NCBI GenBank assembly: GCA_951406725.2
Contig: OX597826.1
Coordinates: 64,790,001-64,854,000 of the forward strand
Length of the DNA stretch: 64,000 bases
Source: Octopus vulgaris
Lineage: Eukaryota
Direction: 5' to 3'
In this document: piece by piece, positions 1 to 64,000 of the stretch
Layout of the letters: each line of letters begins with the position of its first letter
Position numbering within the stretch: position 1 is the first letter of the stretch
Made by a program: the position numbers and the translations under genes
The notes under the pieces: generated by a model
Seen by the model: the letters and a program-made list of their open reading frames with translations, nothing else
The model's database searches: none
What the model was told of the DNA's origin: nothing

Positions 1-111
1 CTGAGAAAGAACACCAAGAATATAGTTTATATTCCTTCAGAAGAAATTATTATTCCGGAATTAAGCCTTGATTGGACAACTAACCCCGTTTTTGAGTTGT
101 TTTTTTTTAAA

Positions 112-115
112 TACG

Positions 116-202
<87 letters not shown>

Positions 203-336
203 ACACACAGCTACTAACACGCGATACATATGTGCATAAACATATATATTTATGTAGATATATATACATATAATATACTTACGTGTACATTTATATGTAT
301 GTATATATATATGTGTGTGTGTATACAAATTTATAT

Positions 337-389
<53 letters not shown>

Positions 390-520
390 TATAAATGTGT
401 ATACACACACACACATATATATATATATATACATACATATAAATGTACACGTAAATATATTATATGTATATATATGTGTGTATATATAAATATATATATG
501 TATGTATATATGTGTGTATA

Positions 521-596
<76 letters not shown>

Positions 597-770
597 CATA
601 TATGTATGTATATATATATGTATATATATACACACATATATACATACATATATATATTTATATATACACACACACATATATATATACATATATATGTGTG
701 TATGTATGTATATATGAGTGTATTTAGATATGCATACATATATATATAAAGAGAGAGAAAGAGAGAGATA
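112..770. repeat. Compound microsatellite (CA)n/(TA)n/(TATG)n
   Basis: Directly visible; explains all ORFs at 27-797. Confidence 0.97.
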
Positions 771-1025
771 CGTACATATGTATGTATAGCCGCTCACGCA
801 TACACTTGCATAAGCACAGCAATTAAAAACCTAGTCTTCGCTCATGTCCCATGAGAATCGCGGACAATTTAGCAGCTACTTAGCCACCAACAGAGAGCCT
901 ACGCCAATTAGCATCATACCAAATTCTTCCTAGATTTCTTCTGACTTAGACCAACCCCAGCAATTTACTGTAACGATTAAGATCTCTAACTATGATTGAA
1001 ACAAGTAAAAGAATTGAATAGATGA

Positions 1026-1059
<34 letters not shown>

Positions 1060-1082
1060 ATGTATGTATATGTATCTATATG

Positions 1083-1153
<71 letters not shown>

Positions 1154-1234
1154 CGAGACAAAACCACTATTTTAAAATCAAACAAGGAAAGACTTAATCA
1201 ATACGTAAAATTTTAATATAAATTAAATAAACCG

Positions 1235-1278
1235 CCACTACAATTGTTTCCTGTCTTCTACTGACATTCTTCAGGTGG
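1235..1278 (-). ncRNA. Minimal type-I hammerhead motif (mirror copy)
   Basis: Exact reverse complement of 1333-1376. Confidence 0.8.
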
Positions 1279-1332
1279 ATTTTCGATCTTCTAATCAGTA
1301 TCAAATTTGATACTGATTAGAAGATCGAAAAT

Positions 1333-1376
1333 CCACCTGAAGAATGTCAGTAGAAGACAGGAAACAATTGTAGTGG
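1333..1376 (+). ncRNA. Minimal type-I hammerhead ribozyme motif
   Basis: ccac-CTGAAGA-aTGTC agtagaa GACAg-GAAA-caattg(palindromic stem III)-TA-gtgg; stem I ccac/gtgg; GUA site. Confidence 0.8.
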
Positions 1377-1571
1377 CGGTTTATTTAATTTATATTAAAA
1401 TTTTACGTATTGATTAAGTCTTTCCTTGTTTGATTTTAAAATAGTGGTTTTGTCTCGAATTATATTATATAATATTTTACTATAAAATTGGATTTAACCC
1501 TAAATCTGATTTTCCCTGTAATTTTGGATTCATTCCCTAATATTTATTATTATTATATATATATATATATA

Positions 1572-1881
1572 TAATATAATTCGAGACAAAACCACTATTT
1601 TACAAAACAAACAAGGAAAGACTTAATCAATACATAAAAATTTGTAATATAAAGAAATAAACCGCCACTACAATCGTTTCATGTCTTCAATGACATCCGT
1701 CAGGTGGATTTTCGATCTCCTAATCTGTTTTAATTTATGTATTGATTAAGTCTTTCCTTGTTTGTTTTGCAAAATAGTGGTTTTGTCTCGAATTATATTA
1801 TATAATATTTTACTATAAAATTGGATTTAATCCTAAATCTGATTTTTCCCTGTAAATTTGGATTTATTCCCTAATATCTAT

Positions 1882-1885
<4 letters not shown>
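1572..1885. mobile_element. Second, diverged copy of the 1151-1550 fold-back element, with a shorter right arm
   Basis: Same termini and extension; right arm resumes at tttatgtattgattaag and lacks the second ribozyme. Confidence 0.85.
1665..1707 (-). ncRNA. Hammerhead motif, A9G variant
   Basis: Reverse complement reads ccac-CTGACGG-ATGTC attgaa GACAT-GAAA-cgattg-TA-gtgg. Confidence 0.65.
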
Positions 1886-2166
<281 letters not shown>

Positions 2167-2789
2167 TATATAAAAAATCAAAATTTAAAAAATGGAAAAA
2201 GAACGTAACAGGCGACAACAAGACATTCACACAGTAGGTGATACAAAAAAAAGGACAAGAAAAAACAAGGACGGGTCAGTCGGAGCTTTCAATCTTCAGT
2301 CGGGAAGCAGATCGGCCGATTAACCTCGAGACTGCTCTAATCTAGCCGGCCCAAGGAAATCTAAGCTAAGAGCACTAGATTCTTTGGAAGAAAGCAAGCG
2401 AATGTATACGAAAACAAAGACGGGGGGAAAATACAGAGAAGTGATACAGAATTACAAATACAAACAACAGGTGTCTTTCGACTAAGGACGAATTGAATTA
2501 AGCTGGCGTGTATGGAACTGAAGCATTTACGGGGGGAACATAGAAGATGGAAGTCATGGGAAGAAATAAAAGAGATATTACACGGATGGTAGTCGAACCA
2601 AGAAAGGTCAAGGTTGACCGAACACCGGTCTCGTGGAAGGGGAGGAGAGAGGTAGTGGGTAGAGGGAATGAAGAAGTAGCATAGACATAAGCTTTGTTTT
2701 GTTAACTTCTCCAACTCCTCTAAGATTTTTTTTTTTTTTTTTTTTTGCTGGTTCGGAAAAAAATTATCTCTTTAACACTTTTCAGTATT

Positions 2790-2920
2790 TTATTGTCTGG
2801 GGAGAGTCATTCTGTTTCAATGCCTTATTCACTCGCACACTTACCGGTTCGATTTTCACTCATTTACTTATTTATTTTTGCTAAACTTTTCGTTGCTTCT
2901 TGCAACCTCTTCAATAGTAG
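2790..2920 (-). mobile_element. Single-arm copy of the family at 36350 and 43604, with hammerhead-like motif at 2881-2917
   Basis: Shares tgtctggggagagtcatt...accggt; reverse complement reads cta-TTGAAGA-g-GTTGC aagaa GCAAC-GAA-aagt-t-tag. Confidence 0.65.
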
Positions 2921-3030
2921 TTTTTTTTTAAGTATGCAAAGTCAGAAATTGATTGCCCCTACATTTTCTTATACCAGCTAAAATGTCCCTCACCGGGTGA
3001 GCTTTCAGTCTACCTCCCATTGAGAGCTAT

Positions 3031-3390
3031 TACTCTTTTTACTCTCTTTTACATGTTTCAGTCATTTGACTGCGGCCATGCTGGAGCACCGCCTTTAGTC
3101 GAGCAAATCGACCCCGGAACTTATTCTTTGTAAGTCCAGTACTTATTCTATCGGTCTCTTTTGCCGAACCGCTAAGTGTCGGGGACGTAAACACACCAGC
3201 ATCGGTTGTCAAGCAATACATATATACGACAGGCTTCTTTCAGTTTCCGTCTACCAAATCCACTCACAAGGCATTGGTCGGCCCGGGGCTATAGCAGAAG
3301 ACACTTGCCCAAGATGCCACGCGGTGGGACTGAACCCGGAACCATGTGGTTGGTTAGCAAGCTACTTACCACACAGCCACTCCTGCGCCT
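3031..3390 (-). mobile_element. tRNA-headed SINE, family A, full length
   Basis: Head tggctgtgtggtaag...ggttcagtccc (A/B-box like), cttgggcaagt core, ends gactgaaac plus (taaaagag)n-type tail; >12 copies in window. Confidence 0.9.
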
Positions 3391-4867
3391 ATGGATCTTT
3401 GGCTGAAAGAAAGATCTCAAAACTGAAGAAGCTAAAAAACAAAAAGATATAGCATCAATAATTCCTTATTTGCAAAATTAATGTTATCATACGGAAATTT
3501 GGTGAGTCAAAACTACTGGTGAGTCAGTTCTACTGATTTTTAATGATTTGTCCTGTCTAAGATTTCACCTCGCCATGTCAATTCAAAACTATGTTAGATT
3601 TTTTTATCATCTTTTGCTGGAAACCACTGGTTTTGTTTAGTTTTGTTTTTTTTTACTATTCTGGCTTTGATTTTTACCTGTGTAATACATCACTTCACTT
3701 AACTTTCGATCTTATTTTGCCACTTTTCTAACTTGAAATTATTATATGTGAAACTTTTAAAACGTCTCCTTAGTGAAAACGGTTATTAATTTTACTTCGC
3801 AAAATGTCACTTGACTTTTAAAAACCGTCAGGTAAAAATATTTAGTTGACTCATGCTTTAAAACAAGAACTTTTTCTTTATGGCGAAGGGACTCAATATG
3901 AGGAAACTGAGTCTCACTTCACTTCCCATGGATTTTGTCAGAAAGGAAGGGATTTGGTCAGCAGTGGCGGATCGTGTATAGGCACTGCGGAACTGCATCA
4001 CCCCCTTTTTCCACGCGATATTATCTATAATATTCAATATAACTAGTCTTTTTTTTTTCTTTAATTCTTTCTTTATACTTGTACATTATATAATCCTTAA
4101 GCTCAATGTCAGTAGCCATCCCCTAGTTTATGAAAAAATACAAAAAAAAACTTGTATAGAACTGTGCGCTTCACAGTTCCAGCGACGCGGTGTTTGGCTG
4201 TTGAGCGCATGCTCACATGTCCGCGATAGGAAGCTTCACGCTAGGCAGAGACAATACTCAGTACTGGTGAAATGTAGTTTTTCTTATTGACTCCTCGTGT
4301 GTTAAGCTTAAAACGTATTTATATTCTCGAATGTAGTAAAGTGTAGAATTAGATTATTATCTTGCTTCTAGCCTCAGTGTTGCTGCCAGGATTCGAAAAA
4401 TAGAGCAGATTCCCCCCCCCTTATTTTGTGATTGGGGAAGGGTTAAAAACAAGGGGGGAATTCGCAGCGGTGTTCAGTGAACAAATTAAACACGCTACCC
4501 TACAGTGGCTAAAACGCGAACCGATCAAGTTTATGTATAAATTTTCTTTTTATATGTTTCCTTTTATACGATATTAAAATAACGGTTAAGAATTTTCTGA
4601 AGTATCACCCCCACTAATTTTATCTACGAGCTGAGTCTAAATCAGAAAACCATATAGGTGCATGCATAGAAATTTACTTACATCAATATAGAAGATCACC
4701 AAGTGGCAGGTACTTATATTAATTGGCCTCTATTTATTGAACCGCTATGATACGGGGATAAATGGATACCGAATTCAAAACGATCTCGGGAAACTGGTGT
4801 GAACATAAACGGAGACAGGGATAAAACACACGCACACACACACACATGTTTGTGTGTGTTTATAGAC

Positions 4868-4972
4868 ACATACATACATACATACATACATACATACATA
4901 CATACATACATACATACATACATACATACATACATACATACATACATACATACATACATACACACATACACA
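4868..4972. repeat. (CATA)n microsatellite
   Basis: Directly visible. Confidence 0.95.
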
Positions 4973-5189
4973 TTCAGTAGTTGATGTTAAAGATAGAAGA
5001 AATGGTTAAGATTTCGATTTTAAACTTTAAATGTAATTAAATTAGACACTTTATAAACAAGAATCCAGATGGGAAAAAATATGTACAGAATCAGCCGTGG
5101 GCGGTTCTGTGCACATTTTTCTAACTCAGATTCTTGTTTATAAAGTGTCTTAAATAATTAAATTTAATGTGCGTGTTTGTGCGCGCATG

Positions 5190-5214
5190 TAGAGAGAGAG
5201 AGAGAGAGAGAGAG

Positions 5215-5246
<32 letters not shown>

Positions 5247-5293
5247 ACAGAGACAGAGAGAGAGACAGAGAGAGAAAGAAAGGGAAGACAGAC

Positions 5294-5380
<87 letters not shown>
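5190..5380. repeat. (GA)n/(GACA)n/(GATA)n compound microsatellite
   Basis: Directly visible. Confidence 0.95.
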
Positions 5381-5382
<2 letters not shown>

Positions 5383-6092
5383 TGATCAGCTGAAGAATCC
5401 ATCATCCATTAGCCATTGCCAGGGTGACGGATTTTTGATGTGAGATAGATATTCTGGAATGATGAATCATCCGGGGGCAATACCTGGGATGTTAGTTCTT
5501 TATGTTGGGTCAGGAGGAGGTCAAAACACTGACACATTTCATTCACACGTCATCATCATTGCCGCCACCACCCATCACCATCACAACCACAACCACCAAT
5601 ACCAACAACGCCCAGTTCAGCAACATCACCTCCAGCATCTCTACCTCCTTCGTTCCCACCCATCAGTCCCGAAGGTTCTAACGAGGGGTCAAAAGCGATA
5701 CCCTTCTTTTCCTTCTGCTTGAGCCATTAAAAACAACGAATTCCTCACAGCCTTTAGAATCTCTCTTCCTCCTATTAATAATATCAATTAGAAAAAAAAA
5801 AACATTAATTTCTGACTGTTAAGTAAATGACAAGATAGCAAAAAATATTTCAGTAAAACACCAAGTAATACTAATAACACCAAATTCGAAATAAGGAGAT
5901 AGACTGACAAGAGATAGAGATAGCATATTACAAAAATATACAATCTGGTGTTTATACGATCAAATAACCTGAGCTAAGCTTAAAAAATAAACAACCAAGG
6001 TGTTTTTATTTATTATTTTTTGTTACATACTGTGAAGTGCTATATACATACATTCATACATACATACACATACATACACACACATATATATA

Positions 6093-6128
<36 letters not shown>

Positions 6129-6504
6129 TGTATGTATGTATGTATGTATGTATATACTGAAAAGAGTTATGAACAAAATAAAATTTTGGAAAAAAGGGTA
6201 TACATAAAATATACATTAACTGATATACTAAACAAATAGGAGATATACAAATTTAAAGAGATACACAGGAATAGATATTCAGAAATAAATGGGGTAGACA
6301 GAAATAAATGGCTTATACCAAAAATAAAAATAAATAAATAAATAAAGAGCTATACAAAAACAAATATATATGGTATATACAAAAATTCAAATGCTCATCT
6401 AATTAAAGATAATTTTAATGCTAGTTCAGTGATTGCTACACACACACATACACATGTATACATATATACATACACATAGATGTGTGTGTGTGTATACACA
6501 CATA

Positions 6505-6535
<31 letters not shown>

Positions 6536-6689
6536 TAGATTTCCTACTTCTAACTAAACAGGATCGTCATGGGAGATATCTTGTTGAGTCGATGACTTCT
6601 CAGGAATTTCACGAAATTCTTTCCAAATAAACATGTTAAATTTAGTCAATAAACTGTTTACTCGTGCCATCTATAACTTTCTGTCTGTC

Positions 6690-6722
<33 letters not shown>

Positions 6723-6807
6723 GTATGTATATATATATATCTGTTTGTTTGTCTATATATCAGATTCTCCCCCTTCTCTCTCTCTCTCTCTCTCTCTCTC
6801 CTGCATT

Positions 6808-6930
6808 CCCTATGTAGTAAGAAGTTTGCTCCCTAACCATATGGTTTTGGGTTCAGTCCCTCTGCACTGCTCCTTGGGCAAGCTCCTGACCGCCCAAAGC
6901 CTTGTGAGTAGATTTGGTAGCCGGAAAGTG
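6808..6930 (+). mobile_element. SINE family A 5' fragment
   Basis: gtagtaagaagtttgct...gggttcagtccc...cttgggcaag...gatttggtag. Confidence 0.75.
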
Positions 6931-6994
6931 AACGGAGCACATATATTAGATTGGATTGGAAAGTCTTGTTGCATTTCAAAATGAGAAAGAAACA

Positions 6995-7320
6995 AATGCT
7001 TCTTTGGTTTTAATTGATATATTCAAATAAGATAATATTTCCCCGCATTACTGATAGCATAAACCTATCTATCTGGCAAATAGTTGATCTCCCGGAACCG
7101 TAAAATTTTTCAAGTTTCGTAGTAAAGAAACACTCAATTACAGTTTTCACCTGTTCACAATTAGTAAACTGCTTTCCCAGTAAATAATCTTGCAATGATC
7201 TGAAAAGATGATAGTCAAATGGGACGAGGAACATATTTAGTATCATAATCTTTGTCTGGGTGGTGTGAGGACCATGCAGTCTTTCGTTATCGTGTATGAG
7301 CAGCCTTCTTTATGATTAAC
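6995..7320 (-). pseudogene. mariner transposase C-terminal remnant
   Basis: Minus strand gives LLIHDNERLH (cf. LLHDNARPH) and DYHLFRSLQDYLLGKQF...FF..K...FY..G, typical of mariner catalytic-domain C-termini. Confidence 0.8.
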
Positions 7321-7487
7321 CAATGGTGAGCGTTTCTGCAAATTTTAGGTTCACAGTACACAGTGGAATATATGAAAAAAATTTTAAAGCTGTCAAAGTA
7401 TTAATAAAACAATAATTATGAAAAATATATGAAGAGTACATAAAATCTTGAGATTTAAGGACATAAGATATATAAAATATATCAAAT

Positions 7488-7665
7488 TTGGGGGAAGGGA
7501 TTACGTCGATTACATCGGCCCCAGTGTGTAACTGGTACCTATATAGTCGGCCCCGAAAGGATGAAAGGCAAAGTCGACCGAGGCGAAATTTGAACTCAGA
7601 ACGTAGTGACAGACTGCTAAGCATTTCGCCCGGCATGCTAACGATTCTGCCAGCTCATCGCCTTT
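7488..7665 (-). mobile_element. SINE family B (Meta/MESC-like core)
   Basis: Reverse complement of aaggcggcgagctggcagaatcgttagc...ttctgagttcaaatt...gcctttcatcctttcggggtcga. Confidence 0.85.
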
Positions 7666-8984
7666 GAGAAAGAGAGCAGAATTATAATAAAAGCTATAAT
7701 AAAAAATTATATAAAAAAGAAATACTAATTTTTTTTTTTAAATTAAGATGCTATACTAGGATATATAAAAAGCAGAACATTAGTTAATTATTAATACTAA
7801 ATGGAAAAAGGCTTAAGTATACCGTGTTATAACAGATAAAATAGAATTAAAATTATCATTAGAAATAGGTTAAGAAAATATATTTAAAACACAACGAAGA
7901 ATAAGGACTGAAGGATGGTAGTAACAGATCATAGAAAGTATATTTTATAATTAGGGGAGTATGTATGTATGTATATATGTGTGAGTGTGTGTGACCCGAA
8001 CTGGTTTCGACCCTTGAAATAGTACTTCATAAGTGAGTGTACACTATTCTTTAAATGTCCACGAACAGACTTTCATAAATGCATCACTAGTAAGCGCCTT
8101 CGTAAATTGACTGGCCTAAAGCAGAAACACATGTTATCTCCAAACAATAAATTTATCTATTCCTCTGATAGGATATAAGTTGTGGAAAATCCTTGAGCCT
8201 GGTGATTATCTCCCCTTGTCATATAGAGCCGGTCTTAGTTGCCATTTGGTAACTGTCACACATCAACTAGAGACGGAAATAATTTTAATAAATTACGGAT
8301 GGTGTATAGTATTTAATACACCTGTGTTTGTCTATGCATTATATGTATGTATGTATATATATATATATATATATTTAGCCTTTTACTCATTTACCAGTTT
8401 CGCTCATTTTCAATGGTGCCATGCAGGAGCACTGCGTATATATATATATATATATATATATGGCCCGTCGTTGATCGGGTAATTACTTTTACTGTTTCTC
8501 GGGAGCCACATTCAAAGTATTATTATATATATATAATTTACTCAACCTGTATGTCTGCATTTTTATAGGAGAAAAATATTTAATAATTGAAGTAGAAAAA
8601 AGAGTAATTTCATACATGAACTTTTGTATTATATAACAATAATAAATGAGCTGTATATGTTATTTTATTCATTAACACAGTAATGGCAATTATATAACAC
8701 ATACATAAAACTGCTTACAATAATAGAGATTAATGTACAATTTCTTCTATGTTCATATTTCTCGGTTTACAATATTGAAAAAAATATGTCAGCAAAGAAA
8801 AGATGTACTCTCTCCAGAAACTGGTATAACTGGTATGCAAGGAACGAAGACGGTGACACTTTTACCACAACCAGTGAGAATAGTTGCCTCAATGCAGTTC
8901 CTTATAGGCTTGTGCACAATTAGTGTTGCACCATTGTATAAGTTTTGTTGAGACAAATTAGGCAATAGTATAATAGGAAATATA

Positions 8985-9210
8985 GAAAAAGCATAATAGC
9001 TTCTCTTGAACCAGTTACTTTCATTTTGGTGGACAAACAAACGAACAAACATATAAACGGACAGAATGTCTCTTTTTATATATATAGATAAGATATAAGA
9101 TAAGATAAGAAGAAAAGGGATAATAGGTTCCCTTGAACCATATACTTTCATTTTGGAGGACAAACAAACGAACAGAATGTCTCTTTTATATGTAGAGATA
9201 ACCTCTCTTT

Positions 9211-9268
<58 letters not shown>

Positions 9269-9382
9269 AAGATATGAAAAAAAGCATAATGGTTTCCCTT
9301 GAACTATTTACTTTCATCTTGGAGGACAAACAAACGAACAAGCACACAAACGGATAGAATCTCTCTTTTATATATATAGATA
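8985..9382 (-). repeat. Three near-tandem copies of a ~105-bp unit resembling a Helitron 5' end
   Basis: Unit aaaagcataat..ccttgaac..actttcat..ggacaaacaaacgaac..cagaatgtctcttttatatatataga at ~8985, ~9112 and ~9277; minus strand starts a|TCTATATATAT. Confidence 0.55.
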
Positions 9383-9765
9383 TAAAATGTGTGTGCGTGT
9401 GTCACACACGCGCATACGCCCCACACACACAGACGCACACACAATTCTTTCTACTAAAACCACTCGAAGTGGGTAGTCAATAACATCGACCCTAGTGCTC
9501 AATTGCTACTTATTTCATCGACTCCAAAAGGATGAAAGACTAAGTCGACTTCGAAGGAATTTGAACTCAGAAAGTAAAAGCATGCCACATATTTTACTGT
9601 TAATTTGATTTCAGTAGGTTCCGTTAAACCTTGTGGTGTGCGACCGGTTGCTATGATAAGAAAAATTCTCCACAAATGGTTTTAATACAGTTTTGACAGA
9701 AGGATTTGGAAGAATTGGAAGTGGGTTCTCCGGTGATTTTCTTTCATGTAAATGAATTCTATTAT

Positions 9766-10398
9766 TTTACTTGTTTCAATCATTTGACTGCAGCCATGCT
9801 GGAGCACCGCCTTTAGTCGAACAAATCAATCCCAGGACTTATTTTTGTAAGCCTAGGACTTATTCTACCGGTCTGTTTTGCCGAACCACTAAGTTATGGG
9901 GACATAAACACACTAATATCGGTTGTCGAGCTATGGTGGGGGACAAACACAGATACATAAACATACACACAAATATATATAATAATATAAATAATATATA
10001 AATATATGCATATATAATTACATATATGTACATACCTACATATACTTGTATATATACATGCATATATGGGTACAGGACACAATGAAAAACGTTGAACACA
10101 ATGAGAAACGAAAACATAAAAACAAAAACAGAAACGAACTTTTTTTCGAACAACGAAAAAAAACAAACAGAGAAACGCGACATACAACATAAAGAATATT
10201 CCCCTCCTTCAGTTGTCCGTTTGAACTATTCCATACGACGGGTTTCTTGTAGTTTCCGTCTACCAAATCCACTCACAAGGCTTTGGTCGGCCCGAGGCTA
10301 TAGTAGAAGACACTTGCCCAAGATGCCACGCAGTAGGACTGAACCCGGAACCATGTGGCTGGGAACCAATCTTCTTACCACACAACCACTCCTGCACC
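9766..10398 (-). mobile_element. SINE family A with an unrelated ~170-bp insert at ~10065-10232
   Basis: Both SINE halves match 3031-3390. Confidence 0.85.
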
Positions 10399-10856
10399 TG
10401 TTTATAGCAAAATCTTATAAAATGACAATGTTCCAAAAGATGTACATTGTTTACATGTTATATACGAAAATAAAATGTCATTTGATAATCAAGTTACTGG
10501 TATTGTGTATTATCGTTCTACTTTACTCATTGGTATATAACTAAGGATTATGAACATTTTTAGTCGACGTTGTCTGTTTTAAACATATGCAAATCAGTCT
10601 ATTCTGTTTGTTTCAACCGTTAGTAGTGATTGGCCTACAAGCAAAGTGTTCGAGAACAGTTTAAGTGGGTATAGAATAGCTAATGAAATCCGAGATGTAG
10701 AATTGAAAACGTTTCAGTTATTTTCCTGATTGTGATTATTATCGCATATTCAAACTAGTGCACGTGGCGAAAAGAATACATAGTAATATTCTGCAGTAAT
10801 GATGCAAAATACTGTTCAAAAACATATAGTAGTCTATTAATGGTTTCAACTAGATA

Positions 10857-11245
10857 CTGTGGTTCTGGGTTCGGTCCCACTGCGTGGCACCTTGGGCAAG
10901 TATCTTCTACTATAGCCTCGAGCCGACCAAAGCCTTGTGAGTTGATTTGGTAGACGGAAACTGAAAGAAGCCCGTCGTGTACATGTGTATATATTTATGT
11001 GTTTGTCTTCGCGTCTGTCTTTGTCAACCCCCACCCCCCGCTATCACCGCTTGACAACCGGTGTTGATGTGTTTACGTCCACGTAGCTTAGCGGTTCGGC
11101 AAAAGAAACCGATAGAATAAGTACTAGGCTTAAAAAAAAATAAATCCTAGGGGTGATTTGTTCGACTAAAACACCGCAAGTCAGTGCTCCAGCATGGCCG
11201 CAGTCAAATGACTGAAACGGGTAAAAGAATAAAAGAAAGAATAAA
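10857..11245 (+). mobile_element. SINE family A, 5'-clipped
   Basis: Matches family consensus through the (aaaagaat)n tail. Confidence 0.88.
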
Positions 11246-11869
11246 AACGGTAGCGCGAAACCTCTAACTTACGTCTGTAACAGTTCTTTCAAACTTGTTT
11301 ATTTCTGATCAGAAAGAAAATTATAAAAGATAGAATTACTCTGTTGTATAAAACTAGTGGTAAACAACATTTCCTCGACCCACCTTTTTCTTTCCACCAC
11401 CCCTTTTTTTTTTTTTTGTTCTTTCTTAATTCTTCAATATACCGAGGAAACACTTTACTGAAAGAATCCATGAAATTGAACTGTAAGGATTCATAAGGAC
11501 AGTGATCCAGTTTCCATGGCGTGTAAGTGACTGGGATCACATTTCCCCCTGAATAGGATGCTAGTCCGTCGCAGAGTCACTTATTTACAGCTGAACGGAC
11601 TGGAGCAGCATGAAATGAAGTCTTTTGCTCAAGAACACAACACACGACCTTGCCATCGTGAATGCAGCAATCTAACCACTAGGCTACGCGCCTTCTCAGA
11701 TAAAGTCATTGAGGAACGAAAATTACTGACTGAAAATCAATACGGATTCAAATCGAACAGATTGGTCTCTTAACTGAAGAAATTACTACGCATCAGAAAA
11801 ATCTATAGGCGCTTTTTCTCTCGATTTCTGAATTATTTGATAAATTAAAACGGTATCAGATGGGTCGAG

Positions 11870-12455
11870 CGTAGTAATGGTTTCAAATTTTGGTACAATG
11901 CCAGGAACTACGGGGGAAGGTGGGATTTAAGTCGATTACATTAAGTCGACCTCGGCGGCATTCGAACTCAGAACGTAAAGATGGACAGTATCAGGTTAAT
12001 ATTGGTTTCAAATTTTGGCACAAGGACAGCAATTTCGGAGAGGGAATAAGTCGATTTTCCATCGATCCCAGAGCTTGACTGGCACTTATTTTATCGACCC
12101 AGAAAGGATAAAAGGCAAAGTCGACCTCAGCGGAATTTGAACTTAGAACGCAAACACAGACAAAATGCCGCGAAGCAATTTTGTCCGGCGTGCTAACGAT
12201 TCTGCCACCTAGCTGCCTTCAAGAACCGGGTTAATATTCTTTTTTACTCTAGGCACTAGACCCGAAATTCTGGGAGAGAGGGCCAGTCGATTAGATCGAC
12301 TCCAGTACGCAACAGTTACTTAATTTATCGACCGCGAAAGGATGAAAAGCAAAGTCGACCTTGATGGAATTTGAACTCAGAACGTAAAGACAAACAAAAT
12401 ACTGCTAAGCATTTCGCCCGGCGTGCTAACGTTTCTGCCAGCTCGCTGCCTTAAG
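11870..12455 (-). mobile_element. Cluster of three SINE family B copies/fragments
   Basis: Repeated aaggcaaagtcgacc..gaatttgaactcagaacg..gctaacg..tctgcca. Confidence 0.8.
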
Positions 12456-12914
12456 AACTGGGTTTAATATTAAAAACAAAACGTTCTTCCACGGACAAAA
12501 ATGGGGTTATAAAATGTAAGTTTAATCTAAAGTAAGTTCGTGCCTGTATTATTAAGAAGAATATGTGTATTTCAGTGTGGAGTGAGTTAATTGCATGATT
12601 CGATTATGGATCTAAGACAAACCATTCTATTAACTCACTCCACAAATACACATATTCTTCATAACGCTACGAACACAGAGTTTCTTTGTATTAAACCCTT
12701 CTTTCAAATTATAACCTCATTCATTTTGCGGGAGTTTTGTACAAATAATATTCAATTCAAAAACATTTGCAAAAACTGTTTTTAAGAGGTATTGGGTTAA
12801 GGAAAGATCTGAGATAACTGTTTTATCGACGCCGGATAGATATACATATACAGAACTGGTAATATTATGTTTTGAAATGATAATGGGTTGTGCATAAAAT
12901 TAGGATGCTTAAAT

Positions 12915-13120
12915 ATTCTTTTCTACTCTAGGCACAAGACCCGAAATTTTGGGGGATGGGTCCAGTTGATTAGATCGACACCAGTACGAAACTGGTACTT
13001 AATTTATTGGCCCCGAAAAGAAAAAAAGGCAAAGTATTTGAACTCAGAACGTAAAGACAGACGAAATACTGCTAAGATTTCGCCCGGCATGCTAACGTTT
13101 CTGCCAGTTCGCTGCCTTGG
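12915..13120 (-). mobile_element. SINE family B
   Basis: Same motifs as 12240-12455. Confidence 0.8.
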
Positions 13121-14283
13121 GATGTTTATATATTATAATGGGTTGTGTATAGGATTGGTGTAAGTGTTTGTAAATTGTATATATAAGTTAATGGATAAAT
13201 GATTGAAAAAGAAGTAGGAATAAATTTATGCTTTTTCTTCCTGCTTTTTTTTTTCATAGTATTTGATCCATATGGTTTATGAAAATGTAAATGTTAACTC
13301 TGTTTTATAGATGTTTGTTAATTTCATTTTGTTCTAATTTTTGTTTGTTTCGTTTTTATCTGGTTTAGTTTTACATGTTCAAAAAAAAAGCACGAGAAAC
13401 TTCCAAATAAAAATAGCTTATATTACATGTGCTATACCCACTTTTTTTTTTGCCTTTTTTCTTCACTGGTGTTTTACCTAAATGTTAATTACCTGGCTTC
13501 CTTCTTACTTCTTGCCTGCTCATTAGTTTCTCTCTGCCAATTGGGATTATCAATAGTCTTGGAGGAATTAATTGAGACGCTTATATAAAGCTTGTAGATA
13601 TTTTTTAAGCAAGCAGCAGGCCAATAGTTTCCTGCCAAGTGGGTGTTTATACATTCTTGGCTGCAAAATTTGTGCTTGCTGCTATGTATGTCAAGCCAAT
13701 CTTTGTGTCAATTTGACCAGCAATACTTTTAAATATGGCCGTCATTGACTCTCTGTAGAACGCCAACATCTTGTATCAGCACCCAAGTATTAAGTCTCTA
13801 GACACTTTCTCCACTTGTAACTTGAATGAAAAATTCAGAGTTTATGGTGAAAGCTTTGCTGTTGCTGTTCATACAGAATTGCTTCCTTATTTATCATGAT
13901 ATATTAAAGGTTGAAATCCTTCTTTTCATTCCATATTCTTGTCCAAAAATGATTTAAGAACTTCAGAATGAGCTCTTTTTCTCTGCCATACAGCAAGTGT
14001 GGTGGCAGTAAAATTGTGGTGGATGGCAGCTCGTTAAAGTAGATGTTGTTTTTTTTACTTTTTTTATATGTCAACAGATGTGCTGCTTCTATCTTGCAGA
14101 CTTCACAGCCAAGATTTGAGTTCACGTCATCAGGCGCATATTTCGGCAATTGACGTTACATGCAATCAATCGTGTTTATCCTGGTTGTGACGTGTTTATG
14201 CTGTCCGTGTGTTTATTCCAGTTTTGTGTTGTTATATGAGAATTGCATCCATAATTAATTGTCTATTTTGTAGGGAAGAAATA

Positions 14284-14510
14284 TGGCGGCCAGCTGGCAG
14301 AAACGTTAGCACGCCGGGCGAAATACTTAGCGGTATTTCGTCTGTCGCTACGTTCTGAGTTCAAATTACGCCGAGGTCGACTTTGCCTTTCGGGGTCGAT
14401 TAAATCAGTACCAGTTACGCACTGGGCTCGATATAATCGACTTAATCCGTTTGTCTGTCCTTGCTTGTCCTCTCTGTGTTTAGCCCCTTGTGGGTAATAA
14501 AGAAATAGGA
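14284..14510 (+). mobile_element. SINE family B monomer
   Basis: ggcggccagctggcagaaacgttagc...gtgggtaataaagaaatagg. Confidence 0.88.
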
Positions 14511-15362
14511 ATAAATAGTATGGGTGTATTGTTCATTATTATTTTTCCACTTTAGCTTTGTGTTGTGTAGTTACAATTGTTCCTTGTTGTAAATGTATGG
14601 CGAGCCTACGAGAGAATGTTGTGCTCGTTTGGCCATTGTGAGAATTAGAACCGAGAAGTTTACAATCTTCACTTTTACAAACTGCAAATAAGAACATAAT
14701 TTATAAATTCACGTGTAAGGGTGAAAGTTGTAAACTTCACGATTCTGACTGTTACATTTGACCACAATAACTCAATATAATATTGTTGTATCTCTTTAGT
14801 GTCGTACATCTGCTGAGGAACAGTAATTGTAATGTTACATCACTTCAATGATGGTTCATTGTTGGGGAGGAGTAACTACCGTACAAACCTGTAATAACTG
14901 TAAAGGAGTATGTCATATCTTTAACTTGATTTGAGAGTATAGTTGAAGACATTTGTTCAAAGTACTGCGCCGTGGGACGAAACTCGAAGCCACGTGGTTG
15001 CAAAGCCAGCTACTTCTGTGAAGTCAATGTTAAAAAGGAGTAACTTCAACGTGGTACCAATTTGGTGACCTGATAAAGAAATTCTTTAGAATGCTTTAGT
15101 AAATTAAGTAATAAATGATGTCAAATTTATAACATTAGCAGAATATATCTTAATTAAATAATTCGAGAGGTGCAACTGTAGTGGAAGTGGGGCAGTAGTG
15201 TGTTTATAGCTGAAACTAAGTATGGCGCTGGTGGTGAAGATGATATTGGTGTCTTTATCTTTTTTATCTTTTACTTGTTTCCGTCATTGGACTGCGACCA
15301 TGCTGGAGCACAGCTTTATAGAATTTTTAATCGACGCCAGTACCTATTACTGTTATTAGTAT

Positions 15363-15531
15363 TGGTGGCGAGCTGGCAGAAACGTTAGCACGCTGGGCGA
15401 AATGCCTAGCAGTATTTCGTCTGCCGCTACGTTCTGAGTTCAAATTCCGCCGAGGTCGACTTTGCCTTTCATCCTTTCGGGGTCGATAAATTAAGTACCA
15501 GTTGCGCACTGGGGTCGATATGATCGACTTA
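15363..15531 (+). mobile_element. SINE family B, 3'-truncated
   Basis: Family consensus match. Confidence 0.85.
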
Positions 15532-15554
15532 TATATTTATCTCTATATATATAT

Positions 15555-15916
15555 AATAGAAATATTAAAATTACTAAGTCTCTCTAAAAGAGATTACGGC
15601 AGCGTTCCTGGAAATTAATAGTTATCGCCATACTAATATGGCATTCTTATAAAAATAAGAAAAAAACTGTCCGCTTATTAGCTCCATGAGGCCATCGCCT
15701 TAAGTTAGCTATTCGATACACAAACTGTATCCATATAACCTTCGAAGGTTATATGGATACAGTTTGTGTATCGAATAGCTAACTTAAGGCGATGGCCTCA
15801 TGGAGCTAATAAGCGGACAGCTTTTTTCTTATTTTTATAAGAATGCCAGTTTGTGTATCGAATAGCTAACTGGCGATAACCTCATGGAGCTAATATATAT
15901 ATATATTATATGGCGA

Positions 15917-15920
<4 letters not shown>
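15555..15920. mobile_element. Fold-back element with 210-bp palindrome (15639-15848) between (TA)n tracts
   Basis: Centre ccttc|gaagg at 15743/15744; tggcattc/gaatgcca ends; one mismatch seen; scrambled re-copies follow at 15849-15920. Confidence 0.75.
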
Positions 15921-15951
<31 letters not shown>

Positions 15952-15956
<5 letters not shown>

Positions 15957-16027
15957 TAGATAAACTTAGATAAACTTAGATGTGTTTCGACCAATGATTG
16001 GTCCAGGCCATGTCTAACTTAATAGCA
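15952..16027 (-). mobile_element. Extremely 5'-truncated copy of the CR1-like LINE 3' end with (ATCTAAGTTT)3 tail
   Basis: Reverse complement matches 18955-19020. Confidence 0.85.
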
Positions 16028-16424
16028 ATGTCTAACTTAATATATATATATAATCAAAGGACATACTAAGTATGCCTGCCTGCTGGAAATAACAGTCAAA
16101 ACTCTTATTTAAATCGTCCTTTGATTAATTTTAATTTTAATCCTTCAGCTATTTAATGCTTTTCTTGGCCATGCGATCGCCTGTATTATTAATTCTGCTT
16201 TTATCATTTTTTAAAATAGACATTCTTGATGATAAGGGTGACACGAAGTGAAAACTGAACCAAGAACCGCGTGGTTGGGAAGCAAGCCTCTTACCACACA
16301 GCCACGCCTGCCCCCGTTTGACTTACTGTTTGGTAGTGGTAGGCCAGTCAGTAGCAGCGGCGGCGGTAATGTGGTGTGGTGAGTTGATGCTGTTGTTGGT
16401 GTTGTAGTTGAGCTGTGGTAGTGA

Positions 16425-16425
16425 C

Positions 16426-16507
<82 letters not shown>

Positions 16508-16512
16508 TAGTA
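16425..16512. repeat. (TAG)n/(CAG)n trinucleotide repeat
   Basis: Directly visible. Confidence 0.95.
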
Positions 16513-16709
16513 GGTTTAGAGAGCATCAATACAAACGTGGTGGAGCTGTGGTTGGGGTTATATTTTTATGTATAGGTTAGGGGATATAGTTATGACTGGT
16601 GGTTTAGTTTTTGTTGTTGTTACTGAGGTGAAGCTGATGATGCTCGTGGTGCTGGTGGTGGCTTTGACTGTTTGGTGATTTAGGTGTTGTTGTACTTGCT
16701 GCTGCTGCT

Positions 16710-17016
16710 GTTGAGCGAAGCGGTCTTCGTCCCAGAGCTCGCAAGATGAGAGAAGTCCGAAACGTAGTCCTTTGCTATTCGTAAGACCCGCAGAAGAGAA
16801 AGCAGGCCAACCCCCGACACCGAGAGCATCGACGGATGGATGAATGCGCATCCAGGCTCAGCGGTTGCGTAGAAAGTCGGGGGACAAGAAACAGGAAGAA
16901 AGAGTGAGAGAAAGCTGGAGCGGAAGAGTACAACAGGGGTCACCACCATACCCTGCTGGAGCCTCGGGGAGCTTTAGGTGTCTTCGCTCAATAAACACAC
17001 ACAACGCCCGGTCTGG
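16710..17016 (-). mobile_element. SINE family C, head truncated
   Basis: Reverse complement of 51125-51415. Confidence 0.8.
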
Positions 17017-17302
17017 GATGATACCATATAGGAGCATGATGTGTTGACATATGATACAGTGTTTTTGTTAGTTATTGTCGTATGTTGACGTGATGGTGGT
17101 GGTGTCATCATGGTATTGATGATACCATATAGGAGCATGATGTGCTGACATATGATACAGTGTTTTTGTTAGTTATTGTCGTATGTTGACGTGATAGTGG
17201 TGGTGTCATCATGGTATTGATGATACCATATAGGAGCATGATGTGCTGACATATGATACAGTGTTTTTGTTAGTTATTGTCGTATGTTGACGTGATAGTG
17301 GT
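17017..17302. repeat. Tandem repeat, ~101-bp unit x ~2.8
   Basis: gatgataccatataggagcatgatgtg recurs at ~17017, 17118 and 17219. Confidence 0.92.
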
Positions 17303-17593
17303 CGTGGGGTATCACGACCTGGTTGTGATCATGCCACTGGTGCCAAGCTGTATCGTCCTTTCCCTTTCCCTTGGCTAACATCGGTGGCGTGTAGAGGGGA
17401 GGCTGGTATGCATGGGAGACTGCTGGTCTTCCATAAGTAACCTTACCCGGCCTTGTACCTCGGAGGGGAACTTTCTCGGTGCAATCCTGAGGTCGATTTG
17501 CTCGACTAAAGGTGGTGCTCCAGCATGGCCACAGTCAAATGGCTGAAACAAGTAAAAGATTATTAGTGGTTTTGTGATGATGTTACATTGGTA

Positions 17594-19021
17594 TGGAAAG
17601 AGTGTTTGAAAGAGTGTTAAGATCAAGGATAGCTGACTTCCTGGAGACCCACAAACTCCTAAATGCAAATCAGCATGGCTTTCGCTGTAGCAGGGACTGT
17701 CTAACACAGCTCTTACACCACATTGAAGATATACTCAAAGCCTTGGGAACAGGTTCGAACTCTGATGTCATATATCTTGACTTCAGTAAAGCGTTCGACA
17801 TAGTTGACCATAATATCCTACTCTCAAAATTGGCAAATGTTGGAATCCGTGGAAAACTTCTACACTGGATTAAGTATTTCCTGGCGAATAGAACACATGT
17901 TGCAGTTGATGGAGTCCACTCAAGCCCAGCAAAAGTCACCAGCGGTGTCCCCCAGGGGACTGTCTTGGGCCCGCTACTCTTTATAATTTACATAAACGAC
18001 CTTTCCAGTGTCGTAGATTACTGCAAAGTGAAAATATTTGCTGATGACACTAAGCTCCAGCAAATCATTAATGAAGAAGCAGACCGAACTCAACTCCAGT
18101 CTGATCTATATGCTGTGAGTCAATGGGCAGACAGAAACAAAATGCAACTGAACGAGGAAAAATTTGAGCTGATGCATTTTGGAAGAAATTCCTCACTAAA
18201 ACAGCCATACACTCTTCCTTCAGGGGAACCGCTCACAGCCTCTAACAATATCAGAGACCTGGGTGTAATTGTTGATGACGATCTCAGTTGGAGTGCACAC
18301 ATCAGCAATAAGGTCGATATAGCTCGTAGGATGAGTTCCTAGATCTTAAGAACGTTCTGGTCCAGAGAACAAGGTGTCATCATACCACTTTTTTCCTCCT
18401 TTGTACGGCCACACCTCGAATACTGCTGCCCACTGTGGTCTCCCCATACAAGACAAAACATCTCGAGGATTGAATCACCCCAGAGGGCACTCACTAAACG
18501 AATTGAAGGCATGGTTGCTCTCGATTATTGAGACCGCCTTAAAGCTTTGAAACTCTACTCTCTCCAGCGTCGCCGTGAGCGGTACATCATTTGTACGATG
18601 TGGAGAATATACCGCCAACTTTGCCCAAACAACCTGAACATTAGCTTCAAGGTTCATCCAAGACTGGGACCACGGGCCATACGTCCCCTGCCCAATTCAA
18701 GATCACAGCATACATGTACACTGCAACATAATTTCTTTTCCTAAACAGGCCCTGCCCTATTTAACATTGTCTCGAAAGAGATCAAAGAGGAAAAGGATCC
18801 CATCAACTTTAAACGGAGTCTGGATAGATTCCTTCAAGGAATACCAGATAAGCCACCCATAATTGGATACAACTCACCCAACAAAAACTCACTACTTGAA
18901 TGGACCATAAACAAAACTTGACTTAAACAGGATTTAGATAATCCTATCAGGTGGTGCTATTAAGTTAGACATGGCCTGGACCAATCTTTGGTCGAAACAT
19001 ATCTAAGTTCTATCTAAGTTT
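17594..19021 (+). mobile_element. 5'-truncated CR1/L2-group LINE: RT domain, C-terminus, 3' UTR and tail; contains stops
   Basis: QHGFR, IYLDFSKAFD, SGVPQGTVLGPLLFIIYINDL, FADDTK, RDLGVIVD, VRPHLEYCCPLWSP, LYSLQRRRER; ends tatctaagttctatctaagtt. Confidence 0.95.
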
Positions 19022-19079
19022 CATGGATGTGCTATTGACACACTGTATGGGGTGCTGCGATGGCGCTGTTAAGTGATCG

Positions 19080-19450
19080 GTAGTGGAGGCGATGTTGATG
19101 GTGGTGGCGGCGGCAGTGGTAGTGGTGTTAATGGTGATGGTAGTGATTTGTGATGCTGGTGGTGTTGATATTGGTTAGTGATGATTGATGCTCGTGGTGG
19201 TAGTAGTGATTGTGGTGATAGCAGTGGTGGTTGCTGGTTGAGGTTAGTGGTGGTGGCGGTGGTGGAGGTAGAAATAGTGGCGACTGGGCGTGATCGTGGA
19301 GTTGGTGGTAGCAGCGGTTGTGGTGTTGATAGTGGCAATAAGTGCATAAAGATTGTGGTAGTGAAATGTAGTAGAGATGATGTAGTTGCTGATGTTGTTG
19401 TTGATGGTAGTGGTAGTGCTGATGATGGTGGTGGTGGTGGTGGTAGGTGG
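19080..19450. repeat. Degenerate (GGT/GAT/GTA)n low-complexity tract
   Basis: Directly visible. Confidence 0.85.
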
Positions 19451-20142
19451 CCACATTGGCGATGTTAGAAGTGATACTGGTTGTTGTGCGATACTAATTG
19501 TGATAGTCACGTGGTGGAGTTTATTCCACGAACGTTCAAAAACAACATCCCGTGCTACATCATGCCACACACCAAGGTTACCGATACTAAATTGCTCACT
19601 GAACCGTTCGGAGCCTGCCAACTCGCTGGCGGATAGGAAGCTGAAAGCTGGAAGCTTTTATTTATATATATTTATTTTTTTAAATTTATTTATTTTTATA
19701 TTTTTTTTAAATATATATATATATTTTTTTTTTTTTTTAACCCTGCTTACACAGAAAATTGATATTGGGAGAACTGAAGAAAAAGTCGGGAAAGAAACGG
19801 ATCTCTTTGCCTCATTAAAAAAAATACTCATTTATTTATTTACTCTTTTACTTGTTTGTCATTAAATTGCGACCATGCTGGAGTTAGGTGAACGAATTGC
19901 CCTCCCCGCTAGCTTTTATTTTAAGTTTGATACTTATTTCATCAGTCTCTTTTGCCGGAATCTAAAAATATGGAGACATAAACAAACCAGCATCGTTTGT
20001 CAAGCTGCAGATGGACAAACAGAAGCACATAACCATACATACAGGAAAAAGAGAACTTCTATGGAATATTAATAAGGAGTTTGCAAATCCAGTATCCAAG
20101 ACACACTTTCAGTTTCATACCTATTATTATTGGAAAAATATG

Positions 20143-20801
20143 GGATCTTTTCATTTCCAAGGCCTGTTTTGTCAGATTTTTCTAGTTAACTAAATAATTT
20201 GAAACTTCGTATACTGGTAGAGTGTCTCAAAAGAAAACACTAGTTTCAACTTGTTTATTTGAGAAAAATGTATTTTATAACTTTAAGGGTAGATTAAATC
20301 TGCAATTTTAACCAATCGTATTGTTTGTTTTCATTTGACATAATTAACTGCATTATCTTAGTGTGACGTAGAAAGCTATTTTGTGACGTAGACAGCTGTG
20401 CGTAGGTCTGTGTTTTGTGTGCGTGTGTGTGTGTTTGATGGGGTGTGGGAGACAGAAAGTATGTTGTGTAAGTAAAGAAGTCCTTCTGTTAGTGTGTGTG
20501 AAGAGACAGAGAGAGTAATGTGTGAAAGAGAAAGATAACTGAAATTTTTTACTCGGTGTATGTGTATATGTATGTATGCATGTATGTGTGTGTGTGTGTA
20601 TGTATCTATGTATGTGTGTGTGTGTATGTATGTATGGCCGATTCAGTGTTTACATTATTTCGAGTTAAAACGAAAGATTACCAAAAAAAATGTCTTTATC
20701 TTCGATCACTGTCATTATTCCATTGAGTCAACCTCATTATTTTCTACATAGCAAAGGTAATCTTTCGTTTTAACTCGAAATAATGCAAACACTGAATCGG
20801 C

Positions 20802-20832
<31 letters not shown>

Positions 20833-21308
20833 ACATACACAGACATACGAAAGATTGCCAAAGATAAAAAGTTACAGAAATAAAAGTTACACGAATAAAG
20901 TAAGGAATAAAAATCACAAAAAATATACGAAAATTTACAAAAACTAAGTTAGTTATATAATATATAAGTTTAATATATAAGTTAGTTAATAATATATTTA
21001 AAAAATGTGAATAGAAACTGAAGGAATACGGTAACCGGGTGTTTACATTTCACGTATGTTAAATACGTCAGCAAAATAGCCGTTTACGTCTATCGAGACG
21101 GAGTAAATAATATGAAGCCGAAAGACCGAATACCATTGGTTAAAATTCTAATTATTAAACAACGTTAAACTTTGAAATTACAATTCCGTTTTCATTCTGG
21201 TTTACAATTATGTTTTCTTTTGACACATTCTACCAGTATACGAAGTTTCAAATTGTTTGGTTAAGTAGGAAAAATCTGAAAAAACAGGCCTTGGAAATGA
21301 AAAGATCC
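20143..21308. mobile_element. Non-autonomous DNA transposon with ~105-bp TIRs, Merlin-like
   Basis: TIR GGATCTTTTCATTTCCAAGGCCTG...; exact 8-bp TSD aaaatatg (20135-20142 and 21309-21316); 5'-GG ends plus 8-bp TSD fit Merlin/IS1016. Confidence 0.8.
20635..20803. mobile_element. MITE with ~48-bp TIRs, TA-flanked (Tc1/mariner-like), nested in the Merlin-like element
   Basis: ta|TGGCCGATTCAGTGTTT..GAAAGATTACC ... GGTAATCTTTC..CACTGAATCGGCCA|ta. Confidence 0.8.
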
Positions 21309-21479
21309 AAAATATGTATCACTCAGTCTTGAGTAAGGTTTGGGTGAATTTGGTTTCCAAATATTGCGAATTCAAACATCGACACACTTCCCATGCCCCC
21401 CCCACCCACAACTATAGAAATCAACAACATTTTAGAAGACACTATAAATTATTCAATTATAACAATAACTATGCAGGGC

Positions 21480-22175
21480 AGAATAGGAACAACTCGGGGA
21501 GGAGATGGGAAATTATATGGTTCACACGCCATTTTCCCCTCCAGGTCAGAAACCTCCTTAAATTATTTTCTTGCATTATCGGTAGGAACTTCCAACTACG
21601 TCATAAATATCATTCAATATTTAACAGATCCTGCCTTAAATCATCTTACTCAACCACACCCAATCTAGGATCTATAATCGCGGTCAACAATATAATTAAA
21701 CTTAGAAATAACAACACTAATAGTGATGATAACTTAGCTGACCTTAATATGAAGAATAATAAGAAACCTGATATTAAAAACAGAAAGGCTAAACCTGGAA
21801 ATAAAACAAGTAAAATATGTAATTGACGTAATAGGGAGCTTTATCCCCTAAAAGGTTTCAGTTTAAGGAGAGATATATAAAGTTGAAGTCTCAACCCTTA
21901 ATGAACCTAAAAAGATTTACATAGGTAGTACGACTGATTTTAAGATTATATATAGGGCGCATACAAACTCACTTACTAACCACGAAACAAAAAGCTTCAA
22001 CCACAAAAGAATTCAGTCTAGATTGGTCTATAATAACGGAAACCACACCATATAATACACACGAAAAATTGCAATTTATGCACGAAGGAGGCGATCCACA
22101 TACTCCGCGCCAACGAAAATAACTTACTTAATAAGATAGCTGATGTCATAACTACCTGTAGATATAAATATCTTT
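21480..22175 (+). pseudogene. Penelope-like element remnant: linker and GIY-YIG endonuclease, frameshifted
   Basis: IIWF...HKYHSIFNRSCLKSSYSTTPNLGSII, then CN*R..PL.G, IYKVEVSTLNEPKKIYIGSTTDFK, WSII..TPYN, CNLCTKEAIHIL..NLLNK..CR. Confidence 0.8.
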
Positions 22176-22559
22176 CAACTTTTAAATTCTTCCCCCAAAT
22201 AGTTAGCCTATAGGATCCTTCATATTATGGACTACTCTTCATATTACGGGCTCTTCTTAAAATACTATTATATATAGCGACGTTATGTACCTTCACCTGT
22301 AATTTTAATTTTATCATCTGCATGAAACATACGTTTTTTTTTTTAATTCTCAAACCTCTCATATCTCTTAAAATTTTAGCAACTCTTTGAATAACAACAC
22401 GGCGAGAATATCGGCACAAGGCCAGCAAGTTCGAAGCAGGGGCTAAGTGTTCAACTTATTTTAATAGCAACTTATTGTAATAGCAATCCAAAATAATCTT
22501 ATAATAGCAATGCTTAGGTAAGAAAGCATACTTGATTTTAAGATCACTGAATATAGATG

Positions 22560-23520
22560 CCAATCCCTCTTCTTCACACATTTTCAGGCCATGTTAGATG
22601 GAATTTTCAAGAAGAGATTTCGAACCCAATCATACTCATCTGTGTTTAATGACGGGAAATAAAAGTTTATTTTCTCTTCCAGATTTATCAAATGTTCAAA
22701 TACAATAGGAGTCATTTCTTTTATGCAGCTTTTATGTATTAAGGGAAACATTTCGAAGTCACCACCTTTTGCTCTATTTTTCCAAATTACAACTTTTTTT
22801 TTTTAATGAAGCCAACTTATCTGTCGAAGTGAAAATGTTTTCAACTCTACCTTACATACCTGTATTGACGCTATTAAGTTGTGCAAATATCTCTGTTAAA
22901 TATTCCAGCCTAGAAACCTAAAATTCACATTGTAGATATTCCAAGAAGCTTTCGTGTTTTTCTTCTTTAAAAAATGCATGCAATTCCTTCTGGAGTTCAT
23001 GTATGCACCTTACCTTTTGAGAGCCATCTGACTTTTGTGTGTAAAAGTAAGCGGTTGTGCTGGGAATCCATATCAACACAAATTTATTCAAATAAGCGAC
23101 ACATCAACGGCCTACTTTTAATATAATTAACTATTTCAACAATTTGGTTTAATACTTGCTTTAATTCAATTGGTATTGTTTTTGAAAGTAGTACCTCTCT
23201 ATGTAGGAAGCAATGAGTACGTATAGCATTAAGATTTTGCTGTTGTACAAGCGATACAAAACCTTTAATAGAGCCTATCATAGATGGTGACCCATTGGTA
23301 CATATTCCAACACATGGATAAATTCCGTTTTCCGAAGTAGGCAGACAAAATGTCAAAAAATATCTTGATCTCTTGTAGTGAGCGGTATTTCTTCGCAACA
23401 AAAGAACTGATTTATAATATGGTTAGCATCAATAAAGTGAATAAATGTAATTTGTGCTTTGTTGCTAATATCAGTTGATTCGTCAACCCATAGAGCAAAT
23501 TCTGAGTTCTTGATTTTTTA
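22560..23520 (-). pseudogene. hAT (Buster/Charlie, ZBED5/FAM200-like) transposase remnant
   Basis: EFALWVDESTDISNKAQ; GICTNGSPSMIGSIKGFV; THCFLHREVL; IVNYIKSRPL..RLF; frameshifts. Confidence 0.88.
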
Positions 23521-23559
23521 AATTTTTAGAATTTTTTATTGCCCACTGGGGTCCAAACA

Positions 23560-24160
23560 TAGAGAGGACGATACAAAGGTTGATGAACACAATTATGGAT
23601 ACATTAAAAATCGAATAAAAATGTTCACACTAGATACGAATGAAAATAACAAACAATAACACAAACAATGAAGTGGGGGACGGGTTCTGCTTTGACCCTG
23701 CAAGCCACGATCCACCACTGAGGCCTTTGAAAAACCTTATTAACACTCATGCAGATTCATTCACTCTCGCCATACTCGCAACAACCTTCCATCTTTTCTT
23801 ATATACATCCGGAGATAGGCACTCCTACTCCACCCTTATTTTCCTTCTCAGGCTGAAGGTGAGATACCTCACCAACCCAAGGCTGGAGATTAAAGTGCCT
23901 GTCACGATTCCATTCACACAAACTACCTCTTTCGCCATAGCAACTACAGCGAGAAAATAAGCCTTACTTTCTTTGTCAAAAGAGCAAGGGAGAACAATTT
24001 TTACGATCGACTCGGAAGACAGCACTTCCCAGCCCTGAAAACAGATGTTCAACGTGAACCCACATTTCTGAAATTTTAGGGCATTGCACAATCGTGTACA
24101 GAACGGTTTCCCTCTCCTGCTCGCATCTTGGGTATATGGGTGAACAGGAGCCACCATGCC
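23560..24160 (-). mobile_element. Probable L1/Tx1-like LINE 3' remnant
   Basis: AVVAMAKEVV...LRRKIRVE*ECLS...KRW..VA followed by T-rich UTR; family assignment from recall only. Confidence 0.45.
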
Positions 24161-24194
24161 TTGCAATTTATCGCGAATTATATTTGAGGCTGAT

Positions 24195-24616
24195 AAGGCG
24201 GCGAGCTGGCAGAATCGTTAGCACGCCAGGCGAAATGCTGAGGGGTATTTCGTCTGCCACTACGTTCTGAGTTCAAATTCCACCGAGGTCGACTTTGCCT
24301 CTCATCCTTTCGGGGTCGATAAATTAAGTACCAGTTATGCACTGGGGTCGATGTAATCTACTTAATCCGTTTGTCTGTCCTTGTTTGTCCTCTCTGTGTT
24401 TAGCCTCCTTGTGGGTAGTAAAGAAATAGGTATTTCGTCTGCTGCATCGTTCTGAGTTCAAATTCCACCGAGGTCGACTTTGCCTCTCATCCTTTCGGGG
24501 TCGATAAATTAAGTACCAGTTATGCACTGGGGTCGATATAATCGACTTACTCCGTTTGTCTCTCCTTGTTTGTCCTCTCTGTGTTTAGCCCCCTAGTGGG
24601 TAGTAAAAAAATAGGT
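24195..24616 (+). mobile_element. SINE family B dimer
   Basis: Second unit restarts at ggtatttcgtctg (~24429). Confidence 0.88.
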
Positions 24617-25216
24617 ATATTTGAGGCTGATTAGAGAGAGAGAGAGAAATGTCTGAACGGTGATATTTCGAATTAGGCTTCTTGTTCCTTAAGTATTTGA
24701 CAATAATATCACTATGACCAGTTTTCAAGATACCAGATGAAATGTCAAGTAGTAAAATCGGGTGCTTTATAAACTAAGTCAACTAATTTTGCTTCATGCT
24801 CTTTTTTTCTCTTAATTCTAATGCTAAACGTGTGTGTGTTTTGCTGTTGTTTCTTTTATTTGTTTTCTGATAACAGCCGTACATTTCGTGTCCTACTGTT
24901 CAAGCCTTGCTCACTGTAATCAGTGGTTAGTCATCTTCACTCATATAAAAGACATGTTCGACTTTGAATAAGATTGTTTCCGTGAGGAATAAGGGGTGGG
25001 TGTAGATTAAAGTTAAAAACGTTATTTTGTCATAACTTCAATGACAAACATTCAACAAGTTTTTTGTATAAATAAACTGCTTCTGCTTTTGTGCATATTG
25101 TAGTTGTTGTTGTTGTTGTTGTTGTCTTAACAATTGCTGTTCTTGTTGTTGTAGCAGTCTTTTATCTTTTTTTCTTTTTTGTTCTGAGTCATCTCTTTGT
25201 TAAGATGTAAAGTACT

Positions 25217-25535
25217 TCACACTTCACACACACACGTATACACATACACACGCACACACACACACGTATACACATACACACACACACACACGTATACACA
25301 TACACACACACACACGTATACACATACACACACACACACACAGAGTCACAAACACACACACACACGTATACACATACGCACACACACACACACACTTCAC
25401 ACACTCGCACACACACACACGTATACACATACGTATACACATACGCACACACACACACACTTCACACACTCGCACACACACACACGTATACACATACACA
25501 CACACATACACACACACATACACAGACACACATGT
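25217..25535. repeat. Complex (CA)n minisatellite with cacgtatacacata subunits
   Basis: Directly visible. Confidence 0.92.
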
Positions 25536-26734
25536 CAGTTCTCACACGCGTACATAATGCATGCGTCTGTTCGTGTGAGTGCGCGCGCTAAGGTAGATGG
25601 ATGTGTGAACAGACATAATTAACAGTGGCTTTGTCACTGCTTCCTCACTATTTAGGTGACAGAACATTTGTTTTCGTTCTCCTCTATTTTAACATTCCAC
25701 TCTTCCGCACTGCGCTTACCTTTACTTTTGCTCTGCTATCTTGACAGTCACACATTTTTACTTGACAGGACAACCAACTTTATTATGATAATAATTATTT
25801 CACTGTCGATATAACTTGAGGTTTGGGCGATTACTGGCCTTAATCGCCACCACCTGGGATAGTCTTTTAAAGTCATTTTTTAGGACGTCATAGCCCACTC
25901 AAGTAGGAAGTTGTTTGCGAGATATATCTATGTGTCGCTGGTTTGTCTGGTATTTCAGGGAGCAATTAGTTCAGATTTCGTAATGGATTTTTTTTTTGAG
26001 CAAAATAATTTCCCGTTCACCATTTTTGCTTTGTAGTTTAACACTAGATCATCTTTGATCATCGAACAAACTTAGGATCAAAGACATCCCAGTCTTGACC
26101 ACCCTGTCCCATTTTTAGGAGTATTAATAACTTTATTTAATGGATTTTTTGTTGTTTTTTGGGGTTTCTTTTTAAGGTAGCAAACGTAGTTTGAGGGAGA
26201 TTGGACTGCTATTTCTGATGGGTTGGAAGACAAGAAATGTTGGCAGAAGTGTTAATGTCATTTATTAATGATTTTATTATTGATCTTCAAAAACAATAAC
26301 AACAACTATAATGATCTTTCAACTTCAGGCACAAGACCTGGAATTTTGAGGGGACACGGATAACCAATTACATCAACCCCGAAAGGCAAAGTCAAACTCG
26401 GTGGAATTTGAACTCAGAACGTAAAGACGGACGAAATACCGCTAAGCATTTTGCCAGTTCGACGCCTTAACAACAATAATAATAATGGTTTAAATCTCTG
26501 TTCAAGGCGAGCAATTTTAGATGAGGATTTGTTCGATAACATCGACCCCAGTTCTCCAGTGATATTTATCTTATGATCTCCGAAAGGATGAAAGACAAAG
26601 TTGGCCTCAGCGTTTTTTAATCTCAAAACGTAAAGAACTGGAAGAAAAGCTGCGTGGTGTTTCATTCAACACCATGGCGATTCTGCCAACTTAGACATAA
26701 GGACAAAAAAAAAATTCGTTGTTTTTATAGATTA

Positions 26735-27124
26735 CTAGCAGTATCGCCCGTCGTTGTTCGGGTTTGTTTCGACCCCTTAGAATTGGAATTTTTGAAAAGT
26801 AAACATTTTGCATTATGTATCTTGTTATTCTCTTTAAGTGAACATTTTTCTGGTTGAAATACACCGAAAAAGGGCGACACAACGGTAAAAAAATCGTAAA
26901 AAATAGGGATTTTCATAGAAAAAAAGCACCTTTATGATGTAAATAATTTTTGATGTTAACATGGTCCGATTTGATTTTTTTCTTCCACGGAATGAAGAGC
27001 AAGCCTTCTTCTATCATACTCTCAATTTTGGTCAACTTGCGGCGCAGGGTCTCGGAGGAGATAGTGTTAGTTGAAAGCTACAAAACCTGCCATACACAGA
27101 TAACTTCAGCTTTATATATATAGA
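26735..27124 (-). mobile_element. Non-autonomous Helitron (~390 bp)
   Basis: Minus strand a|TCTATATAT...cccga acaac gacggg hairpin..CTAG|t; inserted A|T; second copy at 45485. Confidence 0.88.
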
Positions 27125-27274
27125 TTACATAAAGTCGATCATGAGAAAACACATCCAGAAAGAAATGAAACGTTCTTATAGAGTACGTGGACTTGATCCA
27201 AAGAGTTCACAAGAGAACTTGCAGTGGAATTTGTGGTTTGTAAAAGGACAGTTTTTTAAAATAATCATAACCAA

Positions 27275-27655
27275 GTGCAGGCATGGCTGTGTGGTAAGAA
27301 GTTTGCTTCCTAGCCACATGGTTCCGGGTTCAGTTCTACTGAGTGGCAAGTGTCTACTACTATAGTCTCGAGCCTACCAAAGCCTTTGGCAGATGGCAAC
27401 TGAAAGAAGCTCGTTGTATCTGTGTGCGCGCGCGTGTGTGTGTGTGTATGTGTGTGTGTCTTTGTGTCTGTGTTTGTCCCCTACTACCGTTTGTCAACCG
27501 GTGTTGGTGTGTTTACGTTTCCGTAACTTAACGGTTCGGCAAAAGTAACCAATAGAATAAGTACCAAGCTTTAAAATAAAAATAACTACTGGGTTCGATT
27601 TCATTCGGGTAAAATCCCAGCATGGCCGCAGTCTAATGACTGAAACAAGTAAAGA
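27275..27655 (+). mobile_element. SINE family A
   Basis: Full head-to-tail match. Confidence 0.88.
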
Positions 27656-27869
27656 CTAACAGAACTGAACGAAACACGTATATCTTGCAAGGCCGAAATA
27701 TATTTGTTACGTACCATCACTACATTTATTGTTGGTTCTTTGTTGAGAAAAAGAATAAGAAAAAAAATGGAAGGAAAATGAAACCCAGTTTACCATTGTG
27801 AAATGAAGCTGCCCAAATAAGACCATCTGGTATGTCATGTTGATAAGACAGAAATCAAAGAGGGTCTGC

Positions 27870-28830
27870 TAGGCATCTTTATTATCCTGTTTGATGAGTT
27901 CGCAGGTTTATCATATGACGCCCAGCTGCTTGTATAGATAGACAAGGTATGCAAAGAATTCGAATGTTAAAGAAGAATTCAGGGACAATGAAAAAGGGAA
28001 ACTGTATATGGAATTGTATCTTGTTATCATCATCACCACCATCCTCCTACTCTTCCTCATCATCACCATCATCATCATCATGGCTACCACTACTATCATC
28101 ATCATTATCCTCATCATCATCATCACCAACATCACCACCACAGTCCTCCTCCTCCTCCTCATCATCATCATCATCATCATCACCACCCTCACAATCACCA
28201 ATTATTTGAGTTCTTGCAATGCTGGAGATCTGGTTTCATAACAAGAGTGTTAAGTATCAAGCCTGACGTAAAGAACATGCATGTATATGATTCAGAATTA
28301 TGCACTATATACGCAGATGCTTATTCAAGCTCTGGAATCTGTCTCTGATAATCTATGCACTGTAAACATTGCCAAATCTAGTTCTCTGAGCTTAAGTAAA
28401 TTGCGTTTGTATCAAGAATTAAATGCTGATAAAGACGCACTTTTGTTTCACAGAGAAATAAACTGGCTTTCAAGAGTTACAGTGATGAAATGATATATTG
28501 AAAGATTTTTTTCAAGAACTATAAATTTTGCAGATAAAATATATGGCATCAAATGGAAGGTAAATTTAGCCAATATGAACGATGTTCTTTTCTGATTCAA
28601 GAATTTTCAAGGTAATTTAGCTAATGTTATAGACTTCGTTGATTTAAATCATTCCGAAGAAAATCTTAGTCGTAGAATGAAAACATGAAGGTGAATCGCT
28701 ACTGGGTTTTCTTTTTTTTTTTTTTTTTTTTTTAAGACTATGGGAGAAAGTAGTACATTGCTGGAAGTAGAGAACATCAATGAAGTCACTGCAATAGTCC
28801 AGAAGCATGTTGTTTCGCTACATAAGGAAT
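27870..28830 (+). pseudogene. Old hAT (Buster/Charlie-like) transposase remnant interrupted by a (CAT)n tract at ~28025-28200
   Basis: LFDE..DAQLLV; MIQNYAL; LLFHREINWLSR (cf. LLFHTEVRWLSRG). Confidence 0.6.
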
Positions 28831-29126
28831 TATATTCTTTTTTAAAATTTTTATTCTAGATGTTAGTGAACTGGATTATCAACTATTACGAAATCATTTT
28901 AGTATCAATTCCAGATCAATTCTGGCAATTTGTTTCATTCAAAGACCCTTCAGAATTAATCCCATATCAGTTACTAACAATTTGCAAGATGAATTTGCGG
29001 AATTTACAAAAGATCTTTCGGGAAAAGATCTTTTTGAAACGTCTTCTCCAACAAAATTCCAATGTTTCATTTTGTAATTTGTATGTAAAATAGATATACA
29101 AAGTGTTTTACTGTCCTTATCCACTC

Positions 29127-29221
29127 ACATACATACATACATACATACATACATACATACATACATACATACATACATACATACATACATACATACATAC
29201 ATACATACATACATACATACA

Positions 29222-29250
<29 letters not shown>
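29127..29250. repeat. (CATA)n microsatellite
   Basis: Directly visible. Confidence 0.95.
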
Positions 29251-29257
<7 letters not shown>

Positions 29258-29349
29258 TGGTTCAAATGTACAGAAAACAAAAGACAGAGACCAGGTAAGA
29301 GAACAACAATCATGTGTATTAGTTTGACACTCGGGAAAAATAGAAATGT

Positions 29350-29385
29350 CTTTGACGTTTCGAGCCTGCGCTCTTCGACAGAAAG
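29350..29385 (-). ncRNA. Hammerhead-like motif with A6U core change
   Basis: Reverse complement reads cttt-CTGTCGA-a-GAGC gcag GCTC-GAAA-cg-TC-aaag. Confidence 0.55.
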
Positions 29386-29724
29386 GGATGACAGGAAAAA
29401 AAAATGGAGAGAGAAAAATGTGTCGGGATTAATGGTTTCACATATTGAAATAGTGTGTATATATGTGTGTGCCTGTATATGGTGTGTGTGTGTGTGTGTG
29501 TATGCTTGACGACCGATGTTGGTTTATTTACATTCTAGTAACTAGTGGTTCGGCAGATGTCGATAAAATAAGTACCAGAATTAAAAATAAGTACTGGGGT
29601 TGATTTGCTGGATAAAACATTTCAAGGCGGAGCCCTATCCTAGCAGTAGGGTAATGGAGGAAATAAGTAAAAAACAAAAGAAATACACACACACACCCAC
29701 GAAACTCCACTCACCCTTCTCTGC

Positions 29725-29743
29725 CTTTTCTCTCTCTCTCTCA

Positions 29744-29779
<36 letters not shown>

Positions 29780-30075
29780 TACATACATACATACATACAT
29801 ACATACACACACACATACATACATACACACATACATACATACACACATACATACGTACATACATACATACACACGTACATACATGCATACATACACACAT
29901 ACATACATACACATACATACATACATACACACTTACATACACACATACATACATACATAAATACATACATACATACACACACACACATACATACACACAT
30001 ACATACATACACACATACATACATACATACATACATACATACATACATACATACATACATAAATACACGCATACA
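29725..30075. repeat. (CT)n/(CA)n/(CATA)n compound microsatellite
   Basis: Directly visible. Confidence 0.95.
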
Positions 30076-30277
30076 CGATTCTTCCGCTGTTTATATATCA
30101 AATTTTTTTATAAGGGTAAAAGAACTAACACTGCTTTCTATACACGCACGTATCAACAAAATATACACACATATTCCTTGATGTATATAAACATGTTAAA
30201 TTCCAGAGACAGGAAACGAAGGGAAAAAAATTACTAAGGATGTATACACACATACACACTCACACACACACACAGAT

Positions 30278-30362
<85 letters not shown>

Positions 30363-30711
30363 ACAGTTGTAAAATTAAACTTGACTTCAAGACTTGCATG
30401 GTTTCTAATAAGTTGGGAGCAGGCGATCTAAGGTTTCTAAACCTGACCTCTAAAAGAGGGCATTAGCAACATGGTATAGGATGCAATGCGCGCGTGAGTG
30501 TACCACACCCAGTATCGAGAACTTGGCCTATTAAATTCTACAGATGGTATTGAAAGCTCACAAAAGATTTCAAGTGGTTGGTTCAACGTCCAATTAACAT
30601 TGTAATTTTATATGTTAATCAGGAGGCATGTCTCTATCTCAACAAACTCCCTTCCCCCTCTCTCTTTACCACTGTCTCTCTCTTTCTTTCTCTCAATCCC
30701 CCCCTCTCTGC

Positions 30712-30765
<54 letters not shown>

Positions 30766-30766
30766 G

Positions 30767-30827
<61 letters not shown>

Positions 30828-30850
30828 ATTTCGGTCTTTATCACTGCCTG

Positions 30851-31200
30851 TGAAGGCGCATGGCTCAGAAGTTAGAGCGTCGAGCTCGCAATCATGAGGT
30901 AGTGAGTTCGATTCCTGGACTGGGTTGTGTGTTGTGTTTTTGAGCAAGACACTTTATTTCACGTTGTTCCAGTTCATTCACCCGTAGATAGGAGTTGCGA
31001 CATCACTGGTGCCAAGCTGTATCGGCCTTTGCCTTTCCCTTGGATAACATCCGTGACATGGAGAGGGGAGGCTGGTATGCATGGATGACTGCTGGTCTTC
31101 CATAAACAACTTTACCCGGATTTGAGCCTCGGAGAGGAACTTTCTAGGTGCAATCCCATGATCATTCATGACCGAAGTGGGTCTTTACCCTTTACCCTTA
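30851..31200 (+). mobile_element. tRNA-headed SINE family D (V-domain-like core), (tttaccc)n tail
   Basis: tggctcagaagttagagc..gagttcgattcc head; ttgagcaagacacttt core; related pieces at ~11560-11695(-) and ~17333-17488(+). Confidence 0.75.
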
Positions 31201-31354
31201 TCACTGCGTCTCTCTTTCTATTTATCTGTTTATAATTCTTGCTGCGTGTACCCCTCCTTGTCACTCCTAATGTTTTTGTCATTTTTTTCTGTTCGTTTTT
31301 ATTTTTATTTTTATTTTAATTCATTATTATTTTGATATATTTTTTATTTATTTT

Positions 31355-31680
31355 ATTCTTTTATTCTTTTACTTGTTTTGGTCATTCGATTGCGACCATG
31401 CTGGAACACCGCCTTTAGTCGAATAAATCGACCCCATGACTTATTCTTTGTTAATCTGTGTGTTTTTACCGAACGGCTAGGTAACGGGGATATAAACACG
31501 CCAACATCGGTTGTCAAGCGATGGTGGTGGTGGTGGTGGGGGGACAAAACAGACACAAATAACAAATGTATACATACATATACGACGGGCTTCTTTCAGT
31601 TTCCGTCTACCAAATCCACTCAAAAATGCTTTGGCCAGCCCGAGGCTATAGTAGAAGACACTTGCCCAAGGTGCCACGCT
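31355..31680 (-). mobile_element. SINE family A
   Basis: Consensus match, head truncated. Confidence 0.85.
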
Positions 31681-32679
31681 GTTATATTTGTATTTATTGT
31701 CTTATTCTATTTATTTATTATCAGGATCAAATAAATTCATGGCACGAAACATATCCTAATCTTAAAACTAAATTATTTCTACAGCCTTTATTTGGAAATC
31801 GAGATTGACTAGGTAACATGTACCAAGCTTTCGCTAAATATTTTAGGTACTTATGTAGCCGTGGTCAGACACAGACGTGCAACACCTCGTGGATATGACT
31901 GCTGGAGGGTAAGAGAGAAGACTGCTGTACTAACACTTGGTTAGTATATATTTCTCCTCAGTAGACTGGAACAAAATAAAGTGATGTACGTAGTTCAGGT
32001 ACAACACAATGTGCTGCCAGGTCCAGAAATCGAACCTACAAACTCGTTATAGTCAGCGCTACACCGTAACCACTAGGCCATAGTGTCTGATAACTATAAT
32101 TAATGGTTTCGAATTTTGGCATAGAACCAACAGTTTCTTGAAGCAAGAGTTACATTGATCCCCGGTCCTGGACAGGTATCTATTTTATCGACCTCGAAAA
32201 GATGCAAAGCAAGTCAACCTTGGCAGAATTTGAACGCAAAGTCACAAGAAAAAATGCCGAAAAGCATTTCGTCCGGGCGTGCTAACGATTCTGCCAGCAC
32301 GCGGTCTTGTCATACATCTCAAATTAATAATAATCGATGTAGCTTACATAAATTCGAATGAATTTCTCTTTTTATTAGATTTTATGCTTAATTCTTTCTT
32401 GAAACAGTGAAAATCGAAGCAGATAAAGCTATAAATAATAGTGTTAAATATTGGGTTAAAAATCCTTTCGATGGAAAAAGTCAATGGCTGCCCGTGGGAC
32501 ACGAAGCCATGTTTCTGTAAACATTATGTCAATAACCTACAATTTTCGCTGACAAAAATAAAGTTTCTAAAATGATTAGAGAAATTCGAATGATTGCTTC
32601 CTCCGGTGGTTGTACATTTGTCACCTTTACAAAAAGAGTAGGTTCGTGTCCCATGGACCGCCTTCACTTTTTGGAGACA

Positions 32680-32900
32680 AACACATATACAAAGATACAC
32701 ACACATAGATATAGACATACATGCACACATATATATACGACGGGCTTCTTTCAGTTTCCGTCTATCAAATCCACTCACAAGGCTTTGGTCGGCCCGAGGC
32801 TATAGTAAAAGACGCTTGCCCAAGGTGCTACCTAATGGGACCGAACCCGGAACCATGTGGTTGGGAAGCAGGCTTCTTACCACACAGTCACGCCTGCGCT
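32680..32900 (-). mobile_element. SINE family A 5' half
   Basis: Consensus match. Confidence 0.85.
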
Positions 32901-33275
32901 TACAGGTATTTTATTCATACATACATACATACATCTATACCTCTAAACACCCAGACGCATTTATAACACACCATAGCACTTTTGCAGCATCTTAAAAATA
33001 ATGTCTCTACTACTCAGTCCAGGAAAAACATTAAAAAAATGAATACACATATTTAGAAATAGCGAAGAATCACTGGCCTCATTAGCTCCAACGACCAGGA
33101 TGGTGTGCACATGAACGATAAACTCAGAGAAATAGCAATCGCCCACTTCTTCTGTGGCCCCACTACTCTTAGAATCTACAAGCGTACAGATATAAACTGA
33201 AGAGTAGAGAGAGCGCAATATTCCAAAACAGTCGGAGCGTGCAGTTACGCCTTGAGTTAAGCAGAGAAATAGTAT

Positions 33276-34067
33276 AAGGCGGCGAGCTGGCAGAATCGTT
33301 AGCACGCCGGGCGAAATGCTTAGCGGTATTTCGTCTGCCGATACGTTCTGAGTTCAAATTCCGCTGAGGTCAACTTTGCTTTTCACCTTTTCGGGGTCGA
33401 TTAAATAAGTACCAGTTACGCACTGGGGTCGATATAATCGACTTAATCCGTTTGTCTATCGTTGTTTGTCCTCTCTGTGTTTAGCCCCTTGTGGGTAGTC
33501 AAGAAATAGGTATTTCGTCTGCCGCTATGTTCTGAGTTCAAATTCCGCCAAGTTCGGCTTTACCTTTCATCCTTCCGGTGTCGATAAATTAAGTACCAGT
33601 TACGAAATGGGGTCGATATAATTGACTTAATCCGTTTGTCTGTCCTTGTTTGCCCTCTCTGTGTTTAGCCCCGTGAGTAGTAAAGAAATAGGCATTTTGT
33701 CTACCGCTACGTTCTCAGTTCAAATTCCGCCGAGGTCGACTTTGCCTTTCATATTTTCGGGGTCGATAAATTAAGTACCAGTTACGCACTGGGGGTCGAT
33801 GTAATCGACTTAATCCGTTTATCTGTCCTTGTTTGTCCTCTCTGTGTTTAGCCCCTTGTCGGTAGTAAAGAAATAGGTATTTCGTCTGCCGCTATGTTCT
33901 GAGTTCAAATTCCGCCGAGGTCGACTTTGCCTTTAATCCTTTCGGGGTCGATAAATTGAGTACCAATTACGCACTGGGGTCGATGTAATCGACTTAATCC
34001 GTTTGTTTGTCCTTGTTTGTCCTCTCTGTGTTTAGCCCCTTGTGGGTAGTAAAAAAATAAGAGAAAT
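33276..34067 (+). mobile_element. SINE family B tetramer (~185-bp units)
   Basis: One head, then restarts at ~33509, ~33691 and ~33876. Confidence 0.9.
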
Positions 34068-34554
34068 ACGGAGGCTGATGGATCTGTGTCTCGGGCACGT
34101 TATTCGACCAACTACCAAATTGCCGCGGTACTGTTCGATCAAAGCTGAGCCAGGGATACACAACAACAGCAATAACAACAACAATAACAACAACAACAAT
34201 GATAACAACAATAACAACAACAACGACCAAAATTTGATTATAAGGCAAAAAAAAAAAATGGTTAGTTTCAGTTTCATGACCTTAAGCGAATGAATGCTAG
34301 CTCTACTCTTGGACAGAACACCAATTCCCGTACAAGGCATTCTCAGAATATCTAATACCCATTCCAGGCAAATGGGTAAAGTTATGTAATGAAAACTAAA
34401 ACAGCGAAACGCCGGCAGCGGATTTGAATAAACCACGTATGAACAGATAGAACAGCTTTATATGGTTGTGTATGCGTGTCTGTGGGTGTGTCTCTACTTT
34501 GTATGTATGTGTGTGGTCGATATGCATATATGTGTATGTGTAAATATTTATATG

Positions 34555-34622
34555 TGCGTATGTATGTATGTATGTATGTATGTATGTATATGTATTTGTG
34601 TGCATTGATGTCTGTGTGTATG

Positions 34623-34654
<32 letters not shown>

Positions 34655-34680
34655 TGTATGTATGTATGTATGTATGTATG

Positions 34681-34712
<32 letters not shown>

Positions 34713-34750
34713 TGTATGTATGTATGTATGTATGTGTGTGTGTATGTGTA
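34555..34750. repeat. (TATG)n microsatellite
   Basis: Directly visible. Confidence 0.95.
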
Positions 34751-34990
34751 TTATATATTAAAATGGGAGAGGCCGGTTTATGGGGTTACCCCATTTTAAT
34801 ATTAACTGCTCTACATCTTAGAGTGTGCTTCTCCGAATTTATGTATTTCTACAAACGACATGTATGTATGTATATCTATACATATATCTACAAACACACA
34901 CACACACATTAAACACATACATGCATACATATGTACATTGACACGTATGGATGAATGCGCATATGTGTGAATGTCTATATGTAAGCATAC

Positions 34991-35023
<33 letters not shown>

Positions 35024-35044
35024 TGTATGTATGTATGTATGTAT

Positions 35045-35708
35045 AAAGGATTCAAGGATGCCAAAACAACTCTTTTATGGAGAGTTAGCCAAAGGAGAAC
35101 GACCTCCACATAAACCAAAAAAGAGGTATAAGGACTTGCTGAAGGCTTCCTTAAGAGATGCTTGCATCTCTCCTGACACATGGGAAGGCATAGCTATTGA
35201 TCGTAGTAGGTGGAAAAGGATTGTGCATGAGGGGACAGCCACGTTTGAGAAATCTCGAGTTGCACATGAGAAAGTAAGGAGGGATGTCAGGAAGGGCATC
35301 GCTGTTACACTTCCAGAAGGGAAGGGTCTTCCGATGATGCTGACATGCAATGTCTGTGCAAGACCCTGCCTCAGTAAAGCTAGACTCATGAGTCATCTTC
35401 GTAGTCATAAAACGAGACAGATGAGTGACAACCTGGCCACTGGTGGTGGTGTAACACACCATACTAATCATATCTGTCGGGCATGTGGAAGAGAGTGTAA
35501 TTCGGCAGGAGGACTTAAACGACATGCAAAGGTACATGAAGCCCAGTTACAACTACAGCCGGCTATTACCAGTAAAGGTTTTAGTTGCTAATTTTGTACA
35601 AGACATTGTAGATCTTAAGCTGGGCTACAAAGTCACATTCAATCAGAGCACCAGTAACAGTTAGGCTTCGCGCAATGGCCATACTCGATAACGAGGGGGC
35701 AGCCACAA
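35045..35708 (+). mobile_element. RTE-group LINE 3' fragment with C-terminal C2H2 fingers, inside (TATG)n
   Basis: RMPKQLFYGEL..G.R....PKKRYKD.LK...WE..A.DRS.W (RTE C-terminus); CNVC..LMSHLRSH and CRAC..GLKRHAKVH. Confidence 0.85.
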
Positions 35709-36019
35709 TGTATGTGTGTATGTATACATTATATGCATACATAAATGTAAGCATACATATATGTATATAAGTATTGTATGTATGTATGCATGCATGCATC
35801 ATGTATGTATGCATGTATGCATGTATGTATGTATGTATATATGTATGTATGCATGTATGTATATATGTATGCATGTATGCATGCATGCATGTATGAATGT
35901 ATGTGTGTATGTATGTATGTATGTATGTATGTATGTATGTATGTATGTATGTATGTATGTATGTATGTATGTATGCATGCATGTATGTATGTATACATGT
36001 ATGGACGTGTGTGCATTTA

Positions 36020-36236
36020 CGAGAGGATGCTGAAAAGTTCCTGGCTTTGGGTAAAAGAAAATACAGGCGGATCAGTTAATTATGACTTTATTCAACATAT
36101 TCTCCTTTCAGATTCACACTCTTATTGCAGCGGTGCTTCAATTTTCCTAAACCCTGTAAAAGAACTCGAAAAATTGGGCCTCCAGCCAAGCCTTTCGCGA
36201 CACCCTTAAAGCCAAGAACTTTTCAGGATCACCTTG
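36020..36236. mobile_element. mariner-derived MITE with TA TSD
   Basis: ta|CGAGAGGATGCTGAAAAGTTCCTGGCTTT ... AAAGCCAAGAACTTTTCAGGATCACCTTG|ta; minus strand keeps transposase end VNLKGEYVE*. Confidence 0.8.
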
Positions 36237-36349
36237 TATATGCTTTAATACTCCCCACATAAATTATGTCAAACATAATTCACTGTTCTCATGCACATGT
36301 TGTTTCGAGCTTATGCATTTTTCTAAACAATTTTACTTTTCAAGCCAAT

Positions 36350-36647
36350 TCTGTTGTGTCTGGAGAGAGTAATTTTCTTTTTGTAAAGTAACACACTCAC
36401 CGGTAAAATTTCCACTTATTTCTTATTTTTATTTTCCTAAAATTTTCAATGGCCAAGACTACTGAAAAGGTTGCAAGACGCATCGAAAATTTTAGGAAAA
36501 TAAAAATAAGAAATAAATGGAAATTTTACCGGTGAGTGTGTTACATTATAAGGCACAAAAAGAAAATGACTCTCTCTAGACACAACACACTTCTTCAACT
36601 CACATAAAGAATCTTGCAAGCCAAATCCAAAAAACGAAATGAAAATA
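36350..36647 (+). mobile_element. Fold-back retro-insertion with hammerhead-like motif (36459-36495) and 13-bp TSD
   Basis: Inverted arms 36352-36447 / ~36485-36587; TSD ttttcaagccaat at 36337-36349 and 36648-36660. Confidence 0.82.
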
Positions 36648-36779
36648 TTTTCAAGCCAATATGATATTGTACATTAATACAAAAATTCCTTCAACATTAC
36701 CTCAGCAAAGGCATTGAAGTCTATGTTACGCAAAAGTCATAAAAATACTGAAACAAGCATTTATTCTCGTAATTTTTTA

Positions 36780-37050
36780 TCTTTTGCCAATTCTTTCAGT
36801 CACTGGACTGCGGTCATGCTGGGGCGTCACTTTAAAGAGTCTTGTCAAATAAATTATGTTTCTAGTTAAATCTGTCACTTATTCTTACAGTCTGTTTTGC
36901 CGAACCGCTAAGTTTCGGGGACGTAATCAAAGCAACAACTGTTTTCAAGCAGTAGGAGGTGATAAACAGAAGGACACACATATAGATACATTTCTGATTT
37001 GTGTGTGTGTGTGTAGACAGACAGACAGACAGACAGACAGATAAACAGAC

Positions 37051-37117
<67 letters not shown>

Positions 37118-37284
37118 CACACACGACGGGCCTCCGCATAGTTTCCGCCTAACAATTTCACTCACGAGGCATTGGTCGATTCTGAATCATAGTAGATGAC
37201 ACTTGTCTAAGGTATTTGTACAATGGGACTGAACCCAAAACCACGTGGGTGGAAAACGAGCTTATTAACCACACAGCTATGCCT
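36780..37284 (-). mobile_element. Diverged SINE family A with internal (GACA)/(GATA)n
   Basis: Consensus match on both sides of the microsatellite. Confidence 0.8.
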
Positions 37285-37505
37285 GAAACAATTAAAATAA
37301 TGTTAACATTAATTAATATTGTTTATTTTTCCTTTGTCGCATAATTATTTATAGTGAACTTTTTACGCTCCTTGTGTTATTAACAAATATGTTAACGCTA
37401 ACCTTATTATTGGTTTTCGTGTAGAAGGCGACCCTGAGTTTCATAAGTTATATGCCCTGTCATTAATGGTTTAGTCCCACTTCTCACTCTCTTTCTCTTT
37501 CTCTC

Positions 37506-37550
<45 letters not shown>

Positions 37551-37559
37551 ATATCTATT

Positions 37560-37948
37560 CTACGGCACTCCGTCGGTTACAACGACGAAGGTTCCAGTTG
37601 ATCTAATCAACGGAACAGCCTGCTCGTGAAATTAATGTGCAGGTCGCTGAGCACTCCACAGAAAAGTGTACCCTTAACCTAGTTCTCGAGGAGACTCAGC
37701 GTGACACAGAGTGTGACTAGGCTGGCCCTTTGAAATACAGGTACAACAGAAACAGGAAGAAAGAATAAGAGAAAGCTGTGGTGGAAGAGTACAGCAGGTT
37801 TCGCCACCCACCCCACTGCCGGAGCCTCGTGGAACTTTAGGTGTTTTCGCTCAATAAACACTCACAACGCCCGGTCTGGGAATCGAAACCGCGATCCTAC
37901 GACTGCGAGTCCGCTGCCCTAACCACTGCCCTAAGCATTGCGCCTCCA
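37560..37948 (-). mobile_element. SINE family C variant (same head, different 3' half)
   Basis: Head ggaggcgcaatg..cagtggttagggcagcggactcgc..ggtttcgattccc as at 51082. Confidence 0.78.
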
Positions 37949-38112
37949 CACACACACACACACATACACACACACACATATATACATACATACATATACA
38001 CTATGAGGGTACTTAAACCTCTTAGAGGGATAGTTTTATTCAAGATACCCTGATTTAATATACATTTTGAAGAGATATTTCCTCAATAAATATATTATAA
38101 AACATTAAATAT

Positions 38113-38507
38113 TGTTAATAAGTTTGAAAACGGAGAGATTCAATGGATATAAATTAATTCATTAATTATTTAAAATTGCTTACAATTGTTTCCCTTTGCA
38201 TCCAGTTTAAATTACAAAACATATATAATAATATAAGTTTGCATTTTGAGCTAATCTGGGTGTAAGATCTTCAGGGCAAAATGGACATCTGAAGATCTTA
38301 CACCAAGACTACTCAAAATGCAAACATATATTATATATGTCTCGTAATTCAAACTGGGTGCGAAGTGAAAAAAAAAAAAGGATTTTTAAAATAGCTCTTT
38401 TGCTTTAGATATGAACTTTTTAATATAGGCACACAGCCTAGGCAATGTTAAATAATTAATACATTAATTTATATCCATTGAACCTCTCCATTTTCAAACT
38501 TATTAAT
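38113..38507. mobile_element. Older fold-back element with long-stem-II hammerhead motifs (38178-38277 minus; 38289-38370 plus, broken)
   Basis: Arms ttaataagtttgaaaa.ggagag.ttcaatggatataaattaat and its reverse complement; minus strand gcc-CTGAAGA-tcttacacccag...ctggatgcaaagg-GAAA-caattg-TA-agc. Confidence 0.7.
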
Positions 38508-38560
38508 ATATATATATATTTGTTTTGCAAGATTTATTGGCAAAATGACCATTCCTAAAT

Positions 38561-38619
<59 letters not shown>

Positions 38620-38621
<2 letters not shown>

Positions 38622-38966
38622 GGAGATGTACTCGCATAGCAAGTGATTTGATCTGAGATCGTGTGCTGGAACGAAAATAATTGCAGCGTGGAAGGTGTTT
38701 GTAAGCCATTTAAGAAACACACAAAAGCCGTTCGATTCACTTCAACATTTAAGTTTTAATTTGTCAAAATATTTTCGTCGCTAAAATCCGCGACCTGTTC
38801 ACTGACAAAAATCCGAGATGCAGCACGGATTTTTGTCAGTGAACAGGTCGCGGATTTTAGCGACGAAAATATTTTGACAAATTAAAACTTAAATGTTGAA
38901 GTGAATCGAACGGCTTTTGTGTGTTTCTTAAATGGCTTACAAGCACCTTCCACGCTGCAATTATTT
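38620..38966. mobile_element. Fold-back element (292-bp inverted repeat 38675-38966, 10-nt loop) between (TA)n tracts
   Basis: Arms essentially identical (one mismatch seen); ~55-bp unique left extension. Confidence 0.88.
38832..38881 (+). ncRNA. Hammerhead-like motif with G3-C8 core
   Basis: tttgtca-GTGAACA-g-GTCGC ggatttta GCGAC-GAA-aatatt-T-tgacaaa; mirror copy at 38760-38809 minus. Confidence 0.65.
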
Positions 38967-39013
38967 ATATATATATTTATATATATATTTACATACATAC
39001 ATACATATATACA

Positions 39014-39047
<34 letters not shown>

Positions 39048-39692
39048 CATATACACACACACATATATTGCTCTTTCTCTCTGAATGCCTACTCGTGCAG
39101 TTCATCGTGTTACAAATATGCATCAAAACTGTTTCTATAAGCTGTTCCCGGTTCAAATAACCATCCTATGCGACCGACTATCGTTCTATCCCAGGGGAAA
39201 AATTAAATCTAAACTGTTTCACTAACACACCTTTGAAAAACGGGTTTAATTCGATTGCAGTTTCAACTGATGGTTATAAGTTGGATGAAAATATGAATAA
39301 AACAGACGGGTAGGTGTTTATAGGAGTGGACTGAATTCAGTTGCAGTATGTTTTCTAAATCCAAATATTTGGGAGGAAATCTAATATACTAAGCATTAGA
39401 ACCCACACATTGAGGGCTTTTATTATATTCTTTATTCTTTATTTTTTATTTTATCTTATTTATTTATGTATTCTGTATATTTCTTTTCTCATTAGATTCA
39501 TTTCATGTACCAAATACAGGGGTCGCCAAGAGAAATGTTGCAAGGTGGAGCACGACTGTTTCCTAGTCCCGTGGGCTTTCAAAATTCGTAAGCTGTGACT
39601 TTTTCTTTTTCTTTCTTTAGGGAGTGGTGGTCCCGTTAGATATTCATAGGCCCTTTCGTGGCTCTCCAGCACCCAGATGTACAGACTGAACA

Positions 39693-39797
39693 TTTTAAAA
39701 TTTCAACTAGATGGATGATCTTTAAAATACTTTCACATACTGGGCGAGTGGGTGTGAAAGTATTTTAAAGCTCATCCGTCAAGTCGAAATTTTAAAA
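39693..39797. repeat. Imperfect 105-bp hairpin
   Basis: ttttaaaatttcaactagatggatga..tactttcaca / tgtgaaagta..tcatccgtcaagtcgaaattttaaaa. Confidence 0.8.
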
Positions 39798-40774
39798 CAC
39801 TCCATTATGACGTCGAAATATCAGAAACGTTTATCCTTAAAACTTTATAAATAAGCTTTGATTGCAAAAAAAAACTTCAGTCTCTGTCCACCTTTCACGA
39901 TGATTAGAGACTCAGCTAGAGGCGGACCGAGGGGCTTACTCGAAAACCAAGGACTAGCGTGAAGTCAGAGATATCTTCACTTTGTTTTTGATGTTTGTAG
40001 GTTTATTTTATGCATCATTGAGTTTTTAAACACCCTCTGTAACACGCTGGTTAGTACTATAACAGTTACAGGGTGTACAGTAAAGCTATGGCTCTTAACC
40101 AGGCTATTCCAGTACATGAAACCTGATAGAGTTCTAACCAGAAATATATACTTCGCTCTCTATACATGTACAAATTAACACATATGGGATAGATATGTGC
40201 TTAAAGGGAAATCCAAAGAGCCGACATTCTGGAAATGAAGGTCTAGACGTAAGAATTACTGAAATTACTGAAAGATTGGACATAACAAAGATGATGCGAA
40301 GAGGAGAGACGGGTGGGACGAGAATACTTGAATGGAGGTGCCAGGATTCTAGCCAGCTTCAAGAAGCAAAGACAATTATAGTAGCGGTAGTAAAGGTAGG
40401 GAGCAAAGACAGCATGCGATTCCTATGGGCCAGACCTTAGATTGTATCTAGGAATAACTTTATACCCAACAGTAGTAGTCGTCGTCGTGATCATCGTCAT
40501 CGTCGTCGTCGTGATAATGGGGTTACTGAGGGTGCATGCGTGTGTGCTCTCTGTTCAATTTGTATTGATGTCGGTGGTTGCTTTCTATACCTTGACCCGA
40601 GCATAGGACGGGGCTCACCTCTTCGCGCTGGGAAAGGAATGGAATGCCTGGTGTGTGTCTTGTTGTGGCTACCTCAGCCTATGGGGTAATAGGCCTTGGT
40701 AAATAAATAAATAAATAAATAAACTAATAGAAAAAGATAACATGTACTTTAAGTCAAGTAAAGCCTTTTCTGAT

Positions 40775-40922
<148 letters not shown>

Positions 40923-41929
40923 TTGTGCTCTATCTGCTATGTTCTGTAATAACCAGTCCTACTTATTAATGGAGACAGTTTATATTTCTCGTTTCAAAAT
41001 CCTCATATTTCACTTCCTTAACTTCCTTCAGGACAATGGTCTACTCTTGATCACCATCATCACTATAATCGCCATCATCGTCATCGGTGCTGTCACCTTG
41101 GTTGTTATCATCGCTATCATCATCATCGTTGTAGTCATCATCGTTGTCATCATCATCATCATCATCATGATATTGCTTTAATGAACTTTGTTTCCATGGT
41201 TAATCTCGTAACTATTATTCTGTCTGTACTGTTGTGTTTTATTCTATTTGATTTATTTTTATTTTCCTTCCTTCCTTCCTTCTTTCCTTTTTTTTTTTTT
41301 TTTTTTTTTTTAGACCTCTTCCTCTGTGTCGATAAAAATCTAGTTTGTACCATTTCTACTGAAACAGGAAGAACAAAGTTACTGTTAAAGAAAGTTGTTT
41401 GTTGTAAAAGAGTACTGTCAGAAAGTGTTTGGCGCCAGAAGATGTATTTGTGAAACATTCATATATTACCAGGAACTTATAAACTGACATTTTTCTGTTC
41501 TTATTGTTTATTTTCAAGAAGTTGTTTATTTATAGGCTTTTGAGCCAGAAACAGTATCATTGTCGATGGTCGCTGGTTGAGATGACGCAGTGAGTGAAAC
41601 TACAATAATAAGATTTCACAATTCACTCCAAAGCATCGACAAATTAAACATTGTACAAAAAATTAACGAGCAGCCTTCACCTTTTCCTACCCAATGAGGT
41701 TTTTAACCCACTATTCTATGCACAGATGTTTACAGCTAATTTTTTTGACCATATATGTGTATGTATGTATGTATGTATGTATGTGTGTGTGTATGTATGT
41801 ATGTATGTATGTATGTATGTATGTATGTATGTATTATGTATGTATGTATGTATGTATGTATGTATGTATGTATGTATGTATGTATGTATGTATGTATGTA
41901 TGTATGTATGTATGTATGTATGCATGTAT

Positions 41930-42218
41930 AAGTTAAGTTAAGTTAGTTAAGTTAAGTTAATTTTTTGGCTCAAAAAGCAAAAAGCAAGGCCATGTAGGGG
42001 GACATGGAGTTATGTACAGGGAGGGTGTTCATGCAAAGAGTTCAGGCCATTTCTGGTCAAGAGAGACTTTGAACCGAGCGGTCGTCAGCATCTCTACTGT
42101 CTCTCTCTCCTTCGATTGAGATGAAATCGTCGCAGATAGAGCTTTTCGGAGAGACTCCGCAGCCGACGCTCTGGAGCAGGAGTGAAGAACAGCTCTTTCG
42201 AGAGGTTACACTTTCCGC
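41930..42218 (-). mobile_element. CR1-like LINE 3' fragment with (AACTT)n tail, inside (TATG)n
   Basis: ELFFTPAPERRLRS.SEKLYLRRFHLNRRR resembles CR1 ORF2 end; tail visible as (aagtt)n at 41930-41960. Confidence 0.65.
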
Positions 42219-42287
42219 TTATGTATGTATGTATGTATGTATGTATGTATGTATGTATGTATGTATGTATGTATGTATGTGTATACA

Positions 42288-42320
<33 letters not shown>

Positions 42321-42544
42321 ATGTATGTATGTATGTCATTATTCAATTTATTTCAAGATTTCTTGGCAATAGAGAAAGAACCGGTTTCTAACTTAGATCC
42401 AAAACTCCTTCACTGGAATTTCAACATCAACAACAGGGTATTTTTGTTTGTTTGTATGTATACATGCGGATTTGTATGTTTTGTTTTATGTATGTCTTCT
42501 CATGCATATATTTGCATATCTAGACATGCTCATATATACATGTA

Positions 42545-43015
<471 letters not shown>

Positions 43016-43221
43016 GTTTTCCAATAAGTTTCCATAAGTGAGAAAAAGAAGCACGTATATTAGGTAATAGAGTGGGTATGTTGTTTATATAAGATCATTA
43101 ATTCAGTCTCATGGATTGGCATAAATTAGTAACATGAATTGGCTATTATGAGCCTGAATTGTATGTTGTATAAACAATGGTGTGTATGTGTGCACGTGTG
43201 TGTACAGATGTGTGTGTACAG

Positions 43222-43263
<42 letters not shown>

Positions 43264-43603
43264 ATGTGTGCGCGTGTGTGTGCGTGTGTGGATATATAGA
43301 GGCGCAGAGATGGATATGTGGTTAAGAGGTTCGCTTTGCAAACATGTTGTTTTGAGTTCAGTCCCACTGTGCCGCACTATGGACATGTGTTTTCTACTAT
43401 GGTCCATAACATGTAATTATACTGTTATATCTACCTGCATGTACGCGCACTTCTTAAGTCCCCATTCACAATTCAGAATTCTGGCGAGGTGGGATTGAGC
43501 CTCATTCTCAAGAGCCAACCCCTGCTGTCTTAGAGTAGGATTTTGCGCTTGCATTCACAAGTTTGTCGATTGTGTGGGAGTTCTCAGACAACAAGTCTTG
43601 AGA

Positions 43604-43900
43604 TGTCTGGGGAGAGTCATTTTCTTTTTTTGCCTTATAATGTAACACACCGATAAAATTTCCACTTATTTCTTATTTTTATTTTCCTTTTCAACCTTTT
43701 CAATAGTCTTGACAATTGAAAAGGTTGCAAGACGCAACGAAAATTTTAGGAAAATAAAAATAATAAAAAAGTGGAAATTTTACCGGTGAGTGTGTTACAT
43801 TATAAGGCACAAAAAGAAAATGACTCTCCCCAGACACAACAGAATATGCTTCAACACACGAAATCATATAAAGAATATTGCATACCAAATCCAAAAACAA
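43604..43900 (+). mobile_element. Fold-back retro-insertion with U3-A8 hammerhead-like motif (43713-43749) and 11-12-bp TSD
   Basis: Same family as 36350; TSD aagtcttgaga at 43593-43603 and 43901-43911; motif TTGAAAA-g-GTTGC aagac GCAAC-GAA-aatt-T-tag. Confidence 0.82.
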
Positions 43901-44772
43901 AAGTCTTGAGATTTTCTTAAGTCTTGAATCCGATGGTTTAAGCAACAGCATCATAGAGTGTAGAACTAAAAAAAGGCGCGGTTCTCATCCATGAGGTTTG
44001 CTGAGTGATGTGATACTCTGAAGCTTTCGTTTTGATATCTACAGAAGAACGAACATCCTTACAACTATCATAGCTGTCGGTTTTGATCCAGTTGAGTTAC
44101 TTAATTTTTTGGTGTCCTTGTTCGTCTAAGGAGGAGAAAAATGACTTTTGACAGTATCATGCGATAGTCTGTCCAACACTCTTCTCTCTTCATTGTGTGG
44201 GTAAGAAAAACAACTTTAAGACCCACCCGCTTAACCATAAGGAAGTTAAAGCCAATAAGATGTCAGTGTTTTGATTCTGGGATGCATCCCAAGGTTCTGT
44301 GTTTATTCTTCTACTAGAAAATTAGGGTTAATAATGGTGAGGTCGTGCTCCATGTGCACAAAATAGAATTGTAACGTCAGTGCTTTTAGTTTGCACTTTT
44401 TGTGAATGTATGTCACCTTATGTAGGTGTGTATGAGTGTGCATGTGTCTGTTGTGTGTGTGTGTGTACGTGTTGTACTAGATGTATGTGCGCTAGTTTGC
44501 ATGTTGTTTTTACTTACGTAACAGCTACACTACAGCGTGGGTTGCGAATAAATATGTATATGAAGCATTATACATATGTGAACAAATAAAAAAAAAACCC
44601 TTGTGGTCTAACCATGGGGCCTAATTTCACAGCGAGACTACTGGCATATGGATATGACTCTCTATATTTACATGTTTACTTAAGTTGTGTATATTGTATT
44701 TGTATGTGTGTTGTATTCTTTGCGCGTGTGGGCCCTGAGTCAGCATACATGATGTGTATATGTATGCGTGTT

Positions 44773-44823
<51 letters not shown>

Positions 44824-45484
44824 TTAGGGTAGGGAATGAGAAAGAGACAAACAGAGAAAGCAATAGACAGATAAACAGATATAGAGAGAAAAAGAGAGTT
44901 TAATTGCTCTAAGATTTTCTTGACTATAACCTATCATAATTCAATACAATTTCTACCCAAAGTGAACACTCTTTGATGATTGTCTCTTTACCTACAATAG
45001 AATCAGGGAATATCACAAAGACCTTGCGGATCATAAAATGGAAACTTTTATACAAAACCTGCTAACCGAATCTTCAGTTGACAGCTATCGAACCTCAATT
45101 TCATAACTGAATTATCAATCCCAAACAACCCTTCTGATGAAAGTAAACATCAGCTTATCATTGAAACACCATCGAATAATTGCGATGTACATATACACTA
45201 AGAAATTCCTTCCGTATATCTTTAACTTGTTTGGTCGTATTTAACTTGTTTTCTCTCTGCATAAATATATAAGACTTCTACTCTTTTGCTCTGTTGCATC
45301 ACAAGAGCTTTTCGTCTTTATGAAGTCTAATAAACCAATCAGAATATTGAACACCGTCATTTTTCAAACTATTGGCCAAAATCAAATTACTTAACTTGTA
45401 ACTCACAGTTTGAAGAGAAGAAAAATATGATAGGAGTTTGTGGAATTCGTGCTTTTACCAATGACGTTAGCGATGCAAACGAAA

Positions 45485-45875
45485 TCTCTATATATATAAA
45501 GCTGAAGTTGTCTGTGTATGACAGGTTTGGTAGCCTTCAACTAACATTATCTCCTCCAAGACCCTGCGACGCAATTTGACAAAATTGACAGTATGATAGA
45601 AGAAGGCTTGCTCTTCCTTCCGTAGAAGAAAAAATTCAAATCGGACCATGTTAACACCAAAAATTATTTACATCAAAAAGGTGCTTTTTTTCTATGAAAA
45701 TCCCTATTTTTTACGATTTTTTGACTTCTGTGTCGCCATTTTTCAGTGTATTTCAACCAGAAAAATGTTCACTTAAAGAGAATAACAAGCTACATAATGC
45801 AAAATTTTTACTTTTCAAAAATTCCAGTTCTAAAGGGTCGAAACAAACCCGAGCAACGTCGGGCGATACTGTTAG
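45485..45875 (+). mobile_element. Non-autonomous Helitron, same family as 26735-27124
   Basis: a|TC...cccga gcaacg tcggg..TTAG|t. Confidence 0.88.
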
Positions 45876-46963
45876 TAAGAAATAAAATCGCTTCCAAACC
45901 ATAAATGTAACTGCATAATGGACGGTCAGGAACTTAATTTTCCCAAATCTTCAGTCCTCGCCAACCGAAAGGGGATGCCAATTAGATTTGACTTTAATGC
46001 CCAAGAGAAAACTTACTGTAAAACAAACCATTGTCTCTCAAACAGAATTTTCTGACATGAATGAATATTTTATTCCAAGTTAGTATAAAATTAGCAGCCT
46101 TCATATATGCCAACAGCTTACTGATTATGATCCGAACATATAATAACAGGCGTTTAACTGAACAAGATAAAAAGTCGAATAATCGTAAGCTTCCAATTTG
46201 GGGCAAGAATATGCAAAACAACATTTGTATAAATTGCGGTAACTTATTCAAAAATAAAAGCAAACTGGTATACCACTTTATGGAATACGAACAATGGAAG
46301 AAACTTTTGTATAAGCACCACTCCATCAACCCCGCAGACAATCACTAGCGACCACTAACTATCTCAGCCTCAATCCTGGTACATCTTTTAGTCTCAGTAT
46401 CTTTGGTACTTATATTCTGAAAGAAAATAACGAAGTAGGCTTCTCTTTCACGTTATCGTTTTATACTGGGAGCTACGGCATATTTTAGCGAATATGATCC
46501 TCTCTCTGAAACGTTTAAGACAAGCATGAACAACCTTTTACGTAGAACTGAAAGTTATGAGATATCGCTCAGCATAAATCAGTCCAAACTACTAAAACAA
46601 TATTTTAACAAGCCACATAGATAAGACAGAGTATACCATATGTTACAGTAAGTATATCATTAAAAGTTGATCGAGAAAAAATTTGACTGAATGAAAGAGG
46701 GAGAAAGAGAACGGGATAAACAGAGAGAGTCACGAATTGTTCAAATGAATAAAGTCTGACCTTAAAGAATCTCTCTCTCTCTCTTTCTCTCTTTATATAT
46801 ATATATTTTTATTTATCTATTTATAGTAAAGGCATTACTATATATAAATGCCTCACACTAGGAGGGACTCTTAAAGTCAAAACTACCATAATAAATAAAC
46901 ATATTGTACCGTATACGACGGAACGCAACTCTCAAAGCGAGCATTTTAAAAACAGAATTCAGC

Positions 46964-47021
46964 TGCATATCATATGATTTCATAATTAGTGCACAAAATG
47001 CACCTTTTAATCTTCAGTGCA
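46964..47021 (-). ncRNA. Minimal type-I hammerhead motif
   Basis: Reverse complement reads tgca-CTGAAGA-ttaaaagGTGCA ttttg TGCACtaattat-GAAA-tcatatga-TA-tgca. Confidence 0.7.
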
Positions 47022-47046
47022 AGCTGCAATTTTATATATATATACG

Positions 47047-47300
47047 TACAGGGGACGGACAAAAAATGGAAACACCTTGTTAAATGGTCGTCATATTACT
47101 TAATACGGAGTCACCTCACTTTTCGCATCAATCTCAGTTTTAAATGTTCAGAAACTGACTCGCACAGATTCTGAACGTTCGTTGGGAGAATTTTGAGCCA
47201 TTCTTCAAGTAAAACCTACCTTAACCCTTTCAGCGAAAATAGCGGAGAGAAGTAGTTGCACACTTCCTCCTGCATCTGCTCCGTAAATCCCCGATTATAT
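47047..47300 (-). mobile_element. Tc1-like transposon end fragment
   Basis: ta|caggggacggacaaaaaatggaaacacc resembles Tc1-type TIRs. Confidence 0.5.
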
Positions 47301-47399
47301 TGAGATCTAGTAACTGTTGGGGTTCAGTCTAAGTGGTCTGCTTCACTTCTATACTCTTCATAGCAATTTTGAACGATATTTTTGACTGGTGTAGAGTAT

Positions 47400-49150
47400 G
47401 TCGCAGCAGCATCTCCAAGACTGCATTCAAGTTGAGGGTTGAAGCAAACTTACATCATTGTTTCCAACTTATACTTTGTGTGATCTTCAGAATATATTTT
47501 TCCGCAACATACTGGTAACTTTCATGTAACACTTTTGAAATACCAGTCAAATTTCAATGCCAGTTAATCTCTAAAGGAATTCTGTCACACATTGCACTTT
47601 ATTTGCTAAGATTTTGCGTGTTAGTTTGGCTTTCTTTGCTAATCTTAGCTATGTCATTTGCTATTTCCTTTAATCGTGATTCACTGTAACTGCGTTTGAC
47701 ATAATGGTGTACAAAAGCATTTGCATGTTTCCAGTAATCCTCTATGTAAGTACAAATACGTTTTATTCTCAAAAATTGGGGGTTCGGATTCGGCCGAATT
47801 ATATAATATGGATAATTGGAGCGGCGGTGGAGGCAAATGTGGGATGACTTGGGCTTACAAAATAACTCTGTCACTATTCTGCCTCCAGAAAACATAACTT
47901 TTGTGTCCAAAAATGTTTGAAAAACTAGACGTAAATTTTATGCTGGACTTAAAGCCATAGTCTTTAGCATAACAGTCACAGAAATGCAAGAAGTCGATTA
48001 AACTATCCTGTGATCCTTCCCAGACATAAAAGACGTCATCAATGAACCGTAACCAGAGTATTGGGTTATGACGATATAGGGATTTGAATGTCTTCAGGAA
48101 CTGTGCACGAGTTTCGTCATGAAGACATAAGTGAAATTAACTGCCATGGGGGTACCCATGGCGCTACCCCTGGTCTGGTAGCAATTTGTTTTTGTCCAAA
48201 CCGTTTTTCAAAGGCATTCATGCATGCTTCTACCCCTTCATCGTGGTCAATATTGGGATATAAGGAAGAAACATCCATGGTTACTAAAAAAAGTTTTCGA
48301 GATGGCTTCCGTACTTAAAAAAGTTGCTGATCTTAGACACAAAATCAAAAGTATCCCGAATATAGGAACTTGATCTTTGTGCGATAGGGATCAGAAAATC
48401 ATCCAGCCACTCCAAAACTTTGGCTGTACAACATTCATATCCGCTGCAAATTGGGTGCATTGGAGGAAATCTTACGGACATTTTGTGTATTTTGGGGAGA
48501 CCATAAAATGCAGTTGTTCTTTTTATCCGTAAATTCTTGGATTCGGCCTTATAAATGAAATTGTTTTCCTCCATTTCCAGAATTATTTTGTCAAGTTCTC
48601 TGTAATTGGGGTTTGGATTGACAGATAATTCTTCATATGAAGTTTTGTCACTTAAAACTCTTCACAAGCCGAAGTATACTCTTATCTACCATTTTAATAA
48701 CAATAGAATCATTATTAGCGAGACAACGGAGTGCGTAACACTGGGAATTTGTGAGGTTATTTCAGGACTTCTTTCCACTTGTTTTAAGGCTTTCTCTAAT
48801 GCCTGCCTGACAAGATTTAAGAAATTCCAGTAGTGCTTGTGAACGTCCATGCTGAACTGTATCTGGCTACCAATTGGGATTCTTTTCAATTTAATTATGC
48901 CGGATTCGATCATCATCATTTTTATTTTCAGTAAGCATAGAGTTTTCTGACTATTCGTTGTCATTTTTTTCAAAAACATATTCCTTCAGCTTTTGATGAC
49001 GGACAAACTGAAACAGCCCTTGAGCTAGTTTATTCTTAGTACTTTGGCAGAAACTCAGTCCAAGCTCCAAGACAAAGACATCATCTGGTAAAAGTTTTCT
49101 TTTTGCCAGTTGTAAACTTGAAAGTTGAAGACTGATATCATTCCATCGAC
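47400..49150 (-). pseudogene. Penelope-like element reverse transcriptase (Neptune-like), decayed
   Basis: LGLSF; IVIK.VDK; FYGLPKIHK; SYIRDT.DF; [17 protein letters not shown]; GVAMGTPMA; WLRFIDDVF.VW; FLD; QFLRIKRIC. Confidence 0.9.
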
Positions 49151-49332
49151 GTGGGAACGCTGGTTTCCCTCGTTCAAATTTTGGATTTGAATTTCTGTAA
49201 TTTTGAATTTCTGTAATTTTGAATTTCTGTGTATCACTTCATTTTGAACTCGACAAAGACAAGCTAGCTGTTGAAATATCGTTCAACCAATAAAAAAATC
49301 TATTGCAATCGCATCGCGCTCTTTGTATTGTC

Positions 49333-49333
<1 letters not shown>

Positions 49334-49390
<57 letters not shown>
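49334..49390. repeat. (TAA)n microsatellite
   Basis: Directly visible. Confidence 0.97.
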
Positions 49391-49391
<1 letters not shown>

Positions 49392-49935
49392 GCTCTGATG
49401 CAGTCCCAGGCAGTGTCTTTTATGGCTTCTTATCTTAACTCATTGGAGATGTTAGCATGTCCGTGTTTTGACTTGGGCTAAATATTCTGCTCAATACCGC
49501 AGATTTGTTTTTCAGTTGTTTGACCTTAAACAGTTGAGTATGTCTCTTAGTGGCTGACGATATGTGCATCTCTGATCACGAGTAGTATTGGGGGAGCTTC
49601 AGAACCGTGTGTTGAGAGGAATTCTTTGGGGTTTGAATAATTCACCTCTGGAATAATTCACTTCATTCATCATCTTTGAAAAACCTTTAAACCCTTATTC
49701 AGAGACCTTTTGAGTGAGATGGGCTTCACGATAGGGGAAAAAAATTGTAACTGGGTCCCACCTGCATAGTCATACGCTGTTAATCTTGCTGCAAGATCAC
49801 CATATCACGCACACATGGTTGTAATACATGTGCATGGTGCACCCTTATCAGATGAATAGTCAAGAAGGGTATATTAGGCTTCGTATATTTATACCCCAGT
49901 GTCACTTTGATGGCATGTACTGCTCATCTCACTCA
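49391..49935. mobile_element. ~545-bp segment bounded by (TAA)n on both sides; possible fragment of a TAA-targeting element (Dong/R4-like)
   Basis: Only the flanking context supports this; no protein motif seen. Confidence 0.3.
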
Positions 49936-50357
49936 ATAATAATAGCAATAATGTCATTTGTTATAGAATCTAACATATTATACTGGTGAAGATTAATTAA
50001 AAACCATTATGTCATCATTCCGTTTGTGATACTGCTACAATTATATACAACCACTTCTGTAAAAACATCCACGTCACCTTATAACTACATAAACATAGGA
50101 AGGTTTTGGGGCTTTCTTTTTTGTTAGTTTTTGGACAAAATAGTAAAAATAAATATTTTTATAATTTCACATTCCTCTGTTTTCTTCAACCTCACGAAAA
50201 ACTAACAACTTTAGATTCTGTGATATACATGAACATATATGTACATATATATGTGTGTGTGTATATACACATATGCACATACATATACCTCTCTCACTTT
50301 ATATATATCAATATATATATATATATATATATGATGCATGTATACATATACATACAT

Positions 50358-50418
<61 letters not shown>

Positions 50419-50502
50419 TACATTTATGACAATATAAACAAAATAGTTGGGATATTTTAACACTTTCCTGCATGTGTGTGTGTGTGTGTATGATTATGAC
50501 TA

Positions 50503-50912
50503 TGTAGGAATGGCTGTGTGTTGAGTAACTTGCTTACGAACCACATGGTTCCGGGTTCAGTACCACTGCGTGACACCTAGGGTAAGTGTCTTCTACTATA
50601 ACCTCGGGCCGACTAAAGCTTTATGAGTGAATTTGGTAGACAGAAACTGAAAGAAGCCCGTCGTGTGTATGTGTGTGTGTGTGCGTGTGTGTGTATGTTT
50701 GTGTGTCTGTGTTTGTCCCCCCAATATCGCTTCACAACCGATGCTGGTGTGTTTACGTTCCCGTAACTTAGCGGTTCGGCAGAGACCGATAGAATAAGTA
50801 CTAGGCTTACAATGAATAAGTCCTGGGGTCGATTTGCTCGACCAAAGGCAGTGCTCCAGCATAGCCACAGTCAAATGACTGAAACAAGTAAAAGAGTAAA
50901 AGAGTAAAGAGT
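50503..50912 (+). mobile_element. SINE family A, full length
   Basis: Head to (agtaaaag)n tail. Confidence 0.9.
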
Positions 50913-51081
50913 ATAACTGTGTGATTATGTTGGTATGTTATTCAGCCATCAAATAATTGCAACAACATCATTATCAAACAAAACAGCAGTAGCAGCAACA
51001 ACAGCATTAACAAAACAGTAACCGCAACAATAACTGCAACAACAAAAATGACAATAACAAAGACGACAACAGCAGCATCAG

Positions 51082-51425
51082 TGGAGGCGCAACGGCCCAG
51101 TGGTAAGGGCAGCGGACTCGCGGTCAGAGGATCGCGGTTTTGATTCCCAGACCGGGCGTTGTGTGTGTTTATTGAGCGAAAAAAACCTAAAGCTCCACGA
51201 CCCCTGTTGTACTCTTTCGCCCCAACTTTCTCTCACTCTTTCTTCCTGTTTCTTGTCCCCGACTTCCTACGCAACCGCTGAGCCAGGATGCGCATTCATC
51301 CATCCGTCGGGGGTTGACCTGCTTTCTCTTCTGCGGGTCTTACGAATAGCAAAGGACCACGTTTCGGACTTCTCCCACTTTGCGAGCTCTGGGACGAAGA
51401 CCGCTTCGCTCAACAAACAAACAAA
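51082..51425 (+). mobile_element. tRNA-headed SINE family C with (caaa)n tail
   Basis: ggaggcgcaacggcccagtggtaagggcagcggactcgc..ggttttgattccc; body matches 16710-17016. Confidence 0.82.
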
Positions 51426-52651
51426 CAGCAGTTGACGGTACTTCTACAACCTGAAAAAAAAATAGCAGCAAAGTTTCCCTTAAGTTACGTTCTATGGTCT
51501 TTAAAAAGATGGGTACATTGTATAGCATATTTCAAGATACACTATGTCTGCAAAAAAGAAAAAAAAGAAAAAAAAAAGAAAAACGACTGCAAAACAACAA
51601 TGTGAAATTACCAACTTAGATCTATTGAATCAGGGTTAACCTGATAGCTAAATAACAACATTAGCAGTAGCAATCTGTCAATTAAAAAAGGAAAATCTGG
51701 AAACGAATACCCAGCCTTAGATTTTACTCTGGTTGTTGATAGCGTTGATGTAATTTTTCAGTTGAAATTCGTCACTGTCCTCAACGTTCGCTCGCTATTC
51801 CTAACAGCTTTTCGCTGTTGACGCCACTAGAAATAAACAATATCATCGTCAAAGGCGTGAAATAGTAATTGACAGATGATTACAATGAAGATAAACTAAA
51901 ATGTCATGGAACAGTTCCAGCTGCTATAACTGTTTGATCAACGGCTTTTCGCTGCTATGTTCGTGGTAGTAGGAAATATATGAAAGAAACAATATAATAC
52001 CCTCATTATCGCACGACGGTTCCATGACAAACACACAAAGCAATGTGTGGTGCGTGTGTATGTATATCTGTGTACTGTGTATGTGTTACACCGGTCTAAA
52101 TACACTTTGCTTACGTTGAGTTTCTTTATGTCATGCAACATAGTGGTTCGACAATTAAAAATCGATAAAGCAAATACCAAACTGAAACCAGTACTGGGTG
52201 TGATCGAATAAGTCCTTGAAAGCTTGATGCTCCAGCATCATCATAGTCCGTGGCTAAATGCCATGAAAGAGTATATAGTTAAAAAGAATAATTTTCATCG
52301 TTGTTTTCCACTGATGCTTAAAAGTTTACAGCAATATCTGCTCATTCTTAGTACGTTCTGGAAGATTCGAACGTGAATGTCTGAATCGTTATTATGATCA
52401 CACATCGTCTAAAAGGAAGAAGTGTTCTCCGATGGCGAAAAACAGCAGCGATCAGATATTCGAATTCGAATTTGTCAGAACGTATTGAGAATGGATACGT
52501 TACTGTTTGGATTTTCGCTGCTCTGCATACACCACGTGAATCATTATCTGTTTGACAGACACAGCACGTATCTGCAAATAATATTGTTTGCTGATTCCTA
52601 TAAACAATAACTCATGCATTTGTTAGATTTGTAGGTCTGGCAGAATAGCGT

Positions 52652-52692
52652 CAACTGAGGAGACATAACGAAGTCGAAACACCGGTGAATTG
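52652..52692 (+). ncRNA. Hammerhead motif with mutated cleavage triplet
   Basis: caa-CTGAGGA-GAC ataacgaa GTC-GAAA-caccggtg-AA-ttg; U16.1 replaced by A. Confidence 0.6.
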
Positions 52693-52719
52693 TGTGTTAA
52701 GAACAGATATGGTCTAAAG

Positions 52720-53087
52720 CAGTGGTTCTCAACCATTTTTTACCAATGGACCCCTTTGATTACTATTATACTCTGATGGACTCCCATAGTCATTCGATGT
52801 TTAAAAGCTAGTTTCATAGATACTTTTTTAAAAATTCCTTTTTTGCTTTTCCCACCTTCACTCGTATAGATTTGCAATAGTACTCGCCGGGAGTACATGC
52901 TTCAGTTAACAGAAGCATGCTAAACTACGTAAAACATTAAAGAAAGAAACCTAACTGTTTCTACAATAAATACACCGAAATCAAAATTTATTTTCATGAT
53001 CCCTTAAAAAACTACTGTGGATACCAATTTAATATTTTGCTTGAATGGATTCCCAGGGATGATATGGACCCTGCTTAAGAATCACTA
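52720..53087. mobile_element. hAT (Buster/Charlie) MITE
   Basis: CAGTGGTTCTCAACC left TIR, degenerate right TIR; exact 8-bp TSD gtcTAaag (52712-52719 and 53088-53095). Confidence 0.85.
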
Positions 53088-53369
53088 GTCTAAAGGGAGG
53101 ATTTGTTCTCTGACGAAGAAAAACAAGTGATCGAATATATTCATTCACATTCGAATCTGCCAGGAGTATTAAGAATGGATACGGTATTGTTTGGATTCTA
53201 ACTGTTCTGCGTGCACATGCACCCCAAGAATTATTATTTAAAAGTTTATTTCTGTAAATATTCAGAAGTGATAAGGTGGTGGTGGAGCAGGGAGTAGGTA
53301 GGAAAATGATAATTCTATTAAAGCAGGAGTTTGTAACCACAGGCAGTTTAAGAGAGAAAGATTATTTCA

Positions 53370-55215
53370 TTTGACTGGGACGTTGTCAGGGAGCCCCCGA
53401 TCTCCCTCATCTAGAGTGTATATCTAAATGTTGTTCCCTAAGATATCAGTCATCTTATTTGTGCTAGTCATGGAGATATTACTAAGATCTATCACAAAGA
53501 CACCAATTAAGAGTTTTTTATGGACGACGTTACTGTATTATCAGAAAGTAGAGAAGCAGCAGATGGAACATTAGAGCGGTTGGACGAACTAGTAGGATGG
53601 ACGAGAATGAAATTCAAAGCCAAAAAATCTCGAAGCGTGGCTTTCGTGAAAGGAGTCCAAAAAAGAAGTGAAATTCAGGATAGGAGGTGAAGATGTACCA
53701 ACAGTGAAAGAACAACCAGTAAAGAGTCTCGACAGATGGTACAGAGATTTACTAAATGATAAGAAGCAAAGCAAAGAAACACACGATTTAGTGGAACAGG
53801 GGCTAAAGGCAATTGACAGAACAACATTACCGGGGAAATTCAAATGTTGGATACTGCAAATTGGACTGTACTCGAGGATAATGTGGCCATTGCAAATGTA
53901 CGAAAAAGCCCTGAGTAGAGCAGAAAAGATGGAACAAAGATGCAGTGTGTTTATCAGAAAATGGTTTGGTCACCTAAAACCACTGAATACAACTGCACTA
54001 TATGGAAAACCCGTGCTGCAACTACCGATAACATCAATTGCCGAAGAATATAAGGCAGGAAAGGCAAGGACAGTAATGATGCTAAGGTATTCGAAAAATA
54101 AGAACATCCGAGAAAACCCTCCAAAGGTACGAACAGGGAGGAAATGGAATGCGGAAGAGGCAGTAAACAGGGCGATCGGAAAGCTAAGGCACGCCGACAT
54201 AGTCGGAGCGGCGCAAGAAGCAAGAGCTGGTCTAGGGTTGCACAATTTCAAGCCATTTTGCAAGAGCAGTATAAACGAGATGAAAGAGGCAGTGGTACAT
54301 GAAGTGAGAAAGGAGGAAGAAGAAAGGCGAAATGTACATTTGGTGCAATGTAGTCAACAGGGACAGTGCCTAAGATGGGAGGAATATGTGGTCAGTCGCA
54401 GAATCTCATGGAAGGAACTTTGGGCTTGGCAACAAGCAAGAACATCCTTCTTGGTCAAGTCTACCTTCGATGTTTTACCTTCACCAGCGAATTTAGTCCG
54501 CTGGAACATACAAACAACTGATGAATGTAGATGCGGAGAGAAAGCGACGGTGAGACATGTTCTGTCAAACTGCAGGCTAGCACTAGACATATATACATGG
54601 CGTCACAATCAAGTCCTCGGTGTCATAAGCGCAGCGCTCAAGAAGATCGAGGGATATAATAGGGGAGAGCACCCAAAAATGGAAAAGCGCGGAAGGATAT
54701 ACTTCCAGAAGGAGGGAAAAGGACATAAAGCCAGGCCTTCAAATAAGGTACAAGAGACAGACGAAAGATGGAAGGGATACTGGGAGCTGGCCACGGATTT
54801 GGAAAGACTGTTAATATTTCCATTCATAAAAACAACAAAAAGACCGAACTTAATCCTATGGAACACAGAACGGAAAATTGGAATTTTGCTCGAGCTGACA
54901 CTGCCATGAGAAGAGAACATCACTAATGCAAAGCAACGGAAGGAGAAGAGGTATGAGAGATTAATCGAAGAGTGCGGAGAACAGAGATGGACTGTCGAGT
55001 ATTACTACCTGACAATGGGAGCTAGAGGCTTCACTGAAAGGAAAATGGCGACGTTATTTAAAAGAAGGTTTGCATTTTCGAGCTCAGAGCTGAGAAAAGT
55101 AATAAGGAGGATACAGGGGGAAGTCGACAAAGCCAGTTTCTATATATGGCTAAAAAGAGAAGACTCAAAATGGCTCGAAAGCCATAACATGCCGACTGGG
55201 AAATACCGTCGCTAG
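53370..55215 (+). mobile_element. 5'-truncated RLE-type non-LTR retrotransposon (HERO-like): RT C-half, zinc knuckle and restriction-like endonuclease
   Basis: FMDDVTV, WTRMKFKAKKSRS, EQPVKSL.RWY, LPGKFKCW, YKAGKAR, DVLPSPANL.RW, C.C..HVLSNC, YTWRHNQVL, RPNL..LELTLP*EE, GARGF; frameshift and stop. Confidence 0.92.
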
Positions 55216-56439
55216 GTGAGGCTGGTTGATACATAAGCAGCATTGCTGATTGACAGGTGGGCCCAGGTAGCGATTTCGTTCATAGCGCGCCCTCCTCCTG
55301 GTTTGAAGGCTTGTACCACTAAACAGCTGGTCGGCTCTGTCTGCTAGAACTGAAACTAACACGATAATATTGGAAGGCAGGTTTAGAGAGGGCGCGGGCT
55401 AAAACTACGCGCCCTTCTTCTCCATTGGTCAGTTGAAGCTTAGACAGTTTCACGTGACAGTTAGCTTGTGCTGGCTGTTGGAGCCTACCGACGAGGAAAA
55501 TCTGGCAGGATTGGTCATTCGCCCGCTGACATTCGTTGACGCTGCATCGAAGAAACCAAAGATCGAAAGAAAAATGGAAAAAGAAGAAACGCGCTCAACA
55601 TCAGAGCTGAAGACGCCTCCGAAGGTGGTGGGGAACAAGTCGGAAACAGTAGAGGAGTAGGGGCCGAAAATCGAACGTGGTTCCTCCTGATGATGTCTTT
55701 AGCCACTGGTAGCGAACCCACGAAAAATGGTTGGAATTCCTGACAACTGAGTTAGATGGAATGTAAATAAAGACAAGTGGCTACTTAGATATGTTTCCAT
55801 AGATTGTTGACCTAAATTAGGAGACATTTATAGGCAAGATACGTTCCTCCAGCGTTCCCTTCCCCGTTAAGGTTAGAGACAGCTTAAACACTAAGACATT
55901 TTTTTAAATACTGCGTTCCTAAATTTATCCTGTTTATTTTCCAGTGTTTTCTTTTGAAAAAGGGGTTTCTCTCCCCACTCTTTCTGCCTCACTCCTCACC
56001 CTTTCTCTATGTCACCCCTTCTCTCTCTCCACGCAGACAAATATTTGGTTGAGAGATCATTACTTTTTCCTTTCCTTTCCCCCTTTTTTTGTCATAGTAT
56101 ATACAAATACATTTGCTAAATAAACAGAAAGGTAAATAAATATTGCACACATATATTTACATACGTTTAATTCACAGCATGTACGCACATGCAATGGGTC
56201 AGGAATTAAAGAAGGGAGCCTGTGTGTGGTCAATCGAGTTGCTAGAAACAGTAGCTGTATCGCCGTTCAATCATGCCTACTATCTTCTTTAAAAAAGTGT
56301 CCTGACACAGTCAATAATATAGTTCCTAGATAACCCTAGAAAGACATGATGGTTAATGGCAAAATGCCTTTTATCACAGGTCTACTGAAAAATGGAATTT
56401 CTGGATTCCTGCTAAAAGAATCCAGATTTTTAATCTTGT

Positions 56440-57316
56440 ATCGTTTGTTTCCGTCATTGATGGAGCACAGCCTTGTATTTAGTCAAACAACCAGATCCCA
56501 GCACTTATTTCTTCTTTTAAAGCTTGATACTTATTGTCGGCCTCTTTGCCGAACTGCTAAGTTACGGGAACATAAACAAACCAACACCGGTTGTTGGGTA
56601 CAAACACACAAACATATATGTATATATATATATAAAGAGAGCTTCTTTCAGTTTCCGTCTATCAAATCCACTCAGACGTTTTTGGTCGGCCCAGGGGCAA
56701 TGTTGATCATAGGTGCAGGCAGGGCTGTACATAGTGGAAGCTGAGGGTTGCTACTTTCAGTAAACTGTTATTAGTTCCTTTAATGCAAGCTGTTGAATTT
56801 AGTCCAAACACCCTGAATATGTACATACGTGTGTGTGTGCATATATATATAGATAGATAGATATGTATATATACATATCATCATCATCAACGTTTGTTTC
56901 AATCATTAGACTGTGGCCATGTTGGAGCACTGCCCCGAGGAATTTTAGCTCAACTAATTGACTTCAGTACTTATTTTCTTCTTTAAATCTGATACTTCAT
57001 CTACTGGTCTTGCCAAACTGCTAAATTATGGAGACACTTGTTGTCAAGCAGTGGTGGGGGACAAACACACCCACAAGGCCCAAGGCTATTGCAGAGGACA
57101 CTTGCCCAAGGTGCTACACAGTGGGACTGAACCTGGAACCATGTGGTTGGGAAGCAAATTTCTTGATGGACATTTTCAGGTTCTGTCAACCAAATCTACT
57201 CACAAGGATTTGGTTGGATCAAAGCAATAGAAGAAAACACTTGCCCAAGGTGCTAAACAGTGGGTTTGAACCTGAAACCATGTAGCTGGAAAGTAAACTT
57301 CTTAACCACACAGCCA
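56440..57316 (-). mobile_element. Two to three diverged SINE family A copies
   Basis: Consensus motifs at 56440-56700 and 56893-57316 (head duplicated). Confidence 0.75.
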
Positions 57317-57488
57317 GTTCCTATGTCTGTCATCTGTTTACAGCTGTGTGTTAAGTGCTTTAATAAATCACACAAATACAAGCAATACAACATATGAAGA
57401 GAAAAGAGATTTATTTCAAAAGGCTCATCAAAAAAACAAATGAAAATAAAAATTCTAAAGAGAAAATTCTTCCTCCAGGAATGGCAGT

Positions 57489-57556
57489 TTAGAGTATATT
57501 CAACTGAGTTTCCATTAAAATGTGTGGATCAGTCATTGTCTCACTGAATTCATGAG
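57489..57556 (-). CDS. Candidate terminal coding exon (..HEFSETMTDPHILMETQLNIL*)
   Basis: Polypyrimidine ttttctactttcAG acceptor, open frame to TAA, AATAAA at 57410-57415; no homology recognised. Confidence 0.3.
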
Positions 57557-57788
57557 CTGAAAGTAGAAAAGAAGATAAATAAAGAGATGAGATGGTAGAA
57601 TAAATATTAAGGTGTCTCTGTATAAGTGCAGCCACTCAACCTGCTAGAAATAGTTGCCAAAATCTCCCTTATATCACATCTTACCATCCTAACAATGAAC
57701 AATGAAAAAGGACACATTACATAATCTAACTCCAGAAACACTATGCCTGAAAACACAGATATGATAGTCACAGCTGGAATGCTTTTAA

Positions 57789-58009
57789 CCCTTTCATTAC
57801 TGTATTTATTTTGAGATGCTCTGTGTTTCTTTCAATTACTTTAAATATAACAAAGAATTTAGTAAAATAACTTGGTTATCATTAAGCTAGGGTTAGAAAC
57901 ATAAATTGTGATTAAGGTTTGGTGGGAGATTTTAGTTCAAAACTTTTGGAAACAAGACATTTGTACCACAGAGTCAGAGGTGGTTTCAGCCAGGTTGGTA
58001 ACGAAAGGG
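57789..58009. mobile_element. piggyBac-type MITE
   Basis: TTAA|CCCTTTCATTAC ... GTAACGAAAGGG|TTAA. Confidence 0.88.
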
Positions 58010-58574
58010 TTAATCACAAACCAGCTAGATCAGGGCTGATCTTGTGTTAAAAAACAGCAACAAGAGAAGATAACTAATATAAGAGCAATATTTATGGTGT
58101 TGATGTATAAACCCATTACTATTCAGCTTACTCAGGAAAACATAAATTTTATATTATTTTGAATTAATCAAGCATTTTTTCATGGCTTTGAGATTTAGAT
58201 GATATGGATGTTTATTCCTGGAATGACATTGTAGGGTAGGTATGAAAGGGAAATCTGGCCAGTTTAATTGTTAAAAGTATAAGCAATGACATTAATGTAT
58301 AAGGTTTGTATAAAATTAATGTTTTAGCAATGCAGAACAATCTGAGGTAGGGCAGATGCAGAGTAACAGTGAGGGACACTACACAGCAAGGTGTATAAAG
58401 ATGTGTGTGTGTGTGTGTGTGTACACTATTTTGTAAATGTTGGTGTGGTTGTGAAGTAATAGTGACCTTGGAGCTTAATAACCTCAACATATTACCAGAA
58501 CAAGTGGAGTTGTAGTGTGTATTTTGGGGTGAAATATCAGGAATTGAAATAAAGAAGTGGGAAGTCAGTAATTG

Positions 58575-58606
<32 letters not shown>

Positions 58607-58796
58607 AGTGGAGAGGGAATAAGAAAATAAAAATGGATGAAATAAGGAAGGAAACAAAGAAACAAACAATAATAAAGGAAACAAAAGCATAGGGGGGAGA
58701 GAGAAATGAGATGAAAAGTAATAATGAGGACTGTTAACAAGAAGGAAGTCAGTTGTGCATCAGCAAGAAGAGTTTTCCTGTTGAATAGAAGAGAGG

Positions 58797-58828
<32 letters not shown>

Positions 58829-59188
58829 GGTGTACTGGTCATTATAGTCAAGTAGTTGTTATGGACAGTGGTCAGAAGAAATAAAACCTAGAAAAATAAT
58901 TAGTTCCTTAAAATATCAGCTTCAAGTGTTTCCTATTCTTGGTGCTTGTCATGGCTCGGGTGTCTTTTGGCAACAAATTCACCGCTGGACAGATTAACTT
59001 GAAATAACCAAATATTCTTAATCTAAACTGCTGTTTGTAGATTTGTTGACACAGTATTTGCATTGTCACTGATGATGCTGTGACCTTGCATCACTGTTGT
59101 CATCGTCATCACCATTACGTCTGCTAGCATTACCATCACTACCACTTCTATATCACAGTATGGCACCTTGGACACGTGTCCTCTTATG

Positions 59189-59436
59189 TAGTACTTCTCA
59201 ACCAGGGTCCATATAAGATTTTGTTCTTAAATCTTATTAGCAATCAATTGGTTATACTTCTACAATTTCTTTTATTCTTTTATTTGTTTGTCATTTGACT
59301 GTGGCCATGCTGGAGTATTGCATTTAGTCGAACAAATCGACCCTAACACTTATTCTTTATAAGCCTAGAACTTCTATCAGTCTCTTTTTCTGAACTGCTA
59401 AGTTGCAGGGACAACCACAGACAAACAAACATATAC

Positions 59437-59480
<44 letters not shown>

Positions 59481-59710
59481 GACAGGTTTTTTTTTTTCAG
59501 TTTTCATCTACCAAATCCACTCATAAGGCTTTGGTCAACCCGAAGCTATAGTAGAAGACACTTGCCCAAGGTGCCACACAGTAGGACTGAACCCAGTACC
59601 ATGTAGTTAATATTAAAAACATATAATAGGGTTTTTTTTTATACAACACGGGTGAGATGGACAGTAGAGTAAAATAGGAATCATAGGCAAAAAATGGTTG
59701 AGAACCATTG
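59189..59710. mobile_element. hAT MITE related to 52720 (inverted) with SINE family A inserted at ~59270-59606
   Basis: tagtacttctcaacc ... ggttgagaaccattg ends; TSD degenerate. Confidence 0.6.
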
Positions 59711-59795
59711 TTCTTGCGTAACTCAATGGCTCGTAAATGGACCTTGGTCAGCTGGAGGATATACAAATTATAATTAAATTGTATAGAAGCCTACA

Positions 59796-59826
<31 letters not shown>

Positions 59827-60004
59827 CATGCATATATATATATATATATATATATATACGTAATGATCCCACTTAGGTGTACTAATATTAACAAGCTTGT
59901 TGGACCTAAATATATGTATAGAGTAGAATAAAGCATTAAGCCAGTACAAAGTGTAATATCAAATAATGGTGGCACATGAAAAACAACATTCAAGCATGGT
60001 CAAG

Positions 60005-60262
60005 ACTGGCTCCCGTGCAGGTAGCACATAAAAAACACCTTTTGAGCGTGGTCATTGCCAGAACCACCTGACTGGCCCTTGTGCTGGTGGCACGTAAAAG
60101 CACCCACTACACTCTCAGAGTGGTGGGGATTAGGAAGGGCATCCAGCTGTAGAAACTTTGCCAGATTAGATTGAGCCTGGTGCAGCCTTCTGGCTCACAT
60201 TCTTCATTCAAACCGTCCAACCCATGCCAGCATGGAAAGCAGACGTTAAACGATGATGATGA
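60005..60262 (+). mobile_element. SINE/LINE 3' portion with (gat)n tail
   Basis: ttaggaagggcatccagctgtagaaac...ccatgccagcatggaaagcagacgttaaacgatgatgat; family from recall. Confidence 0.6.
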
Positions 60263-60304
60263 ATGACCAAAAAATTTTTTTAAAAAACAGGAATTATATA
60301 ATCA

Positions 60305-60447
60305 CATTGATTAGCTTACAGCTGTTTGTGTTATAAGAGCTGGGAGCTTTTGTGAAATGGCACTGAAGAAGCCACAAGATATTGCATGAGCATTCAGCTC
60401 TAAATGCAATGCATCTTACAGCAGAAACAGCTATAAACTAATGAATG
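60305..60447. mobile_element. Decayed fold-back element with hammerhead remnant (60363-60437 plus)
   Basis: cattgattagcttacagctgttt / aaacagctataaactaatgaatg arms; CTGAAGA..long stem..GAAA cagct(a) TA. Confidence 0.55.
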
Positions 60448-60823
60448 TTGTGAGTGTTGGGGGGTGGGGGTGTCATTGTGTGTGTGTGTTTGTGCATGCA
60501 TGCACATGTATGTGTGTGCATATCAGTGTAAATGTTTACATTCTGTCATTGCAGTGATGTTTGTTTACATTCCCTTTCAACAGTATTTGTCTTCTGGCTT
60601 TGTGTTTTTGAAGACGTGAAATGAAAATAACAAAAGTCCTTTATTGAAAAACAAGTTAAGTAATCAGCAATAGAAATGATATCTTGCTATTATAGAACAG
60701 TACCTTGATAACATATGTTCATCAAACCTACTAGCATGGAAAAACACATGAAATGAAAGAATGAACAAATACATGTAAACAAGTTGGATTCATTTTGAAA
60801 CCAGGCATTAAGTAATCCATTAA

Positions 60824-61486
60824 TCCTTTCACTGCTGCACATTTCTGTTGAGAAACACAGCCTTCGTTTAAATTAATTTTGAAAATAATAAGCAACTTAG
60901 TAAAATAACTTTGTCATTTATTAACCCTCTAGCATTTAACCCTTTAGTGTTCAAACCGGCCAAATCCGGCCCAATATATTCTACATGTTTTATATTCAAA
61001 CTGGTGATATCTGGCCTCTCACTCCTAACCTACAATGCCATTCTGAAAATAAACAATCACATCATTGAAATCTCAAAGCTATAAGATAATGCATGATTAA
61101 TTCAAAACAATTTGAGTGAAAAAGCATTACATTTAACAGAGTATTCTGAACACTAAAGGGTTAAACTGGCTATATCCAGCCCAAACATTCTACATTTATG
61201 TTCAAACTGGTTAGATCTGACCTCTCAAACAATGTCATTCTCAAAATAAATAATCACATCACTGAAATCTTAGAACCACAAGATAATGCACGATTAATTC
61301 AAAACAATATGAATGAATAAGCATTACTTTTGCCACAGCAATCTGAATGCTAACGGATTAAGCTGCTGTTTGAAACACAAATTAAGATGGAATTTTGAGA
61401 GAAGGTTTAACTCAGATCACTTCAAAACAGGAAAAATTTATATCACCGAATCAAAGGCAGTCACAGGTTGATTGGTATCAAGAGAG
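60824..61486. mobile_element. Three nested piggyBac-type MITEs (outer 60824-61486, middle 60925-61357, inner 60940-61160)
   Basis: Each bounded by TTAA on both sides; inner CCCTTTAGTGTTCA..TGAACACTAAAGGG; outer related to 57789-58009. Confidence 0.85.
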
Positions 61487-62665
61487 TTAAGGAGAAGTGA
61501 ATGAAGTTATATGCCTTAGAAATGAAATTAAGATGAAGTTAAGAGAAAAATACAAATATAACTGTACTTTATATGACCTGGAATCCTACAGACATAAATG
61601 GGTGGCCTTCATTTTAAGCTAAAATACATTTACTCCTTCAAAAAGACCATGCCTAATTTTATAATTAGATTTTTTTTAAAATTCTTTTTACTTAGCAAAG
61701 AATGTCCACACACACATACACATACATATACAAATAGCCATAACACACAAAACTTGATGTATACATAGACATGCATACAGAGGATAGTGGAGAGTGTATC
61801 ATTGCTGCAGGCTAAGTAAGTATGGTGTTTAATCAATGTTCAACATTGAGTGTACTATGCAGCAACGAGAGAGAGAGAGAGAGAGAGAAACAAACAGAGG
61901 GAGAGAGTGAGAAATGGTGAGAGGACCATGTATCACAGTTCAACACACCTCACATGCACACACACACACACATATATGAAAGACTGTTATTTAGTTAAAG
62001 CTAATTGTTACATATTTACCATAAATTCACAACAGCCTATCTGTTACGTCTAATAATAAACACACAAAGTTAATCATTAAGGACAAAAAAAGCCAAAAAA
62101 AAAAGAAAAGAAAAAGAAAAACCCACCCTGGGAGAAATAATCTGAATTTAACAATAAAATATAAAAGAGCAAGATGTGAGCAATTTGAAGTAAAATATAA
62201 TAATGATATATAATTAGTAGAGAAATTTTGAGGACTAATTAGTGTGTGAAATAAGAGGAGGATTAAGGCTTGATGTAGCTAGGTCAAATTTGCAACAACA
62301 GAGAAGATGACAACTATGACAATGATGAAAACAATAACAAGGATGACAAATGATAATGACAATGCTATGGTGATGATGATGATAACACAAGGCAGGATGG
62401 ATTAATACTTCTTAAGGCTGATAGAAGCCTAATACAAGCATTGACAGTGACATAGTAAGGAGTGACAAAGTAACATAATTCTAGAACTTTACACATTACT
62501 TGATGCACAAGACAAGTGCAACAAATTTGCAGTGTAGTAAGCAAGATATGGGACAGAGAAGAAGACAAAAAAAGAAGCATATAATGATGAAGGTGGCAGT
62601 GGTGATAATGGTGGTGGTGGTGATGGAAGAAGGAAAGAGAGGATGCAGTATATTTAATAGCTTAC

Positions 62666-62757
62666 CGACATGAAAGTATTAAAGTTCACAGAAATGACTG
62701 ATGAAAGTACACCACCAGAGGAGTGGAGTCATTATTTAAAAACAAATTATAACAAAG
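62666..62757 (-). other. Candidate non-coding/UTR exon
   Basis: tttcatttcAG acceptor and GTAAGC donor; stops in all three frames. Confidence 0.25.
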
Positions 62758-64000
62758 CTGAAATGAAATTTTGAATCAAACACATGAAGGATCTGGCAGT
62801 CCATGAGTAACTGTTGGAGAAGGTTAGCACCAGAAAATGTATAAAACACAGGATGGGTTTGAGGTTCAATCTTAGCATGTGTAACATGAGAAGTTCCTAA
62901 CAATAAGATTCTGAGTTTTCCTAGAGTGGCCTTTTTTTTTTTTGTCTTGGGGAAAAAATTTAGATTTTCATCTGTAAATTAAATTGTTACATGATTTTCC
63001 ACCACTGGAGACTTTAGAAGATATATTTGTTAAGAATGGCTATTAAGTTAGTATCCGGAACATAATTTATCATGAAATAAAGACAGAAGGTACTAAATCT
63101 AGATTACTTTAAAACAAGGAATTTTGTATCAAAGAACCAAAGGTAGAGTCAGATGGAATGATATCAAAACTGTTAATGTCTGTCCTCTGGTGAAATTGAT
63201 AAAAATCCAAGAAGATAATAATACATAAAACTAAGGTATTAAAAGTACCTGAGCTGATAAAGCAGGGACAAAATAACTATACCATCGACACACGTAGAAG
63301 AAATAAAACAACTAACCTAGCCAAACTGATAAACTCATATGACTCTGTAAAGAAAACCCGCACAGAACAGGGTTTATCAAGAGAATATTTTATGGCTTAG
63401 TTGAATAGTTAGTTCTATTTTAAAACCCCATTTACCAACATAACATACAAAGATACATGCACAGACATACACAGAAAGACATATATTTGCTATATATTTA
63501 TTACAAGTAACAAAGAAGTGTTTTGTCCATAAAGACAAGAGAGTATATTTTACATGTATATATACTGAGTGTGAGTGGGGGATTCTTATAAATAATGGAA
63601 TGTACGGAGTAGGTTGTAGTCTTCTGACCTGTATAAGAAGGCTGTAATTCTAAATAAGAACAGATTCAGTTTGTAATGATCTGTCTAACCCATACAAGCA
63701 TAGAAAAGCGAATGTAAACACTTTCCAAAATTTAGGAAAATCTTTGCACAAGAAACTTCAGGTCTGTGCATGACTCCTGTGGTATTTTCAGCTAAAAAAA
63801 TAGTGCGTATATAAATACATAAACACACACAGGCACACATGCACATATAGGTGTGTGTGTATACACACACATACACAGAAGACAGAAAAAAATGAAAGGA
63901 TTCTCACCCTTACCATTTTTTTTATTATCTAAATGACACATGTTAGCTAAGCAAAAATTTTAATAGATACTTTATTAAAAAAAAAGATTTTAAAAAAAAG

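What the first reader, a model, noticed from the sequence alone, without database searches (positions are those of the whole stretch)
36337..36660. Long, locus-specific TSDs bracket whole fold-back units
Seen: 13-bp ttttcaagccaat flanks 36350-36647 and 11-12-bp aagtcttgaga(t) flanks 43604-43900. In both, the duplication lies outside the unique right extension rather than at the inverted-repeat ends. Inference: each asymmetric unit inserted in a single endonuclease-primed retrotransposition event. That argues against a cut-and-paste MITE and against an assembly artefact.
Basis: partly seen in the sequence, partly recalled or inferred. Interest (0 to 1): 0.72.

Follow-up and report, generated by a model that had tools for sequence, protein, structure and literature searches.

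The report
Head-to-head Penelope retroelement ends with ribozyme
These two 300-base hairpin insertions are short, gene-less pieces of a Penelope-like retrotransposon (two copies of its ribozyme-bearing end joined head to head, plus a tail, inside a target duplication): a known kind of structure, whose junctions hint at how such elements insert.

Summary
Each ~300-nt fold-back unit is bracketed by its own 13- or 12-bp direct repeat, found nowhere else in the window and lying outside a ~60-nt one-sided extension. The unit is identifiable: its arms read outward from the centre and carry a minimal type-I hammerhead motif with the features published for Penelope-like elements (PLEs): U3-A8 core, an extra base after A9, G10.1-C11.1, palindromic helix III, 3-bp helix I. 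A third, 79%-identical single arm (2794-2921) keeps the motif and ends at the same boundary. Inverted pLTR + direct pLTR + tail + target duplication is the published PLE layout. The most likely mechanism (inferred, n=2) is that both target strands were primed, from the two internal reverse-transcription start sites that define the PLE tail, and the two cDNAs were joined head to head by microhomology. No autonomous partner, empty site or further genome could be retrieved. Verdict: new member of a known kind, moderate interest.

The parts
36337..36349 (+). Copy A left target-site duplication (13 bp; last 2 nt also fit the element end)
36350..36447 (-). Copy A inverted arm (tail-less pLTR copy). 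Its outer end lies 7-9 nt past the CCAGACA boundary; its inner end stops 3-8 nt before the predicted ribozyme cleavage site; it joins the direct arm through 5-nt TTTTC microhomology at 36443-36447
36443..36647 (+). Copy A direct arm plus tail
36459..36495 (+). Copy A minimal hammerhead motif (core from 36462; C3.A8 and one helix-II mismatch; predicted cleavage between 36492 and 36493)
36532..36537 (+). Splice-donor-like GTGAGT (GTAAGT in copy C); function untested
36583..36647 (+). Copy A one-sided extension (tail); 10 nt deleted relative to B and about 10 nt longer at its 3' end
36648..36660 (+). Copy A right target-site duplication
43593..43604 (+). Copy B left target-site duplication (12 bp; last nt also fits the element end)
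43605..43722 (-). Copy B inverted arm. Its outer end is at the CCAGACA boundary; it skips the 3' half of the hammerhead and resumes within about 2 nt of the cleavage site; it runs about 10-18 nt further 5' than the direct arm, so the 10-nt loop 43705-43714 is flipped relative to copy A
43716..43749 (+). Copy B minimal hammerhead motif: TTGAAAA core (U3-A8), extra G, 5-bp helix II, GAAA, palindromic AATT; helix I broken by the junction; predicted cleavage between 43746 and 43747
43819..43836 (+). 18-nt block identical in copies B and C, ending at the shared arm boundary (candidate proximal RT start site; holds an ATG and an acceptor-like CAG)
43837..43900 (+). Copy B one-sided extension (tail), 64 nt, ending in an A/C-rich run (candidate distal RT start site)
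43901..43912 (+). Copy B right target-site duplication
2794..2921 (-). Copy C: single tail-less arm, about 79% identical, with the hammerhead motif (U3.G8) and the same 3' boundary as B's inverted arm; no convincing TSD

Best explanation
Each unit is an ORF-less insertion of a canonical, hammerhead-bearing Penelope-like retroelement: [TSD][inverted pLTR without tail][direct pLTR][tail][TSD], with the two pLTR 5' ends meeting at the centre. Shown by the sequence: locus-specific TSDs, head-to-head arms, the minimal hammerhead, a shared tail-less boundary in three arms, and microhomology at both inner junctions. Established for PLEs: a GIY-YIG endonuclease nicks AT-rich DNA; reverse transcription starts at two internal A/C-rich sites of the RNA, and the stretch between them is the tail; the purified protein nicks and extends both strands (PMC11167929). 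Inferred here: an autonomous PLE protein, acting in trans or on its own truncated RNA, nicked the two strands about 11-12 bp apart. The bottom-strand nick primed at the distal start site and made the direct arm plus tail; the top-strand nick primed at the proximal site and made the inverted arm. Both cDNAs ended near the hammerhead and were joined through short inverted microhomologies (5 nt in A, up to 8 nt in B). Which cDNA ran further decides the orientation of the 10-nt loop. I put about 0.85 on PLE origin in one insertion event and about 0.5 on the two-strand priming step given that origin; the confidence figure is for the PLE identity together with the single-event insertion.
For: Hammerhead descriptor (C3-G8 or U3-A8, optional extra base, G10.1-C11.1, helix II of 4 bp or more, GAAA, palindrome, UH) hits 1 place on both strands of 64 kb, copy B. 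A relaxed version with helix I of 3 bp or more hits 2 places, copies A and C. 0 of 5000 dinucleotide shuffles of B's arm match with helix II of 5 bp or more, 1 of 5000 with 4 or more, and 15 of 5000 for the loosest form. The published PLE alignment has the same architecture in Crassostrea (3-bp helix I, 5-bp helix II with 5-nt loop, A-U palindrome, U17), the same UUGAAAA core in a Schistosoma PLE, U3.G8 in Saccoglossus and a GUUGC/GCAAC helix II in Drosophila Penelope. That paper also notes paired motifs 100-700 bp apart on opposite strands. Copy C's minimum-energy fold is exactly helix I plus helix II. C versus B identity: hammerhead 28 of 31, terminal block 18 of 18, linkers 40 of 63 (p = 0.007 and 0.002). 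The layout matches Adineta Pen2a: inverted pLTR shorter than the direct one, overlapping it by 15 bp, tail, 9-bp TSD. The one informative substitution groups A-left with A-right rather than left with left. B's inverted arm holds sequence 5' of where its direct arm starts, which one folding-back cDNA cannot supply. PLEs are 6.83% of the Octopus vulgaris genome, and a decayed PLE RT lies at about 47500-49140 of this window.
Against: No link to an RT/GIY-YIG ORF was found: both candidate leader peptides gave nothing relevant (none; two unrelated repeat proteins), and the window's own PLE fragment shares no DNA with the unit. Rfam gave no hit at gathering score. No single arm holds a flawless ribozyme, and the three copies show no compensatory double change. 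The extra base is G where the published consensus has H (one listed species has G). The descriptor was applied after I had noticed the motif, and the 18-nt block was defined by its own conservation. The tail is about 64 nt against 30-40 nt in the papers. Deletions at palindrome centres are a common decay route (my knowledge) and could mimic the junctions. The mechanism rests on two copies.
Confidence: 0.8

Rival explanations
1. PLE origin, but the inverted arm is made by self-priming: one nucleic-acid end folds back on the short central hairpin and copies itself (the reading of PMC3846280). The flipped loop in B then comes from later recombination between arms or from a differently oriented source copy.
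For: Copy A's junction is what a folded-back cDNA end mis-pairing on a 5-nt TTTTC would give. A short central hairpin is present. The paper reports palindromes at such junctions.
Against: It does not by itself give a shared outer end of the inverted arm (B and C at the same base, A 7-9 nt further), and it needs an extra event for B's loop.
Confidence: 0.3
2. The units are solo remnants: a longer PLE insertion (inverted pLTR, pLTR-ORF-pLTR, tail, TSD) lost its ORF by recombination between the two direct pLTRs.
For: The published full layout would collapse to exactly this structure with the TSD intact.
Against: Two such events 7 kb apart in copies whose arms differ by only about 5%. PLEs are usually 5'-truncated at insertion, which gives short forms directly.
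Confidence: 0.15
3. A dedicated non-autonomous, already palindromic PLE-derived RNA is copied whole, like a SINE.
For: Similar unit length (298 and 296 nt) and a similar centre in both copies.
Against: The inner deletions of the inverted arms differ, the loop is flipped, both outer ends differ, and the single informative site groups arms within a copy. Copy C is a lone arm.
Confidence: 0.1
4. A palindromic MITE (for example Mutator-like, with TSDs of about 9-11 bp from my own knowledge) that lost the outer part of one arm in each copy.
For: The staggers are compatible with a single length of 11-12 bp. Long symmetric palindromes are common in this window.
Against: No shared terminus: the right ends differ by about 10 nt and the left ends by 7-9 nt. 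Losses would have to stop exactly at the TSD. The PLE-type hammerhead and the lone arm C are unexplained. None of the other 9 palindromes shows a convincing TSD with a one-sided extension.
Confidence: 0.04
5. Sequencing or assembly fold-back artefact with chance flanking repeats.
For: Fold-back chimeras occur in some sequencing chemistries (my knowledge).
Against: Arms differ by 4 substitutions and an indel per copy. There are two independent copies plus a diverged third. The chance of an 11-bp repeat is 0.3% or less per placement.
Confidence: 0.01

Closest known systems
Endonuclease-bearing Penelope-like elements with inverted pLTR and tail (Adineta vaga Pen2a and Pen2, PMC3846280; general layout in PMC8557442 Fig. 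2; D. virilis Penelope, PMC2377424)
   Same: Head-to-head inverted and direct pLTR, inverted one shorter, short palindrome or overlap at the junction, tail on one side only, whole unit inside a TSD (8-10 bp there).
   Different: No ORF between pLTRs here; TSD 11-13 bp; tail about 64 nt instead of 30-40 nt; two orientations of the central loop.
Minimal hammerhead ribozymes of metazoan PLEs (PMC4209133)
   Same: U3-A8 or U3.G8 core, unpaired base after A9, G10.1-C11.1, palindromic 15.2-16.2, 3-bp helix I, A/U-rich downstream flank; the paper notes pairs on opposite strands 100-700 bp apart and many solitary truncated copies.
   Different: The unpaired base is G; no Octopus example appeared in the supplement searched; in the complete fold-back the motif would be buried in the long duplex.
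Poseidon of Anolis carolinensis in vitro (PMC11167929)
   Same: Two A/C-rich end points downstream of the hammerhead with a tail between them; AT-rich targets; extension from both strands would give the arrangement seen.
   Different: There the ORF starts inside the hammerhead and the tail is shorter. In the parts I read, that paper does not derive inverted head-to-head units from two-strand priming.
L1 twin priming (recalled; seen only as a term in search listings)
   Same: TSD brackets an inverted 5' piece and a direct 3' piece joined by microhomology.
   Different: In L1 the two pieces come from adjacent, barely overlapping parts of one polyadenylated RNA. Here they overlap over about 90-110 nt, and there is no poly(A) tail.
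Non-LTR retrozymes (bioRxiv 10.64898/2026.07.22.740005)
   Same: Non-coding, type-I hammerhead, argued to derive from PLE pLTRs.
   Different: Retrozymes are head-to-tail tandem arrays; these units are head-to-head pairs.

Membership tests
Canonical EN+ Penelope-like element (terminal structure) | Inverted pLTR head-to-head with a direct pLTR | tested here: met
   polarity given by the hammerhead
Canonical EN+ Penelope-like element (terminal structure) | Optional tail on one pLTR only (30-40 nt in the papers) | tested here: met
   Present on both direct arms, absent from both inverted arms and from C; about 64 nt, longer than published
Canonical EN+ Penelope-like element (terminal structure) | Locus-specific TSD round the whole unit | tested here: met
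   2 of 3 copies; C has only a 9-of-10 match, found in 105 of 1500 random placements
Canonical EN+ Penelope-like element (terminal structure) | Minimal type-I hammerhead motif in the pLTR | tested here: met
   no compensatory change among three copies; no Rfam hit
Canonical EN+ Penelope-like element (terminal structure) | Hammerhead self-cleavage | not testable with these tools
   needs an in vitro assay
Canonical EN+ Penelope-like element (terminal structure) | pLTR and tail continue into an RT-GIY-YIG ORF in a full-length relative | tested here: inconclusive
   Two open frames run through B's tail; searches with them found no PLE protein; no eukaryotic genome collection was available
Canonical EN+ Penelope-like element (terminal structure) | Retained spliceosomal intron near the 5' end | tested here: inconclusive
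   GTRAGT in 4 of 5 arms (deleted in B-left) and a CAG that would close a 48-nt intron; it lies downstream of the hammerhead, whereas in D. virilis the intron ends at helix I
Naiad/Chlamys (N-terminal EN) PLEs | Lack of a canonical hammerhead in the pLTR | tested here: not met
   Motif present; five short element motifs were absent from the held text of the PMC8557442 supplement
MITE / cut-and-paste DNA transposon | TIR ends abut the TSD on both sides and are shared between copies | tested here: not met
MITE / cut-and-paste DNA transposon | Fixed TSD length | tested here: inconclusive
   11-13 and 9-12 bp overlap at 11-12
tRNA-derived SINE | tRNA-related head with A and B boxes, simple-repeat or poly(A) tail | tested here: not met
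   No tRNA; only scattered one-mismatch box matches; no poly(A)
Non-LTR retrozyme | Head-to-tail tandem units, each with a hammerhead | tested here: not met

The most novel reading that the evidence does not exclude
These ORF-less units are in vivo footprints of coupled two-strand priming by a PLE reverse-transcriptase dimer: one nick is primed at each of the two internal RT start sites, held about 65 nt apart on the RNA. In both copies the distance between the inverted arm's outer end and the tail's end is about 64-68 nt although both ends shift by 7-10 nt. That would explain the PLE inverted pLTR, tail and TSD in one step. Each TSD also resembles the element's own centre in the orientation found in that copy, which hints that the endonuclease prefers sites like its pLTR 5' end. 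I found no such account in three searches; most subscription papers are not in that library.
Probability: 0.3. Interest if true: 0.7.

Novelty: new member of a known kind. Interest (0 to 1): 0.4.

Why it matters
For annotation, such units look like MITEs or unknown palindromes but are retroelement ends, and the hammerhead identifies them. For mechanism, how PLEs make inverted pLTRs and tails is described as unresolved in the papers read. Short ORF-less units keep both priming junctions, the inner junction and the TSD within 300 bases, so a genome-wide table of them would test two-strand priming against self-priming directly. Any read-through transcript would fold into about 100 bp of duplex, a plausible source of the abundant long dsRNA and hyper-editing reported for Octopus; that link is inference.

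Tried and rejected
Rfam at gathering score and ARAGORN on the whole window: nothing. A canonical CUGANGA scan missed the motif because the core is a variant. Protein searches with the two frames through B's tail found no PLE: none among 2 candidates, and two unrelated repeat proteins whose scores come from many stretches. A search with 21269-21823 residues 70-150 found nothing. A 20-nt element motif had no match in the bacterial and archaeal genome collection. Short motifs were absent from the held supplements of PMC8557442 and PMC13282606; the latter holds only a 5-kb table and no library, and one supplement file of PMC4209133 could not be searched. The window's decayed PLE at about 47500-49140 and the region 19500-23000 share no meaningful DNA with the unit. 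A TSD for copy C was rejected as chance-level. My first guess that the 47-49 kb RT is Naiad-type was dropped: its best full-length relative has a C-terminal GIY-YIG. One search used a misplaced helix I and is superseded. A sigma-70 promoter and terminator scan is irrelevant to an animal locus and is not used. Empty sites, other Octopus assemblies, and metagenome and viral contigs stayed unchecked.

Full report
Observation. Both duplications are as described. TTTTCAAGCCAAT stands at 36337-36349 and 36648-36660, AAGTCTTGAGAT at 43593-43604 and 43901-43912, each exactly twice in the 64 kb and never on the other strand. They enclose two related units of 298 and 296 nt (83% identical), each a long hairpin (z = -17.7 and -20.2) with a 60-65-nt extension on the right only. 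An exact repeat of 11 bp or more in the same geometry occurs in 124 of 42,488 unmasked placements, 115 of them inside two duplicated loci; a looser search gave 1.3%. One correction: the inner 2 nt of A's left repeat and 1 nt of B's also fit the element, and the first 2 nt of B's right repeat may too. The staggers are 11-13 and 9-12 bp, so a single length of 11-12 bp fits both and TSD length alone does not exclude a DNA transposon.

Family in the window. BLAST finds a third member at 2794-2918: one arm only, about 79% identical, without tail. Its outer end is the same base as that of B's inverted arm; A's inverted arm ends 7-9 nt further out. The tail-less end is therefore a preferred boundary, not random truncation. 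C has no credible TSD (a 9-of-10 match, seen in 105 of 1500 random placements). Within each full copy the arms differ by 4 substitutions and one indel over 82-85 aligned bases, which excludes a technical fold-back; the only informative substitution is shared by A's two arms. The right ends of A and B differ by about 10 nt, so there is no common terminus as a MITE would have. Nine other palindromes in the window show no convincing TSD with a one-sided extension.

What the arm is. Read outward from the centre, the arm begins with a minimal type-I hammerhead motif: a 3-bp helix I (CTA with TAG), core TTGAAAA, one unpaired G, a 5-bp helix II starting G10.1-C11.1 with a 5-nt loop, GAAA, the palindrome AATT, and U17. 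A descriptor with these features and no helix-I requirement hits one place in 64 kb on both strands (copy B). A relaxed one with helix I hits two (A and C). The fully strict one hits none, because each copy has a flaw. Shuffles of B's arm match in 0, 1 and 15 of 5000 at three stringencies; I set the descriptor after noticing the motif. PMC4209133 (main text parts 1-2 of 4, supplement file 2 part 2 and passages) lists the unpaired base after A9, G10.1-C11.1, the palindromic 15.2-16.2 and a U3-A8 variant as marks of PLE hammerheads. Its alignment shows the same architecture for a Crassostrea PLE, the same core for a Schistosoma PLE, U3.G8 (as in C) for Saccoglossus and the same helix II bases for Drosophila Penelope, and it mentions pairs on opposite strands 100-700 bp apart. 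In C the motif is the minimum-energy fold and is better kept than the linkers (28 of 31 against 40 of 63, p = 0.007), as is the last 18-nt block (18 of 18; post hoc). Against this: no compensatory change among three copies (27 of 30 cells pair), no Rfam hit, and G rather than H at the unpaired position. A GTRAGT donor-like motif and an ATG inside the conserved block are present, but their roles are undecided.

Layout. Inverted pLTR, direct pLTR, one-sided tail and an enclosing TSD is the published PLE arrangement. PMC3846280 (passages and Discussion) describes an inverted pLTR overlapping the direct one by 15 bp, a 31-bp tail, 8-10-bp TSDs, head-to-head polarity and junction palindromes. PMC8557442 (passages, supplement search), PMC8969392 (passages) and PMC2377424 (passages) agree. 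PLEs make up 6.83% of the O. vulgaris genome in 190 families (PMC13282606, passages and supplement row). The window looks like Octopus: a decayed RT at about 47500-49140 is 73% identical to an Octopus sinensis protein and 49% to a full-length RT with C-terminal GIY-YIG. That element is a different family from the fold-back unit. I could not tie the unit to its own ORF, so membership rests on terminal structure and ribozyme.

Mechanism. PMC11167929 (parts 1-3 of 4) shows that a purified PLE protein nicks and extends both target strands, starts reverse transcription at two internal A/C-rich sites that bound the tail, and is modelled as a dimer. Applied here (inference): the bottom-strand nick primes at the distal site and gives the direct arm with tail, and the top-strand nick primes at the proximal site and gives the inverted arm. 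Both end points are A/C-rich (0.83 and 0.94 against 0.64 for the arm). The two antisense cDNAs can pair only through the short inverted repeats near the hammerhead, and both junctions sit on them: 5 nt in A, up to 8 nt in B. In A the direct arm reaches furthest 5' and the inverted arm stops 3-8 nt from the predicted cleavage site. In B the inverted arm reaches furthest 5' after skipping half the ribozyme, so the 10-nt loop is flipped. One folding-back cDNA explains A but not B without an extra recombination, and does not fix the outer end. The distance between the two end points is about 64-66 nt in B and 65-68 nt in A (counted in B's coordinates), though both ends shift. With two copies this is suggestive only. 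Self-priming, later loss of an ORF by pLTR recombination, a palindromic source RNA and central deletion as decay remain open.

Unexplained. Each TSD resembles its own copy's centre in the orientation present in that copy. Random window strings score as well against a 41-nt centre in 0.5% (A) and 1.6% (B) of 4000 draws, but against the whole unit in 5% and 14%, and the centre was chosen after inspection. The centres are homologous between A and B, so they are element sequence, not captured target. A preference of the endonuclease for sites like its own pLTR start would fit (PMC11167929 says the protein can cut its own pLTR), but it is not shown.

Other papers seen: PMC5625713 (passages) on abundant dsRNA-forming loci and hyper-editing in Octopus; bioRxiv 10.64898/2026.07.22.740005 (part 1 of 5); PMC8967140 (passages). 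L1 twin priming, Mutator TSD lengths and palindrome decay are recalled, not taken from a call.

Verdict. Real, correctly read as retroposed, and now assignable as an ORF-less head-to-head PLE pLTR unit with tail. The structure type is known; I found no description of this family in the searches run, though unseen repeat libraries may hold it. Interest 0.4, mainly because the family would allow a direct genomic test of how PLE inversions and tails form.

Noticed in passing
window 47494-49142 (-): Decayed, frameshifted PLE reverse transcriptase after an (ATT)n run; 73% to Octopus sinensis LOC115222486 and 49% to a 1245-aa RT with C-terminal GIY-YIG. Not the partner of the fold-back unit.
   Followed up: partly
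window 20143-20322 and 21129-21308; frame 21269-21826 (+): A 79% inverted repeat beside an open frame that by recall resembles the region after a PLE RT thumb; Pfam, homologue and atlas searches gave nothing.
   Followed up: partly
window 52655-52690 (+): A second hammerhead-like motif (CTGAGGA core, 3-bp helix II, GAAA, 8-nt palindrome) lacking U16.1; unrelated to the unit.
   Followed up: no
window 1151-1460, 1579-1793, 5024-5170, 12500-12721, 15639-15848, 20627-20811, 38169-38390, 38675-38966, 39693-39797: Nine further palindromes, three of them 98-100% symmetric, in AT-rich or microsatellite flanks, with no convincing long TSD plus extension and no hammerhead hit; MITE-like by appearance.
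   Followed up: partly
window 36337-36349 vs 36443-36456; 43593-43604 vs 43705-43712: Each TSD resembles the centre of its own copy in the same orientation.
   Followed up: partly
window 43919-43927: A third AAGTCTTGA lies 18 nt after the start of B's right TSD, so the target held a short direct repeat.
   Followed up: no
window 34237-34260: A 24-nt match (92-96%) to the middle of the arm; fragment or chance.
   Followed up: partly
window 3054-3390 and many other places (e.g. 9765-10405, 10860-11218, 31374-31682, 50503-50886, 59285-59608): An abundant ~340-bp two-part interspersed repeat, SINE-like by copy number; one copy sits about 135 nt from copy C and another about 130 nt after copy A.
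   Followed up: no
window 24193-24621, 33274-34062, 14281-14513, 15357-15531, 11943-13118: A ~185-bp unit found both dispersed and in head-to-tail arrays of up to four; no hammerhead hit.
   Followed up: no
window 26723-27124 and 45487-45887: A 402-bp repeat, 92% identical, in opposite orientation.
   Followed up: no
window 17581-18342, 53650-54909, 34971-35591 (+): LINE-type ORF fragments: RVT_1 (E 3e-27), zf-RVT (weak, E 0.02) and C2H2 fingers respectively.
   Followed up: partly

What the first reader, a model, noticed from the sequence alone, without database searches (positions are those of the whole stretch)
38760..38881. Candidate natural G3-C8 hammerhead core variant with UUU cleavage triplet
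Seen: a 7-bp stem I (tttgtca/tgacaaa), core GUGAACA instead of CUGANGA, one extra G, a 5-bp stem II GTCGC/GCGAC, GAA, palindromic AATATT, then U17. Established: positions 3 and 8 form a Watson-Crick pair in the active hammerhead fold, and a G3/C8 swap partly rescues activity in vitro. An extra base after A9 is tolerated in some natural hammerheads. Inference: the double compensatory change implies selection on the fold, and standard CUGANGA searches would miss this family.
Basis: partly seen in the sequence, partly recalled or inferred. Interest (0 to 1): 0.82.

Follow-up and report, generated by a model that had tools for sequence, protein, structure and literature searches.

The report
Swapped-core hammerhead in octopus retroelement
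The end repeat of a very abundant jumping gene (a Penelope-like retroelement, probably of an octopus) carries a hammerhead self-cutting-RNA motif in which two paired core letters have traded places (C3-G8 to G3-C8) across thousands of copies, while sister elements keep the usual pair or a third one, which suggests the fold is under selection, although cutting itself is untested.

Summary
Window 38832-38881 reads stem I, GUGAACA, an extra G, a 5-bp stem II, GAA, AAUAUU, U17, stem I. An exact mirror lies on the minus strand (38760-38809), because the locus is a 146-bp head-to-head hairpin.

The motif is the minimal hammerhead of the terminal repeat (pLTR) of a Penelope-like retroelement. About 6,000 arms match in the genome, and a full-length copy (pLTR, RT plus GIY-YIG ORF, pLTR) has the motif in both repeats.

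G3-C8 is the family state: 71 of 80 insertions picked independently of the core. An older related family keeps it while position 7, loop II, helix III length and one stem I pair change. Sister families in the same genome carry C3-G8 or U3-A8. I found natural U3-A8 in print but not natural G3-C8; one key paper was unavailable.

Cleavage is untested. Copy 5' ends do not pile up at the predicted cut, and this hairpin copy cannot fold the motif in a read-through transcript. Verdict: a real new variant of a known kind, likely a weak, dimer- or protein-assisted ribozyme.

The parts
38832..38881 (+). Minimal type I hammerhead motif with G3-C8 core (G3 38839, C8 38844, extra G 38846, G12 38865, U17 38874; predicted cut 38874/38875)
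   Evidence: sequence; fold; descriptor scan
38760..38809 (-). Mirror copy of the same hammerhead motif (G3 at 38802)
38816..38962 (+). Right arm: whole pLTR of the Penelope-like element, from the usual 5' boundary AGATG to the first common 3' end, without tail
   Evidence: alignment to family copies and to full-length element L217
38622..38815 (-). Left arm: inverted pLTR lacking its first 10 bases, plus the roughly 60-base tail that ends at the second common 3' end
38622..38709 (-). Stub of the element's ORF (start codon about 58 bases after the predicted cut); in L217 this frame runs on into the RT and GIY-YIG protein
38564..38621 (.). (TA)n microsatellite left of the insertion (target)
38963..39051 (.). 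TA/TACA microsatellite right of the insertion

Best explanation
This is the minimal hammerhead motif in the terminal repeat of a Penelope-like retroelement; the 3-8 core pair is reversed to G3-C8 throughout the family, and the motif likely still acts as a weak self-cutting RNA that would need a partner copy or the element's protein. Shown: the anatomy, the carrier element, the family state, and the covariation among sister families. Inferred: the element's RNA starts about 22 bases upstream of G3. Stems I and II fold. Two motifs (the 5' and 3' pLTR of one tandem transcript, or two RNAs) pair through the AAUAUU palindrome to make helix III. G3-C8 holds the 2'-OH of position 8 at the U17/U1.1 bond. 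Cutting is probably slow or late, because new copies are mostly made from uncut RNA, with reverse transcription starting at two sites inside the ORF. The window copy is a short head-to-head product of that process and is likely inert in read-through transcripts.
For: Carrier: L217 has pLTR, ORF, 3' region and pLTR plus tail, with GUGAACA in both repeats. The near-intact ORF in L414 scores GIY-YIG above the Pfam cut-off (25.4 against 22.6 bits), shows RT motifs by eye and is followed by the same motif. In 30 long-form loci the ORF lies upstream on the same strand in 26, and 21 also have GUGAACA downstream. Family state: 98 of 109 arms and 71 of 80 insertions are G3-C8 in loci picked by a downstream pattern. 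Older family B keeps G3-C8 (27 of 29 loci) while N7 becomes C/U, loop II changes, the helix III palindrome shortens to AAUU and stem I pair 6 is mostly G-C instead of U-A. Sister families: C3-G8 in C (15 of 27, the rest mostly one transition away) and D (28 of 30); U3-A8 in E (5 loci). Metagenome relatives of the ORF (L316, L318) have C3-G8 motifs behind it. In a 17-row alignment, pair 3-8 and stem II are 99% paired and 0 of 500 shuffles reach the covariation score (related rows inflate this). Literature: the C3G/G8C double mutant partly restores cutting in a lizard Penelope hammerhead, which cuts only with the element's protein and is not needed for insertion (PMC11167929).
Against: No cleavage data. 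5' ends of 150 arms show no peak at the cut (6 within 3 bases, 3.8 expected). The predicted domain-swapped dimer is barely more stable than two monomers (-27.2 against -26.6 kcal/mol). A and B may share one origin of the swap: the branch that separates them from C is weak and the bootstrap had not settled. Family B was found with a pattern that asked for G3 and C8 and allowed one mismatch. The young, intact sister family D has C instead of the conserved A9, so core constraint in this clade may be loose. Position 8 departs in 8 of 118 arms against about 2% at other non-CpG C columns.
Confidence: 0.65

Rival explanations
1. The hammerhead fold is kept as a non-cutting structure, for example a binding site for the element's protein or a translation-control element just upstream of the start codon. 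The 3-8 pair is kept for shape only.
For: No 5'-end peak at the cut site. Sister family D is young and has many intact ORFs despite A9C. In the lizard element, hammerhead mutants did not affect insertion in vitro (PMC11167929).
Against: U4, G5, A6, A9, G12, A13, A14, A15.1, U16.1 and a non-G at 17 are the majority state in family A. The helix III palindrome survives a two-base length change between A and B. That the 3-8 pair belongs to the active conformation is established knowledge (recalled; PMC3884650 passages).
Confidence: 0.2
2. The ribozyme is a relic. Two substitutions were fixed by chance in one master lineage and were then amplified with it.
For: One origin is enough for A and B. The test on young subfamilies is not significant. 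Single changes at 3 and 8 occur in copies, as decay predicts.
Against: Three different Watson-Crick states at 3-8 occur across related families, and I found no family with a mismatch there. G3-C8 persists from old family B (median end branch of the tree 0.33 changes per column) to young family A while neighbouring free positions change.
Confidence: 0.08
3. The changes were driven by an overlapping signal. G3 and C8 each create a CAG that resembles a splice acceptor, and G3 creates TCAGT, which resembles an arthropod initiator (recalled). The pairing would be incidental or compensatory.
For: Sequence. In Drosophila virilis Penelope the intron ends at the start of helix I (PMC4209133) and the promoter is internal (PMC2377424 passages).
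Against: No set of copies begins at either CAG with a shared upstream exon. 5' ends cluster about 22 bases upstream, at AGATG (48 of 150 arms within TSS-3 to TSS+4). No joint or listed loose end falls at these sites in four runs, but these are contigs only and the tables were cut.
Confidence: 0.07

Closest known systems
Minimal type I hammerheads (min-HHR) in pLTRs of metazoan Penelope-like elements (Cervera and de la Pena 2014, PMC4209133)
   Same: Position in both pLTRs; extra base between A9 and G10.1; G10.1-C11.1 pair; palindromic helix III; U17; mostly solitary or inverted short copies; a U3-A8 variant known from Schistosoma.
   Different: The core pair is G3-C8. None of the 56 representatives in their Fig. 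S3 begins with G3. The extra base is G, which is rare there.
Engineered C3G/G8C double mutant of the Poseidon hammerhead of Anolis carolinensis (Frangieh et al. 2024, PMC11167929)
   Same: The same base swap in the same kind of ribozyme; two internal reverse-transcription start sites in the ORF that give the optional tail; uncut RNA as template.
   Different: Here the swap is natural and family-wide, the motif lies wholly upstream of the start codon, and activity is untested.
Natural hammerhead core variants (Perreault et al. 2011, PMC3088659)
   Same: Natural covariation at 3-8.
   Different: Sections 8 and 9 name only U3-A8; figures and supplements not seen.
C-terminal EN+ Penelope-like elements of the Neptune and Nematis clades (Craig et al. 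2021, PMC8557442)
   Same: Single ORF with RT then GIY-YIG; cysteines between the GIY and YIG parts and a CX3CxxC linker; (TA)n targets; inverted 5'-truncated partner; optional tail.
   Different: The stretch between RT motifs A and B is long (about 130 residues, by eye). The sub-clade was not determined because no reference set was at hand.

Membership tests
Hammerhead ribozyme (minimal type I) | Literal core CUGANGA ... GAA ... UH | tested here: not met
   Core is GUGAACA; no Rfam match at gathering score
Hammerhead ribozyme (minimal type I) | Watson-Crick pair between positions 3 and 8 | tested here: met
   G3-C8 in 71 of 80 insertions; C-G and U-A in sister families
Hammerhead ribozyme (minimal type I) | Remaining core U4 G5 A6 A9 G12 A13 A14 A15.1 U16.1 H17 | tested here: met
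   Each is the majority letter in at least 94% of covering arms
Hammerhead ribozyme (minimal type I) | Helices I and II form, with G10.1-C11.1 | tested here: met
   Predicted pair probabilities 0.6-1.0 in a transcript that starts at the pLTR; compensatory changes at II.4 and I.6 between families
Hammerhead ribozyme (minimal type I) | Palindromic helix III that allows a dimer | tested here: inconclusive
   The palindrome is kept (AAUAUU in A, mostly AAUU in B), but the predicted dimer gains only 0.6 kcal/mol
Hammerhead ribozyme (minimal type I) | Self-cleavage 3' of H17 | not testable with these tools
   No raw RNA reads were offered; genomic 5' ends show no peak there
Penelope-like element, C-terminal EN+ | Single ORF with RT followed by GIY-YIG endonuclease | tested here: met
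   GIY-YIG above cut-off in L414. RT motifs by eye; Pfam RVT_1 not hit in this ORF and only weakly, below cut-off, in relative P0089
Penelope-like element, C-terminal EN+ | pLTRs flanking the ORF, optional tail, inverted truncated partner | tested here: met
   L217; 3' ends in two clusters, 66 and 81 of 150 arms; 30 of 100 insertions have arms on both strands
Neptune or Nematis clade | CX2-5CxxC linker and CCHH motif | tested here: met
   Seen by eye in the L414 translation, against the text of PMC8557442
Neptune or Nematis clade | Placement in an RT phylogeny with reference elements | not tested
Non-LTR retrozyme | Head-to-tail tandem units without an ORF | tested here: not met
   The window copy is head-to-head and the family has an ORF-bearing partner; one short tandem array seen in L080

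The most novel reading that the evidence does not exclude
An active natural G3-C8 hammerhead, fixed in thousands of copies of an animal retroelement, within one Penelope clade that has tried all three Watson-Crick forms of the core pair plus an A9C form. The clade would be a natural series in which retroelements tune their ribozyme down so that enough uncut RNA survives to be copied, and standard searches undercount such motifs.
Probability: 0.35. Interest if true: 0.65.

Novelty: new variant of a known kind. Interest (0 to 1): 0.47.

Why it matters
The role of hammerheads in Penelope-like elements is open (PMC8557442 and PMC11167929 both say so). A family-wide compensatory swap at a tertiary core pair is the kind of evidence that the active fold is selected. 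Families A, B, C, D and E give ready-made natural constructs to compare rates. It also means that descriptors fixed on CUGANGA or UUGANAA miss whole families, so reports that some elements lack hammerheads could be re-checked with a free 3-8 pair.

Tried and rejected
1. First candidate partner ORF (L060/L093, a different Penelope-type ORF directly upstream of a long copy) was rejected. All 29 other copies of that ORF that I read continue differently, so this is a chance insertion.
2. The idea that the stems arise from the long hairpin was rejected: they fold within one arm.
3. The window pair as a cis dimer was rejected. The copies are on opposite strands, and in a read-through transcript both stems have probability 0.
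4. An apparent excess of G at position 8 was rejected. The first 100 of 270 non-C8 arms show T 44, G 38, A 18 and no C3-G8 revertant (hand count), close to the background at other C columns (T 16, G 10, A 5).
5. Expression: no RNA holder listed and only contigs offered. Laying four runs showed that contigs of three further organism codes cover the repeat, but contigs cannot show ends.
6. Rfam found nothing. A PDB sequence search gave one weak RT hit.
7. The first pair count had stem II one column off and was redone.
8. Non-independent rows: 8 loci carry one hairpin insertion spread inside another repeat and were merged; L080 holds a tandem array; mirror arms were counted once per insertion.
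9. Literature searches for a natural G3-C8 hammerhead found only engineered examples. Lunse et al. 2017 on Penelope hammerhead variants is not held and may bear on novelty. Supplement file 1 of PMC4209133 could not be searched, part 3 of its file 2 was not read, and the supplements of PMC3088659 and PMC8557442 were not opened.

Full report
Observation. Both are arms of a 146-nt inverted repeat, 98% complementary, set in TA microsatellites. Stems I and II fold within the right arm alone (-15.4 kcal/mol, z -3.4). A descriptor with free positions 3 and 8 finds only these two copies in the window. It finds 0.17 hits per shuffled window when relaxed and none at the observed stem lengths in 60 shuffles. 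Rfam finds nothing at gathering score.

The carrier. The arm is a dispersed repeat. A pattern across the core with 3, 7 and 8 left free has 6,052 exact matches in the genome and the reversed control has 0; 90 of the first 100 listed are G3-C8 (hand count). A pattern downstream of the motif has 6,415 matches. These count arms, not insertions, and are lower bounds. Copies tend to begin at AGATG about 22 bases upstream of G3 (48 of 150 arms within a few bases). They end at one of two sites about 55 bases apart (66 and 81 of 150). Several show target-site duplications (by eye), and 30 of 100 insertions have arms on both strands.

A longer form has 262 matches. In 30 such loci an RT and GIY-YIG ORF lies upstream on the same strand in 26, is inverted in 1 and absent in 3; 21 have both the ORF and GUGAACA, and some of these loci are two arms of one insertion. 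L217 is a full-length element: pLTR, an ORF of about 1,060 codons with one stop and two frameshifts, a 3' region, then pLTR plus tail, with GUGAACA in both repeats. The frame that starts in the pLTR is homologous to the N-terminus of a database relative (E 5e-14). L414 holds a 1,025-codon open frame with GIY-YIG above the Pfam cut-off and the same motif behind it. This is the layout of a C-terminal-endonuclease Penelope-like element (PMC8557442: abstract, passages and section 12). The two 3' ends match the two internal reverse-transcription start sites described for the Anolis element (PMC11167929, parts 1-2 of 4); that link is my inference. The closest protein is labelled Octopus vulgaris and a stretch of it matches this genome at 100%, so the host is probably an octopus.

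Is G3-C8 the family state? In 120 loci fetched by downstream patterns that ignore the core (30 of 266 matches, and 90 loci covering most of the first 100 places), 98 of 109 arms that cover both positions are G3-C8. Counting one arm per insertion, and merging eight copies spread inside another repeat, gives 71 of 80. The rest are scattered changes. Among the first 100 of 270 arms without C8 there is no C3-G8 revertant, and the spectrum resembles background. Position 8 departs more often than other non-CpG C columns (8 of 118 against about 2%), which I cannot explain.

Covariation. Family B is older: 70 matches with up to one mismatch, 2 of them family A. It keeps G3-C8 in 27 of 29 loci while N7 becomes C or U, loop II changes, the helix III palindrome is mostly AAUU, and stem I pair 6 is mostly G-C rather than U-A. 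The pattern asked for G3 and C8, so this shows that the family exists, not how pure it is. Family C has the same stem flanks and C3-G8 (15 of 27 loci; most others one transition away; found with a pattern that excluded G3 and C8). One C-type motif lies upstream of a homologous ORF start (L429). Family D, whose ORF is 62% identical over the RT region and has many intact frames, has C3-G8 but C at position 9 in 28 of 30 loci. Family E has U3-A8 in five ORF-linked loci, and one locus with the same flanks has C3-G8. Of 9 metagenome loci with a related ORF, two have a clear C3-G8 motif behind it, one a doubtful one, and none has G3-C8. In a 17-row alignment of A, B and C, pair 3-8 and stem II are 99% paired and exceed all 500 shuffles, though the rows are related. 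A tree of the stretch downstream of the motif (68 rows; rows under 70 bases left out) makes A one young clade (99/93), leaves B unresolved and old, and groups 21 of 23 C rows (92/86). The split of A plus B from C is weak and the bootstrap had not settled. One origin of the swap is enough to explain the data. Among young subfamilies, 0 of 11 core columns vary against 18 of 162 overall, which is not significant.

How it likely works. Shown: anatomy, position, family state, covariation. Inferred: transcription from the start of the pLTR lets stems I and II form (probabilities 0.6-1.0), and two motifs pair through AAUAUU to complete helix III, as proposed for minimal hammerheads (PMC4209133, parts 1-2 of 4). 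The reversed pair should keep the geometry: the engineered C3G/G8C double mutant partly rescues a Penelope hammerhead (PMC11167929; also review passages in PMC8495972). The predicted dimer gains only 0.6 kcal/mol, so help from protein is likely, as in the Anolis element. Cutting does not define the copies: only 6 of 150 arms begin within 3 bases of the cut, against 3.8 expected. The window copy is likely inert when read through, since the long hairpin then excludes both stems, and its two motifs lie on opposite strands.

Rivals. A non-cutting structural role fits the lack of cut-site ends and the A9C family (0.2). A neutral relic fits a single origin but not three different Watson-Crick states (0.08). 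An overlapping splice or initiation signal fits the two new CAGs but has no support from copy junctions (0.07).

Novelty. Natural U3-A8 is published (PMC3088659 sections 8-9; PMC4209133). None of the 56 representatives in Fig. S3 of PMC4209133 has G3, while UUU and the extra base do occur there. Nine searches found G3-C8 only as an engineered mutant. Lunse et al. 2017 could not be read. The 2026 retrozyme preprint (10.64898/2026.07.22.740005, parts 1-2 of 5) used canonical and minimal descriptors on 31 vertebrates and 4 other animals. PMC6765202, PMC3884650, PMC2377424 and PMC11300833 were seen as passages only. Earlier unchecked notes of this scan report G3-C8 in a few phage hammerheads, so the swap may not be unique in nature. 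What is new here is its fixation in a high-copy animal retroelement beside C3-G8, U3-A8 and A9C sisters. Verdict: real, a new variant of a known kind, interest 0.47.

Noticed in passing
L354-L382 (about 0.8 kb behind the ORF match): Sister family D, young and with many intact ORFs of about 1,310 codons, has core CUGAUGC (A9 replaced by C) in 28 of 30 loci; an older relative (L407) has A9. A second unusual natural core variant.
   Followed up: partly
L408, L413, L420, L421, L426 (upstream of the ORF start): Sister family E with a U3-A8 core; L423 has the same flanks and C3-G8.
   Followed up: partly
L136, L262, L263, L266-L268, L284, L301: One hairpin insertion with identical junctions and shared flanks, spread inside a larger repeat of unknown kind.
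   Followed up: partly
L080: Head-to-tail array of at least seven pLTR copies on one strand, a retrozyme-like arrangement where cis dimers could form.
   Followed up: no
L217:5200-5222 and other long-form copies: The sequence just before the usual 5' boundary looks like an intron end (branch-point-like motif, pyrimidine run, AG). G precedes AGATG in 11 of 20 short copies where the element has C or T, which may be a copied cap or target microhomology.
   Followed up: partly
L414 translation: The stretch between RT motifs A and B is about 130 residues, long for a C-terminal-endonuclease Penelope element; the clade may be atypical.
   Followed up: no
L098, L094-L122: A different Penelope-type family with many intact 784-codon ORFs; my descriptor found no hammerhead of its own within 1.5 kb behind the ORF.
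   Followed up: partly
window 24244-24618 and 33325-34059: Tandem arrays of a 184-185 base unit, a common repeat of this genome (also in L080).
   Followed up: no
window 17017-17306: 101-base unit repeated 2.9 times at 98% identity, just upstream of a LINE-type RT fragment (17581-18342).
   Followed up: no
window 21269-21826, 34971-35591, 53650-54909: Open frames that look like retroelement fragments by eye: a possible Penelope-type thumb region, a LINE C-terminus with zinc fingers, and a LINE C-terminus with a restriction-like endonuclease.
   Followed up: no
L222:3342-7370: A 1,343-codon LTR-retrotransposon-like ORF lies between two pieces of the Penelope-like element.
   Followed up: no
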